The position numbers and the translations under genes were made by a program. The notes under the pieces are model-generated. The model saw nothing but the letters and a program-made list of their open reading frames with translations. It ran no database searches and was not told the origin of the DNA. Shown here piece after piece: positions 1-64,000 of a stretch of 64,000 nt of DNA. The first letter of the stretch is position 1, and each line of letters opens with the position of its first letter. This DNA is from Klebsormidium nitens (taxonomy: Eukaryota > Plantae > Klebsormidiophyceae). The stretch spans positions 1 to 64,000 of the forward strand of contig DF237253.1 in the NCBI GenBank assembly GCA_000708835.1. The letters run 5' to 3'.

Positions 1-2
1 GT

Positions 3-1696
3 AGGATCTGTCCTTACGGAGAGGAACATACGAGCAACAGTTTCAGCATCATCTGCAACGGGATCTGCATGGAATACCGCTGCCTGTCAACAGGATGCAA
101 AGAGAGACCAAGAGTTCTTCTCGGGCTGCACCATTGGCCTTCGCTTTTGATTTCCAAAGCACGTTTTGATCTGCGCCCTATCGAGGAAGCGGAGAGAATC
201 ATATCAAGCAGCAAAAGCAATGTCGACAAAGTGCAATATCAAAGCATGTGCCAACAACTCACACAGACTGCTATCGACACGATGAACCACTACTTCTGCG
301 TTCTAGACGGCAGCTCAAAAGTGCTCTTTATCGAGACCCTTTTCGTTGAAAGAGGCACTGCATGGGTACCAAATGACAGCATCCTTCGAACAAGAGCTGA
401 GTTCCTCGAACGGTCCGAATCATTCAATCTGGACAGCCTGAAGATTGGCAATCTTGGAAATCTGTGGTGCAAGTCATCAGCGAGAAGGACGCTCAACAAG
501 GTAGTCTTCGAAGCAAACTCTCGTCTGGTTTCGCCTAACAATTACAATCTGTTCTACGGCTTTCCCTTCGCTTACGAAGCGGATCAGCCTGTTGACATGA
601 AACAAATCGATCTTCTCTTGAAGCATATCAACGAGGTATTGGCAGACAATGATCCTGCTGTAGCGGAAGTTACCTTCTAAACTGGTTAGCTCACCTTGTT
701 CAGAGACCGTATAAGAAAATTGGTACTGCACTTGTGTTCAGGTCTGACCAGGGCGCAGGCAAATCGATCGTGACAGATTTTGTGGGGAAATATGTCATCG
801 GATCTCGATACTATCTGTACTGTAACGATATGGAGAAGGTGATAGGCAAATTCAACGGAATAGCTGCAAATCTCCTTTTGGTTTGCTTCGATGAAGTAAG
901 CAGTTGGGGTGGGGCCTACAAAAGTAATAACAGGTTGAAAAGCCTCATCACTCAAGATACAACAATCCTAGAGAAGAAGGGGATCGATCCCCTTAAGGTA
1001 CCCGATCTTGCTACCTACTGGTTTAACACTAACGAAGACTGGCCGATCGAAAAAGAGGCAACCGACCGGCGCTACGCATGCTTTGAGGCCTCCGACTCTA
1101 GATTCGGAGATCAACCCTACTTTGATTGGCTTTGTGAAAGCCTCACTAGCACTACAGCTGAACACTTCTACCGGTACTTGATGTCAAGAGAAGGCATCGA
1201 CACTTGGAACCCCAAGCAGATCCCAAAAAGCAAGTGGAGCTCTGCTCTCAGGGAGCACTCGATTCCATTCTGGGCAAAGATGATATGCGGGTTGCTGGAC
1301 AACGGCAACTTTTCATCAGATTCGAAGACGAAGGTGCTAAGCGCCACCATCTTCCGAACTTATAGGTCCTTCGTAGACAATCAAGGTGCAAAAGAAGATC
1401 CGCCGCAACAGAAAGACGTTTTGATTGGTCGGATCAAACGAACACTTGGACTGGATGGTTACAAAGATGTCAGTGGTCGCGGCTTGATCTTTCCAACGAG
1501 AAGTGAGCTGGAGAAACGGCTGCAAGAAATTCGTTTGAGAGTCGACGAAGTGCATTGGGACGGATCATGGGCTACTGAGCCAACTTTACTAGTCTCATCG
1601 ACTCGATATCTGACAACTTCGACTCTGTACTTATCACTTTCGCTCGTAAGTAATCATCGCTGTCCCCCAGTCGTGCAACAGAGTCCTTTCAGCTAA
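3..1696 (+). CDS. Viral/MGE-type zinc-finger + SF3 (D5/DUF5906-like) helicase; 5'-truncated by the window; one frameshift near 670
   Basis: The frame of ORF 69-680 is open back to nt 3 and reads RICPYGEEHTSNSFSII...YRCLSTGC (C-H-C-C zinc finger). At ~671 the other frame gives YLLNWLAHLVQRPYKKIGTALVFRSDQGAGKS (Walker A), continuing into ORF 734-1696 with Walker B (VCFDEV) and motif C (FNTNE). No introns are needed. Confidence 0.85.
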
Positions 1697-2710
1697 CTGC
1701 TTCCTCTCAACAATCGAACGATCGTTTTTGAAGTGTTCGCTAATGTAAAGGTGCCTCAAATGATTTTGGTTCAATCGCTTTCCGTTTGGAAATGTAGTTG
1801 AGGAGATGAATTTGGTCAAGTGGTTGTCGGACATAGCTTGTTTCGTATCTCCAAGCCGCGATAACAAAGAACCCCTGGGAACCAACTCAATCGATCGTCT
1901 GATGTAGTTGTTGAGACGTTGTGAAAGCTCAAACTCTTTTTTACCGTGCTTTTTTGATGTCTTATAAGTTTTAAGCACAAGTGAAAAATCACCACTTGTG
2001 CTTTCTCGGAGACAATTGCCTGTGTCCTTGTACGTCTTTTCGGCTTCACCGCAGAAGAAGGTTCCGTCTGCTCTACGAAGAGGAAGTCCGCTGAGATCTC
2101 TTCGCTTTGGTGGTTCATGGATGTTCATCGCAAGCAACAAGTGCTGGAAGACGCACTTAACCTCGTCTCTGCTGAGACTTGGACCGTTGTCTTTCGAGTT
2201 TGGCATTATATGCCTCCGAATGTGTCTGTTCAGCTTTTCCGCTCTGCTTTTGAGCTCGGTCATGCTTATCCAGTTGGCAACCTCCTTCTCGGTAGCCTTT
2301 TGCTCATCGGCCTTCTTCATCTGGACCACTTTCTTGACGGAGAAGCTCTCGAAGTATTTCTCATAGGTGCCTTCCCATCCCTTTTTGTGAGCAATGACCA
2401 TTAACGGGGTTACCTTATTTTTGAAAGTTCCGGGGTTGGGGTATTTTTGGTCGAGCTTTTCGATGATAATAGATGCATCCTTCATCCAATCTAACGTGGA
2501 AGGCAAAACGTTTTCGCCTGTGACTAAATGATAAATCACTCGCACACTGTTTAGGTACTGCAAAATCGTGATTTCAGCCCTCTTTCCGTCTTGAAACAGG
2601 TTGCGCAAAGCAGCCTCACCTGATGCAATTGTCCGCAGACTTTCGTTAGCCCCTCCTTTGTCAGATGTGGATTCTGTACTCGATTGAACGGATGCTTCCA
2701 AATCCATCAA
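1634..2710 (-). CDS. Tyrosine recombinase/integrase, of the type seen in Polinton-like viruses, virophages and NCLDV
   Basis: 358-aa intronless ORF with ordered catalytic-like motifs: PPKRRD (Arg), TYKTSKKHG (Lys), NHLRHLYIS (H/N-x-x-R) and LLHDWGTAMITY (His ... Tyr) at the C-terminus. Confidence 0.8.
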   Translation of the reverse strand: MMDLEASVQSSTESTSDKGGANESLRTIASGEAALRNLFQDGKRAEITILQYLNSVRVIYHLVTGENVLPSTLDWMKDASIIIEKLDQKYPNPGTFKNKVTPLMVIAHKKGWEGTYEKYFESFSVKKVVQMKKADEQKATEKEVANWISMTELKSRAEKLNRHIRRHIMPNSKDNGPSLSRDEVKCVFQHLLLAMNIHEPPKRRDLSGLPLRRADGTFFCGEAEKTYKDTGNCLRESTSGDFSLVLKTYKTSKKHGKKEFELSQRLNNYIRRSIELVPRGSLLSRLGDTKQAMSDNHLTKFISSTTFPNGKRLNQNHLRHLYISEHFKNDRSIVERKQLAERTLLHDWGTAMITYERK

Positions 2711-2744
2711 TTGGCAACCCTATATCATACATCATCTATAATAA

Positions 2745-3143
2745 TTCTGGAATCGAAACGGGCACCTCTTTAAGATGCGTCCCCTAGGAAATTCTGCTTC
2801 AGAACCCTCGGCTGGCCGGGATCAATGGCCCAGAATTCCAACCTTGGCTGCTGAAGTTTGGGCAGGACGATGGCTGCTTGGTCAACAAAGTTACCACTTT
2901 GTTTGGATTCTAGAATCCAAAAGCCTCAGGTAGGAACGCAGTTTGCTAAGATGCACCACCGTTTCAATTCTAGAATCAGATACGTGATATTTGATCTTCA
3001 GCTGTAATCCCAGAATTGAGAATATGAAGTGACAAAATATTTCAACACGCGGTCAATTCTAGCAAAAGCTCCCAACTTTTTGTGCATTTGGGGTCCCACA
3101 ATTGACTGTTAATTTCGCGAAATCGGGACTCCCCCTTCTAGAA
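2745..3143. promoter_or_regulatory. Cluster of TTCnnGAA dyads (heat-shock-element-like or protein-binding palindromes) in the divergent intergenic region
   Basis: TTCTGGAA at 2745-2752; TTCTAGAA at 2908-2915 (inside the perfect 20-bp palindrome TTTGGATTCTAGAATCCAAA, 2902-2921), 2968-2975 and 3136-3143. Confidence 0.4.
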
Positions 3144-3307
3144 TAGTGACTGGGATCGTTCATCTTTTCAGAGTGCTTCATGCAGCGGACACTTCGATGA
3201 GAGAGGGGCGATCTCTTATAATCGGCTGTCAACAATTTTGCCAGGTCCACGAGACGACCAAAATGCTTCAGGGGGGCAACCTCGGAGGTTGGGCAGCATG
3301 ATGCACT

Positions 3308-3931
3308 TTGCAGGGTTTTTATCTGATCTTACTTTCATACAGCTGGTCCATGGATATTGCATGCTTGAAACGAAGCTTTAAGGTGCTGCTTGCACTCGAC
3401 CATAATCAATCAGATGCTTCGAGCCTCCTTGAAGACACTCGTCTAGAAATTGACGCTGAACGAGGACGCGTTTCGCAAGCAGGCACACGCGCTGGCAGCC
3501 ACCTTTTCAGAGCACTCAAATGTAACGGTGCAGCTAAAGCACCATGCACTGTCTATGTACTGCTGAGGGAAACGACTAGAGGTTCAGCGAACAAGGAATT
3601 CGGATATCAAGTGAAGATCTCCCCGGTGAAGGAGTCCGACAGACCGCTCGGGCTTCCTTTCCAAGGTACTTTCTCATCCTCAGCAACCAAGATACCGGTC
3701 GAAGAGCTTGTTGAGATGCATGCGGAAGCATCGAAGGCGAAAAAGAAGCAAGAGAACACCAAGAAAAGCAAAGCCTCGACTCTGAGTAAGGTTGCAAAGA
3801 AGAATCCCAAGCAGAAGTCAAAGGCAAAACAATCAACCTCTACAGGCACTTCAAAGGCCACTAGAAAGGCTCGGGGAAGCAAGGCAATAACGTTCAAATG
3901 CGTTGCGGTCGACAGCGACTCTGAAGATTGA
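3308..3931 (+). CDS. Orphan protein with Lys/Ser-rich basic C-terminus (true start possibly the internal ATG of MDIACL)
   Basis: 207-aa intronless ORF, packed 15 nt from the next ORF. No recognisable family. Confidence 0.5.
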   Translation: MQGFYLILLSYSWSMDIACLKRSFKVLLALDHNQSDASSLLEDTRLEIDAERGRVSQAGTRAGSHLFRALKCNGAAKAPCTVYVLLRETTRGSANKEFGYQVKISPVKESDRPLGLPFQGTFSSSATKIPVEELVEMHAEASKAKKKQENTKKSKASTLSKVAKKNPKQKSKAKQSTSTGTSKATRKARGSKAITFKCVAVDSDSED

Positions 3932-3946
3932 GAGACGAGGCCTAAC

Positions 3947-4330
3947 ATGCTAGATTTTCTTTCCTCTCTGATACAAAAAAGAATGGAGAGAGGTTATACG
4001 TACTACGTGCCAAAGCAGCCACGAGGGTTATATAGCTTGCTTCCGTTCATTGACGAGATCGAAGCTCTCGGACCCTTCCGCTACGAAGGCAAAGTAGATA
4101 AAGGCCTCAGAAGTCCACTGGACATGGGTTTACTACGGCAAGGCGTTCTGCTTTTGCTTCACCAACTTTGTAACGAAGACCTCGTCGTGTCAGAGGATGA
4201 CGTCAAGGCCATAATCGAAGCGGGTGTTACGTACGGGGAATGTGCAGGGTATTCCGAGAAGGAGGGAGAGCTTCTATTGTCAATCGCAAAGGGGATACTC
4301 AAGGCCTGCAAGGCTGCCGAAGACAGCTAG
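3947..4330 (+). CDS. Orphan small protein (127 aa)
   Basis: ATG-initiated intronless ORF with globular-looking composition, followed by an A-run at ~4349-4361. Confidence 0.5.
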   Translation: MLDFLSSLIQKRMERGYTYYVPKQPRGLYSLLPFIDEIEALGPFRYEGKVDKGLRSPLDMGLLRQGVLLLLHQLCNEDLVVSEDDVKAIIEAGVTYGECAGYSEKEGELLLSIAKGILKACKAAEDS

Positions 4331-4431
4331 CTTTGCGTTGGTTTGTTGGAAAAAAAAAAAACAATGAACAATATTACAGAACTTTAACGAGATGGAGACC
4401 GGCGGCATAGAGTCTAACCATCACGCGTCTT

Positions 4432-4848
4432 GTGCCTTGTACTCTTTGCGGAAAGAAGCACCGTATCATTCAAAACGCGCTCTTTCCAAACGACTCGGAA
4501 ATTACTCTATCGTCAGAGGGCGTGCCTTGGTGCAAATTGCTCCAATTGAAGAGGCAAAATCGCTATAGACGTGACAAACAGTGTGTGCTCAAGAACAAGA
4601 AGGTCTGGTATCAGAAACATAAGCAAGCTATCTTGCTACAATCGGCTGCCGAGCGTCTAAGAAATGGAAGGACTCGGAGACCTCATCCAAAGACCATCTC
4701 GAAGTTAAAGGAAGCAGGCGTCGAGTTTGATTCTAACAATAGGATTCTTTGCGTAAAGACCGCCACCTCAAATCCAACGGCAGCCATTGACAAGTTCAAA
4801 GCTTCGAACCTCAGCGAAGCTCAAGCTTCTACAACTGAAATGGAATAA
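4432..4848 (+). CDS. Orphan basic protein with CxxC (CTLCGKKH) and KKVWYQKHKQ segment
   Basis: 138-aa ORF whose start codon is non-ATG in the ORF track. Basic, possibly nucleic-acid binding; family not identified. Confidence 0.4.
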   Translation: MPCTLCGKKHRIIQNALFPNDSEITLSSEGVPWCKLLQLKRQNRYRRDKQCVLKNKKVWYQKHKQAILLQSAAERLRNGRTRRPHPKTISKLKEAGVEFDSNNRILCVKTATSNPTAAIDKFKASNLSEAQASTTEME

Positions 4849-5084
4849 GCTCGTTAATGATCATTTTGCCGGAAGAAGTTGCCAAGAGCTCGGACAGTAA
4901 GGACACTGCCATCTCGGTTGTCTATCAATGCAAACCTTTGCATAGGATTTGAGCTCATAGACAGTATGGACAGCAAGGACATATCGTTTCAGACCGTGGG
5001 ACACATAATTCTTATTGTCGGCATGCACGTTTGCTTATTCATAACAAAGTCAAGCGTAGAGGACTCTTGTCCATCAATGCACAC

Positions 5085-8000
5085 CTAACTTGGTTCGTAA
5101 CTGCTTTCAATGCCTACAAACACTTGTGGCCTTTTATCTAAGTGGTCATGGGATTCGAGTTTTTTCTTTGCAAAGCCCTTCTTGTTCATCCTAGCAGCCA
5201 AGCTTTCGACGCTGATTGTAAGCTCTCCTGACGCTGCTCTATAATCTTTGAGAAACGCCGCTGCGTTCCCCCGAAGCTGTGGATTGATTCTACACTGCTC
5301 GTCGATGAACTGCTGCAGCTTGTCGTTCTGTGCAAGATACGTATCCAAGTTTGCCTGGACAGAGGGCGGGACAGCTCCGATCGACTCCCCTTGCGCATAG
5401 AACTTCACCGCCCCTCTCACCAACCACGAGAGAAACTGCTCGAGCGTCTCGTTTTCCTGCATTCTCGCCTTCAAGCCTTCGTCCACAGGCCGGTGCCGAG
5501 GGTTGGTCGGCTCAAATCTGGTCCGGCTCACGTAGAGGTTGAGGAAGTCGAAGATAAGCAACCGACGGAGCATAGCCGGTTCGGTGACGTCCCGGAGTTT
5601 CGGGGGGTGGTTGGTCAGCAAGATTGGGAGGTTCATGAGCGGAAAAGTCTCCGTCTGGCCGTATGGTGCGCGCGCAGAGACATTCCCTCCCCCCGTGGTT
5701 CCTTTAACCGAGCCCGTATCGACCTCTGCCTCCTCATTGTTCTCATCAAGGATGCTGAAGCGAAGCCCTTTCAAGGCATGCATGTGGGGAGTGGGAGCGC
5801 CTTTGGACGCCGGTCTCTGCCCCGCCGTTCTCACCACCACGTCCGTGGACATGACCCCGCAGTAGGGTCCTAAAGCTTTCTCCAACATCTCCTTGGTCAC
5901 GCCCTTCCCATTCCCTGCACAAAAAGCAAAAAAGATCAAGGTATCAGATTCCGATTCAAAAGCAACCAAACTAGAAATTAGAACCAATCGGTGTTCTTGT
6001 ACCGGGGCCCAGGCTCATGATTTTCTAAGAGATTAGGGCCGTGTTCAAGTTGTCCGACTGACTAGAATTGTGACCTTGAAAGCTCTCAAAAAGTTCTTCT
6101 TGTCCTTTACCAGATGCGGACTTACCGCCCAATCCGATCCAGAAGACCATGATCTCGCAAGCCTTAGACCCCGTCATGCCGTAGCCGAGCACAATCTGGA
6201 GGGTCCGGATGACCTCCTCCTCTCCGTTGAACACATCGTTGAAAAAGTCTTCGATCCGAGGGGAGGGAAGCTCGAGCCCCTGCACCAGAATTACAAGCGT
6301 AGCATCATGAGCTCGACGATGTGATGAAAGCTACACCGCAACTTAAAAGCGAACAATGAACAGCCCAATACTTTAGATTCAGAGTTGCGAGCAAATCTCA
6401 CTGTGTTCAATGGAAGGCTGCCTAAGAAACAACCTTTGACACGGAAAGCAACAAAGTGAGCAGTGAAAACTTACGCTATAAATCGTCTCTGCAAGCTTCG
6501 TGCACATGTATTGTGGGCGGTGGATGTCGAGCTGGCCAGTGCGCAAGTCGATCACTCCGTTGCTCACGTTGAGGATGTCAGGATTGCGGTCGAGCTCGTT
6601 AAGAAACGTGCTCGAGAACAACTCTCCCTTCACAACCTTCAACGTGTCCTCCGCGGTACGCCTGTTATTGTAGTCACGAAGCAGCTTGAGCTTCGCCTCG
6701 ACTATTTCTAGCTTGGCCTTGTCATCTTTGGGGATTTTCCTCTCTTCCTCTCGCAGCTCGCGCCTGACACGGTCGATGATCGTGCTCAGCTGGTGCATGA
6801 GGATGTACAGCACTTGAACGTCATGAGCCCGCTCGTACACCTTCCCGGTCCACATGTAGAAGCCCGCCGGAGTGTACACAGTCCTGAAAAAGAGGGCGTG
6901 AACGATAGCTTCAATTCAGTGGTGTTTTTACAGATTTTGAACGGTCATGTCCGAGATGTCCGACCTGAATCACGACTTTCTCAAAAGCTCCGGCCAACCA
7001 GCCCATGTCCGACATGTCCGACCTGAATCAGGACTTTCTCAAAAGCTTCCAAACGGTCGTGTCCGAGATGTCCGGCCCAAATCAAGACTTTTTCGAAAGC
7101 TCCCAAACGGCTGTGTCCAATCCAGACTATGCCGTGAATCTGTGCTTACCTCTTGCAGGCCGAATACATTTGCGAAAAGATCCGGCTCCCACCCCTGTCC
7201 CCCTGCAGCGCCCAATAGTCCACGAACTCCTTCGTGACACACCCGAGCACGGCTTCATCTCCATCAGCATCCACTGGTCGCACAGAGCCACGTGCTTCTT
7301 CCCCGACACCGTTCAAGTCGCCGATCTGCCTCCGTGGCATGATGGACTGGCACTCGGACGAATTGCAGTGGTAATAGAGACTGCTGCCCTTCACCAGGAT
7401 TGAAAAGTTGTTGGAACCCAGGTGGTGATGACCGTAGGGGCATGTCCGCTCTCCTTGAACCCGGAAGACGTACAGGTTGCCCTTTCGCTTGTCGAAGCGC
7501 GAAACACTGTCGCCGCATTCTGAAAGACAGCTTTTGATGCGCTGCAGCACGGCGATGTCGGGCTCTTCGCCAAAAACCCCCACGACGGGGGCAGGCAGAT
7601 CGAGGGAGGCCCGCCTTTGGCTTGTTGCTGCGGCGGTCCTGCACGAGTACCGATGTATCGATGGTCAAACAAGCACGTAATCAAGTACGGCAAAAGCACT
7701 TGGCCATCCAGGACCCTGAAAAAAGTCTCAGTTTCGATCGGACATCTTGAACATGACTAGAAAGCCTCGATCTTGGGACATAACTGCTTCTAGTGCGGTC
7801 GAAGCTATCAAAAATGCGATCTCAAATTTTCATGGCACAGCTTCAGTTGCGCTTCATCCCCTGCAAAAAGACGCGAACGTTGCGTCCTGACTGCAAGCAT
7901 GGATCAACCGGCCTGATCTGAAGTTGGACCAGACAGAGCACTTAATCACACCGGTGCTGCTCGAACTTCGGGCTGTGGATGATCAGGATCAGCCTAGGCT

Positions 8001-9166
8001 GCTTGGCATCAAATGCCCCAGACGTACCCGGTTCTTGAACGGCCCCCATTGGCGGTGCCCCCCGCGCCCGGTTGGTCCTCATTCAGGATGGCAATCAGCC
8101 AATCCGGACTTGCCATGAGATTAGAGCGGTCGGGGAGGATCTCGTGATCCCACTCGTAGCGCCGGAGCTCGCCGTCAAGGCCCCGGTAGCTGCTGGGTGC
8201 CGTGTACAGCATCCCCCCTCTGCCGCGAATGTCGATGCCCACCTTTTCTCCTTTGTACCGAATCCGGGTCCGGTTGCTGCCGTTCCGCAGACGGGCCTCC
8301 TCGGACTTGGACAGGGAGAAGAGGACGTGCATGCCCTTGTTCCCCGTCGTCAGGCGGGGCGTGTCCTCCGGGAAGTTGTCGTGCTCCTCGAGCATCTGCT
8401 GTAGCGCCTCAAAGCCCCCATCTTTCACGTCGACGTCTACTGCGAATAGGTCGGATTCCTCCGTGATGATGGCGATGGAGTTCCGCCCGGGCATCGCAAA
8501 CTCCTCGCTCAGGCAATTGTCGTGGTTGGCCTGGCTCCAGAACCCCAAACCCTTTGCGAACCTCCTGACTTCGCCAGTTTTATTGCGCCCCTCCTCAAGG
8601 TCGAAGGTGATGGTCACGACTCCCAACGAGTGAAATTGATGTGCGGCGGCGAGGATGGGGTCCAACCAGGGCGCGGTATCCTGCGAGGGAAAAAAGGCCC
8701 ACGAGACGATATCAGCATGTTGCAGAAGGAGAATGTTAGGACACTTGCTGATCTTGTGGAAAGCTTGCGGCTGACAGCGCCCGTTTAAGTGGGGCCCTTT
8801 CGTTAGACCATCCCGAGTAGCATCATAAAACTCTCTTGTCCAAGCTGTCCAACCTTTTTTGATATTTTCTTGGGACACGGATTGGCTGCGGTGCTGACGT
8901 CATCAGATTGGCTCTCAAAAGCCCGCGCAAAAGCTTGGACATCTCGGACATGATGGCCGTTCAGGACCTTTGAAAAGGTCTGGATTCGGGTCGGACATCT
9001 CGGACATGGCCTGGTTCTGAGTTTGAAACGATCTGCTCAATCTACCCACTAGCAGTCAAAGAGTGCAAGTCTGCTTACAAAGGTTTCTTCCACTTACGGA
9101 AGGGTTTGAAGTTGAAGGAGGAGAATCCGTCTGAGCTCCATCATTCGATTGCGCGTGCGGGGCCAT
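5085..9166 (-). CDS. Spliced bifunctional primase-polymerase (Prim-Pol) + zinc finger + D5_N + SF3 helicase, ~867 aa, 6 exons
   Basis: Exons 9166-9098, 8680-8028, 7638-7150, 6883-6475, 6279-6126 and 5914-5085 total 2604 nt. All introns are GT..AG and all phases are compatible. Motifs: AVDVDVK, TTGNKGMH and GIDIRG (AEP); CPYGHHHLGSNNF..YHCNSSEC; NGVIDLRTG (D5_N); Walker A WIGLG|GNGKG restored across intron 5; ILDE (Walker B); LLTNHPP. Exon 1 is the least certain. Confidence 0.88.
6947..7112. repeat. ~53-58-bp tandem repeat (three copies) in intron 3 of the primase-helicase gene
   Basis: TGTCCGAGATGTCCGACC-GAATCA-GACTTTCTCAAAAGCT repeated three times; reverse complement of the unit at 9301-9390. 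Confidence 0.85.
8935..9012. repeat. Same 53-bp repeat family (~1.5 copies) in intron 1; one more copy at ~7710-7760 in intron 2
   Basis: GGACATCTCGGACATG occurs twice, flanked by TTGAAAAGGTCTGGATTCGGGTC. Confidence 0.8.
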
Positions 9167-9300
9167 GTGAGGCTGCATACAAGAAGGAATCGGCCTTCAA
9201 TTACAGGCTCGCATAAAGCGCCCCTCTAAAACTTGTGTTCATTCCAACTGAGACTCAGAGCATCAAGAGGTGAACCTTCTGTTCTGCTGTCGTTGGGAGC

Positions 9301-9392
9301 CTTTGAGAAAATCTTGATTTTGGTCGGACATCTCGGACATGGCCGTTTGGAGCCTTTGAGAAAGTCTTGATTTTGGTCGGACATCTCGGATA
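9301..9392. repeat. 53-bp tandem repeat (~1.7 copies) upstream of the primase-helicase start
   Basis: CTTTGAGAAA at 9301 and 9354 (period 53), with core GGTCGGACATCTCGGA. Confidence 0.85.
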
Positions 9393-10426
9393 CAAGACAG
9401 TCTTGAAAACTGTGTACAGCTCAAACGGCTCACCGCATCTGAAAGGAGAGGTAGCGCGGGCACCAGCGCTTCCGAGGACGAGATTGCTGGACTTGAGTTG
9501 TCTTTCAGACCTTCAGAAAGGAAGTCGACTTTCAGGCGCTTGGCGTGGCGTCGAAAGGGGCCGGGTGATAGCGACATTTCGCCGACCTCTTGGCTAAGAT
9601 GCATCATGCTGTCAGCCTCGTCTTGGGGGAAGTGACGCGGCGAGTCTTCCTGGTCGCTGCCGACTGAGGATCTTTCGTCGCCCTCTCGTTCACTGGATCT
9701 GGGTGCCGGTCCAGACAACATCTGATCACAAACGTGAAGGATAGCAGCTTTCAGAAGGTGCAATTATGTTTCCACAACAAGCAGCTTGGGGGTTCTCACG
9801 AGAAGTCAAAGTCTGCACCCTCCATTGAGCGCAGCGCTCACAGCGTTTCTAGCTGTCCTTAACAAGAAATCCTTGATAACGAGCCAGTTTGCTCAAGGAT
9901 CTGCCGCGCATCTGCTGAGCATAAGGAATAGATGCCTGTCCACTGGTCCTGGTCTGGTTGGAGCTGAGTCTAAGTATTCTCCCAACGATCAGCCATCTGG
10001 ATCTGCACCCTCCAAGAAGCGCCCCGCTCACCTTGTATGAGCTTTCTGGCCCTCTGAGCAACTTCTGCGTTCTAAAACCCTTGACGGAGAACAGGCCACG
10101 AACAGGCGATCAACTGAAGCATCTGCCGGCGCTGCGCAGGCTGGAGAGATATGCGCTGTGCCAGCAGCTTGATGGAGAGGCAGTCAGCTCAAGATGATCT
10201 GCCGGTGCTGCGCAGCTTTGGAGAGGTGCGCTGTGCCCTGCTGGCACGGCACTTCAATCAGCAGCTGTCCGAAATGAGACCATGGTGTAGAGCAGCTGGT
10301 GTTGGCAGAGGAAAAAGAGGGAAGAGGATGCTTGCAAGAAGGTTGAGGAGAAGCTAAGAAAGAAAGCGTTGGGGAACTGTTTGTATATATGGAGGGGGGC
10401 AAGTCCCCTTTTTATAGATTGCCTGA

Positions 10427-10470
10427 GCATATTGCCTGGCATATTGCATATTGCATATTGCATATTGCCT
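10427..10470. repeat. (ATATTGC)n short tandem repeat
   Basis: Four perfect copies at 10441-10468 plus a flanking partial copy. Confidence 0.85.
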
Positions 10471-10704
10471 GGCCGAAAATTTGCGATTCGAGGCGGACAA
10501 GCTGGACATCAACAGTATCAGGCTCAGCTCAGACAGCAGCTGAGACTGTGGTGGTTGTTGCAGTTACACGATTCCGACAGTGCCGTTTCCGGAGCCGAGC
10601 TCTCTCTCTAAAGAGAAACCTGACTCAGACGTTTGAGCGAGCTCCAGCTGGCAGCTTAGGCGGTTGAGCGAATCCAAATTGCCGGTGATCCGCTCTCTCT
10701 GAAT

Positions 10705-11570
10705 GGAAAAATCTGACTCAAACACTTGAGCGAGCTCCACCTGGAAGCTCGCTGAGGCGGTTGAGCGATTCCGAAGTGCCTCAGCTCAGCCGGTTGACCG
10801 TTTCCGAAGTGCCTCAGCTCAGGCGGTTGAGCGATTCCGAAGGGGCCGAGCCTCCTCTGAACGTCTCAGGCTTAGGGTTAGGGTTCGCAATGAAGCAATC
10901 CAGAGTCAGTCCGGTGGCATGATACGTACGGTTGGAATGTCAGAAAGCCAATCGCGGTCAAAACCACGTCAAAAAACCCAAGTTATTTTCCACAAAACCG
11001 TTTCATCGGAAACGCGGTTTACCGATTGAACTTTTTCAACCACCGCCACTGGTCGTTCCGGCCGATCGCGGGGCCATGCGGGAGGGGGGACACGTGCCCT
11101 GCGGTGATGAGCGTTTTTGCCACCGATCAGTTGGCATAAAAAGGCAACTGAGATCAAAATCTGACTAAAGACACTTGAGCGAGCTCCAGCTCAGCTCAGG
11201 CAGTTGAGCGATTCCGAAGTGACGGTTCCGGGGCCGAGCCCCTCTCTGAAACCTCTTAGGCGTAGGGTTAGGGTTCGCAATGGAGCAGTCAGGTCGGTGG
11301 CATGGTACGTACAGTTGGAATGTCAGAAAGCCGATCGCGTTCAAAACCGCGTCAAGAAGCCGACTAACCAAGTGATTGTTTGTCTGTTGGTGCCCCCCAA
11401 GAAACCCAGGATCTTTCCACAAAACCGTTTCACCGGAAAAGCGGTTTACCGAGCGAACTTTCTCGACCACCCCGCTGGTCATTCCGGCCGATCGCGGGGC
11501 TGTGCGTGAGGGGGGACACGTGGCGCCCTGAGATTGGCGCTTTTTATGCCAACGCTCGGTTGGGGACATG
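10705..11570. repeat. ~440-bp imperfect tandem duplication, each copy containing TAGGGTTAGGG and GAGCGATTCCGAAGTG sub-repeats
   Basis: ~10705-11145 aligns by eye with ~11155-11570 (shared AATCTGACT, CACTTGAGCGAGCTCCA, GTTGGAATGTCAGAAAGCC, TTCCACAAAACCGTTTCA, TTCCGGCCGATCGCGGGG). Confidence 0.8.
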
Positions 11571-11859
11571 CGCTTGGTCCCTTTGATGGCGCGCGGCATG
11601 GCGGCCAACGATTCGCACAACCATCCTATACTCTTGAAGCTTTGAAACCAACGCAGATTTTCAACGCTGAGATGTTCTTGCCAATGAACTATATGTGAAA
11701 AGCGCATGCATGATATAGCAGCTGACAATTTGCCAGTCCATATTGACGTCTTTATTTCCATCTCTTGCAACATTGCACGCGTTGTCAACCTGCACCGACA
11801 AGCTATAATTTCAAGCCAGTACGTGCAGACTCATGGTTTCACTCCCACTGTTAGATCAG

Positions 11860-12030
11860 TGCGCGAGAAATTGTCGGGCATGGGGCCAACAGTCTGCACC
11901 ACCATATGCTGCACAAAAACGCTCTTAAGCAATGCAAATTGACGGCGCTTTGTCCCATCTCTTACGTTATCATGCGGAAAGTGTGCGGCATGGGACCGTC
12001 AATTTGCACCGTCAATATGCACCCTGATGC
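11860..12030. repeat. Degenerate ~110-bp satellite, left part
   Basis: GAAA(G)TGT..GGCATGGG(A/G)CC recurs at ~11865 and ~11977, with CCGTCAATTTGCAC and TCCCATCTCTTAC sub-motifs. Confidence 0.6.
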
Positions 12031-12099
12031 TATAGTTTTTTTTAAAATGTTTTAACGTCGGTTCGGAGCCGTGGTCGGCTTAGTCGACGATCAATCTAC

Positions 12100-15000
12100 T
12101 CAAGCCTGCACTAAGCTTGATCTTATTGCAAAGCTTAAGTGCAGAAACTTCCCTACCATATACTTATCTTGCAAATTGAGGAACGAACTTAACTTCTGTT
12201 CTCCTCTATCCTCAAAGATGGAACGGAAAGAACTCCTAACACTATTGTATGCTGGGCACTCAAATACAAAATGACTTTCGTCCTCTACCGCGCCTGTTGC
12301 ACATATCGTACAAAACCTTTCGGTCCGCGGCTTTCTTTGCCAAGCTCCCGTTTCAATAGCCAACTTATGAGCCCCTACCCTAAAGCTGGCAAGCGTGGAT
12401 AGAAACGGAGCATGCTCAATCTGGTCAAGTAGGTCTCAAATGTGTATCCCTGCTTCACATCACTAAAGTACGTGCAATACTTACGCCCATGCTCTTCCCT
12501 CAGATCTTGCATGTACGCAAACTCGGACAATGTTCTAAGCGACCTGACGTCAAACTTCCCAGCAAAGCTTCCATCACAAACTAGTTCTTGGGCCTTTTCG
12601 ACAATATCAGCAAACCACCCTTTCTCACCAGCGGCCCACATGACCTTGGACTCCTCCAGCGCTAGCCGCGCCAGTCTGTCTTCCGAAAGGCCTAAAGTCC
12701 GGTTGACGAACTTGAAGATTTGCTCCCCGGGCCCACCTGCGAACGACCACAGGGAAACGGCCGAATTCGCCGAGAACAGCCTTCGAAAGAGTCGTCCTCT
12801 TGACCCTCAGGAGCCCCCGTAAGAACGCCCTATGGACTTTCTCTGCAGAATCACCGTCCCCATTCCACCCCCACTCTGGGCCGTACCCCGGACCCCACAC
12901 TTCCGCCCCGTACTCAAGGATCGGTTCCACTAATACGTCGAACAACCGAACTCGAGTGCTCAGCTTTCTCACCCCCAGCTCCGTACACCTCCGTTCTAGA
13001 GCAAAGGCTGCCTTTCGCCCGGCCGCCGCCAAAGCCTGAGCCCCCTCCCGAAAGCTCCCGTTACAATGGAATTGCACTCCCAGATACCGATAACTCGGCA
13101 CTATTGCGACGCGCTCCCCCGCATACCGAAACTCGTTCTTCTCTTTCTGAACAGCGACTTGACCTCCGAAAACTACAACCTCCGTCTTTTGAAGATTAAC
13201 CAGAAGCCCACTCCTTTCGCTGAAACCCTGCAATAGGTCCAGCTTCCTTTGCAGACCCGCAGCGCTCGTTGACAGCAGAACGACATCGTCTGCAAAGGCA
13301 AGGAACGGGACTTCGACGCCCTGCAGTGTTGGACTGTCCGCTGCCCTGCACATCACGGCCTCTAACCCGTCTATATACAATCCAAACAGCAAAGGACTTA
13401 GCGGACACCCCTGTTTCACCCTGCGGTTGCTCTCGAAAGTTTCAGCGGAAGTCCACCTGTCTCCCCTCATGCGGCAGCGCACGTTAGCATACATGCTCTG
13501 CACGCTCCGAAGCATCCGCCCCTTGACCCCAAGCTCCTCTAGGCGCTTCCACAACTTTTCACGTGGAACCATATCGAACGCTTTCTTGAAGTCGACAAAG
13601 CAGGCGAAAAGGTGCCGGCTCCTACCTCGCGCCCAACGCTCGATCAGAACCCGAAGCGCCAGCATGTGGTCCGCCCCCCGGAACCCCTTTCGGAACCCCG
13701 CTTGTCCCCGCGCTCGGACCAGCCCCTTTTCCGCCCACTCGCTTAGCCTCCTGTTTAACACACTGGCGTACAACTTGCCTAAGACAGGCCCCACCGTCAC
13801 CGTCCTATAGTTTCCGTAGTCTGTTGGGTCACCCTTTTTGAAGATTGCCACAAGAGCCCCCTCATTCCAACTTTCCGGAAACACCCCCTCTTCCAACACC
13901 CGGTTGAAGACTCCCGTCAGTGCCTTGAGAAGGTGTTCCTCCCCCGCTTTCAAGAGCTCAGCCGTAAAGCCCCCCAAGTCTGGACTCTTCCCGTTCTTCA
14001 GAGCTCTTAGCGCCACTTTCACTTCGCCCTCCGTGATTGCTGCTTCCAAGCTGTCTGGCCTTACAAGACTTTGCCGCTCTCGCTCCTGCTCCGGCTCCGG
14101 CTGAACTTTGGACCCAGAAAGGAACGATCCCGACTGCTCATACAGAGACTTGCAGTGTTTTAGCAGCCCAGCTTCATGCTCTGGCCCTAAACCTTTTGCT
14201 TTTCTCCTGAACCGCTTCCAAAAGGTTGCGGGACTGTTCTGCATCTGATCCTCCAGCTTGGCCGCTCTGTATTTGTCGAATGTCCGTTTCTTTCGCCTAA
14301 CCAGTCTCCTGTACTCTTTTTTAAGCTGGCTACTTAAGTGAGACGGGCCATCCGTCTTCAGGGCTGCTAAAAATTGCTTGCGAGCATCCTTACAGTTTCC
14401 ATCAAACCAAAAAGTGCTACGGTTTACAAACTGCTTTCTTGATGCTGCCGAAGGGAAAGCGCACTGACCAGCACTTCTAACGGCTTCTTCTAGAACATCA
14501 GCTGCTTCTCCAGACCCCATCGCCTTCAAGTTCTTGGTCAGGAATTGCAACTCGACTGACTGAGCTAGCATTGCATTGAAGACAGGGATCCCCTCAGACC
14601 TTACCCTTGGCACTGGAATCTGATCAGCCTTTGGGACCTCTATAGCAGGCATCTTCTCGGGGAAGTGCTGCGCACCCACCCTCAAGGATAGCGTCACCAC
14701 CCTATGATCTGAGTCAGGCACTTCATCTGAGACAACTAAAGTGTCCGCTCGCTTGGCTAAAGAAGCGGAAGTAACAAAGACGTCAACCAAGCTGCTTCCG
14801 CCCCCAGCCGGGAAGCATGTGCCCCTGCCTGCTTCGTCGCCTCTAACTCTGCCATTGAGAATCCTGCAGTCCGCTGACTTGCAAAACTCAAGTAGCAACT
14901 TCCCTGCACCGTTGACCACTTTGTCGCTAGACGCTCTTGGCGCGATGAACTCTGGCTCCCCCCAGCTCTCTGCGTCAGGAACGTCAGCAAGGAACTCAAT

Positions 15001-15531
15001 GTCCCTTGTGTCCAGCCAGTCACACAAGGAGCTAGTACGCGCGTTCAAATCTCCAGCTAGCACAACTTCCCCAACAGACATTGCTGCCGCTGCTTCCTGG
15101 GTCAATTGCTCAAAAATTGCTTCTAAGGAGGTTCCAGCTTGTTTATACCAAGTTGAGGTCTCTGGAGGCAGATAAGCCAGACACAAGAAAAGATCCTGCC
15201 CTGCTGAGCCTAGGCTTGGGAATCTAAGCCACATGTGGCTTTCTGAGCCTGCCCTCCATTGTGACACGCCTAAGCTTGCTAATTCCTTTGACATCCAGAT
15301 GGCTAATCCACCCGCACCGCGCCAAGCAGCTTGATGTTTAAAACTACGCGGCTGCTCAAAAGAAAAGAATCCTTCCAAACATTCTAGCGTCTCTTCGGGC
15401 TTGGCCCAAGTTTCCGTGAGCAGAACAATGTCCACTCCAGAACCAACAAAATCTGTTATTGATTCCCACTTTTCATGCCTCCATCCCTGACAATTCCATA
15501 ATGCAAAGGTCAAATTAACCCTTCTGTTCAC
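12100..15531 (-). CDS. LINE ORF2: APE endonuclease + reverse transcriptase + C-terminal CCHC; two 1-nt frameshifts (~12728 and ~12403)
   Basis: APE motifs WNCQG, LTETW, GDLNAR and SDH; RT motifs GQAGFR, FVDFKKAFD, QGCPLSP, FADD and YLG; CTICATGAVEDESHFVFEC in the last frame. Shifting frame restores WAREQIFKFVNR and LASFRVGAHKLAIETG. Confidence 0.92.
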
Positions 15532-15561
15532 ACTACCCCTCCCACCACGGCCCCCGTGCCC

Positions 15562-16338
15562 CTAGCATTTTGTTGAGGTGGGAGCAACCTGACTGGCTGC
15601 CACCACCAAAGAGCCATTGATGAACAACCTTCCTCCAACAATGCGCGCATGCTTCTTTTCTGCTCTAGCCTCCTTCATAAGCTTGACTTGATGGAAGTGC
15701 TCTGCCAGCTGCCTTGGCGTCCGATCCTCATCCACTCCCACAGCCAGTCCCTTCAGGGTGGGTTTTGCCACCAAGATCTGCCGCCGACCTTGCTCTGAAA
15801 CAGTTTTCACCAGGATCGCTCGTGGGCGCTCACCCTGCTTTTTCTGCCCGATCCTAGTGGCTGACTCAACCAGATTCGCAGCATTCTTTACCCTCATGCG
15901 ATCACTGAACAAAGCCACAATCTTGTCTTTGATGCTAGAAGGGTTTTCGTCAGCAGACTCTTCCAACCCTGTTACACGAATGGAGCAAGCCCTCGCCTTC
16001 CTCTCCACGGTCTCCCAGACCTGTTCATCCACCACTTTGGACACGGTTCGCTTGACTTCCTCGGCTACATTGGCAGCCTTCAGTGCAGTCTCCTCACTTG
16101 GAAACACCTTTTTCTTCACCATGCTTCCGAAGTCCTCCACTGACTTGCCTAGAGAAGCGGCATCTTTTCGCAACCTCCCTATCGCCTCATTGGCTTCATT
16201 CAATTGCAGTTTCAGCGCCGCAATCTCATCTTGCTGCGAGTCAAGCCGTTTTTCAAACCCCAAGCGCATCTCCACCAAGGCTGTCTCAAGGCTTTCTAAG
16301 GTGGTCACTTTCCCGGCAGCCATGGCTGCATAGGACAT
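15562..16338 (-). CDS. LINE ORF1 (coiled coil + RRM-like nucleic-acid-binding protein)
   Basis: 258-aa ATG ORF: coiled-coil N-half, then SIRVTGLEE...RIG...RPRAILVK...VDEDRT, typical of L1-type ORF1. Confidence 0.85.
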   Translation of the reverse strand: MSYAAMAAGKVTTLESLETALVEMRLGFEKRLDSQQDEIAALKLQLNEANEAIGRLRKDAASLGKSVEDFGSMVKKKVFPSEETALKAANVAEEVKRTVSKVVDEQVWETVERKARACSIRVTGLEESADENPSSIKDKIVALFSDRMRVKNAANLVESATRIGQKKQGERPRAILVKTVSEQGRRQILVAKPTLKGLAVGVDEDRTPRQLAEHFHQVKLMKEARAEKKHARIVGGRLFINGSLVVAASQVAPTSTKC

Positions 16339-16469
16339 CCTGTCAGCCTTCTGGATGCGCCCCTACCGGCATGAGTGTGCCACAAGTGAAATATATGAAG
16401 GAGCTTTCAAGCAATGAAGATTGACGACTTCACACAATCCTTACAACATCGCTCGAAAAAATCTGACGT

Positions 16470-17035
16470 CCCCAAGAAAGTATCGGGTTGGCATGGGAGC
16501 TGACAAATTGCATCTCTGCACTATGCGGTGAAGCTTTTACAAAGGTGCAGAGCGACGTCGTTGGTCCATCTCAAACAACCTTGCTTGAGAAAGTGTTTGG
16601 CATGAGGGTTGATGGTTTGCAACACCTTGCTCTACAAAAAGCCTCCAATATGATGCGGTTTGAACTTTGTTACAGTGTCGCTCGGAAAAGTATTCAGCAT
16701 TGGCCCGTCAATCTGCACTACCTTAAAAGCTTCCTTGTATCGCTCGACGGTGCAGATTGACGGCTCCGCAACATGGACTGCAGCATTGCTCGGAAAAGCG
16801 GCGGCATAGCCGGCCGTCAATTTTGCACTCAAGCTTCACTAAGAGCTTCAGAGCCAATGCAGATTGAACGCTTTTGTCCATCTTGCGCAAATAAGTGTCC
16901 AGCACGAGGCACCACCTCGATTTGCACCACCGTGCTACACAAAACAGCGTTCAAACCAGTGCACATCTCCACCTTCGTCCCATCTCTTACAACAATACTC
17001 AAGAAAGTGTTTGGCATGGGCCCAGGTGCACCCCG
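16470..17035. repeat. Degenerate ~100-113-bp satellite, right part (5-6 units)
   Basis: GAAAGT..TTGGCATG-like anchors at ~16476, 16589, 16685, 16792 and 17003; shares CCGTCAATTTTGCAC and TCCCATCTCTTAC with 11860-12030. Confidence 0.6.
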
Positions 17036-17114
17036 TTATTGCTCTGAGTATTGGTTCGAGTCATACTTGACTCGAAACTCAAGTCGCTGCGACCAGAAGC
17101 AAAGAGAAGGCCCC

Positions 17115-20100
17115 CTAGATGATGTAGCTCGGACGCGAGCGGACTTCTGCTGCCCTCGCCACACCCTGCTCGAGGTTAGACAAGTACTCCATCATTACTT
17201 CAAAAGGTGGCAGGTTGAACAGGGGCTGCTCCCGGCGTACCTCTCTGTATGTGCATTCTCGAAGATCGCTGACTACAGGACCGTGGCTCTGAGGGGAATC
17301 GAGCGGGTTCCGGGAGGGGGATGATGGTTGGGGGGCAGGGAATCTTGGAGGGCGGTTGTCGAGCGCCGCGAGGAGTTCTGTCACTGCAGCCGGAGGAAGA
17401 AGATCTTAATTTGAAACTCACAACACGAGGGACGAGAGCTAAGCAGCCAGTTCCTCTTATTGAACATCTCAACTCTGACCGACTTCCAGGACTTTTCAAA
17501 ACCCAAAGGGGGGGGGATCTAAGAGCACTATCCTTCTGTCGTGAATGCAGGGACGCAAGTCCCATAAAAACGCTTCACTCACATGTTTGCGGCATACCAC
17601 TACCAAAATCAGGACGTAAACCATTACTTGGATTGAATCTAGTGAACAAGATAGTATCGACAGAGACAATCTACATGTCTTCCAGTGTTCATAAAAGACA
17701 TATGGAAAGAAGCCAGCACCTGTCTTGGTTGACAAAACCCTTCCGAGCACCACAGCAGCAAACGAGAAGCTCGAGATAGACTTCGTTTGAGATGACATTA
17801 TGATAATAACTTGCCTTTCTTTCTTCGAACAACCTCTGCCTGGCTGCACACCTTCCCGAAATACTGGAACGCCGCGGCCTGGTTGCTGAATACGACTTCC
17901 TGCACGAAACCCCCCCCCTCTTCCTGGACGCCGTGGAAGACATGCGAGTCCCCCACCAGGTTGGTCAACAGGACCGGAAACCCGACCCCACTGCGGCCTG
18001 AAAGCAGCGTACATCCCACAAATTGCCCAAGCGCTTGGCCACGGAACGCATCATGGAATTCCCTCCAGGCTCTCTCGGTCTTGGTGTCCACAATCCCAGC
18101 GATCTACAAAAGGACAGGAAGAGCACAGCAAGGGTGAGCAGGTTGCAGAATCTCATGAACTTTGACAGGTCTCATTAGAATCGTTCATCAGACAAGTGCT
18201 TTTTACGTTCCTGCGTTTGAAAACGGAGAAGGCTATGCGTTATCACTAGGATTTGAAGATGGGAAGAAAAGAGAATCTCAGAACAACCAGATACACAAAC
18301 CCCAGAGTGTGCCGCTATCCGTAATCTGTCACGGGCCTCACCTGTGCAAGGTACGGGCCTCACCTGTGCAAGGTAATTCCGTGGATGCAGCTTTGCCAGC
18401 TCAGCAAACTCGGTCATGACCACCGCAAGATCGGTTTTAGTATCCCTCAGCTTCATCCTCTTTGTGGGGGTGGCATCTGATCGGCTGAAGATTTGCCTCT
18501 GGCCTATGTCCACGACGGTGAAGCCTCCCATGTGAGCAGCGAGGGCAGCCCGCACATACTCCTCCGCTCTGATCATGTTTGAGGTGTCGTCCTCTCGAGC
18601 GTCTGCCAGAACAAGAAAGGAGGAGACGGAAACTCTTAATTCTCCAATGAGCATCAGAACAACTGCCTAACAACTGATGAATACATCAATGGCAGTGTTT
18701 GCAGGGAGGAGCCTCCATCCCCAAATTCCTCTGGTTTGGCCCGACATGCAACTCGGAGTGGCCTCTTTGAAAGATCAAGCAGATCAGGAGCTCAGGCCAA
18801 CATACCTACTTAATGTTTACTGAACTTAAAAAACATGGAAAGAAGCAGAAGCTGCTTGCCTTTCCGCTCAAACCTTGCGCCGCTGTCTGCATCTGCAATG
18901 CCTGTGTCGTCTGCTACACCGATGATCGTCTCCAATTTCTCAAACCCCATCCGGACGAGGGCCTCTCTTGCATCCGATAAGTCCATCTTGGAGCCGCCAA
19001 CCGATATCTCGTCCGCAAAAGCCAGAGACGTCTCCTTCTGTATGGCGCGTCGTAGAAATGCTACAAAGAAACATGCAGTATTCTCACCAAAATGCCAGTC
19101 TCTAATTCTTCACCTGACAGGACCTTGAAGGGTGGTTCCTCAAAGCATGCAGCTGGTATATCATACACAGCTGGTCCATTACACCAAGCAGTAAGTCATT
19201 TCTGTTGCAACGGGAACCTTCTCCAATCTTGCAGTGATGTGTCTGCAAAAGCTGAAACCAGTGTGTTTTTCAACCCTCACCTAGAAGTTCTTCTGGAAGC
19301 TGCAGTTGCGGTGCAGGCTGAGGTGCATCTGCAACAAGAGGAAGAAGATTTGGATTTTCTATGAGCTGTGGAATCCTCTGGATAAGATTTCATTCAATGG
19401 CTAGATACATACGGCGATCAAAGCTCTTCGTGGGCGAACTACAGATTGCGAATTCCCGTGGATTATTTTTACTGCTTTCAACCCAGAGGATGCAACAGTT
19501 GACTTCCTGAGGTTTAACTTCCTCATAGTACGCTTGAGCATCCTCTTGCCCCAAGTAGAGGCTGCCTTGGGTGCAACGACCAGACATCTTCCGTACCACC
19601 CAGCTCAGGGAGGAGATGAGGGCATTCTGGGCAGACAGGTAAATCAACACAGGAAGGTAAAGGGACATACTCCAGAAACAGGCACCAACGCACTGGAGGG
19701 ATGATGTGAATTACTGCATCAACCGTGAACCCCGGCACTCTGCCAGATTGCAAGCATGCATGATTGCTATTGCATAGGTGTTGAGTTTGTGAGAGCTTCC
19801 TTCCCAAAGCAAACCTGTCAGGCTAAGAAGCAGAGGCACTTGCAAAAACCCTGCCCTCACCCTTCAAATTGAAGCAACGCTTTGCCTGACGAATGGCACA
19901 ACCTTAGAAGCAGAGGGAGCTACTCCAAACAGGCACCGGAGTGGTGTGCCGTGGATCACCACAACCACCATGTGCAGCAACAAAGACTTCCAGAGAAGAG
20001 ATACAATAGCAACATGGGGGGAACGGTGCAGGAAAGCATGTGACTCACCAGTTCCTGTGGTGCTCGGACTAGCAGCCGCTGCACAAGGCCAAAAGTTTTT

Positions 20101-20885
20101 CGGCACGATTAAAGCAAAGTTCGCTGACAAGCAGGCTGCAGAGGTTCAGACGACCAGCAACAATGACATGCTAAAGCGAGCTCTAAGTGCTGCGTACTCA
20201 GGAGACAAAATCAGGCGAAATTCCAGCACCGCATCTCTGTAAGAAGCACGGTTGCATCGACTTCTTTGACTCACAGAAAATGCAAGCATTCTAGAATTAA
20301 TGTCTCCAGCAAGCAGAGGCTGCCTTGAATGCAGCAAGCAGGCAAGACCCTCCGGCTCAGGGATCATGTGAACTCATTCAGGCCTGACAGGTGAAACAAC
20401 CCGGGAAGCAGAGGGAGATGCCTCAGGCAGGCACCAACGCACTGGTGAGGTGGTGTTAATCACTGCGTCCACCATAAACCAGAGAGCTCTGGCACTCTGC
20501 CTAAACGCAAGCATGCACGAAAGCTAATGCACAGGTCTGACTTTTGTGGGGACCTCTCTGATTCTAACTCTAAGAAACAACAAGTATTCTTCATCGGATA
20601 GAGAGGGTGAGGATTTCACCGACAATGATTCTGAAGTAACAGAAGCGGATGCCCCCTGCATCAGGAAGCAGGAAACTAACCAGCAGTCTGTAAGCGAGCC
20701 TCCTTCTCGAGCAGCAAGTTTTTCTCCTGCTGCAGAGCAGTCAATTGCTGCAACCACAGGCGCACAGCCTCCCCATCGCCAGCTTTCTGCGCATCCTTCA
20801 GTTGTCCCTTCGCTTCTTTAATTTCATCCGAAAGAGCCGCAATGCTTGCGACAACCTTTTCTCTTTCCGCCTCCACAGACGTCAT
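17115..20885 (-). CDS. Multi-exon gene (possibly degenerate): N-terminal coiled coil, internal repeats and a Crinkler-like restriction-endonuclease-fold region; exon structure unresolved
   Basis: ATG at 20885 (MTSVEAEREK... coiled coil). Coding-like segments KTDLAVV and FRGQALGQFVG...FPVLLTNLVGDSHVF resemble the 'QA.GQL...PV.LLTDL' pattern of Crinkler REase domains. Confidence 0.4.
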
Positions 20886-22456
20886 TGTACTTACAGAGCA
20901 ACTCGCCTCAAAACAATCGGACGCCCGCAGCTAGCAGGATCCCCCAGCAACTTCTGCTTTCCACATTACTCGCACCTCAATGGCTCAGTGGTAAAGCATT
21001 TATCTCCTGAATTTACGAGGTCTACGGACCTTAACCTTGATGACAGTTGGTTGCGAGGAGCCAAGCAGGCTTTCGGACGGACGGATCCTTAGGCTCATTC
21101 GAGTCGGACAACTCTCTGGATGTTCTGATGGTACTAGGGTTCAGCACCTGGTCCTTTTACAAATTTTAACGAAGGGGTTGGAATGTAGACTCGGCGCTAA
21201 CCCGGAAATCTTTAACCCTGCCCACTCTAGCAATTTGGCCCTCCCAGGTAGCTAATCTAGCGGGGGGTACACGTGGCGCGCTGCGATTGGCGCTTTTTAT
21301 GCCAACGATCAGTTGGTTAATCGGTTCGGTACAATCGGCACTGTACGACGCCGCGGCGCGGGCCTGGCGATTGAGGCGCTTCGACCTAGCTCGAATGGCG
21401 GGCGTTCGACGATAAAATGTACAGGAAAAAGGAGAAAAGCTCCCATCAAACGTATTACATTTGTATGAGACTGGCGCGCGGAGGGCGCGGTTGCTGGATT
21501 TCGCATCGAACCTTCGCGACTTTGACGGCGACCATTGTCGGTTCGCGTAGCAGGATGCGTCGCCTCAGAAAGCTGAGGTCCGACTTGTGTCGGGCGACCG
21601 AACTGAAGTTAATCTTACATGCGCGTTGAATGTCACACGGAAGCTCCTGTCGAGCCGCTAATGTGGCCTGGCGCCCGACGATCGACGGACGCAAGCTCGC
21701 TTGCCAGGACCTCGGACAGTTAAAACGATAGCCTGCTTATTTGGTCGCTGCTTCCGAGCAAGGGTGATTCGGCAGCTTCGCCGTCGAAGTCGTGCATGGA
21801 AGGGTACCGACATCGAAACTTCTAGACTACGAAACTGAGACCTGTGTGTACAGGCCCCTCTGCCCGGTCGTCTCTGTGCTTAATTCCAGCCGTTCGATAA
21901 ATCGGAAGAGGCAAGCCTTGGCCGTCGCCAACATGTACGGTACAATTTCATATACCGGTATGTGCGGCTGCTCTGCGGCTGGTACTACGGTGCGCGGACA
22001 TTCCGTCACTCTAGCTTCAGTGAATTTGAACGGACTCGGAGAAGATTGAAGGACGGAATGGATCGCCGCGAATCGCCCCCGTACGCCGAAGGGCGGCGTG
22101 CCAGCGCACGGGCCGTGCAACAAACGATCTCTAATTATAATTATAAATGGCTAGGATTGTGGGTTAGACTAACCCACAATCAGATTAAATTCTCCGTGCC
22201 ACAAACGAACCTTTATAAGGCTAAACGACCAGGCTAACCCTACCCGTCCGTGAATTGTGACAGTGACTCGGACATTGTCATGTCAGAGCTGTCAGTGTTG
22301 CCAGTCTGAGTGATTCATGTTGAGCAGATTTTCCTTGCACTGTTGCAGTTCAACTTCCAGAAGTGGCAGAAGACGGCGGAAGGACAAAAGAGGAGAAACG
22401 AGGCGAAACAAGTCGAATTGCTGTTGAATCCTGTGCCGCTGGCATCTTCCTCCATC

Positions 22457-25068
22457 ATGGCTGAGCAACAGCAGATCCCCGTAACTGCTCTGACTGTGGA
22501 ACAGCTGAAACAGGTGAAGGACACCCTAGAAGCAGAGATTCAGGTCCTGTCAGACTCCATACGCTCGCTGCAGGTTGTCATCCGGAAGTTTGATGCTGCT
22601 GCAGGCGCGGTTGATGACCTCTCCACCCAGACAAGCGGTGAGATTTCAACGGTTGGTTGAGTGCTTTACAAAGTTGGTGATAAATTCCCCTTCAGCTTGT
22701 TTGAGCTTGAAGGCTTCCTCCTCAACAAGCCTGACGAGGCTGCAAAGACGAAGGCGTCACTTAGCTCTCCACTTCACACGGCTAGCCATGAAGGCGCTTG
22801 CCGGGCTTTGTCACCTTTATAGAGCTGCTTTTCAATGCAGAACAATCTGCTGGTTTGAAAGGTTCTTTTTATCATCTTCAATTGTTACACCACCCGCTTG
22901 ACGGCACTGGAGAGGTCAAATATCTTCAAGGCTTAAGTGCACTGCAGGACTGGGAACAGAAAGCCAGAGACGGTTTGTGTCTCTCGTTGATTGCAGCTGG
23001 TATGATCTAATGTTCGCATTACTCCTGTAGTCAGCTCGATTAAGTCTGATCTTCCTAGATTGTCCTTCATGGACCCTGAGCTTCACACGTAAGTGCGCAT
23101 TCTGCGTGCCACTTTTGGAGCTGTTTTTTGTTGATGATTCTTGAGAAACTTAATCCAAACAGAGCGGTTGTCAATTGAGCAGTGACATGCAGTGGTCGGT
23201 GGGAAAGAGCAGCTTAGCGACACCAAAATTGCTGAGGAGGGGCATGCTAATATCCTAGTGTGATCCTTACCAGCAAATGCAAATTTCTATGGAGGCGGGC
23301 TGGCTCTGAAAAGATCGTTTTGGTGGTCTTTGTTGGGGTAGGAAGCTCGTTGTTTCCCCTGGTTAAGCACGTTGCAGAGTGGTCTGTTCTAATGTTTCAC
23401 TGCACCATTTAGCACAAAGTAAGGTGACTGAACAACAATTTGTCATGACCACCTGCGTGTCTTTCTACGAGCAATTGTTTCGTCAGAAGAGGGAGGAAAG
23501 GACTTACTCTTGACAAACAGTAGAAAACGGTGGCTGCACGCAGGCAGGCTGCCCCTTATCGTTTCTGGAGCGCATTATGAAGTACAAACGACGGCCTTCA
23601 CTTCCATATTATCCATTGCAAAGACCTTTGGTCATAGCGTTGTTTTTGAAGGTGGACTGGGATGGGTGTGCAATCATGAGCTGGATTTCCAACTGACCCG
23701 TGACCTTTGTTCCATCTCAGGGAAGCCTGCGCTGATTCCTTTGACGGGGTCTCTGTTCGTCCCTGCAACACTAGCAAGCGTGGAGAAAGTCTTGGTTGAT
23801 GTCGGTACTGGCTATTATGTAGAGGTACGTTCTGGGAAGCCCCTCCTTTCGTCCCTCCTTTTCTGAGCTTGTGTTCCCCAAATGTTTTGCCGATCCTTGG
23901 TATCTAGGTGGTTGACAAAGCAAAACCAAACGTTAACGAAAGGTATCCTCTTTTCGGGTGAAGTGTAAGCTGACCGATACGAGGCCCAACATACCCTTTT
24001 GTTCGCACCACTTTCCAATCTGCTGAACTAGGACTGGCTTTGAACAGATTACTTCGTTTGATGTCTGCTGAAAATCAACGGCCCTCTGACTCCAAAACAA
24101 GCAGCTGCCTTTTTGTGCGTCTGTATGTTTCGTGACCGAGCTGCCTTCCGCATGAAGACCGACTTTGCTGAACAGCGGCCAAGCTTGACAGAGACTGCAC
24201 ACTCAGTGCATAATAAGCGGGGAAAAGAAGTCCTCCTTTTGACTGACCGTCAAAACTTCGAGACGAAAGGTGTGACAATCTTCTCATGGAAGTTTTACAG
24301 AAGTGACACGAAGGTTGGGATCTGCCAAGTCGAGCCCGCACCTTGCTCTCACAGACTCTTTTTCAATCTACTCCAATCTGCTTCGAGATTAATACTTTTG
24401 ATATCCTGTCCGGGCAGCGAAAAGTGAACCTAGGTATTGCGAGGCCTTCTTAGAGACCGCCAGGTCCATTTGCAACATCTTTCAGATGGCGTCTTAACTT
24501 CTTCTGTTCGTTCTGTGTGCAGAAAACTTTGACAGACGGAAAAGACTACTGCACTCGTCGTGTCAAGTACTTGGAAGACAAGCTTCGAACCATTGGCGAT
24601 GTAAGTTCGCGCCCTAGGCACCAGCTTGTCTGGAAACCGAGACAACTCACTGCTGCTGTTATTGCTGTATCGGCTCAAAACAGTAAGTCGAGGGTGGTTG
24701 ATGAAATTAATGCTGTGTCATGGCGGTTTCTGAATCGAAGGCATAGAGTGCTGGCCCTCTTTGGAGTCTCATGACGTCTGCGTTTGTTTCCCACTGTGGG
24801 CGCTGAACTTAGGGTCTCATGTTGCTCTGAGAACGAAGAGCTTTGAAAGTCTACTCGGACAAGTCGCTCCAAAGTCGTTCGTTAGGAGCCGCAACTAGAC
24901 TTCGGGAATCTGACAAGCTTATTTGTGGATAACTTGAATGGTTACCTTCCTGTTTTGCAGCTTTTGGGCGACAAGCAAAAGAATCACTCGGAGGTTTCCC
25001 AAGTGATCCAAATGAAACTTTCGGGGCAAGGTAGGCAAACCACTGCACAAGCAGCGGCCGTAGGATGA
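22457..25068 (+). CDS. PFD5: Prefoldin alpha subunit 5, 4 exons, ~156 aa
   Basis: Exons 22457-22637, 23721-23824, 24523-24600 and 24961-25068 are phase-compatible GT-AG; hallmark [12 protein letters not shown]...[13 protein letters not shown]. Confidence 0.93.
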
Positions 25069-26548
25069 ACCAGACGGCGTTGCTAGCTTTCTTGTACATT
25101 GCGCTGTTCAACGACCGGTCGCTTCAAACAATGGAGATATAGGATGAGCCAGGCGAGACTGCCGGCCTTCTTCTGCACAATGCGTATTGAAGTTCAATAT
25201 CTCATTTGCATCTTTGGTCTAGCTGGTATGGGCACCGTATCCACTCTAAGATCCTGCAACTGCTTCCGTTCATGAAGTGATGACGATAAAGCCACAAGTC
25301 ATCACTCATACTGAAGGTATTGGGGCGTGCCAGTGCACATACCCACACTGATGTAGTTTGACATGACAAGGTATTGCATATACAACAGAAAACTTTGAAC
25401 GAAACTTAGCAACATCATATCAGCAGCATTTGATGGAAAATTAGTTCAGGCGTTTTGAATTTTACTAAGATGGTTGGATGCGGCCGTCCAGTGCCTCACC
25501 TCAATAAGATTCTAGGTGGCATCATTTATGCTAAGTTTCCAACCAAGAACCGTCATAAAGGGCCGTACTTTGTATGTTTAGCAACATCACGGTCGATCCG
25601 ACCGCTCAATTGCCAGTTGACCTCCAAGTGACTCATGTAGATGCGCACGACCGTCACTTCACAATCGCCAGGCTTACCTATATCATACAGGCGGCCGGGC
25701 CATGCTCTCGATCATAAAGATTGGCATCCAACTTACAGATCGAGCGCCCTTATAGGTGAGCTGCCGCTCCCAAATTTCTAACTTAGTTGAACCGTCTTGC
25801 TACCATGATGCTATATATAGGCCGGTATAGCGTAATACCTGCAGCATATTATGACGGTCATTGTAAGCTTAATTTGGCATGCGCGACGGTATATACCATG
25901 CGGGTTGGATTAAAGTTAAGCATGAATGCATATGAAGTGATATGAAGCATGCAAGCTGCCGTCTCATTGAGTTGGTGGTGCCACATATCATGTCGATCGG
26001 CCTGTCCGACACTGACCTATGCATGCGAACTTTAGTGGAAATTCCATGGAGCTCAGCTATTGAACTTAGCCTAGTCATACAGGTCGCGTACATGGCAACC
26101 GGCCGCCGTGGGATTGCCATATGTGCATGCTGAAAAGCCGCCCGCTGTGGCTGGCCTTCCGCATCCAGGGCCCGATCATGGAGTATAAAAGTGATGTGGA
26201 GATCTGGCATGGTTAGTGCGCCCACAAGCCACGCGGGTGAATGCGCATGTCCCTTGATAGAATGAATATATAATCGATCACGAATGTGCTATATGCACAT
26301 CCGACGTCGGACAATTCGAGCTTCCTGCTAGTACGGTCGACTAGCGACTAGTATAGCCGAGCAAATGCTCGGAGGTGCGGATCTGATCATGATCACTGAG
26401 TCACTCTGACCGTTGAGAATGTATGGTACATCATATCCGCGAACAAAGACTTCCCTGTCAACTTCGAATCCTAAGGATCTAATCCTGTCGTACACGAGGC
26501 CAGGCCCGCTGCCCTGTGGGTTAGTTTTACGGGATGAACGGAAAGTTG

Positions 26549-27877
26549 CTAAATCTGGAGATCCTCAGGCCACTTTACTGCAACTATTAATGAAGGATAC
26601 AGTTTTCGAAGTCTCGCAACAAGTCTGAGAGCGACGCCTACCGACACAACTTCTTGCGGAGTGTCTGTAAGATCGATGTGAAAGCACTCAAGTTTTGGAC
26701 ACGCTCTTGTAAGCGCCAAAGAAAGCTTGGAAACCAGTGACACTTCGCTGAAGCCTATGTACAACTTCTTCAACTCTGCCAAAGGTTTCAAAAGAAGAGC
26801 TGCGTCCTGCTCTATGTTCAAGAACTCGGACATACCGGTAGGAATGTGCAGCTCTTCGAGGTACTTGAAAGAATGAATGAGCTCAGAGAGTCTTACTCCA
26901 CTTTCGTACACACCATCATGGATCGCCGCGACATGCTTTCCAATCGAAACAACTTTTGCATCACTACATAATTCTAACACGTGCAAAAGCTCCTGCATCG
27001 TAGTTGGCCCTTCCTTGATGTCTAATGTCGTGATTTGCCAAGCTGTCTTCCGTTTTATGTCCCAAGTATAGTCCAAAACCAATTTTGCCAGATTTGGGGC
27101 ACAGATGATCAGTCTTTCGACATATGCGACCGTCAAAACCTCTAACCGTGGTGCTTCTATGTCAAGGGAGCTTATCATGGCTGAATCGACTCGGTCGCCG
27201 TTTGTTCTGAAGACTAATCTTGTTAGGGTATCAGAGGAGATGATGGGACTCTCAAGTCCGGAAACTTCATCTAAAGACAAGGTTTCCAAGCGCGCGCAAA
27301 TCTTGAAGATGCTTAAGAGGAGACTATCATCCAGGTCAATGTAACCCAAAGTGAGCGTAGTGAGGGACGTTAGTAAGTGCCTGCTAAAAAAGGGTCCTTG
27401 TAAATCCATCCAGAACATCTCAAGCGACCTCAGCTTGGGACACATCAATGACAGTGCCTTGAAAAGATCCTTGAACCTCTCGTCAACTGAATTTCCCGAT
27501 TGGTGTTGGAATGGCTCCATCAGGACAAGCGACTCGAGTCTTGGTGTCGTAGCTAAGAGTCCTTGTACAAACACTGGCGACACGTTATCCGCATCAAGGT
27601 AGAAAACCTTTGCTGCCTTCCTTTCTTGTAGAAAACCCAGCACCTTGCTTAGATGGTAGTTATGGGTGCACATCAACCTGTCTGCCTCTGGGACCAGCTT
27701 GTCGAAACGGGAGCAGACTAACCTCAAATGGCAGAGCTTACGCACGGACGCGTAGGCATTTTCAAAAGGGGCATAGCGAACCACTGATGCCTGAATCAAC
27801 ACACGCAGCAGCAGGTCGTCGGACAGCCTGTCAAAAGGGTTCTGTGGCCCTTCTTCAAGGGACCGCTCCGCATCCAT
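26549..27877 (-). CDS. F-box/LRR (RNI-like) protein, apparently intronless
   Basis: F-box FDRLSDDLLLRVL...LRLVCSRF after the ATG at 27877; LRR-like LxxLxL repeats (LRSLEM, LTTLTL, LETLSL, LEELHI). Confidence 0.8.
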   Translation of the reverse strand: MDAERSLEEGPQNPFDRLSDDLLLRVLIQASVVRYAPFENAYASVRKLCHLRLVCSRFDKLVPEADRLMCTHNYHLSKVLGFLQERKAAKVFYLDADNVSPVFVQGLLATTPRLESLVLMEPFQHQSGNSVDERFKDLFKALSLMCPKLRSLEMFWMDLQGPFFSRHLLTSLTTLTLGYIDLDDSLLLSIFKICARLETLSLDEVSGLESPIISSDTLTRLVFRTNGDRVDSAMISSLDIEAPRLEVLTVAYVERLIICAPNLAKLVLDYTWDIKRKTAWQITTLDIKEGPTTMQELLHVLELCSDAKVVSIGKHVAAIHDGVYESGVRLSELIHSFKYLEELHIPTGMSEFLNIEQDAALLLKPLAELKKLYIGFSEVSLVSKLSLALTRACPKLECFHIDLTDTPQEVVSVGVALRLVARLRKLYPSLIVAVKWPEDLQI

Positions 27878-28411
27878 CACGGCGTCCCTGCCTGCCACCT
27901 GCCGCAGAAGGAAGAGAGGCCCACTGCCAAACTGAACTTTGAACGCCTTCAGCACACCTCGTTTAGCCTGTGAGTTTCATGAATGAATGTGGCCCCGCCT
28001 CACACATATATATGAAAGGTGTGATGGTCGTTTACGCCAGCGTGGCAAACTAACCCAGGGTTATCGGCCCGGTTCGCTGACATTCGGCGGGTGTCAACGG
28101 TTCTAAACCGCCACGCTGGCGTGATTGGGTCCTAACCAGTACCAGGATTCCTTGGTCATTCGAGTTGTCAATGACATTGCATAATACCGTAGCTCCTAGA
28201 GGGAGAAAGAGAGAGAGAGAGAGACGCACTTGACCCTTGCATGAGGCGTTGAGGGGAGCTTGAGTGGTGCCCATGTGAATCAGTCATTGGAATTAGTTGG
28301 CAAACATCTGGTCAGCACCTTGGAGGGTTCAAGCCGTTGCAATTGTGCCCCAGGTTGTGATATTTCAGCTGGAGGAACGGGCCACTGTCAGCACATATTC
28401 GCAAGGGCGCA

Positions 28412-31400
28412 ATGGGCAAGAAGGGCAACCCGCACGTGTTTTTTGACGTCAGCATAGGCACTCAGAATGCAGGGCGTATTGTCATTGAGGTAAGCTCGGC
28501 AGCTAGGAAATCGGTCGAGGTTGTGTTGAAAGCTCACAAATTGCAAAACTTCTGGTCAGCTTTGGTTGAATATAAGAGCACACTAGACGCACATAAGACC
28601 ATTACCATCCTCTGATGTTTTCAGGGGCAAACTACCCTCTCTAGCAGGCGTCTGCCGGTGTTCCATCAAGTTTTCACCTGCTGCCTAATATCCTCAATTG
28701 CCCATGAAGAAAGGCCCAGAATCTGGCTTCTAAATTGTGTCCGTTCTTCCTGCGTGCAGTTGTATGCAGATGTGGTTCCCCGGACGGCGGAGAATTTTCG
28801 TGCGCTTTGCACGGGGGAGAAGGGCCTGGGGAAGACCACCGGCAAGGCGCTCACGTATAAGGGGTCCATCTTTCACCGTATCATCCCTGGCTTTATGATG
28901 CAAGGGGGCGACTTCTCAAATAAGAACGGTGAGCGGATAATGTTTTCATTAGTGAAAGAAGCACCTGATCCCTGGATTGTTGTTGTCTACAGATCATACT
29001 TCAAATAAAATGTGAACATCCAGAAGACGGGGCAAGTGGGCATGAATTTCAAGCCACTCTCGGGATGTGTCGAGGTTTCTTCTGAGGGCACCTTACGGTT
29101 TTCTTACAGTCGCAAAATGATCAAATTGTTTCACGCTGTGTGGACCCTTGAATCAAGAACGTGGGGCCACAGCATGTAAAGAAAGTTTCGGAATATGAGG
29201 AGCACTTCAGAATTAGCCCAAAGCTGTCAGAGGCATTTTAATCGCCTCGTTGTTTAAGAATAAAACGTTGCTGATTGATGGAGTTGCGCTGCATCCAGCT
29301 TTGATGAGCGCTGCTTCCGGCCTTGATGAGTTTCGGTTCCTCCAGGCACTGGTGGGGAAAGCATTTACGGGGCCAAGTTCGCGGACGAGAATTTTACGCT
29401 GAGCCACAACGGGCCGGGGGTTCTCTCCATGGCCAACGCTGGGCCGAACACGAACGGAAGTGAGCTCGCTTCTCTTCTCATCTTCAAAGTCGACGCGCTT
29501 GTAAGATTTTGAAAGTCGAAACAAAAACGTCAAAGGGGTCAGAGCACGCATGTGCACTGCCTTAAAATGGGTCATGCAGAGCAGGATTACGGCGTGGCAA
29601 AAAAAGCAGATGGAATACGGCCCCACTTTTTCTTACTCAAAAAACTTGGTTGACGGTCGATCACCACCGCTGTTGCGGGTCTGTTGATGGCGAATGTTGA
29701 GCCTTGCTTCCTGCTCAAAATGTTCGAAATGAACATTTTGTCTTTATGAAAGTTTCCAGTTGCCATACTTGCAGTTCCTTTCGCCGAGTCTTATGATCAG
29801 GATGCATGAAGAATGCATTAACAAACCCGAAATCTTTTGGCCAAATGGCAAAGACTGTCGTTGCCATGAATCCTTTTCTTGCTTCATTGCTGAAAGCTGC
29901 ATCATATTTTCCCTGGGGTTCCAGCTCGATCCCTGAGCTGTTAGGTTCGTCTATAGTTAGGCTACAACCGTTGGATTATCATGGTTTTCGTGTTTAAAGA
30001 TTAAGGAGATACTTCTAAGCCATCTGAACGCCCCCACGCTTGTTGCAGGGTCTTGACACTTCAGAACTCTGATTATGTGAAACTTTTGGCCTCGGAAGCA
30101 ACCAGTCTGACCTTCTTCCCTTTGTTGCTCACAGGCCAGTTCTTTATCTGCTTCAAGAAGACTCCCCATCTGGACGGGTGAGTATGTACAGCAAATTCGT
30201 TTTGGGGGCTCTGTTCGAATCGAGCTTGGCGCGTGTTACAAAAAGGTCTGGCGTTTGTTACAGAAAGATCTGCTGGCTCAGCTCTAGCACCTCTGCTCCC
30301 CAGTCTCAGTAATGTTATCTTCGATAAGGATTTGGTCACCAAAAAGGGGCGACTTGGTTTTTATTCTAAAAGGTTTGGGCTGAGCATTAAACAGGAGGGT
30401 TAAGCGAATCAATGTTTGAAGTCGTAGCACCTCCGCTGCTCTTTGTCGTCGCTCCAGTTTCAGCAAGGTCGTCGCCTCAAAGTTGGTTACTGGGATTGTC
30501 TTTGTCCCTTTATAGCCTAGGTCTCTGGAAGTCGGCAAGGGTACAACGGCCTTGTTGCAATCTACAGACGGGTAGATCAGATCTGGAGTTGATGCCATGC
30601 TTCAGAACGAGACGACAATAACAAGATGCGGCACCCTCCGTCAGCCAGCAATATATTTGTTTCTATTGGACATTGGGAGTAGACTAAACAAAGAAATGTA
30701 AGAGGGAGTCCCAGGAGCTCTTGCAAGGCAGTCTTCTCACTGCACTGTGTTCTTTTCCCTCAGGAAGCACGTCGTCTTTGGCAAAGTGGTCGAGGGGCTG
30801 GACATCGTGAAGCGCATCGAGGAGGTTCCGACGGACGCGAAAGACCGACCAATGAACCCCGTGACTATCAAAGACTGCGGGGAGGTGAAAGCTGGCGCTG
30901 CTGAGACTGTAGAGCCTGTGAAAGGTAAGTCAGCTATCGTGGCTTCCGTTCCATTCCGTTGTTCCTTTCCGTTCCGTTGAGGAGGTTCCGACGGTTCGAA
31001 AGACCGACCAATGAACCCCGTGACGATCAAGGACTGTGGGGAAGTGAAGGCTGGAGCTGCTGAGACGGTAGAGCCTGTGAAAGGTAAGTTAGCTATCGTG
31101 GTTTCCGTTCGGTTGTTCCGTTCCGTTCCGTCGAGGAGTCTCCGGCAGACGCGAAAGACCGGTCGATGAAACCCATCACGATCAAGGACTGCGGGGAGGT
31201 GAAGGCTGCGGGGACGGTAGAGCGATGAAAGGTGAGCCGAGTCCGTTCCGTTCCGTTCTGTTTCGTTCCGTCCCGTAGCATTCTGCTGATATGCCAATTC
31301 ATTCTGCCCACAACGATCCTCCGTCACAATAAAGGATCGTGGGGTAGGTAAAGGCTGGAGACGCCAAGACGGTAGAGCCAGCGAAAGGTGAGCTGAATAT

Positions 31401-34400
31401 GAGTCTGTTCCGTTCCCTTCCGTTTCGTCTCGTAGTAGTCCGTTGGTGCATATCCCTTACCTCGATCGTTCTCTTTTTCCAGAGAAAGCGAAGGAGCCTA
31501 ATTGTCAAAAGGAAAAGGACATTAAGGCCTTAAAGAGCAAGAACTATCGGAGAGCGACGCTGGTTGGGATCGGACAATGTTTCGGACCGCGGTTCTGACG
31601 AGAGTGGGTTTCACTTCAATGGTTCGACTCTCTTCTCGTCCTTCAGAGAAAGCGAGAGAGCTCAAGAGCCAAAAGAAGAGAGCAAAAAGAAGGAGGATAA
31701 GAAAGCACGAAGAGCAAGAAGGGCAAGAAGTATTTGGACAGCGACGCCGTCCCTTTCGGACAGTCTGGCAGACAGTCTTTCGGGCGAGTCGGTTTTCACC
31801 TTCTCTGATCTTTTTCCTTCTTGTCTCCGAGACAGCGAAGGATCCTAAGAGCAAGAAGAAGAAGGACAAGAAGGCGTCGAAGAGCAAGAAGCGGAAGTAG
31901 TATTTGGACAGCGATTTCGACTCGCTCTTGGACAGCCTTTCGGACAGTTACTCGGACGAGTCGGTTTCCAGCTTATCTAAGTTTTGTCTTCCTCCTCATT
32001 CTCCAGAGAAAGCGAAGGAGCCCAAGAGCAAAAAGAAGAAGGACAAGAAGGCGTCGAAGAGCAAGAAGCGCAAGAAGTATTCGGACAGCGACTCCGACTC
32101 GCTCTCGGACAGTCTCTCGGACAGTTACTCGGACGAGTCGGACTACACGAGCGACTCGAGCGAGGAGGAGCGGCGGCGGAAGAAAAAGAAGAAGGCGGGG
32201 AAGAAGAAGTCGAAGGACCAGAAATCCAAGAAGAAGAAGCGGAGAAGGTAAAGCGGGGCCGAACATGAAATCACTTTCCCGTTCCCTATTGGCGGGACGT
32301 CCGTGGGGGGTTCCGTCAGGGAAAACCAATTATTTGCTTCAGGCTTTTTTCCAAAAAAGGGGACTGCTTTTGTGTGCAGAACCACAAACTTCCGCCCAAA
32401 GTTTCAATACTCTGATGTAGCTGATCCAAAACGGAAGAATCTTGGGCCTGATGTCGGTGATGTTCTGTCTTTTCTCCAAGATTTTTCGGATGAGTTGGTC
32501 GAATACCGCATGTCGGGATCTGTTTTGAAGGGCCTTAACTCGATGGAATTGTACTGTCGGAGGTGAAAGGCACACGAGTAAGAAGAAGACAGTCTCATCA
32601 AGGAGGGATTGCCTGTTTCATTGCCTTTCTCATGAGATGTCCGTTGGGCCTTTTAAATATTGCGATGCGAGCCGGGTTGGCGCGCACCCCGGCTTGTGAT
32701 TGGCGCACTCCCAGGATCTTGGAATTGTCGTTATACAACTCGATGCATCACGTGTTTCGATACGGTCCTCAGTACCGCTGATGAGGGGGACTGGATACGC
32801 GTGGCCTATCGCCGTTTTAAAAAGGGCGTCTTCTGCGACACGTAACCCCTCGTCAGGTCCACAGTGTTTGCCGATGGCACTCTTTTGCGCCCACTTGAAT
32901 GCACGCGGCAACCGCCGCCCATTAATGTCAAGAACTTTTCGTGGCAGTTTTTCTTGGGTGACTTCGTGGCGAAAGTAATATGCAGAATGCTTCAAAGCGT
33001 CGCTGCGAAAAGCGGGCTCCAATGCGTCCTTTGAATCATTTTGCGAAATGCGAGAGCTCGGGGGGGTAAGCAGACTGACTGAGACGGCTTGGTGTTGTTA
33101 CGCAGGTCGTACAGCAGCGAGTCGGACGACTATTCGGACAGCGAGTTCTCGGACGTCGAAGAGGAGGATCGTCGGTCCAAGAAGAAGAAGAAGAGCAAGA
33201 AGTCCAAGAAGAAGAAGAAGCATCTGTCCTATTCGGAGAGCGACTTCTCCGACAGTGAACCCGATCGCAAGCGGTCCAAGAGCGGAAAGGCGCGGAAAAA
33301 GGACGTGGGCTTGGACGATAAAGAAGGGAAGAACGGGGTGGAGAGTGGGGACGCTCAAAAGGTACGAGAGTGGGACTTGGGCAAGGAGCGCCCTGCAGAA
33401 GCGCTAGAGGTGCCGGGGGCATCGGCGGAATTGAGCTTGGCAGCCCTGAACGAGGCCCCGGAGACAAGAGGCACCGGTGAACGGAGAATTAAGTCCCTGG
33501 TAGAAAGGGAGCCAGTTTCCCCTCTCAGGGGGGAGCGTTTGCCTGGGGAGACGGGGGGGGTTCGGCGCGTGTCGCCATTCGGGGGGGATCGCTCGCTGGA
33601 TGAGAGGAGGGAGGGGGAGCGCTCGCCTGAGGCCAGAAGAAGGGCGTCCCCGGTTCGGGGGGGTCGGTCGCCGGGCGAAAGGGGGAGGGGGAACGCTCGC
33701 CCGAGGCCAGGAGGAGAGCGTCCCCGTTTCGGGGGGGTGGGTCGCCGGAGAGGCGGAGGCGCATCTCGCCGTTCCGAGGGGGAAGGGGGCGGTCTCCGGA
33801 TGACAGGGGGCGCAGGAGCCCGTCGCCGAAGCGGGTCCGAAAGTAAGTCGACGAACGGGAGTCTTTTCCTCCGGTTGGACTAACGCATTTGTAAATGGAC
33901 TTGCAGAGTGAAAGCGGAGCCGCACCTACTTCTCAACAATGTTAGGTTCATTTGATGATCAGGTCTTCTACCCGTCCTGGAGTTGTTGGTTGATGGAAAA
34001 GGTCACCCCGCGTCTCGTGTCTCGTTTGCTTCACTACTTTTAAAGCGATTCCCCTCCTCATTGTTCAGTCTGAAGAAGGGCTAGATCACTCAGCAAAGTG
34101 GGTCTTCGAAGTCGATGAGTTTCGTAATCGCCGAATCTTTTGAAATGGTCCCGGTCCGCCGAAGATCAGACAATTTTAACCTTTTGTAGTGTCTCGATGC
34201 AATTCAGATCCTTTGTGTGGCCGCCATGTTTTCTACCTTTTGTCACGGCTTTTATGCTTCTTAAGTACCTTTTTTTGCAGCGGCTTTAGCACCTCTCTAT
34301 CAGACTGTCTTCCTCGTCGCCTTTAGGTGTTGTGCAGCTATTCTGGGTTTGCCTGCCGAATCTAGCTATCCATTCCCAAACATTCGTTGTTGTAGGGGTG

Positions 34401-35604
34401 CTTTCTGTCTGCGCTCCAGTCTCTAGCGCCCCAAGTTATCTGCCATGATGATACTGCAAAGACCGTCTCTGCTTAATGCAATTCTCTAAACAGGATCATA
34501 TCTTCCGGCAATGTGACGTTTTTCTTTCCGTCTGAGGAACGTGAGGCAGCAGATAAAAATGTCTACTCTGCATGCTCAGACTTTTTAGGATTCCGACAAG
34601 AGATCGCTCAAAGCCAAAACCTGGCACGGATTTCCCCAAAACCTGCACGGACTTCCCCTTTTCCTCTGAACGAGTTGCTGAAGATGGCTCTAAACAAAGA
34701 TCGCCCTTGACAGTGTCTAACCACGTTTTGCAGGGGCCGCGGATTCACCGACCAGTATCAGAACGCCCGGCGCTACCGCACCCCCTCCCCGGGACGGGTT
34801 GGTTATGTTAACCCGCTTCGTCGAGTTCCAATCGTTCGACCGGACCCCTCCCGAGAGGGCGCCGTTCCTGATGACGATGTTCCCGCCGGAGCAGAAGGGA
34901 GAGATAGGAGCGTGAGGACTGAACGGGCCGACCGGACGGAACGGAATGAGGGTGCGGAACTGAACGTCAGGAGGGAACGTGCTGAAGGGGACAGGCGGGG
35001 CATGAGTGAGGCGTTGAGGAAGCGGCTGGGCCCGAAAGTCACGGAAGAGGGGGGTGAGCTGGCCGGCGAGCCTGACCCCCCGGTACGACGGCGTGTGATT
35101 GAATCGGTGAAGGAGAAGGAACGGGAGCCGAGGAAGAGCAGCGTGTGGGCTCGTCTCGGGTTGGAAACAAAAGGGGGCTCGAAATCAGCGGGGAAAGAAG
35201 ACCCCCCGGAGGGAGGGAGGTGGGAGGAGATGAAAGAGATCGAAGGGCAAGACATCGGGGCGGAGTTTGTGAAGGACGATCTTCGGGCGGTGGAGGGTCA
35301 GGACGTAGGTCTGGTTTTGGATGAAGAGTTTGGGACGGAAACGAACGCTGAGAGGAGTGCGGCCGCGGCAGACATTGCGGCCGGTGAAGGTCCCGGGGAG
35401 AACGGCTCGGGGGATCCCTCCGGGCATGGTAGAAAGCTAGTGACGTATGACGACCTCGAGACAATCTCGCCCGAGAGGGAGGTCGTGAAGAGTCCGCAGA
35501 TGAGAGTGATCATGCCAAAGAGTCAGAAGCTGGCGCGTGTAGGAACTTCGCCGCTGGACGAGCAGTCGTTGTCTCCTCCTTCGTCACTTTCGGGAGGGGA
35601 TTGA
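28412..35604 (+). CDS. CYP63-like: Nuclear RS-domain cyclophilin (CYP63/CYP95-like), 8 exons
   Basis: Exons 28412-28489, 28760-28928, 29346-29459, 30135-30177, 30764-30924, 32007-32247, 33106-33842 and 34734-35604. Cyclophilin motifs [31 protein letters not shown] and HLDGKHVVFG; K/S/D-rich and RSP repeats; [17 protein letters not shown] 1-nt frameshift is needed at the G-run 33681-33685. Confidence 0.9.
30925..32006 (+). repeat. Intron built largely of decayed tandem copies of both flanking exon ends
   Basis: Donor-end copies with GT at 31084, 31232 and 31388; acceptor-end copies starting at 31483, 31647 and ~31832. Confidence 0.85.
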
Positions 35605-36745
35605 GATTCGTTTCGAATATTAATTGGAGACTTCGGAGGTTGCTTACCCCTCAGCATATGCCCCTCATTTTTCAGCTGAGCCTCCAATCAGATTGCCTCT
35701 TTGCGTAGCAGCTGACGACCTTAGGAAATCCATTAATTGCTGTGACCATATGGGTAGGTGAATGCTATTATGAAAGTTTTCGATCCAATTTGGCTGGCTG
35801 GCTTCATGGGTATCTCACATATGCAACCAAGCATAGATTTGTTGAAATGCAATATAGGAACGGGATTGCGCAAACAGCTAATCCGACATGAGGTGCATGC
35901 ACTGAGGCGGCCTGTATACATGCCTAGCTCGCCAGCTCAATACGCACATGCTGTAGCGAAATGGTAAAAAAGTTCCGCCCAGGCTTCACTTTATGTGGTG
36001 CATGTGGAAATCCGAGTCAGCCAAGTGCGCGGCAGTGAGTTATGTATAGCTGGGGCCGCTGCGACCATGTCACACGCATCTCCAGGCAATGATGCGCGCG
36101 AGCGCGCAGAATCAGCTACTTTCACGGCGGCCGGCCCGCCGGGCGCGGCAGATGCCGTGCATTGTGCAAGCTCCGCAATGCTGACCCTGATCAGTAGGTG
36201 CGGGTCCCTTTGGTTGCATGGCGCAAAATCAGAGTGATTGCTGTAATAACTAATCAGCTCATGCAAAGGGCATCATAACGACTAATATTGAAGTCTAGAA
36301 TTCTTGAGCACCTTCGAACTCTGTTGAACGCTGCGCAATGACGCCTCTGATAAGCGGAGGGGCGCATTGCTTTGATCACCGCAGATTGGGATTCAGATAT
36401 TTCGAAGAACCAACCTAAAAGGGTAATTTAGAGTTGAAGTCCTACAAGACACCTTCGTGAGTCGTGACTCTGCGCAATGAGAGTCCTGGTCAACGGAGGT
36501 GCGCGTTACTTTGGTCACCGCTGTCCCAAATTGCTCTGTTAGTAGGCTCGAAAGGGAAGATTAGAGTCGGTCTCTGTTCACCACCTTCAAAACGCTGTGA
36601 AAAGCTGCACGATGACAATCCTTATAAGCTGTGGGGCGGGTTTCCTGGATCCGTGCAGAATCTGTTTGTTCTGATCAACCAGCTCAGAAGGCAGAAAAGT
36701 AACAGTCCCTGTTGGGCACCTTCAAACGCTGTGCAAAACTGCGCA

Positions 36746-39700
36746 ATGGCGGTCCTTATAACCGGTGGTGCGGGTTTCCTAGGTCAGCGTGTGGCCAGGG
36801 CTCTATTGAAGGAATGGGAGAATGCTGGGCCTGATCCAGAGCAACCAGTCAAGCTTCTGCTGGTGGACATCAAAGAGCCTTCAGAGCGCATCCCAGGAGC
36901 TCATTATGTAAGTCGAGATCGTTTAAGGCAGCTCTGAGATTGTGGAAGGCAGCTTTACGCAGAACTGACTTATTTAAGGCAGCTCTGGTAGTGTGGAAAA
37001 CAGCTTTGATTGCCCGAAGTTAGCAAGTTGGCGAATTAAAGATGCCTCGATTATGTCAAGCTGTGCACTATGTTTTATCTGAGTTGACTGACAATTGAAT
37101 GTGAATTGTCAGTCATCTCCCCAAAAAGTTGACTGGTCAGAAAGACTCCGTAGTTCCTTACATCAGGCACTCAAGTTATCCATTTTTTCTTGCCTATATA
37201 TCCATTTTGAGCTGAACTCCCACGATCTTTGTCTGCAATGTGCGCTCAAGCTACAGTGAAGTACACACATATGACGGCGACTTGCAATCGATTGCCCCTT
37301 GTTAAGCCCTTCCTAAAAGTGACCCTTCCTTTGTATCTTCTTTTGTTTCCTTACTTTTCTGAAACCCTACTGCCTCCGCAGTGACTTTCACTGATGAAGG
37401 CTGTGTGAGAATAGCCTAGAGCTCTGGAGCTTGTTAAAGCTCATCGTTAGGACAGCCAGAGGTTTCAAATCACAAGCTGCTACCCGGACACAAACTGTTG
37501 TTTTCCTCGTCCAGGTCGTGGGTAACATCAGCGACGCTTCGTTTCTCGAGACAGTATTGACGGAGGAGGTGGCTAGGTGCAAATGTCTCTGACCTCTTTT
37601 TGCAAAGCACGGAGTTGAGCGCGTTATTCCCCATGCTTTGAACCTTGTCGGAGCCAAATTTCAGAATGTAGCACAATCTTGTCATACAACTTTCTTGACT
37701 GCAAGAGACATGCTATTTTCGTTTGACGTTTCTCCCTCTGTTTCCTCCTCTTCGGCGGTTAAGAGAAGTGCCCCCTGCGACGTAAATCAGGGCCTTATTT
37801 TTGATCAGGACGCTCTCTCCTGCGTTGTATCACCATATCTTCTCTGGCAAGGAGTTATGACCACTTCGAGGACTGAAAGAAGCAGTAAACAAGCAGTCAG
37901 ATTTTGCAACGGTAATACCTCAGGTATAGGGAAGTTTGATGCACCAATCAAACTTCGGAAAGAGTGAACAGGTCAATTTGAGTGGAAACAACATACCTCT
38001 AAGTACTTTTTTTCAAAAAGTCAACTCTCGTTTGCAGCATCTTTCATTTTGCTGCCATCCTGAGTGCGCACACCGAGAGCGAGTACGACCTGGGAATGAA
38101 GGTGAGAACGTCAGCTTTTCTCTTTCAGAGTACAACAACGAAAAAGTCTTGCTGAGTTGGAGGAAACTTATCATACATTAGCATTGAGCGTGACACGTGC
38201 AGCCATGGTTTCTGGAGAACCGATTATTGGGCCGATAGAAGTGCTAAACCTCAAGGATTCCACATATTCTCGGAGGTTGAGATGATAAGACTTGAGCAGG
38301 AGTCTAGTCAACGGAGGTGGAGTCCTTTTCGCGTTACTAATTTGGCATTTAAGTAACATGATTCAATGCGCGGAGAACGCTTCTTTCTACTTCATGCCAG
38401 GAGGCGGTTCATCCAGCGTTTCGTTTCTGAACCCTGCCTGGTGAAGGCCCAAGAGAGGACTTTGAACCGGGGCTGTAACCAGATTTTCTTCACTAACCAG
38501 GCTCCCTTTGGGAAGATGAATTCTGGTCTCTCAGTTCCAAATTCCGGTCTCTGGTTTCCGGTTTCTAAGGTGCTCTTTGTCGTCGACCCACTTTCTTGTC
38601 AGTAAGCGCTCCCACATTCTCAATTCCCACCAACTCAAAATGACGCCTCCGTTGCTCACGATTTCGATCTGCCAAAATGCGGCTTCGTTTTTGCAGCTAA
38701 CCCGTCCGTCCTGCTTATTTTTTTCACCATTTTAAGCAAACCCTTCGACTTGCCGTCAGGTGAACTTCGACGCCACCAGAGCAATCATCGAACGGGCGCG
38801 CGCCCTGGAGACGCGGCCGAAGCTCATCTTCACTAGCTCGGTTGCAGTCTTCGGCATACCCCCTCAGGTGAGAGGAAGAAAGCGAGCAGATTGAACCTAG
38901 TCAGACCCCCCCCGAAACTTCGAAGTGCAATCTTTGTGAATGGTTGCTCGCTCCCTCGCTCGTAAACGGGCCCCATACCGGGAGAGACGCAACAGTGTTA
39001 GACATGAACGAAATAAGGTGCGTTCTTCGGCTAGCAGATTTCCCCCGGCGCGTGAAAACCAGAGCCCTCATCTCCAAGCTTCGCCCGGGACGGCTGTTAG
39101 CCCTACTTTCGGGTCAACAAGTGCACCCAAAATGCACCAGTCGGTTCCCAAAGGTCGCTGAATGGTTTTATATACTGCTGCATCAAAATACTCCCCCTCC
39201 CTCTTCATTACGGCATGTCTTTGCAGCCGTTGACGGGGATCCAACTCGTCCCCGGTTATTCGGCACGACTCCGGACGAGCTTTTCGGAAAGTGAATCGGC
39301 TCAAGTTGGATTCTGTTCGAAGAAATTTGCTGGCCTCTGCTTGTAAGGAGCGGCACCCAGAACGTCATATCCCGTTGCCGGCATGATCGTTTTTCCGCTG
39401 CGATGTCCAGGAAACAATTGACACGAACGCACTCCGAGAACGCCAGCTGTCCTTTACGGAGAAGACGGCCGTCACGCCCCAGTCGTCGTACGGAGCTCAA
39501 GTGAGGTACTAGGAAGCTGCGATTGCCATGCTAACAAAGGTGAACCGTTCGCGCGTGAGGAACCGTTGGTAACTCCGTCCAAAACATGCACGTACACTCT
39601 TCCTTGTGCCCACGTTTTCTTCGCACTCTGTGCTAGACCGAAAGAATCCATCTCTTACGCGCGTCCAACTATTTCTGGAAGGCTCGTGTTCCAGTGCGCC

Positions 39701-42700
39701 GCACCTCTTACACTTGCACCGTTGGGCTTACTGAAATAGGCTGACAACCATCAGTGACACTTCCCCGGTTTCTCAGCTTGTCAGAAGACCCTCTAGGTCT
39801 TCTCGCTCGTCCAAATGCTCTCTCGCTCGCACATAGCATGCTCTTGTTGATGTCACAACCCTTCACTCGTCCATACGACGCCCTCACGCGTTGCACTTCC
39901 GTTTGCGCTTTATCATTGTTCCACCATTCAGCACGGTTTCATCCGCACGTCCCACCAACCCGCCTGCGCACACGAGTCTCTCCCTTGCTCATACGGCTCT
40001 TGCATCTGGACACATCCGACTCGCCCGCTTGCTCATACGACCTCCCCGCTTGCTCATACGACGTCCCCCCTTATCTATACGCAGAAGGCCATGGCTGAGC
40101 TGCTCGTTGCGGACGCCACGCGGCGGGGCTTCGTCGACGGTCGCGCCGTCCGCTTACCAACGGTGGTCGTTCGGCCCGGCAAGTGAGATCGTCCGCAGTA
40201 TGATCTTTTCGAGGAACTAAAATTTGATTATAAGGCCTCTGATTTTGATGGGCTTTCCAGACTCCTGCTCGTCATTTGACAATCATCTTTTTATTACCGC
40301 GAAGTCAAACGGGGTGACTCGTCATCTCCGGTGCAACACTTGCACCTTTTGACATTCGCGTCAATTGAAGCCCTAGTAATCGGCGGCAGACGTTGCGGCA
40401 TCTTAAAATCGTAGGCGAAGCAATGGTTTTCCCAAATCCACTGCTCGGAAGTGGTCCGGAGCAACCCTGGAAGGAATGTCTCTGCTTCTTCGTCGCCAGC
40501 GCATCACAGGCCCCGGTGTGCTTTCTTCGAAGATTGACTATTTTTCTGAGCTCCCCCGTTGTTTAAACGAGCCAGCAGTTCTCGGCCTTTTCAAGCCCGC
40601 GGTAACCCGGTTCTTGTCGCCCCGGCATACGTCCTTCGCTGGAATTCAGCGGCCCGAAAAGAAGACAGTTTGATTTCTTCATCGAATCCACCAATTTGCC
40701 ATGGTTTTCCGTCTGAGGAAACATGTCTTCTTTTTCGCGTATAAGTCCCCTTTTGAAAGCTTAGATTCAGCGTATAGATTAAGGTGACGGTATGTTTGCC
40801 GAACGCGTTCTGTCGAGCTGCTCTTGAAGCAAGGTCTTGGATCCGAAGTGGTTGCTCTGAGTTGCATGAAAAAGGTTTCAAAGGATTGTTCCGTTGTTCC
40901 GTTGTTCCGTTGTTCCAGCTTTCTCGTCGCCAAAATTTCACAAGCGCTTTGCAGGATGCCAGTTCCTTTCAAACGTCTGTCAGTGCCCTTCTCCACCGGT
41001 CTTTGCAGGCACACGTCTCGCTTTCCGTCAATTGTGGCCCACGTTGAGTTGCACCAGTTTCCCAGCCCAACAAAATCGGAAACCCTAAACCCCGACTTTA
41101 CCTGCTTTGCATCCCAACCCAACCCAAAATAAAATATCTAATCTACCCGTCCCCTTGGGCAGTTGCCGGATTCAGCGTAGCGTAACTCTCTGGTAAATCT
41201 GACGCTATTTTGCAGGCCGGCCCGAGCCGCTTCTTCTTTTGCCTCGGGTGTCATACGCGAGCCCCTGCAAGGCCAGCCGTCGGTCTGCCCGGTAGATCCC
41301 GACACTCCTGTCTGGATCCAGGTGTGACACGTGGCGCCTTGTCATTTGCAAGATCGCTAGCGCGAGTTGGCTCCTTTTGCAACTCTTGTCTGAGGTTGCT
41401 AATCCTGGAGCTGTAGTGTAAGGGGAAAAGCGCGAGCTACTTTTTGACGGCGTTTCGACGGGAAGTGACAGACTGAGATTTCTTGCAGCATTCTGACACA
41501 CGGCCAAAGTCGTCCAAATTCCGTGCTCGGGCGATCGCAGATTAGTAAGGTGCTTTAACCCTTTTCTAACCAGAAACTCGAGTTCCGCACGTTCAGTTCT
41601 TGTTTAGCCGGCAGCCTTCGTACGGGTCACGCTTGCGCAGACGGCTCATCACGCTCCCTTGGCCTCGACAACGTCACTTTGCCACAGCCAAAACCACGAG
41701 CCGTCCAAACCCTCGACCTGGTGACGTTAGTTGCCATCAGCAGAGACTCAATCCCACCTATTCCTCTGCAGTCCCCCCGGAAAGTGGTTGAAAACCTGAT
41801 ACGCGCGCACAACCTTCCGCGGTCTACGGGACCCGTCGTGGTAACCCTGCCGGGTTTGTCGGTGAGCCAAAGTAACCCAGCTGGAAAAGAGCGCGAGCGC
41901 GTAGGAGATTAAAGTCGGCGTCGTGGACTTGCATGCCCGCTTACTCTTTCAACATATGCGCCTGAGTCGCCAAGTTGGTTCGATTCAACCCTCAAGATGA
42001 AAACGAAGCTTTAGGAATAATAAGGTGACCACCAGCACTTAAAGACGGGTCGGGTTAGGTTAGGGAGTTCAGGGTGAGTTAAGTTGCGGGCGGGCGGAGT
42101 CGGAGTTCAGATTGCCTATGGATCCCGTAATTCCTAACTCTATTGAAAATCCACGTTGGCCAAATTGTCAATGATGTCTCCTGTTGAAAAAATATTAGCC
42201 CCGCCAAGTGTGCAGTTTGAAAGCGTCCCATCCGAGAAAAAGCCTGGCATCCAAGCCTCAGAATGTTCCGGGGAACACGAAGTCCTATGATGCTTTCGCT
42301 GGCGCGATTGGGAGAGTCGTCTTTGGAATCGATCACTTCGAACACTGGAAGCCCCGGATTGACTTCCACCGTTCGAGAGCAAGTCAGGCCTTTCAGCGAC
42401 GGCCCTTGTCATCAGTTGAAGCTCCCAGACACTCTGATGCCTTGCCTTTGGAGTGATTATCCTTCGGAGTTGTCCGTCATCATTTTACTTCAAAGAAAGC
42501 CTTGAAGAAACCTTACTGAGCTCAGCCGCCCTTTCGCCGAAAGGCTGGATCAGATTCAATCCCTTGAAGCGGATTCACAAGGTTCAGCGGAATGGCCGGA
42601 ACCAAATCGCTGGTTGTGAAGCAGAATGGCAAGATTTTGATTCATCTCTTCCGTATTCATTCGCAGGTCACTGTTCGCGAGATGATCAACGCCGTGGTTT

Positions 42701-44051
42701 GGGCGAAGGGCCGAAGCGATTTGGTAAGCATCGCGTGCTTATGCATGAGCGGGTACCCGTTCGTGGAGAATCATTTGGGCAGCTCGAGCGGAAATGTAAA
42801 AGTCAAAGGTGTCTACATGGACTCTCTGGTGCCAGCAGATGTTGCAGGAAATCCGATGCGCTCTGCAATACGTGCAAGGAATCAGTGCTCAAGGTTCGGC
42901 GTCTAGCACAGGGCGCTCTTTTTGTCTCCTTCAAAACTTGAAAATGTTCTCGGACGATTCATAGCTTCTTGTAAAGGCTTTTTGATCGAGGTGTTCTGCT
43001 TTCAGAGCAACGCCTGGTTGCCTTGTCAACCGGTTGCCAGTCTTGCTTGCTTGGATTCTCGTTGGAGCCGCAAAGGGACCGGCTTCTGGCGGCTTCCTTG
43101 CGGTTGAGTCCCGTCTTTCCGCAAGCGATGTTTGGACCCATCGAGGTCCAAGCACGGTATTTGTGCAGTCTTGTCCGGTGTCCTGGCCGGAAAGCCTGTG
43201 ATCAAAAGTCCATCACCGCCTACACAGAAAGTGTTGAAACCAACGGTCAACAAGCTCGTAGCCAATATGCTGCTTTAGGTTTTCGAAAACGTTTCTTAGA
43301 AACGTTTGCAAATTATCACGACGAGGGGCTCACCTTCTCTCCCGAGGGACGACGTCCGGGCTTGCTTTGCTAGCTTCTCCTGTAAGGACAGAAGGAACGC
43401 ATACGGTTTCAGCCCGACTGACACGGTCACAAACTGACTGCACCGCCCTTTGCTGTTTCCCAGGTCCGATTCGAGAGGCAGCCAGAAGTCGAGCGCATCT
43501 TCTGCTCCTGGCCGGGTCGAATAGACACCCCGGCGGCAAGCAGTCTGGGGTTTGAAGCCGACGAGTAAGGATTTTTACGGAGACCAAGTCATCATCATCT
43601 ATGTCTGTCCGCTGAACAATCCTCTTCTCGCAACAGGAAGGCCATGAAAAGATGCGCTGACAAGGATGAGCGTTTGAGCGTTTTCATGCACGTGGGTTTC
43701 AGGACTTCTGGGCGCCTTCTCAGACGTAGGAAAGTCAGGAAGGAGGGGCGCCGCCTCTTGAGGATCTTCTTATTCAGAAGAGCTTGTTACTCATGGAATG
43801 ATACTTTTTCGAGGTAGAGAGCCCAGCATATATCAGAGATTCACTCCGCGGGATGAAATGAACTTATCAAAGAATACATTCCGGAATTGGAAGTCAGTAG
43901 CCGTTACCGGAGTTGGCTCTTGTCGGTTCGAGTTGAATGCAGCCTCTGAGCAGGGGACTCACATTATGCTCCGCCCGTTTTTTGCAGGAGCATTGAGGAA
44001 GTGATCCGGGCTTTCATCGAGGTTGACCTCGAGATGCCGACCAATCCGTGA
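36746..44051 (+). CDS. denD-like: NAD-dependent epimerase/dehydrogenase (extended SDR), D-erythronate dehydrogenase DenD-like, 11 exons
   Basis: Exons 36746-36907, 37515-37576, 38038-38101, 38760-38867, 39411-39500, 40085-40182, 41216-41321, 41772-41861, 42667-42723, 43464-43564 and 43988-44051. Motifs TGGAGFLG, IFHFAAILS, FTSSVAVFG, catalytic YGAQK, RLPTVVVRPGKP, AASSFAS..IREPL and SWP. Confidence 0.88.
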
Positions 44052-44811
44052 GCGACTGTCGGCCTCTCACCTGTGTTAGTTCATGTTTGACTGATAGTTA
44101 CAAATGTAGGACAGTTTGTACATAGAGAGAAGTGAGACTGTCATATGTGTTGTCTTGATTGATTCGACGTAGCGAGCGAGGTACTTGATTGGACTAAGCC
44201 TTTCAAAAGCGTTTGTCGAGTAATAGCGTTTGTGCGCCCGACCCAGTGCATTGAAACTTCACAAAACCAGTGACTGATTGATTTATGAGCGCGGCAGGAC
44301 CGCACCGGCGGCCCGCCAAGCGAGTCATACACACAGGCGCGAGCACAGCATGCGCCGTTTGCTGCCTTCCTACGTACCCTCTTTAATTAGTGATCGTAAG
44401 GTGCTCGCCGTCCATACTTTCCAATTGCTGAATGCGTAAGCAAACGATCCAAGTGACGATTGAGTTGAGCGGATACATGCTCGATCATGCCGCCTCTTCC
44501 GAACTTACTTAGCTATTGATTGGATACAACTATTACCTGGGTATCACATAAGACGGTCGCACTACTTGTGTTGCACCGTTGAGGTGTGCCTTCAGTTGAA
44601 AGTGCCCATCAAAGTTGACGTATACGTGGGATGAGTCGAACACATGCAGCTATCATTATATACAATGAACCATTGGAGTGTTCCCTAGTCATATATGATG
44701 TTCCCTAGTGGTATATGATGGCACTGTTTTCAACCACGTCGATCGCGATAAGTACGGCGTCTTCAACGCTACGGTTGTTCTCAAGGGGCCCTCAAGCAGA
44801 GAGCAGAGCTA

Positions 44812-44905
44812 GAGATTGAGATTGAGATTGAGATTGAGATTGAGATTGAGATTGAGATTGAGATTGAGATTGAGATCGAGAAATTGAGATCGAGACTGAG
44901 ATTGA
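44812..44905. repeat. (GAGATT)n microsatellite
   Basis: Ten perfect units at 44812-44871, then degenerate units. Confidence 0.95.
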
Positions 44906-45290
44906 TGCTAGAGGACCTGAAAAAGGACTAGTCTTAGGGTCATTTGTGAGACGTAAAGAAGCCCGCTTACCTACTAATAGTAAGCACGGCACGGTAATAT
45001 TGCATGGTCCTGGGTTTGTTTCTGGAACGGTACATCTGACCCCGTAGTTGAGTACATGTACAGCTCTGTGATTTAGGGAGGGGCAACTGGAACCTGATGC
45101 TCAAGAGGACTTACAATAAAACCTTTAGTTAGAGTTTGCTGACACGTAAAGAAGCCCTGATTACCTACTGACTAGAATCTCGGCACGGGTGTAACCCTGT
45201 CTTGTTTTATGGACGATATGCCCAACCTTGTACTAGCTTGATACATATAGGCTGTTTGGTTTTCAAAGTTTTCCAGCCACAACTGACGTC
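44905..45290. repeat. ~190-bp degenerate tandem duplication
   Basis: ACGTAAAGAAGCCC..TTACCTACT...CGGCACGG recurs at ~44950 and ~45143. Confidence 0.55.
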
Positions 45291-47270
45291 GTTTTAAAAC
45301 AGAAAAAGCACCACGGTAGGGTGTGTCCCAATCTGTCGGAGGCTTTGACAATCGCCTTCAAGCCGCAGATCAATTAGTGTATTTAGCAGGCTCAGTATGA
45401 GCAATTGTGAAATGTAATCCGGTTAGTAAGCTGATCCTCGTTTGCTGAGTGCCGCGGGGGTCTTGGACCATCAAGCTCTACAGGTCTATCATGCATCTAA
45501 TAAGTATCCCCATGTCATCCGATATGCCCATTTTATCTGATATAATGCCTCGTTCAGGGGGCTTATATTTCATACCGGGCCATAACGGAGACTGCACTTT
45601 GTCGGGTCAGATTGAGAAGTGCGGCACTCTCCGGCCGTTTGTTCGATCTCTAGCAGGATTCCGCTTCGCGTACGTTTATCGAAAAGGCACCGGCCCCGTG
45701 TCGAAGCAACTTTCAGAAGCACTTGCCCCATGGTGTTCGAACACCATGAATACAACGAAGGGCTTGATTGAAATGCAATATGGCCTTTTACAATAATCAC
45801 TCTTTTTGAAATCGCGAAGCAGTGAAGAATGTTAAGAACGTATGTTATGAGCCGCCGCACTAGCTGTTAATAATTCTGGACATTCTCGCTAATCAGGCTG
45901 ACAGGCAGTCGGCCCGGGGTCAAACACTGCACAGGATCCTGGCGTGATGCGGGGAGTTTAGGACGTCCGCTTTTGCCGCGACCGGGGCTGCTGGGCTGCC
46001 GGTGCAGCACCGTCGTTTTACACCCCGTCGTCTTACACCCCATCTGTGCCGTGAGATGCATCGCACGCTGTGATGCAGACTTCTATCAATATCAGTTTGC
46101 ACGTGAACGATGAAATGCTTGAGAAGCGCCCAAACGGCGTCTTCTCTCAGCTTCGTCCGCGGCGGGACCCGTCCGAGCAGTGGGTGCCAGGCGGCCCTCT
46201 GCGCGCGCGCCGCGTGGCCGGCGATATGACTCGATTACGACAATTGTACACGTAGCTGGAGCCGCGCGATCAATCAAACAACTGAAGGGGGGCCGGCCTC
46301 AGAATGTCGGCCAGCTAATTTCTCTGAGCGGCCCAAAACATTAATTACGTACACTGAGCGGCTCGCGCCACTTCAATCTCAAAGCGTATGACTTTGGTAA
46401 GGAATCTCGTCGATCTGGGCCAATTGTGATGAGTACGACTGGCGCCTGCCTTAATCTCGTCTACAAACAAAGCGTCTGCTGACTGCACGAAGCCGTCACG
46501 CATGAAGTTAGCGACTGCAAACATTTCGTGCAAGAAGACTTTGGCAGCGCGCGGTGCTCGCGAACGCCATGCTGACATGCAGCTAGCCCGGCCCGCGGAC
46601 AGTGCATCCGCTAGCGCGCCCGGGGCGGAGGGCCCGTTTTCCCGGGCTAGCTGCCTGAGGCCGGGCAACGGACTGGCGGAAAATCTTCTGGGGGATCTAC
46701 CATCCCCGGGCATAGTCGATTGCCCGAAGGTAAGGCCGGGGAAAGACTCCCCGAGATGTCGCGCGTCCGGTGATATGAGATCAGACGGGGGAACGTGCAT
46801 GTATCGAGAATTGACATATGTCACAATCTACCAGAGTGCTGCACCTACCCGTAATTTGTCGTCATCCAGAAACCAATTCAGCAATCAAAATAGTGCCTGG
46901 CCACGGCTCTGGTTCCTGGCACCCGGTACAATCAAGATCCGTTTGTTTGGACAGCTGAGGCACAATATTCCAAACCATTTAGTGACTTCATCACGACTCC
47001 GCATTAGTACCAAGGTAACATGGGGGTAACATATCCCATTTTGGCATGGCACCTGATGATGTTGACGTGTCATATATCCGTAAACGGCCACCTCATCTGC
47101 ATATCTAGGTCAAACCATGCAATAATGATCCAGCACGACCACCCAGCTTTGTTGTTTTTTCAGAAACAGTCTTGAAGCATAACATTGTTCAGGAAATCGA
47201 GCACATGATGGGATAGAGGTTGTTGGCTTCTGACATTCGCTGATCCAAAATGTGGGAACGACGAACAGCT

Positions 47271-50233
47271 TTAAATCTTTGTACTATAAGCGCGAAATAA
47301 GTAAGTATACTGCACACCCCTTGCCAGCAGGGGATGAGTCCGGTCCATGGTTGACTGATCTTCATGGACGGTTCCCCCTCGAACTCTGCCTTCCGCTAGC
47401 ATCATTTCTAGTCCTGGTTCATTAGGCTTGATGAGGCCATCTGACCCTAGTGGACAGCCACAATATATCAATCTGAACAACCTAATCCTTTTTCAAAATT
47501 GTTGGAATTGGTCCATTGTCCCTTTCACACAAAGCTGCCCCTCTGTGATGATATGGAAGGACTCGATGCTTTCCCAGCCGTTCCCTATGTCAACAGACAC
47601 GTCACAGAATTTCTCTCCGCCCCAGAAGGAGAACTCTTTCAAGCCTCGGAGCGACGAAAGTCCGGTGATGTTCATGAACCCGTCTTTCGCTTCCCTTGTT
47701 GACTCTATGTGAACCGACTCCAGTTTTGAGCCGCATTGTTGAAGAATTCTCAGATCCTCCCCGGATTCTAAGTCGATCGATTGGAGGTTTTTGAGGGAAC
47801 GGACAGAGGGAGGTATTGTGCCAAGAAAGACAAGCTCCTCGACGCTTGGGATGTTTGCTAGCCGGTGGAGTCCAAGTATGCTGGAGTAGGTTGAATCCTG
47901 GACCACCAAACGTCCTAGAGACACGGTCTGCAAGTATGAAGAGGGATACCCAATATAACCCGCCATCAAAACTCGTTGAGCCGGTAATGTACATTGGCAT
48001 AGGTTTGTTCGTTCTGACCTTAGATTCCCAGACAAACGCACGTCATGTTCTGAAAGTTGAACACTGAGGTGCGGAAGTATGCCATGCCAGACCTTCTTCA
48101 AGATTCAATCATGATATAGTGCCACGCATTACACAAAGCTGCACGTTGCGGACCGAAGAGCATTTGAAGAGATCGAGTCCTCACTTGGAGGCTGTGCAGA
48201 TTCGGTAACCAAAGGGGAACGTTGAGCAACCATGCCCCGCCTATTCTCAGTTCCGTTAGGTTTTCAAGGAGACCGATTGGATCGAGGTCCTTCACTCCGC
48301 AAGAGTGCCTTTGGGAGAGGCCGAGATGCAAAACCTGTCAGGAAATAAGCTAGGCTTAACGAGGAATTAACAGTTCCTCCTGATTGAAGTGACAACAAGT
48401 GAGTATTACGTGCTCGCTGCAAGAGGATAGCTGCACGAAGCGGAAGCTTTTTCCAAGCGCGGTAATCCGGCTGCGATTCGTCCTTTACGACCACTTTTTC
48501 TATTACTGTCTACCTCGAGCCAGTACAGAATCTTTGCGAACAATCTCGTTCGGTATCATTGGGCTTGGGTCGACACACGTCAGTCTTGGTCGACTGATTG
48601 AGAAAAGGGTACAAATAGAGGAGAGAAGTCAAAGCCCGTGGACGAAGGTATACTTGAGAAAGGAAAGGTGCAAAGCACAACAACAAAATGGGGACCGAAA
48701 GAAAAAGTGAAGAGGTTATAATTTGGGATCGTGTCATACCTTCAATTGTGTGAGGTTTGCCAGTCGTTTGAAGCCTGGGAAAGTTGAGCACGTTGAATAT
48801 TGGGAAAGGAAGGCTTCCTTCAAGGACCCGGGAAGGTAATCAAAGTTGGTTTGGGTCTCCTCATCTCCGAAAGCAAGAGAGACGACTTGCAAGTGATCTG
48901 CTTTGCTCAACCACTTTAGGGCGTCTTGTCCAACCTGGGCGACCTGCAAGAAGAAAGTTGCACTTCAGGTCAGATGACGATATTGCCAGCAATAGGTCAG
49001 GATTCATTTGATGCAACCCAGCCCTTTGCATCAGCTGCACCTCATGACTGCAGCGTTCAACGACATATGTTCCGAGAGAAAGAAACAACTTCGAAGACTT
49101 CCGAGAGAAAGAAACAACTTCGAAGACTTCAAGTCACGCATACAATACTGAGAGATTGCCAATACGGTCACGAATGTTGACCTGTCAACACCAATGCTGG
49201 ACCCACTATATAACGCCCACTCGTGCAGAACCAACTGAATCGGATTTAAGTCGGGCTTCTGGCAACAGCCCGTAGATTAATTGCTAAAAGGCTTGCTCGG
49301 ATCATTCATTTTTGCTGCTCGGAGCGATTGAAGTTCCTTGCCTTCATTCTGACGAAATCAACCTTCTTCAGCTGACGTGCTTGAGGCAAAACCTGAGCGA
49401 GTTGCTCAACCGTGAGAAGAGGCGCACAGTTGAGCGTCTTTCGGAACGCCAGGCCTTCACAATCCTGAGGCTCTTCAAGCTACTCCAATGCCGCTTGAAG
49501 TACTGCATGAATCCGTCGTTATATGGGCAAAAGCTCTCCTCTTCCGGAATCATGGAGTCGTTCGTGGGAAGGAAGAGGAACACAGTAAGCTCCGGCCAAT
49601 TGCACTGGTCCCGAACCAGGTCCCGCCAGGACTTGCAAGCAAGGCTGCAAAATATCGAGAAAGCACATTCTCAAAAACGCAAGTGTTGCGAATTAAGGGT
49701 GAAAGGTTCAGATGCAACTTCAATGCATTGCTTCTTTACAAGTCTACCAGTCAGCAGATTACTAGTCCTCCCAAAAAGCACGTGGGTCTGATCATCTCAG
49801 AAACAAGGGCATCTTCACAGAACACTGACAATGGTTTCGTGAAAAAATGGAGCAGCTATGCAATCAGCACATGCAGGCAGAGTGAGGCAATGTCAAATAT
49901 ATGGAATTCTCTCCATCAGGATTCAGCACACAGCTTGGAGCCCGGAGTATACTTGGTCAACTCCTTGCTACACCAGATCACGATGCAGGCTATTGGTGAG
50001 TCGATCGTCAGATAAGTTGGAGATGGTAGAAGCTTGCGTGATTCTCATGGAGCCAATGGTAAGGGGAGCCGATGGTAAGGGGTGGCAAAATGTTCTTACC
50101 TGCACCTTGAAAGACCCTGAGCCCTTCTAATACACTCACTGCCAACTTGCAAACCGAGGCCTCTTGCATCTGAGGCGCTGCTGATGATTCTCGCTTGCAA
50201 ATCTTCAGGCAAGTCAAGGACTGAAAAAGCCAT
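47271..50233 (-). CDS. Multi-exon F-box/LRR protein; exon boundaries and 3' end approximate
   Basis: ATG at 50233 gives MAFSVLDLPEDLQARII (F-box-like). Downstream exons carry LRR patterns (LKSLRI, LANLTQLKV, LENLTELRI, LPNLHSLQV, LKNLQSIDL). Confidence 0.6.
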
Positions 50234-52009
50234 GCTGCTCGGCTTCTGTGAAACTTCTAATTTGCAAATGCAAGTCTGCAATCCGGCTTGAATTGCGAAA
50301 CTCCACCAGGATCCTGGCCCGCCAGCCCCGCCGCCAGCTAAACTATTGAACTCTCAACAGAAAAGCGCATTAACCTACTATCAATCGGACGACGAAGGTC
50401 TCTGCAAACACGCCAGGAAGTCTTTCAAGATTCACTGCCTATAGATGCAGGCATCCGCATCTATAGGCGGCTTGCACGGCGCCCGCACGGCGCAACGCGG
50501 CCGCGCTTATTGGTCCCAGGTAGGAGCCCTAAGGGTTTCTGGGTTTGGCCATACGCCGCGATTATGCTGCCCCCGAAACCCGCGCGCGCGCTGCTGCTTT
50601 CTCAAGAGATTTCGCCAGGGGGGGGGTGCTCTTTCCCCGGTTGGGACCCCTGATTTGTTGTTTATCTTCATAGGCCAGGGGGAATGCTCACATGAATCAA
50701 ATGCAGATTGCAGCCTGCGCCTTTTCACCAAGCCTCCATTGCACCAAAAGCCAGCGCTTGCGGTATAAGATGTGGACGGCTTCTGTCTTTCAAGGCATCT
50801 GGATTGATGCATCATCTTGGTAGGTATGTGGTTGGCATCTCTTTCTTTCGCAGCCGGGGTTCATGCGATTTACTTTGTAAAGAGCAAAGGAATGCTCAAG
50901 GTGCCTTTCAGGCAAGGAACCAGTCCTCTCCTAAACTTGTGGATCACAAGTCTGAAAGGTTCCGTAGTGTGCCCTCCTTTGTTCTCTACCTAGGACGGAT
51001 GAGACTTCTTGGACCTTGTTGATGTAGCTCTGTTTAGAAGAGGATGGATAGCTTTGTCTGCGGGCACTGCAAGCGGGAGCAGAATCTGGAGGATGCCGGG
51101 GGCTCAGGGGTCTGCACTTGCACAAATTGTGGAGCATTATTGCAAGGTAAATTACTTGAGACTTCATTGCAGCCTTTGCGTCTTCATTGGCTCTATTGAT
51201 GCCCGCTGAGTGGTAAAGTTCTCCGCGTGCAGACACAATGCACTTGAAACCTGAAGAAAGACTCATTGTCCAGAGTGTCATATTGGTTCTATTGTGAGAC
51301 CCCAACAGGAGAACCTCTCAACTCTTCTGTCCAGCATCTTACCTGAGCAAAAAGTAAAACTTTTAGCTGGACTTTGTGAGTCATGTAAAAGCAAGTCCAA
51401 GGAATGGGTGAAAGTGCCCTTTCTTGAGTGTACTGCAATTGCCTTGCTACTATTAGATCTGATAGCTACTGCAGGTTGCCTCCTTGGAACGCACCGCTCA
51501 ATCTTAACCAATTTCCTGCTTGAAAGCATGGATAGTTGAATGCACTCACGTGTTCATAGAAGGTTTCTTTTTTGTAGTATCCGAGTGCCGTTAAGCACTG
51601 CAGCCGTCTTGGGTTTCTCCCAAGTCATTTGCAGTCTGCACACTGTTGCCAGGTATCAAACATCTGTGGTCGACCTTGGGGAATCCTTCTTAGTAGCTGG
51701 ACGATCTTCGACGCCTGATCTCAGAATTTTCACGACTTGTGAGATCAGCATGCTTCTTTGAACTTGCGATGCTTCGAGTTTTCCACACCACTTAGGACAG
51801 TGCCGGAATAGTCACCTCATTCCCCATCGAATCAGGTTCTGTGTAGAGAAGACTGGGCCTCTCAGAGTGGTACCAATCTATTGCTCATGCCAGGAGGGAC
51901 GCATTGATAGCTGAGGAACTTCCTGCGCAACGCTATTTTGCTCCTTTTGTGCTCCTATTTTCAACGCCAATGTTTGCTTCAACCACTTAGCCTTTTGCTT
52001 GGCCCCTAG

Positions 52010-55000
52010 CCTTGTGCAATCCAAGTCTGGTTGTTCTCTTCCGGTGAACGCCCGACTCATTGAGAAGACAGCTCGAAGAGTGCAAACTGCCGATCTTGCT
52101 CGCTTCCTTGCAGTGCCCAGTCTCCAAGTTCTCTACCGCTCGGCCCTTCCTCCCGTCGCTCAAATCCTGGAGGCCCCAAAACCCGGGTCTCCTTCCATCC
52201 CCCCAACAACAAGTCCTAAGCACACGGGTGACACTGCGGAAAACAGGGCCTCCCAGTCTGGGGTGGTATCAAGTCGCCCGGTCCCGCTTCAGCCTAGGTC
52301 TGCCGCGCCCCAGAGCGTCGACAGGCGGCTTCAGGAGGAGATGGAAGCTTATCAGCCCAAGGCTACACACTCCCTTTCGCGGAGCAGTTTGTTTGCAAAC
52401 GCCCCCACAAGTCCAATCCGCGCCAACAGTGTGAAGACTGTTGACATCTCTGGGGGTTCTCTTTTGCGAGCGCCTCTGGGCCGGGGGGTGCAAAACGTGG
52501 GTATTTCGGGGGACTCCGTTTCACCGAAATCTCCAGAGGGGCAGGAGAGAACGTCGCTAAGCAGCCCTGAAACAACGTCAGTCAGCCTCTCCTTCGGACC
52601 GAAGCTTCTCCTGCTCCCCGGAAGCGGAAGAGCTTCCATACCCCCCTCAACGATGGAAAAGCCCGCCGCTGATGTCACAGGGGGGGCTCAAGAAGTGGTC
52701 TCTGCTGCGGGTTCGCCTAGCTGTGAATCAGTTGGGCCAACATCCGGCGCTGGGATCGTTTCCCACCGACGAGCTCCGTCCACCGATTCGGACGGGTCTT
52801 CCGCTTCTTCCAGGAGACTGCGGGCCTTCTCTGCGAAACCGGTGACGGAGTCAGACCTCCCCCCTGGAGTGAACATCTATGTTGCGCAACCGGTTGTTCC
52901 TGACGGGAGCGAGGACGACATGCCGGAGTTCTGGGCCAAGCCTGCAGAACCCCCCCCAGGTCCACAGGGAAACCTTCCCCCCGGAACACACGTTTTTATC
53001 GCGCAGCCGTATGTCCCTGGGAAAACCGAGGACAAGGCTACTGAGGGCAGACCCGCAAATCCTGCACCCCCCCTTGATTCTTGGTCCAAATCCCCCCCCA
53101 GCACAAACTCCATTGAACCGTCCCCGTATGCCTCCAGTCAATACACAGACACGGCGCGAGAGACGGGCCCCCCAGAGCCTGCCCCCCCGTTTGATCAGCT
53201 GGTAGAGCTCCCCCCTGCAGCGAGCGTCTATGGTGCGCAACCCTTGGTCGACAACAAGGAGAAGACGCTGGAGGCTTGGGTGAAACCTGCAGCTCCCGAC
53301 CCTGGTTTCCAGGCAAACTCCGACCCTGGTTCCTCGTTAAACCCTGACCCAGGTATCTGGACACATACTGACGCAGGTTTCCAGGCAAGCTCTGACCCCT
53401 GGAGCGAAGTAGGGGCGGAGAAGGTTTGGGAGGGCGACGTGCTCCGGATTTCGGGTGCCAGCGGTGCGAAGGCGAAGAGCAAAGAGGAGCCGGCAAAACC
53501 TCCCTTTCAAGCTGCCCATGTTCCTGTGGGACCCATAAGCCCCCCGGAGCGAGACTCGCAGCTTGAAACCCAAAGAACGCCCCCCATCTTTGACGAGCCA
53601 CAAGTGCCACCCGAAACGGAGATTCCAATCGGGACTGACAGAGCGGAGCCCGTTGTGCCGCTAAGCCTCCGGCGAGTGAACTTAGGCCGTAACTCGGGGG
53701 GGGAGGATTCAGGCGTCCCGACCACCCCCCCAACGGGATCCGGCGCCCCTACAGTGAGCCCCACAATCCAGAGAGCGATGCTCGAGTATCAGAAGATGAA
53801 GGCGCTTTTAATGGGGGGTAAAAGCAAGTCCGATCCGCCGAGGGGGGTTCAGGATACCACAGCATCGGACCGGGGGGGGTCGGAAGCCGAAGAGGGGGCA
53901 GGGTCTGATCAGGAAGTGTTTGAGGAAATTGATTTGGACGAGGGGGGTGGGTCTAAGGCGGAAGCGGAAGCGGGGGGCTTTAAGTCGGGGCTGAAAAAGT
54001 GGGCGTCTGGAATGGAGGGACTCTTGCGTGGGGTGTCGGTTGGAAAGGGTTCCGACAAGAGTGATACAGACCAGAGTCAGGATGATCTACGCGGAGGGGG
54101 GGTCCTTAAGAAAGCGGGTTCGTGGGGGTGGGAAGAGGAGCGAGCGGTCGGTTCAGACAGCCTGCCTGTTGCAGAAAAAAAGAGTGTAAGCAAAGAGGGG
54201 GAGAATCAAACGACGATTGAGAGGGGAGAGTCGACGGTTGGAGAAGGAAAGAGTGTGCGGAAAGCGGGGGAGGATCGGACAACCATCGAGGAGGGAGGCT
54301 CGGTCGGAAGGACGGGGAGGGGGGCAGAGATACTTGTTCCCAAAGGAGTGGAAATCGCGATCGGTGAAGCGAAAGCACGGAGCGATGTCCCGGCACCTAT
54401 TAGGAGGGCAGTTTCGGAACCGGTGGCTTTGGAAGGGGGGGGTCCTGGAAGCAGCAGTCTGAGGGGGGTGGGCAGACAAGCTAGCTCAGGAAATATGATC
54501 GGTGAGGAGAAGAGTTTCAAGCAGGTAGGGACCGGAGCCAACAGCGGCAGAAACCTCGTCGCAATGGGGGGGTCCGGAAGCGGGAGTTTCAGGGGGGGGG
54601 CGGAGGTGAGCCGCAGTGGGAATTACGGCAGCACCAGCAGCTTGGGTGCGTGGAGCGATGACTCGGAGTGTGAATACGTTCGCACGGTGGAAAGAGTTCC
54701 GTTGGAAGAAGGGGGGTATGTGATTCGGGCTGTGATGAAGAAGGTTCCAAGAAGCGGACAATCATCGCCGCATCCCGGCGGGAGCCGGGGCGCAAGTCCG
54801 GAACCCGCTGGAGACAACCGGCAGAGTGACGTGGCACCCGCTGCGAAAGGTCTGCAAAGTGACGTTGCACCCGCCGAGAGAGCTTCGCGGAGTGAGGTGG
54901 CTCCCGTTGAGAAAAGTGGGCGGAGTGACGTCACATCTGCTGGCAAAGGGTCGGGGAATACGGTCGCACCTTCTCGGGGAGGCTTGGGAAGTGACGTGGC

Positions 55001-58000
55001 ACCTGCCGGCAAAGGGTTCCGGAGTGACGTGGCACCGTCAGGGCAGGGCTTGAGCGGGGAGGAGGGACTTCCGATTGGCGTGAGGGAGGATACGGAGAAC
55101 CGGCAGTCACCGGGCGTAGTAAGAGACGGCGTGGGAACTAGAGAGGGGCCAGAGCCCAGCGGAAGGGTCTCAGAACGGGACGGGGCAAGTCGGAAAGTTT
55201 CGAGGGATCGGAAGCATTCAGAACCCAAGCAATCAGAACCGGAAGCGAAACTAGAAGGGACTGTTAGGGCTTCGGCAGGTGCAGAGTCCAACAGCGGGAT
55301 TGTGGAGACGAGTAGCAGTGTGGAGAAACTTTTGGAGAGGGACGGACTGTCCGGAGTGGTATCTGGGGCTGGAGAGGGAGTGAAGAATTCGGATAACGGA
55401 GTGGTCCCGAAACGGCAGGGGGACTTTGCAGACGGAGAAGGAAATGCGGAAAAGGAAACGGCCAAGGCTGAGTCGTTTCTCCCCACGACAAACCTAAGAA
55501 ACCAGTCGTTGGAGGACAAAACTCTTGTTCGTGGGGGTTCGCAGCCGGCTCATAAAACGGGCACACTGACCACTGACGACCCCCTTAGGACGGGGCCAGA
55601 GCGCACAGCCAGTGCGCCCCTTACGGAGTCCGTGACGTCAGCGGAAGCGAAGATTGCGTCATCCAGGCGGCCGGGAAAGTTTCCCGGGCTGTCACGGATT
55701 GCGGTTCCGCCCCCAGCGGAGCGGACGGAACCTTCCGCCGAGACGCCGAAAGTGATGTCAGCGAGAACGAAGACGGTGCGGCCGGAGATGCGGACCGGTG
55801 CGCCTAGTGCAGCGGAAGCGGGTACTACAGCGTCCCCAGGTAAGGAAATTTTGGCTTGTCACGCTTGTTGGATTCGCTCCTTTTTCAAAAACATTGGTTC
55901 TGATACATCATTTTCCTTGATTATTTTGTAAATTAGAGGAAGACATTGGGTTCTGACCTCAGGTTTTCTTTCGGGCTAGCTTGCGCTCGTGAGCGGTTGA
56001 AGCGATCACCGCTCTGGAGTTGCTCAATACAGTTTCTTTGTGAACGGAGTCGTTCGGATAACGACGAGGTTCAAGAAGAGCTGCGTTATCCTCAAAGTGC
56101 GTGCGAGACCTAGTGCATGATACTATTTCAACCCGTTCAAGTGTCTTACCAGGATTTACATCAAAGTCAATCTGCTTCCGAGACATGCGGGGTGTTAAAG
56201 CCTGTTCCATCAACGCCGTTTATGTTGATTTTTTTCTTATCGACACTCTCTCTTTTTGGTGCTCAAAACCTTCGAACCTGCTTTCTTCCATTTCCTGACT
56301 TTACAAGGCTCCAAACGATTGTGTGTAGATGTCACGTTACGTTTTTCCTGCGAGAAGAACGTATTACGGGCATCCTCCTGGATGATGCGTCGCACCTTCT
56401 GTACGTTGTTCTGTAGTGCTGACATAAGCAACCTGTTAATCTCCCTCCAGTTGTGACAACCGTTCCGTTGAAGTCCGACTCTCAACGGATCCACGGACCT
56501 GCCTTCGCCGTCTCCAAGCCTCCACCTCTCCCTAACCTAGCCCCTAACCTGGGAGCCTCGGCACCCCTACCACCCTCAAGAACGCAACCTGTCTTCTCTG
56601 ATAACGCCGGACGCTTTCCTCAGAAGACCGCCGCCATCTCTTCCCCCTCCGGCGCTTTCCCTCACGGCGATCTATACCCCTTCATCGGCTACGCCGGCGA
56701 ACCCGATCTCAAACCTGCCTCTAACCTGCCGCTAAACCCGCCCGCTAACCCGCTTCCTAACCCCGCCCAAACGGAGAGCAAACCTTTGGATGGGCCCCCT
56801 GTGTTTCCAGTGCGTCAGACACCCCCTTCGTCGCCAAAGCTGTCAATAAGCCCTCCGACTGACCACGTTCCCTGGACCGAAAAGGCCCTCAGCCCGACTG
56901 CTTCCGCCGAACTCCCCGTAACCAAGCTGGAGATCAAACCCCTACCGGCGGATAATAGCAAGGCGCTACAAACCTCTGGTTCTATTCTTCCAATTTTCGG
57001 AGGGGCACAGACGTCGGGTGTGAATGCGCCTTTGGACACCGCCTCAGGGCCTCCGTTGGAGCGTGCCGGTAGCAGTGGGGGCGCATTTACATCAGAGGGC
57101 CCTAAAAGGAGCGTGCGAAGTCGGCGGACGCCCTCCCGCACAAGCTCGCAGGAGATGACGTCACCGGAGTCAAGCGAGCCCAGCTCTCCTGCCCACCGGC
57201 GCTCGTCTGACAAAGCCCGGGCTGGTGTCAATACCCCCCCAAAGTTTCCCAGGGACTCCTCCGAAGGAGCCACCAGGTTCGCGAGCGTTCCTGGGCCCCC
57301 GGGTACGAATGCGGAGCGGAGAGGGAACGTTCTGACGTCAGCACAGCAAAGCGTCAGCAAAAGTGACCGGAAGCTTGCGAAAGGGACCTGGGCTCTCGGG
57401 GGCGCGGAGCTCGGGCCCCCGGGCGAGCACACGTTTTCGATGTGGTTGGACGAGGATAAAAAGCCGCCGGGATCGGCGAAGCGGGGGAGAGATGCGTCGG
57501 ATTCTGGGGCTGCCTCGACGAGAGGTTCAGCAAAGCCAGTAAGGAACACACCCGCACCTGGGGCAGGCTACCGGGGGACGGTGGGAAAGGGCCCCAATGA
57601 AACCGGGGACTCTAGCCCGGGGCCCAAAGTGCACGGCCGGACTGACTCGGACCTCTCCGTTCGGACGTCCGAGTTCGAGGGGGGAATCTCGTCATTTGCG
57701 GGCAGCGAGACCAGCTTCGACTCCCCCCCCCACTCGCCTGAGCCGAAGCTGCCGGAATTCCACCCCCCCGAAAAGTTTGCGGCGTTGTTTGAGGGTCAGA
57801 CAAATCAATCGGGGGGGCCGTCCAAGCCCCCTCGGAGCTCGCCAACCAGAGGCTCCCCGCCGCCGGGGTGGCCGTTCCCGTTGGTCGCCCAACCGCTACC
57901 GTCGGGCGCCCCACCAATACCACCATTTATCAAAGACCCCTCGTTCGGTGACGTACTCAAAGAGAGACGGGCTCTGAGTCCAGAACCGTCGGAAGAGCAG

Positions 58001-61000
58001 GAGAGGGCAACTAGGGAGGAGAGCGTTCCTTCGAACCTTCAATTCTGGCCATCGTGAGTGCCTTGATCTGTCTGTGTTTGTTTCTCGTAGTATACCCGAT
58101 CAAGGTTTCTCCGTTTTGTTCCCCGCTTTTCATGAGCAACTTGCTCAGCGTCTAATGCTTTCCTTTGCTTGTGGGCTCATCTATATTTGTGTTGCCCTCG
58201 GGATGGCTGCAATCTTGGTCTTAACCTAAGGCCCAAGATTAAAGGCAAGAGCCCAGATGGTCAAACCCAAGACCGAGTGCAAAAAGGGCAATGGGCATCG
58301 ACGTTGAACATCTGCTGATCCGCCTGCCTCTCGTGATTGTTTGAGAGTCAAAAGTCTGCCAGTCATCCTCATAGCATCGCATATTGTAATTACTTCCGAG
58401 CCACGTTTTATCTCCGCTATCGTTTTGTAGGTCCATTCCTAGCCACCATGGCTCTCCTGACTATCAACATGCGTGTCCGCTCTAATCAATCCACGGGTCC
58501 AGGAGCCCAAGTGGTTCGCTCTGGTCCCCAAATAGTGACTAGGCTCATTGATGTATGCATTTTCTGTCGCCCCCTTTGAACGCCCACGTCCAACCTTGCA
58601 GGAACGGACCCCCCCAAAACGACGTCCCCACTCCTCCCATGCCAGGGCGGCCGTTGGCTCGTCCCCCGCTCCGCGCCTCCGAACCTAACCCCACAAACCC
58701 TCAGCAATCGTACAACCCGCTCGTTCACCCCCCTGGTTTTCAACCCGCGGCCCTCATCATTCCTAACCCTGGGTTTACCCAACCCGGTCCGAGAAGTCAG
58801 AGCTTCGCTTCCCAAAGCTCGACTCCCAGCCCTGATGTGCCCCCTGGTTATCGACCGGGTTTAGCGGAACCCTACTCCGGAAGCCCTGGGGTTAGAGACC
58901 CCGGTTTCAGAAACCCGCAGCTGAGCTTCGGGTCACAGAGCTCGGGGAATCAGTCACAGAATCCGGGTTATGCTAACCCGGACCTTAACCGGCAGGATTC
59001 GTACGCTCGGAGTTTCGGGTCTCACAGTTCCGGCCTGGGGCAGAGTCCTGCTGCGATAGGAGGAACGCGGATGCAGTCGCAGGAGTCCATACGACGGAAA
59101 GGGCTGTGTTCGATGTGCGGGCAGAAGTCAAACAAGAAAGTGCAGGTAAGCGAAGCTCTGGAACACTTTGAATCTGCGTCGGTTGAGCGTCAGAGCCTGA
59201 GACTTTGGGTCTTGAAGAAGCTGGGCGTTCTGAGGACTGTTTCGTCGTGTGAAGGGTTATGAGGCGTTTCTTTGGTCTAAAGCTGTCCAGCCGTTGAGCC
59301 TTTTTGGCTCACAATTGCTCAAAGGGTTACACTGATCAGACTTCGGAGTTTGTGTCAAGGATAGACATGTCGGGTGAACACCTTGGTCGTTCCGAGGGAT
59401 ATTTGATTTCAAACAGTCACTCCGACGCATCTTGTGTTCATCAGATTTTATGTGTGGCACATTCCAGGAAGGACGATCCTCTGGAGCCAACAGATTGTGA
59501 CCATCAGACTGCCTGTGCCCATCGAAAAGTCGCACGCTTTAAAAGATTGCTTGAACCCAATGTCCTTGTTTCAAGGCATATTTTTCATGTCGGACCGCTC
59601 TCCTAAAAGGCAACTCGGTTGTTTCGGCTGGTTTGGGTGGGTTCGAATGCGGAGCGCATCATTGTTTGGCTTAGCATTTTCAGTTTGTTCTTACCCAGCG
59701 GAATGAACTCATGATTCATGCTGCACACTATTCATAGATTCAAGACTCACCGAATTCTTCTTTGATTGCGCAGTGCCTTGTATGCAACAAGAAGTACTGC
59801 GAGAGGTGTGTGGAACGCGCCATGGGATTCATGCCCGAGGGGCGGAAGTGCGTTGGTAAGCACACGTGTCCACTCTACGTTCGTTCATTGTTGTTTAAGA
59901 CAGCTCGTTGAGCCGGGAACAAGCGGGGTCGGTCTAGAGGTTTTGCGGGGGCATAGCGTGCGGCATGATCATTTCCGGGCATGGAACTGCCTCAGTGCGA
60001 ACAGATACAAACCAAGGTAGCCTTACCCAAACAGAGAGTTGAGACTCATCGGGTAAGAGCGTGGTTTGCTGACCACATACTGCACATCTGAAGCATCCTG
60101 TTCAGATCTAGGGCTTATGAGGGCTGCCCGGTAGGCAAAGCCCACCCGGCCATACTTCAGGCGTCCAGGAATTCTCTTTCCTTTCTCCTGCGGTTTTGCT
60201 TCCATGAAGCTCTTTCTGATTTTGGTCACAGTCGATACAAATCAGAAGAACTACTCTGTTTTCGTAGAATTGAGTTGCGTGAAAAATGACGTTTTGACGA
60301 CGCAAAACGGCCCTACCTCAAGCCGCCAAAGTTTTTTCTTTGCGGTTCGTCATCTGTAAGCCATCTCTTTCATCGATACTTGCTCCAACCATAGGATCAA
60401 CTCAAAATACCATCTCTTGTTGATTCGATTGATCCAAGTCAATCGATAGATGCATGGCTTCTCCATATCAGGGAACTCCCGATCGACAACGCGGACTGTC
60501 TCCAACTCAGGCCACACCGTTTCTCTATCTCTCCTCTCGTCTCGTCTCCTCCCTTCCATGAGCCAACTCATCGAATGATCACACTCAACTCCAGTCACAA
60601 AGCAATTCTTGTACTCTTATTGGAGTTCTGTGGGGTTAGATCGTGACGAAACAAATCGGCCCCAATTCGGAGGCTCGGACAGCACCTCCTTCTCGCTTCC
60701 CTCTTATCTTACAACTCCTCGGTCCTAGCAACCGAAAATTAACGATCGCGATGCTAAAGAGTACGGTGTGTGCTGCCCGTTTTCAGGCCGTGCCGGGATG
60801 CCTAACCACAAACCGAATCGGCCCCACCTTGTCTGCGACTCTCACTCCATCTTTTTGAATAGGTCACAACCAACTCGACTTTCAGATCGACTCTTGTGTT
60901 CTCATTTCTAGGCTGCGTGAAATTAAGTGTTGACAAAGCAACCAGCCGCACCTCAAGCCACCATTCGTCTCTTTCCTTCACGGCCTTTCCCCTGAAAGCC

Positions 61001-63491
61001 AATCTTTCCGTACTGGTCATAGGTGAAAGCAACTCAAAAGATCAGCACCAGTCGACGTTTTGGTTGGTTTGAATTTAATCAAGTATCGTTTCACTGGATG
61101 TGTGGAGTTGAAGATCGACGAAGCGAACCGGCCCGTCCTGACACCACCGCTCTTCCGATTCCCTCACGGGCATTCTCCTGAAGTCCGTCCTTCACCGGTC
61201 ACGGACAAAACCGACTCAGAAGAGCAACACCAATTGACATTGTGATCGGTTTGAACAAAAGCATCTGTTGTTTTCTCAGGATGCGTGGGTTTGAACATCG
61301 ACGAAGCGAACCGGCCCCGCCTCTCTTCTCTTTCCCTCACGGTGATTTTTTAAAAGCTCAATCTCTCATTGGTCACAGATAGAAGCGTCTGGTTGGATTG
61401 ATAAAAAAAAAAACATTTATTCTCTCAGGATGCGTCGGATTGAACATCGACGAAGCGAACCGACCCCACCTCGGTCGCTCGGACAGCACCATTCCTGGAC
61501 TGGCCAAAGACCGGACGTCCGAGATCCTGAAAGCGGAGCTGGTGTCGGTTGCTAACCTGGCGGGTTCCGAGCGGGTTGTGGTTAACCGGAAGCCGCTAAC
61601 CCGGGAGGAGCTGGCCGCACTGTTCAATGCAGAGCGGCCTCCGCCCAGGATGGATCGCGGAAACTTTTGGTGAGTGGATTCTTTTCAACCGGTCGTGTAT
61701 TTTATTTGTTCCGTAAAATCGACGCGGGTTATCGGTAACCGGAAGCCGTTAACCTGGAATGAGTTGGCTGGACTAACAAACGCGAAGCAGTTGCCGCCCA
61801 GGATGGACTGCGGAGACTTCTGGTAAGTGATTCTTATCAACCGGTCATGATTTTGCCTTGTTGTGAGAGAAAGATGTGGGTTATCGCTAATCGAGCCGCT
61901 AACCCGAAATGAGCTGGCTACCCTAATTAATGCGGTTGCCGCCCAGGACGGATCGGGGGAACTTTTGGTAAGTCTCAGTTGTTGAATCTTGGACTGCAAG
62001 TTTTGGGCTTTCAGATGCACGCCTTCGTGCTTCTTAGTAGTTCGTCCCTCATCGTCACAACATTCAAGATGCCGACACTCTCTGCTTCTTGAAGATACGA
62101 GTTCGCCGCTTCAAACCCTTTACAATACCTCTTAAAAAGAGATGTGTAGGCCACCCTTGCCATTCTTGTCGAGATATGGAATCAGCGTTAGCTTCAAGCG
62201 TTGCCACTAGTCGAGACATTTTGCAAGCGCTCCCTCATTTTTCAGAGACTCGACGAACTTTCGACATCCAATACAGCTTTCCTGGAACCCTTCTATCATC
62301 ACAGCTCGATATGATGATCTTCGGAGCTCCTTACGAGATCGGAGGAGTGTCAATCAGCTTGTCGTGGTCCAGACTTTGAAGCGTCCGTTTCTACCGCATG
62401 CTCGAAAGAGAATCTTGTTGGAACGGATCCTGATTGTGACAATGTTCTCACAGGTACGATGCGCGGTCGGGGCTGTGGGGTAAGATGGGCCGCCCATTTG
62501 AGCGGATCGTTGCGCCGGGGCTCGAGGTGAGGTGGCAGCCTCTGATTGGTTCAGATTCCTTCTCTATGTGTGAGGATGTAACCAAGCGGTCTGAAATCGA
62601 TATTTGAATGTAGCCAGTGGCCTTTCTGTCCACGACTCTTTCCGGGCAGTCTGAATTGTTGCCTTGGGTCTTATGTAATGTTTTGTGGTCTTGGATCGGT
62701 GCGACTTTGGCCCCGCATAGTGTTCTGTGTCCTTCGGTCGCCAGTTACAAAGCCCGTATGTGGATTCGGTGCTTGCAATCTTTCTTCAGAGAATATGTCG
62801 ACCCCTTACCCTTCGACACAATCGCGTGTGCGACTGCAAAGGTGGATACTCGGCAAACGCGCAGAATTATCGAATAACTCTGGTCCGCTGAAGGCGTTTA
62901 GGGTAGGCGAAGTTCCCTTCTACCGAGAAGGATCGGTCTGGAAAAGGCAAGGGTTATAGCTTTGAACCTCTCCGAAAAGGCTAGCGGTTCAAACGCAAAG
63001 GTGCCTTGAAGGTGTCAATCTGGAAGGAGCAAAGATGTTCACTATGAGGCTCTTGGAGAGCGCCAGCGCTTCAAATGCACCGACCCGCCAGTAATCAATA
63101 TGGAAGAAGCAAAGGTTTAGGGGAGGCGAAGCTTCTCTTCTATCGAGAAGAAGAGGCAAGGGTCATCACTTTGAAGCTCGCCGAAAACGCCGGCGGTTCA
63201 AACGCAACGATGCCTTAAAGTGTCTCGCTGGAAGAAGCAAAGATCTTCACTACGACGCTCTCCACAAACGCCAGCGCTTTGTACGCCCTACAGGTCGGGG
63301 GCCCCTTACCCCAGGACGCAAGCAGCGGCTCCACCCGGGTTTACCTCAACGGACGGGAGCTGGGTAAGCGAGAGTTGCGGCTGTTCAAGTTTGCCGGCGC
63401 GAAGCTGAAGTCGAACAAGCGGATCTGGCTGGACGCAGACGGAGCGTATGGAGAGGAAGGGGGTCCGGCGAAGGGCAACATGTGGGAGCTG
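52010..63491 (+). CDS. XLG: Extra-large G protein (XLG)-like gene, N-terminal part; 5' end uncertain and 3' end beyond the window
   Basis: Phase-compatible exons 52010-55839, 56451-58053, 58602-59145, 59774-59855, 61429-61669, 62454-62526 and 63294-63491. They encode CSMC...[55 protein letters not shown] and [15 protein letters not shown], the conserved XLG Cys-rich/NUDE region. Confidence 0.85.
54825..55040 (+). repeat. 33-bp / 11-aa coding repeat (SDVAPAxKGxR), ~7 copies
   Basis: AGTGACGT(G)GCACC recurs every 33 nt within the long exon. Confidence 0.85.
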
Positions 63492-64000
63492 GTAAGGGAA
63501 GAAAGAGTAAACATGTTTATCCTGAGTTCGTTGTTTTGGCGAAAGGTGCCAGTCAATCCAGAAAAAGCTACATAAAGCTGGAAAGGTCTCCAGAATTGCA
63601 GAAGTCCGCACGTGCTGCAGCAATTTTGTGCATAGAGCTTTGATTCTGTCAGCACTTTATGTTGTTTCAACTGCAACGTCAGTCATCTGCTCGTCAAAAT
63701 CAGCAACTGCTGATAACAATTGAAACTCTAGAAGGCGTCCAATGAAGGGTAATAAGTGGAAGCGGGCGAGGATTACTTAAACCTGAACATCTCGATCCCC
63801 AGTTTGTAGATCTGTGAAACTCTAAAAGGCGTCCAATGAAGGGCAATATGTGGGAGCTGGTGCCGATTCCTAAAAGCCTGCAACGAGTCACCCGAATTCA
63901 TCTGGCCTTGCCGACTAGCTGTACCTGCTGGACATACGTATTTCCGCTCTTAAGAAATTACAAATGCCTCTAGTCAGCCGGCTCCAAAGAGCGGTGATCG

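Follow-up and report, generated by a model that had tools for sequence, protein, structure and literature searches.

The left end of the window (the whole 64,000-nucleotide stretch of Klebsormidium nitens contig DF237253.1 analysed here) carries one member of a multi-copy, probably mobile family in which two unrelated primase-helicase genes lie on either side of a single tyrosine recombinase (YR) gene, one of the two being interrupted by six introns. We consider it probable that a Polinton-like virus (PLV) family endogenous to this Klebsormidium alga is represented here by its right arm, and we predict its capsid genes to the left of the window. At least 10.3 kb of the element is visible, and it runs off the window start. 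Table 1 bears out the gene content given by an earlier sequence-only reading, namely an SF3 helicase (+), a YR (-), three orphan ORFs (+) and a PrimPol-ZnF-D5 helicase (-). The "viral-style packing" noted in that reading holds for positions 1-4848, where an intron-less SF3 helicase, an intact YR and three orphan ORFs occupy 4.85 kb, but not for the D5 gene, and its right limit of 9400 falls short of both the D5 coding start (9721) and the transcript, which extends to at least 10333. The nearest named relatives are K. nitens proteins. A prokaryotic contaminant is ruled out by the GT-AG introns and a flanking LINE.

Table 1. Features of the element and its right flank (positions in the window)
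Feature	Position	Strand	Evidence or detail
ZnF-SF3 (DUF5906/NrS-1-like) helicase, C-terminal part	3..1696	+	intron-less; Pfam, relatives, sister contigs
Tyrosine recombinase, 358 aa, intact	1634..2710	-	Cre-like fold, virophage/PLV-type family
Divergent intergenic region, five TTCnnGAA palindromes	2711..3349	.	at 2745, 2908, 2968, 3114, 3136
Orphan ORF3, 193 aa	3350..3931	+	basic low-complexity C-terminus; covered by diverged contigs
Orphan ORF4, 127 aa	3947..4330	+	diverged contig covers 3969-4324
Orphan ORF5, 138 aa, basic	4432..4848	+	
PrimPol-ZnF-D5N-SF3 helicase gene, 965 aa	5085..9721	-	Pfam, splice joints, paralogue
~53-nt repeat, eight copies, both orientations	6940..9393	.	at 6940-7118, 7705-7751, 8935-9011, 9291-9393
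Upstream D5 exon, probably non-coding	10032..10333	-	RNA-contig joint 9721 to 10032; stops in all three frames
Repeat-rich region, candidate right end	10560..11563	.	33- and 93-nt tandem units, 72% tandem duplication, TTAGGG motifs

The D5 gene is assembled from seven coding exons (9721-9434, 9172-9098, 8680-8028, 7638-7150, 6883-6475, 6279-6126 and 5914-5085), which are joined across six GT-AG introns into one open frame with Pfam matches to PrimPol (E 1e-15) and D5_N (E 4e-16). Its protein has the same N-terminus as the K. nitens paralogue GAQ92546.1, and the two agree at 88-98% over five exons. The splice joints are matched in contigs presumed to derive from RNA (the label is the tool's guess), which are mostly 94-99% (X11) or, in the best-covered contig (X17), about 83-86% identical to this copy. 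The splicing is read from these close copies, which appear spliced, and transcription of this exact copy may be inferred at most from its paralogues. The 5' exon may extend beyond 10333, as a paralogous RNA contig reaches 10809. Two presumed-RNA runs gave no cover over 1-4774, which we do not take as a sign of silence. When viral contigs were scanned with D5, one 25% match was found among 83 candidates. The splicing of this second replicase, which the sequence-only reading missed, is the most unusual point about the element.

The 5' part of the left helicase is cut off by the window start. What remains has a DUF5906 match (Pfam, E 5e-18); aligned over 494 columns with a PrimPol-ZnF-DUF5906 protein of 924 aa, it is 43% identical. 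It is probably fused to a PrimPol domain upstream of the window. This copy has a frame change near 669, followed by a stop at 678-680, where sister contigs lack 1-2 nt. A scan of metagenome contigs with this helicase gave two matches among 39 candidates, both marginal. In a FastTree phylogeny of 36 rows (P0211, a truncated sequence, was left out) the two helicase cores form separate lineages, and they have no BLAST similarity, so neither is a recent duplicate of the other.

Diverged contigs from the same sample bridge the helicase-YR, YR-intergenic, ORF4-ORF5 and ORF5-D5 3' end joints. Those that retain the ORF5-D5 junction are about 81-91% identical to the window, and a 5541-nt contig from another organism is unbroken over 4386-5800 at about 88%. 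Both helicases therefore travel together in a multi-copy family, which supports a mobile unit; the opposite case raised earlier, of single-copy and unlinked genes, does not apply. Since copies of the element, and also another organism, share this junction, a chance nesting of two elements or a helper/satellite pair, both suggested earlier, is now less likely.

The YR overlaps the left helicase ORF by 63 nt at its 3' end and retains its catalytic residues (R203, K250, H316, R319, H346 and Y355). It matched no Pfam family at E 0.1; its structure model (pLDDT 87.7) has Cre as its top PDB match (E 2.3e-5). The YR profile matched 1912 representatives, and among the 150 listed most are about 300-330 aa long. 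The first 54 viral loci screened include two with a YR match, each beside a DUF5906 helicase; one (L038) encodes a Sputnik-type major capsid protein (MCP) and penton and the other (L010) an A32 ATPase. A third viral locus (L057) has a virophage MCP, penton, A32 and a YR matched at E 5.6e-14. The virophages L038 and L057 (IMG/VR) thus encode a YR of the same family, in L038 with an adjoining primase-helicase, but they are AT-rich and intron-less, with Sputnik-type capsids not seen in the window. The window YR is 17% identical to that of L038, and capsid-bearing relatives fall outside its clade, which takes up 10 of the 48 rows and has support 100, in a quick tree from which most of the 150 listed matches were left out. 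Exact-pattern scans, which have low sensitivity, confirmed the YR locus in none of 161 metagenome, 57 viral and 46 prokaryote candidate stretches, and gave none with other YR queries (sister clade 0/60, P0061 0/5, P0210 0/3).

Among 13 ORFs scanned with Pfam (1-15531) there is no capsid, penton, packaging ATPase or minor capsid gene, in agreement with the earlier remark that no capsid or packaging ATPase was visible; the Sputnik-type MCP, penton, protease and ATPase of virophages (Lavidaviridae) are likewise not in the window. ORF3 has no family and no Atlas match, and its model (pLDDT 46) is too poor for a structure search; no family was found for ORF4. ORF5 is weakly like the C-terminal tail of a PLV-like YR (E 0.005, a single pair picked by eye) and like viral hypothetical proteins (0.91, recognition below threshold). 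The three ORFs encode 127-193 aa, whereas the K. nitens MCP is 406 aa long. Rfam gave no match in 1-13000.

The sequence-only reading had left a choice between the right end of an endogenous PLV or giant-virus insertion and a capsid-less transposon class. We favour the PLV right end because YR relatives occur in capsid-encoding virophage/PLV-like contigs and because PLV capsid genes form a multi-copy family in K. nitens. Tables S4 and S5 of Bellas et al. 2023 (PMC10120064) give seven PLV MCP loci in one cluster for this alga (four at 71-86% to a reference, the reference itself, one at 29% and one that is its own reference), credited in Table S4 to Roitman et al. By column position and text these belong to the PgVV group; in the K. 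nitens row of Table S4 the single non-zero MCP cluster is, by column position, PgVV and not virophage. The likeness of our element to these PLVs (MMPC_86/PC_0089) is circumstantial, consisting of the same host genus and a similar copy number and divergence, and the comparison is with capsid coordinates, not gene maps. PLV endogenous viral elements (EVEs) typically have Pri-Hel and YR genes according to the same paper, where those of the PgVV group are described as intron-free, in contrast to the six introns in the D5 coding sequence here. The endogenous TsV-S2x PLVs of the green alga Tetraselmis striata have a D5 helicase-primase adjoining a YR (bioRxiv 10.1101/2025.10.09.676808); one replicase is described for them, and the word "intron" is absent from the main text of that report. 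A PLV end module with a primase-helicase between the element end and the YR, as here, is also known (Barth et al. 2024, PMC11296320), but in our element a second, unrelated helicase lies at the opposite flank of the YR and no inverted terminal repeat was identified. Modules of replicase and YR at element ends are not new; a second, spliced and host-transcribed replicase in one was not found in the literature searched, which did not cover Roitman et al., where this gene order may already appear.

Measured against a typical PLV, the element has an integrase (the YR) and a replicase (two primase-helicase genes). Compact intron-free genes are seen in the left helicase and YR but not in the D5 gene, so that the element as a whole departs from the pattern; and against a usual length of 15-30 kb, often with terminal inverted repeats, at least 10.3 kb is visible, with no repeat partner in the window. 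The distance of the capsid-bearing YR relatives, the six D5 introns and the lack of an MCP tied to the cassette all speak against a PLV.

Cryptons have a YR and no replicase, transpovirons an SF1 helicase and no YR, and Polintons pPolB and an RVE integrase; all are likewise capsid-less or integrating DNA elements, Cryptons being equipped with a YR, and transpovirons and Polintons with a replicase. A Crypton is rejected here by the YR, which has no Pfam family, and by the linked helicases, and a Polinton/Maverick by the visible part, in which the integrase is a YR and the replicases are primase-helicases.

The strongest rival, to which we give a lesser but real chance, is a DNA transposon derived from a PLV but lacking a capsid, about 12-15 kb long, which is excised by its YR, copies itself by means of its own primase-helicases and is fully adapted to nuclear life. 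At least 10 kb without a structural gene, a spliced and host-transcribed replicase and linked copies in two organisms would fit it, as would the YR data: the close clade was not found in IMG/VR, and YRs on short contigs fall into clusters of 4-20 members, which suggests within-genome expansions. However, the contig scans are exact-pattern searches with low sensitivity, the K. nitens PLV capsid family tabulated in PMC10120064 is similar in size and divergence, and a capsid-free arm is to be expected, because in PLVs the structural genes are grouped on one arm and those for replication on the other (bioRxiv 10.1101/2025.10.09.676808).

It is improbable that the block is a composite, in which a YR/helicase element once inserted beside an older domesticated D5 gene and the whole was then segmentally duplicated or captured as cargo; the D5 gene would then not serve the element. 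There is indeed a sharp shift at about 5 kb in GC (0.46-0.48 to 0.55), in intron content and in GC3 (0.49-0.55 in the left genes and 0.71 in D5, against 0.53-0.72 in five host ORFs and LINE ORF2). Summed contig depth, which is a hint only and gives no copy number, is 72-188 on the left and 31-69 on the right, a 365-kb scaffold contains a D5 paralogue, and a paralogue is covered to a depth of 596 in one presumed-RNA run. Yet the junction persists in another organism and in copies with about 15-19% divergence, the repeated sequence seems to end near 10.85 kb without running into host genes, and the D5 frame is intact in this copy. That the element is a piece of an endogenous giant virus (NCLDV) is also improbable: although K. 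nitens is reported to have several NCLDV insertions (PMC5294986) and giant-virus MAG contigs (the L001/L002 region and L018) contain some of the DUF5906 relatives, no hallmark gene (PolB, VLTF3, MCP or A32) is present among the 13 ORFs scanned in the visible part, and a small YR and primase-helicase module fits virophage/PLV contigs.

If the element is a PLV right arm, its YR would cut it out as a circle and put it back with no duplication of the target site. The arm with the intron-less helicase and the YR may be the ancestral module for replication and integration, which a co-infecting giant virus would activate, by analogy with Tetraselmis PLVs; such reactivation has been seen in TsV-S2x (bioRxiv 10.1101/2025.10.09.676808), whereas the Klebsormidium element is known from sequence alone. 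Since the D5 introns mean that only nuclear host transcription can make the product, the PrimPol-D5 protein would act on excised circles in the nucleus, priming and unwinding them with no need of a helper, and this copying, started by the host's own machinery, would add element copies as a transposon does. The copy in the window, with its broken left helicase, would rely on sister copies or on its own D5 gene. We suggest tentatively that an element derived from a PLV, but replicating in two modes or lacking a capsid, could mark a step from helper-dependent virus to self-replicating YR transposon; an intron-less helicase/recombinase arm would here be joined to a spliced, host-transcribed replicase by which excised circles are copied in the nucleus, a transition "caught in the act" in algal relatives of land plants.

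PMC10120064 raises the question whether virions and giant-virus helpers are the only means by which endogenous PLVs spread, or whether they are also copied in the nucleus in the manner of transposons. Spliceosomal introns in the replicase of a multi-copy element imply nuclear expression, and because this replicase must be expressed from the nucleus the question becomes testable in the Klebsormidium family, in a cultured and sequenced alga. If capsid genes lie upstream and D5 is mere cargo, the element is only a further PLV in a known PLV host.

No terminal-repeat partner was found inside the window, and no empty site was found. At the candidate right end summed contig depth, again only a hint, drops to 17 at 10851-11284. 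The 53-nt inverted repeats are ruled out as element ends, as all eight copies lie within D5 introns (nine matches with up to two mismatches, eight of them intronic, with 0.42 expected); 28 single matches to this repeat in viral contigs are taken as chance. The TTCnnGAA motif of the intergenic region, picked after looking, was seen five times, against a mean of 0.36 and a maximum of 3 in 2000 shuffles.

The cassette at the left of the window is most likely, although far from certainly, the replication arm of an integrated polinton-like virus (PLV). All of the genes named in the sequence-only reading are present, and the window is eukaryotic, since it contains GT-AG introns, a LINE and, further right, an F-box/LRR-type gene. 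The C-terminal part of the LINE ORF2 also seems to run on in other frames to about 12100.

Features of the cassette and its surroundings
Feature	Position	Strand	Remarks
Left helicase	3-1696	+	ZnF-SF3 (DUF5906), intron-less
Tyrosine recombinase (YR)	1634-2710	-	
ORF3	3350-3931	+	orphan
ORF4	3947-4330	+	orphan
ORF5	4432-4848	+	orphan
D5 gene	5085-9721	-	PrimPol-ZnF-D5 helicase; further 5' exon about 10032-10333
LINE	12100-16362	-	ORF1 15562-16362; ORF2 12625-15531, with endonuclease and RT
F-box/LRR-type gene	26549-27976	-	single exon; LRR match E 1e-6

The left helicase gene begins before the window start, and its frame shifts near 669, where sister contigs have 1-2 nt fewer. With an X bridging the break, its product shows 43% identity over 494 columns to P0037 (924 aa, with Prim-Pol, ZnF and DUF5906) and 43% to K. 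nitens GAQ92246.1; its own primase probably lies upstream of the window. The helicase core has no BLAST similarity to that of the D5 protein and the two fall on opposite sides of the helicase tree; their zinc fingers are 37% alike.

The seven exons of the D5 gene, all with GT-AG ends, form a single 965-aa open frame with PrimPol, zinc finger, D5_N and a Walker A motif (GLGGNGKG). K. nitens GAQ92546.1 has the same starting methionine and 88-98% identity over five exons, and identity to GAQ79182.1 is 70-78% over the final four exons. By these matches the host belongs to Klebsormidium or to a very close relative. Contigs of presumed RNA (runs X11 and X17) have splice joints that coincide, or nearly so, with the predicted introns, and an extra joint from 9721 to 10032. 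The X11 contigs (depth 3-7) are mostly 94-99% alike to the D5 gene and an X17 contig of depth 596 about 83-86%, so the D5 family is spliced and activity of the window copy is at most putative. Exon 1 encodes a basic stretch which by eye we take to resemble a putative nuclear signal. Eight copies of a 53-nt repeat, some in one orientation and some in the other, lie within 6940-9393 and solely in introns of the D5 gene; they may be iterons of an origin or a small repeat that inserted there.

A Pfam search of the YR gave no match, but it has 12 homologues at 42-79%, keeps R203, K250, H316, R319, H346 and Y355, and its structure model (pLDDT 87.7) best matches Cre (E 2.3e-5). A profile search found 1912 representatives at E 0.001, and a quick tree of 48 rows places it in a 10-member clade (support 100), with the viral-contig YRs outside on long branches. 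Between the divergent YR and ORF3 (2711-3349) are five TTCnnGAA palindromes, more densely set than anywhere else in the window; they look like two-unit heat-shock elements or may instead be sites for the recombinase or a helper virus. Directly 5' of the ORF3 ATG, 3308-3349 looks by eye like a 3' splice site, with a branch-point followed by a pyrimidine tract and CAG, and if so a 5' UTR intron would exist in the "viral" arm too.

Two of 54 viral loci, all brought in by helicase searches, contain a YR match: a virophage, judged by its Sputnik MCP and penton (L038), and a PLV-like contig in which an A32 ATPase accompanies the primase-helicase and YR (L010). Another virophage (L057), found with a YR relative, has a Sputnik-type MCP, penton and YR; all three contigs are from IMG/VR. 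The pairing of a YR with a DUF5906 helicase is hence a known module of virophages and PLVs, although the relatives on these contigs are distant.

The genes belong to a family of diverged copies. In run X1, possibly the window's own source sample, 172 of the 316 contigs aligned to the window are <95% alike, and ORF5 occurs in an exact version and in two others, one at about 91% and one at about 86%, with depths of about 20-24 each. One diverged 1324-nt contig spans ORF4, ORF5 and 4917-5114, so that it takes in the 3' UTR of D5 and the adjoining 30 nt of coding sequence; a second, of depth 20.5 and by that depth likely the 1907-nt contig starting at 3078, connects 4641 to 5104. In another organism (D) the whole of 4386-5800 lies on a single contig of 5541 nt (161 differences, 13 gaps), which extends a further 2.7 kb leftward; the fourth run, X6, gave short pieces only. 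Diverged contigs from run X18 bridge helicase and YR, and others bridge YR and the intergenic region. Most of the changes in X18 are C>T or G>A (1191 of 1452 changed places over 1-13000), so that it resembles a bisulfite-type library; such data could reveal methylation of the element. A 9547-nt contig of depth 77 (run X8, organism D) matches only 4696-4791 of ORF5; it could stem from a relative that is more diverged or present in more copies, and the remaining genes on it could reveal the element in full.

The literature already contains PLVs of K. nitens as well as replicase-YR modules. Seven K. nitens MCP loci form a single cluster, in which four loci are 71-86% alike to the reference locus (Bellas et al. 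2023, PMC10120064, whose Table S4 credits Roitman et al. for K. nitens); the family described here has a similar pattern and is a possible counterpart. In Tetraselmis PLVs, which a giant virus reactivates, the structural genes occupy one arm and the D5 and YR genes the opposite one (10.1101/2025.10.09.676808); Barth et al. (PMC11296320) report a terminal module in which a repeat is combined with a primase-helicase and a YR; PLVs that encode a YR reportedly form circles and do not duplicate their target (PMC12220804); and K. nitens viral genes are methylated (PMC12344493). The portions available of PMC11244446 and 10.1101/2025.04.19.649669 contain nothing specific to the element. Full-text literature searches, which covered few subscription papers, gave no PLV-type element that combines two unrelated primase-helicases of which one is spliced.

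If this is an integrated PLV, the YR would excise the element and reinsert it, the intron-less helicase would serve replication triggered by a helper, and primase, polymerase and helicase activities would come from the nucleus through the spliced D5 gene; what is observed of this scheme is that the genes are present and linked, and that close copies are spliced. Counted against it are that no structural gene was seen in the element's visible part, that neither a fixed end nor an excision product was found, and that composition changes clearly at 5 kb. A capsid-less transposon is an unlikely but serious competitor, the ordinary PLV being the likelier of the two. A composite formed by cargo or duplication is improbable, and a giant-virus fragment marginally more so, such insertions being also reported in K. 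nitens (PMC5294986).

A drop in summed contig depth to 17 at 10851-11284, near the 11-16 of exact-match contigs, hints at a candidate right end of the element around 10.9-11.5 kb, within a repeat-rich stretch. A 72% tandem duplication with TTAGGG motifs occupies 10813-11563, and its part at 11510-11563, which contains CACGTG, is repeated at 21263-21316 (91%).

Follow-up and report, generated by a model that had tools for sequence, protein, structure and literature searches.

Gene content of the locus

The window, meaning the whole 64,000-nt stretch of Klebsormidium nitens contig DF237253.1 analyzed here, carries on its minus strand a primase-helicase gene with the domain order Prim-Pol, zinc domain, D5_N and superfamily-3 (SF3) helicase, and all catalytic residues are present. 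Exon 2 (8680-8028) encodes the Prim-Pol (AEP) domain (Pfam PF09250, E=6e-16), in which D105, D107, H141 and D173 are kept (867-aa numbering). Exon 3 (7638-7150) encodes a linker and a Cys/His domain (C307, C332, C337), which is predicted to bind zinc and gave no Pfam match, exon 4 (6883-6475) the D5_N domain (Pfam PF08706, E=2e-15), exon 5 (6279-6126) the helicase domain from its start to Walker A, and exon 6 (5914-5085) the SF3 helicase core and the stop codon (PHROG 1156, E=1e-28, a match that extends over all three domains). In the helicase, K595, D648-E649, N693 and R708-R709 are kept. The protein combines an AEP Prim-Pol domain with the DxD, H and D motifs and D5_N plus an SF3 helicase with Walker A, Walker B, motif C and arginine finger; it deviates at 4 of 88 conserved columns. 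The helicase half matches C962R (E=3e-22), PDB 7ola (1.5e-13) and vaccinia D5 (2e-10).

A tyrosine-recombinase-like open reading frame of the Polinton-like-virus type (1634..2719, minus strand, 357 aa from ATG) lies 2.4 kb downstream of the gene. In the ESM Atlas, the clusters nearest to it (0.98) are viral, most commonly Preplasmiviricota, and its alignment displays R-K-HxxR-H-Y motifs, which we take to be the tyrosine recombinase motif set. Pfam and PDB sequence searches gave no match. The AlphaFold model was poor (pLDDT 40), and a Foldseek search with it placed a tyrosine recombinase and an integrase at ranks 2-3, with no hit at E<=0.001. Beyond it, a second helicase gene (3..1696, plus strand) with a zinc domain and an SF3 domain of the DUF5906 type (Pfam PF19263, E=6e-18) carries a frameshift at about 670-680 and is truncated by the window start; its Cys domain resembles that of the primase-helicase family. 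The contrast originally drawn between the primase-helicase gene and its intronless neighbours is borne out in base composition (GC3 0.72 versus 0.49-0.55), with the qualification that the adjoining helicase belongs to another subfamily and is frameshifted. Since no K. nitens protein occurs among the nine matches to the recombinase and GC3 differs, the block with the Polinton-like recombinase may have inserted separately.

No capsid or packaging ATPase was detected by Pfam or PHROG among the scanned open reading frames, a search that divergent or spliced capsids would escape and in a window that begins inside the left block. Nor did the scanned frames of the window include a cluster of polB, MCP, A32 and VLTF3 around the D5 gene. 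No flanking pair of terminal repeats was present in positions 1-20000, where the left end could fall outside the window, and no target-site duplication was found around the primase-helicase gene. A LINE lies 2.4 kb upstream, and host-type genes (prefoldin and cyclophilin fragments) follow further right.

Exon-intron structure and splicing

The original prediction joined six exons (9166-9098 and exons 2 to 6 above) into 2604 nt encoding 867 aa plus stop; recomputation gave the same open frame with 0 internal stops. Introns 1-5 measure 417, 389, 266, 195 and 211 nt and run from GT to CAG throughout, with GTAAG donors in four and GTACG in one. If retained, each would bring 3-8 in-frame stops. Intron 5 (5915..6125) does split Walker A, interrupting the second glycine codon of GLGGNGKG (aa 589-596) in phase 1. 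The GC content is 55-62% in exons versus 42-50% in introns. The chance that phase is kept at five fixed junctions is 0.4%, a figure weakened by the freedom to choose splice sites; better support for the model is therefore taken from collinearity and RNA-type contigs. The 867-aa model is collinear with K. nitens protein P0001 over aa 216-865 (72% identity) and with the single-ORF protein P0098 over aa 88-842 (38% identity). Together with the RNA-type contigs, this collinearity rules out chance joining of open reading frames. Group I or II introns were ruled out for all introns by the GT-AG ends and the lack of an Rfam match in 1-17000.

Contigs of close copies, drawn from three studies with two organism labels, lack introns 0 and 2-5; the runs are classed as RNA by guess, and none of their RNA-type contigs reaches >=99% identity to the window. 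The contigs were compared over positions 4900-10000; the six probable-RNA runs have just 7-14% of the window's words in common. A 2741-nt RNA-type contig covers exons 2-6. Intron 2 (7639..8027, GTACG..CAG, phase 2) has an exact joint and intron 3 (6884..7149, phase 2) a joint in X1 and X6, intron 4 (6280..6474, phase 0) has an exact joint in X2 and net 195-nt skips in X1 and X6, and intron 5 has an exact joint in all three RNA-type runs. One X2 contig partly retains intron 2. The contigs terminate at 4999-5017, past the stop codon. Intron 1 (8681..9097, GTAAG..CAG, phase 0) is predicted, with a joint at 9097-8681 in none of four runs; the P0003 model shares its acceptor. Sixteen further same-species runs, out of 24 listed plus one more, contained almost none of the window's words, which does not prove absence.

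The count of five introns and six exons has to be amended. A joint from 9433 to 9173 in two of the three RNA-type runs (X1 and X2, aligned as 9173/9436 with one letter between) and the match of the P0003 N-terminus to 9679-9434 show an extra upstream exon. This exon 0 (9434..9721) has an ATG at 9721 and 96 codons for an acidic, low-complexity N-terminus; aa 15-96 of P0003 match 9679-9434 at 89%, and RNA-type contigs cover 9436-9679, joined to 9172. The ATG of the six-exon model at 9166 sits within an internal 75-nt exon (9098..9172), and the missed intron 0 (9173..9433, 261 nt, GTGAG..CAG) is in phase 0. The corrected model has seven exons and 965 aa with the frame open. An AG immediately before the ATG at 9721 suggests further 5' exons beyond exon 0.

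Relatives and copies in Klebsormidium

K. nitens has 12 annotated relatives of the window gene, 40-84% identical, on 11 scaffolds, of which seven are <25 kb. They comprise GAQ79182, GAQ92546, GAQ92004 and nine further models, labelled phage/plasmid primase-like in NCBI. One of the 12, P0068, is complete and alone carries every motif, although annotation errors and the shortness of scaffolds may account for part of the incompleteness of the others. Unlike the two closest models, of which GAQ79182 has no primase and GAQ92546 no helicase core, the window copy is full length. The closest copy, P0003, stops before Walker B. Several copies have long, eukaryote-like disordered N-termini. Young pairs (97, 91 and 87% identity) occur alongside old subfamilies (about 40%), which on these identities is a birth-and-death pattern. 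As one of at least 12 copies, the window gene is likely no single tamed host gene.

Homologues end or have gaps at intron 2 in six proteins, at introns 3 and 4 in four each, and at intron 5 in P0015, P0016 (approximately), P0019 and P0135. These breakpoints, taken from proteins rather than DNA, suggest that the intron sites are common to subfamilies about 40% identical.

In quick IQ-TREE runs without bootstrap, the Klebsormidium copies group together in a single clade (SH-aLRT 99 and 100), nested in clades of unnamed single-ORF metagenomic proteins (SH-aLRT 94; 98 and 99). The trees set them apart from the named P4-like primases, and by these trees the origin is single, among unspliced environmental proteins. 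No eukaryote outside Klebsormidium is named among the database matches. Loci of close relatives were found neither in JGI metagenome contigs nor in IMG/VR, nor in GTDB genomes (a single query for close relatives only). A search of IMG/VR gave 80 distant loci of D5/P4 type, and the recombinase family was present at none of them. The best match lies on a 394-kb contig and covers the helicase half only; the 21-kb locus there is giant-virus-like and AT-rich, at 25% GC. A crude dN/dS of about 0.43 (P=0.048, 22 sites only) is a weak indication of selection on the window copy. Of the long nuclear residence under selection claimed originally, residence and splicing are supported by the RNA joints and by breakpoints that suggest shared intron sites, and selection weakly.

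Interpretation and comparison with known systems

On balance, a virus-derived DNA element, Polinton-like or related, probably resides in the Klebsormidium nucleus, and the spliced primase-helicase would be its replication gene. An ancestral intronless gene would have entered the nucleus once, introns 2-5 at least would have been gained before three subfamilies split, and the element would then have multiplied as DNA while most copies decayed. Spread by retrocopies was rejected: the breakpoints suggest introns common to the copies, and retrocopies would lack introns, hence multiplication as DNA. The activity of D5, C962R and P4-alpha-type proteins is established. By analogy with them, the spliced mRNA is predicted to yield a ring-shaped, ATP-driven helicase, and the Prim-Pol domain would prime the unwound strand and thereby initiate replication of the element itself. 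For integration, a recombinase acting in cis or trans would be required; the Polinton-like tyrosine recombinase 2.4 kb downstream is a candidate.

Between domestication by the host and an element, the two options of the original prediction, the element fits better: there are at least 12 copies, 11 of the 12 are incomplete as annotated, and a frameshifted copy is spliced. The last is an X2 contig with +2 at 5783 and -5 at 5715, where P0003 also ends; since such a copy is still spliced, splicing is no proof of domestication. It is rather unlikely that the family is a domesticated one in which a virus-derived primase-helicase serves the alga (in repair, re-priming, an organelle or antiviral defence) and the broken copies are ordinary duplicates. 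Spliced transcripts in three studies under two organism labels, the GC3 of 0.72 with six introns, intact catalytic residues, the disordered eukaryote-like N-termini of several copies and the prefoldin and cyclophilin fragments in the window agree with such a role; the copy number and incomplete models, the truncation of P0003 before Walker B, the crude dN/dS of only about 0.43, the near absence of window words from the 16 further runs (absence not proven) and the restriction of named eukaryotic matches to Klebsormidium speak against it.

A passive relic, an old viral insertion that gained introns and was copied by segmental duplication or unrelated transposons, its protein now replicating no element, is similarly improbable. 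The lack of detected element ends and the nearby LINE would suit it, and the available excerpts of two papers report several diverged, rearranged and possibly duplicated giant-virus inserts in K. flaccidum/nitens (PMC5294986) and common large duplications in algal endogenous viruses (PMC9693826). However, all catalytic motifs are kept across subfamilies about 40% identical, which would need long purifying selection, and the 867-965-aa frame is still open in the window copy. Finally, it is very unlikely that the gene serves latency or replication in an endogenous virus that is intact and still infectious, with its other genes left of the window. The Polinton-like recombinase and second helicase stand directly downstream in a block that runs off the window, but the adjoining helicase is frameshifted and the base composition differs. 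It would also be unusual for one small virus to carry two unrelated primase-helicases. In favour of such a virus, the available part of 10.64898/2026.10.09.758095 describes a latent punuivirus with spliceosomal introns in 61 of 506 genes.

For a virus-derived element, the nearest known systems are Polinton-like viruses, whose typical genes include AEP-SF3 helicase fusions and tyrosine recombinases according to the available excerpts of PMC4642659 and 10.64898/2026.06.19.733378. As in the window, the systems described there have a primase followed by an SF3 helicase, many copies integrated in algal genomes and a tyrosine recombinase of that virus group nearby; unlike them, the window gene has six spliceosomal introns, and capsid, penton, ATPase and terminal repeats were not found. 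The words 'intron' and 'Klebsormidium' do not occur in the main text of 10.64898/2026.06.19.733378. Poxvirus D5, African swine fever virus C962R and phage P4-alpha-like proteins share the helicase half and PHROG 1156 with the window protein, whereas the window family has a Pfam Prim-Pol-type primase and a Cys domain, is spliced and multicopy in a nuclear genome, and forms a clade separate from named P4-like proteins.

Introns in algal endogenous-virus genes have been published (PMC9693826; 10.64898/2026.10.09.758095; for mirusviruses PMC12768974). In the available excerpts, endogenous giant viruses of chlorophytes and mirusviruses resemble the present case in virus-type genes, GT-AG introns and host-like expression. 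The window family differs from those accounts: it is a single replicase family of a streptophyte, it lacks a set of giant-virus genes around it, and its intron sites are apparently common to deep subfamilies. Primase or helicase is absent from the main texts of PMC12768974 and 10.64898/2026.10.09.758095, as is 'D5 helicase' from that of PMC9693826, and no description of a spliced primase-helicase family of Klebsormidium was found in the literature searched. Such introns are often interpreted as signalling decay or assimilation (PMC12768974, as excerpted). Here they apparently predate an expansion that is deep and still under way, in a replicase family that is catalytically intact. This suggests that gaining introns is compatible with continued DNA spread in an alga closely related to land plants. 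The case is small and testable, as K. nitens has a public genome, RNA runs and a methylome (PMC12344493).

About eight copies of a 53-nt repeat lie at 6940-7118, 7705-7757, 8933-9011 and 9291-9395, all within introns 0-3: two copies in intron 0, repeat copies in intron 1, one diverged copy in intron 2, and 3.2 tandem copies of 53-54 nt in reverse orientation making up most of intron 3. Its 20-nt core, at <=3 mismatches, has eight matches versus 0.01 expected, 0 elsewhere in the 64 kb, and no exact match in IMG/VR. A hairpin or ribozyme role was rejected, as folding was no better than in shuffles (z -1.2 to +1.2) and no Rfam family matched. It is conceivable, but decidedly unlikely, that streptophyte algae harbour a self-replicating nuclear DNA element without a capsid, in which the spliced PrimPol-D5 replicase is the sole core gene and these repeats are its iteron-like origin sites, a plasmid- or virus-type replicon that would have become an intron-rich eukaryotic transposon class.

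Gene structure and splicing

As originally predicted, the minus-strand primase-helicase gene (5085-9166) comprises six exons which join in phase to 2604 nt and 867 aa with zero internal stops, separated by five GT..CAG introns of 417, 389, 266, 195 and 211 nt. GC content is lower in the introns than in the exons, and each of the five introns would introduce 3-8 in-frame stops if retained. The Walker A motif is indeed split by intron 5, the junction lying within the second glycine of GLGGNGKG. Exon 2 holds the Pfam Prim-Pol match, exon 4 the Pfam D5_N match and exon 6 a match to primase-helicase PHROGs. The residues D105, D107, H141 and D173 of the Prim-Pol primase superfamily (AEP), the cysteines 307, 332 and 337 and the helicase residues K595, D648-E649, N693 and R708-R709 are present. 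In an alignment of 19 sequences the window copy deviates at 4 of 88 conserved columns, one of them being R153, which is G in 16/16 others. Solved structural relatives over the helicase half are C962R, 7ola and poxvirus D5.

Contigs of four public runs were aligned to positions 4900-10000; three of the runs, from three studies and two organism labels, are guessed to be RNA. No contig of the three RNA-type runs was at least 99% identical to the window, so the splicing evidence concerns close copies and not the window allele. Intron 5 was skipped exactly in all three RNA-type runs, intron 4 likewise in all three (with an exact joint in one run and a net loss of 195 nt in the other two), and introns 3 and 2 in two of the three each; a single 2741-nt contig covers exons 2-6. 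The introns were retained in the fourth run, of unknown kind. Part of intron 2 was retained in one contig of the RNA-type run X2, and one contig runs beyond 8680 into different sequence. Probable spliced transcripts, the check proposed with the original prediction, were found for introns 2-5 of close copies; skipping of intron 1 was seen in none of the four runs. An extra joint excising 9433-9173 (intron 0) occurred in two of the three RNA-type runs and the K. nitens protein model P0003 aligns to 9679-9434; therefore a coding exon starting at ATG 9721 was added, and 9172-9098 became an internal exon. The seven-exon model (5085-9721) has an open frame of 965 aa. The gene is accordingly real and spliced, but the five-intron model had missed one intron. 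One RNA-type contig carries +2 at 5783 and -5 at 5715, the site where P0003 terminates, yet is spliced; splicing alone is thus no proof of a working protein.

Family members and origin

The closest named proteins are those of Klebsormidium nitens, which points to a Klebsormidium genome as the source of the window. Twelve annotated K. nitens models belong to the family (P0001, P0003, P0015-P0021, P0023, P0066 and P0068); a K. subtile transcript cluster also belongs to it. Members are 40-84% identical to the window model, with pairs at 97, 91 and 87% identity alongside three subfamilies about 40% apart. All motifs are present in P0068 only among the 12 K. nitens models, P0003 ends before Walker B, and P0001 is without the primase as annotated. 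Scaffolds below 25 kb carry seven of the 12, and errors of assembly or annotation may therefore explain some of the truncations. Homologous models and exon-sized environmental ORFs have their ends or gaps at the exon junctions of the window (part of this comparison used 23 listed alignments of at least 39% identity): six proteins break at aa 239-241, four at aa 404-406, four at aa 537-540, and P0015, P0016, P0019 and the further homologue P0135 at aa 588-592. From these breakpoints we infer that the subfamilies diverged after introns 2-5 had been gained, and that the copies spread as DNA. In P0019 the exon-5 segment is repeated. P0068 and P0018 have N-terminal extensions of 470-520 aa, that of P0018 with a cysteine-rich motif.

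The profile search covered 1.84 billion representatives. The nearest relatives outside Klebsormidium come from Logan, ENA and JGI contigs and are each encoded by a single ORF of about 800 aa, among them P0098 (38% identity) and P0099 (34%). The Klebsormidium copies have a single origin, forming one clade in a quick helicase tree of 77 rows chosen from 188 candidates (support 99/100) and in a quick 28-row full-length tree (support 100). This clade is nested among the single-ORF environmental proteins, separate from the named P4-like primases. In IMG/VR the best match covers only the helicase half and lies in an AT-rich, giant-virus-like locus of a 394-kb contig. The ESM Atlas neighbours of P0098 are Prim-Pol/D5 clusters, most of them viral.

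AEP-SF3 fusions and tyrosine recombinases have been published for Polinton-like viruses (PMC4642659; 10.64898/2026.06.19.733378), spliceosomal introns for algal endogenous giant viruses (PMC9693826; 10.64898/2026.10.09.758095) and mirusviruses (PMC12768974), and multiple giant-virus inserts for K. flaccidum (PMC5294986); the literature covered also included PMC11244446 and PMC12344493. The D5 cell of K. flaccidum appears blank in Table 1 of PMC5294986 (as flattened text), and supplementary figures S3 and S5 of that paper may bear on whether the copies were noticed before. No paper describing the family or its introns was found in the literature searched, chiefly open-access papers and, for bioRxiv, main texts. 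Intron-bearing viral genes as such are already known; the interest lies in introns seemingly older than the spread of the family and in an intron-confined 53-nt repeat. This repeat occurs eight times in both orientations, confined to introns 0-3 (0.01 expected), shows no unusual folding, and appears to be carried by contigs of related copies (opposite-strand joints). It could represent a minisatellite of the host or a site specific to the element.

Selection and nature of the gene

We favor, with some reserve, a reading in which the gene encodes the replicase of a nuclear DNA element of viral origin. The host would transcribe and splice the gene, and by analogy with D5-type enzymes the resulting protein is predicted to unwind the DNA of the element and to prime it. 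As a mobile element, its copies would integrate via a recombinase acting in cis or trans, and most integrated copies would decay.

The dN/dS input comprised 40 listed differences, with 392 more outside the set; we dropped 6 that belong to the 3' UTR and 12 that stem from a distant paralogue. The remaining 22 include 9 silent and 13 residue-changing differences versus 23% silent sites, a crude dN/dS of 0.43 (P=0.048) in a small and biased sample of 22 sites, which weakly suggests constraint on the window copy. Long-term selection on the family is better indicated by the catalytic motifs, which are kept despite 60% divergence. Beside these observations stands the explanation, considered unlikely, that the copies are a domesticated family, and an equally doubtful one is that they are passive duplicates of a relic. 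That the gene is part of an intact virus extending beyond the window is considered highly improbable.

Surroundings of the gene

The downstream region (1-5000) has 46-48% GC. It contains, on the plus strand, a second helicase of the DUF5906 type (3-1696), with a Cys domain resembling that of the main gene, frameshifted near 675 (about 670-680) and cut by the window start. On the minus strand follows a 357-aa ORF (1634-2719) which by its motifs is tyrosine-recombinase-like, of Polinton-like-virus type, and is without a Pfam match. Its nearest ESM Atlas clusters (0.98) are viral, most commonly Preplasmiviricota, and its relatives in JGI and Logan contigs stand at 71-79%, plus a multi-copy group at 42-47%; none of its 9 matches is from K. 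nitens. Three small plus-strand ORFs (3302-4848; 209, 132 and 145 aa stop to stop) between recombinase and primase gene have no Pfam or PHROG match. GC3 is 0.49-0.55 in the downstream block versus 0.72 in the primase-helicase gene. We interpret the block as a Polinton-like remnant, which may be a separate insertion. Neither Pfam and PHROG searches of window ORFs nor a repeat search found a capsid, ATPase or terminal repeat around the gene.

A TATAAAAA box after 4.3 copies of a 7-nt unit (10409-10468, minus strand), some 700 nt upstream from ATG 9721, is a possible promoter. There is also a candidate donor near 10031, and the ATG is immediately preceded by an AG. Nested repeats at 10586-11563 (33-nt and 93-nt tandem units and a duplication of about 380-430 nt, with a short TTAGGG-like run in each copy) could mark an element end. 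A minus-strand LINE retrotransposon (12100-16362) comprises ORF1 and an endonuclease-reverse transcriptase ORF of 978 aa that is interrupted near its C-terminal zinc region. Host-type fragments (prefoldin, cyclophilin, F-box LRR) begin at about 23 kb on the upstream side of the gene. Very long low-complexity exons on the plus strand (51915-58057; open frames of 1338 and 544 aa, no Pfam match) probably belong to one host gene. Tandem arrays of 159-177 nt and similar units are located at 30817-32141, 60932-61973 and 62896-63880; the first includes a donor-like AAAGGTAAGT, which suggests repeated exon-intron units.
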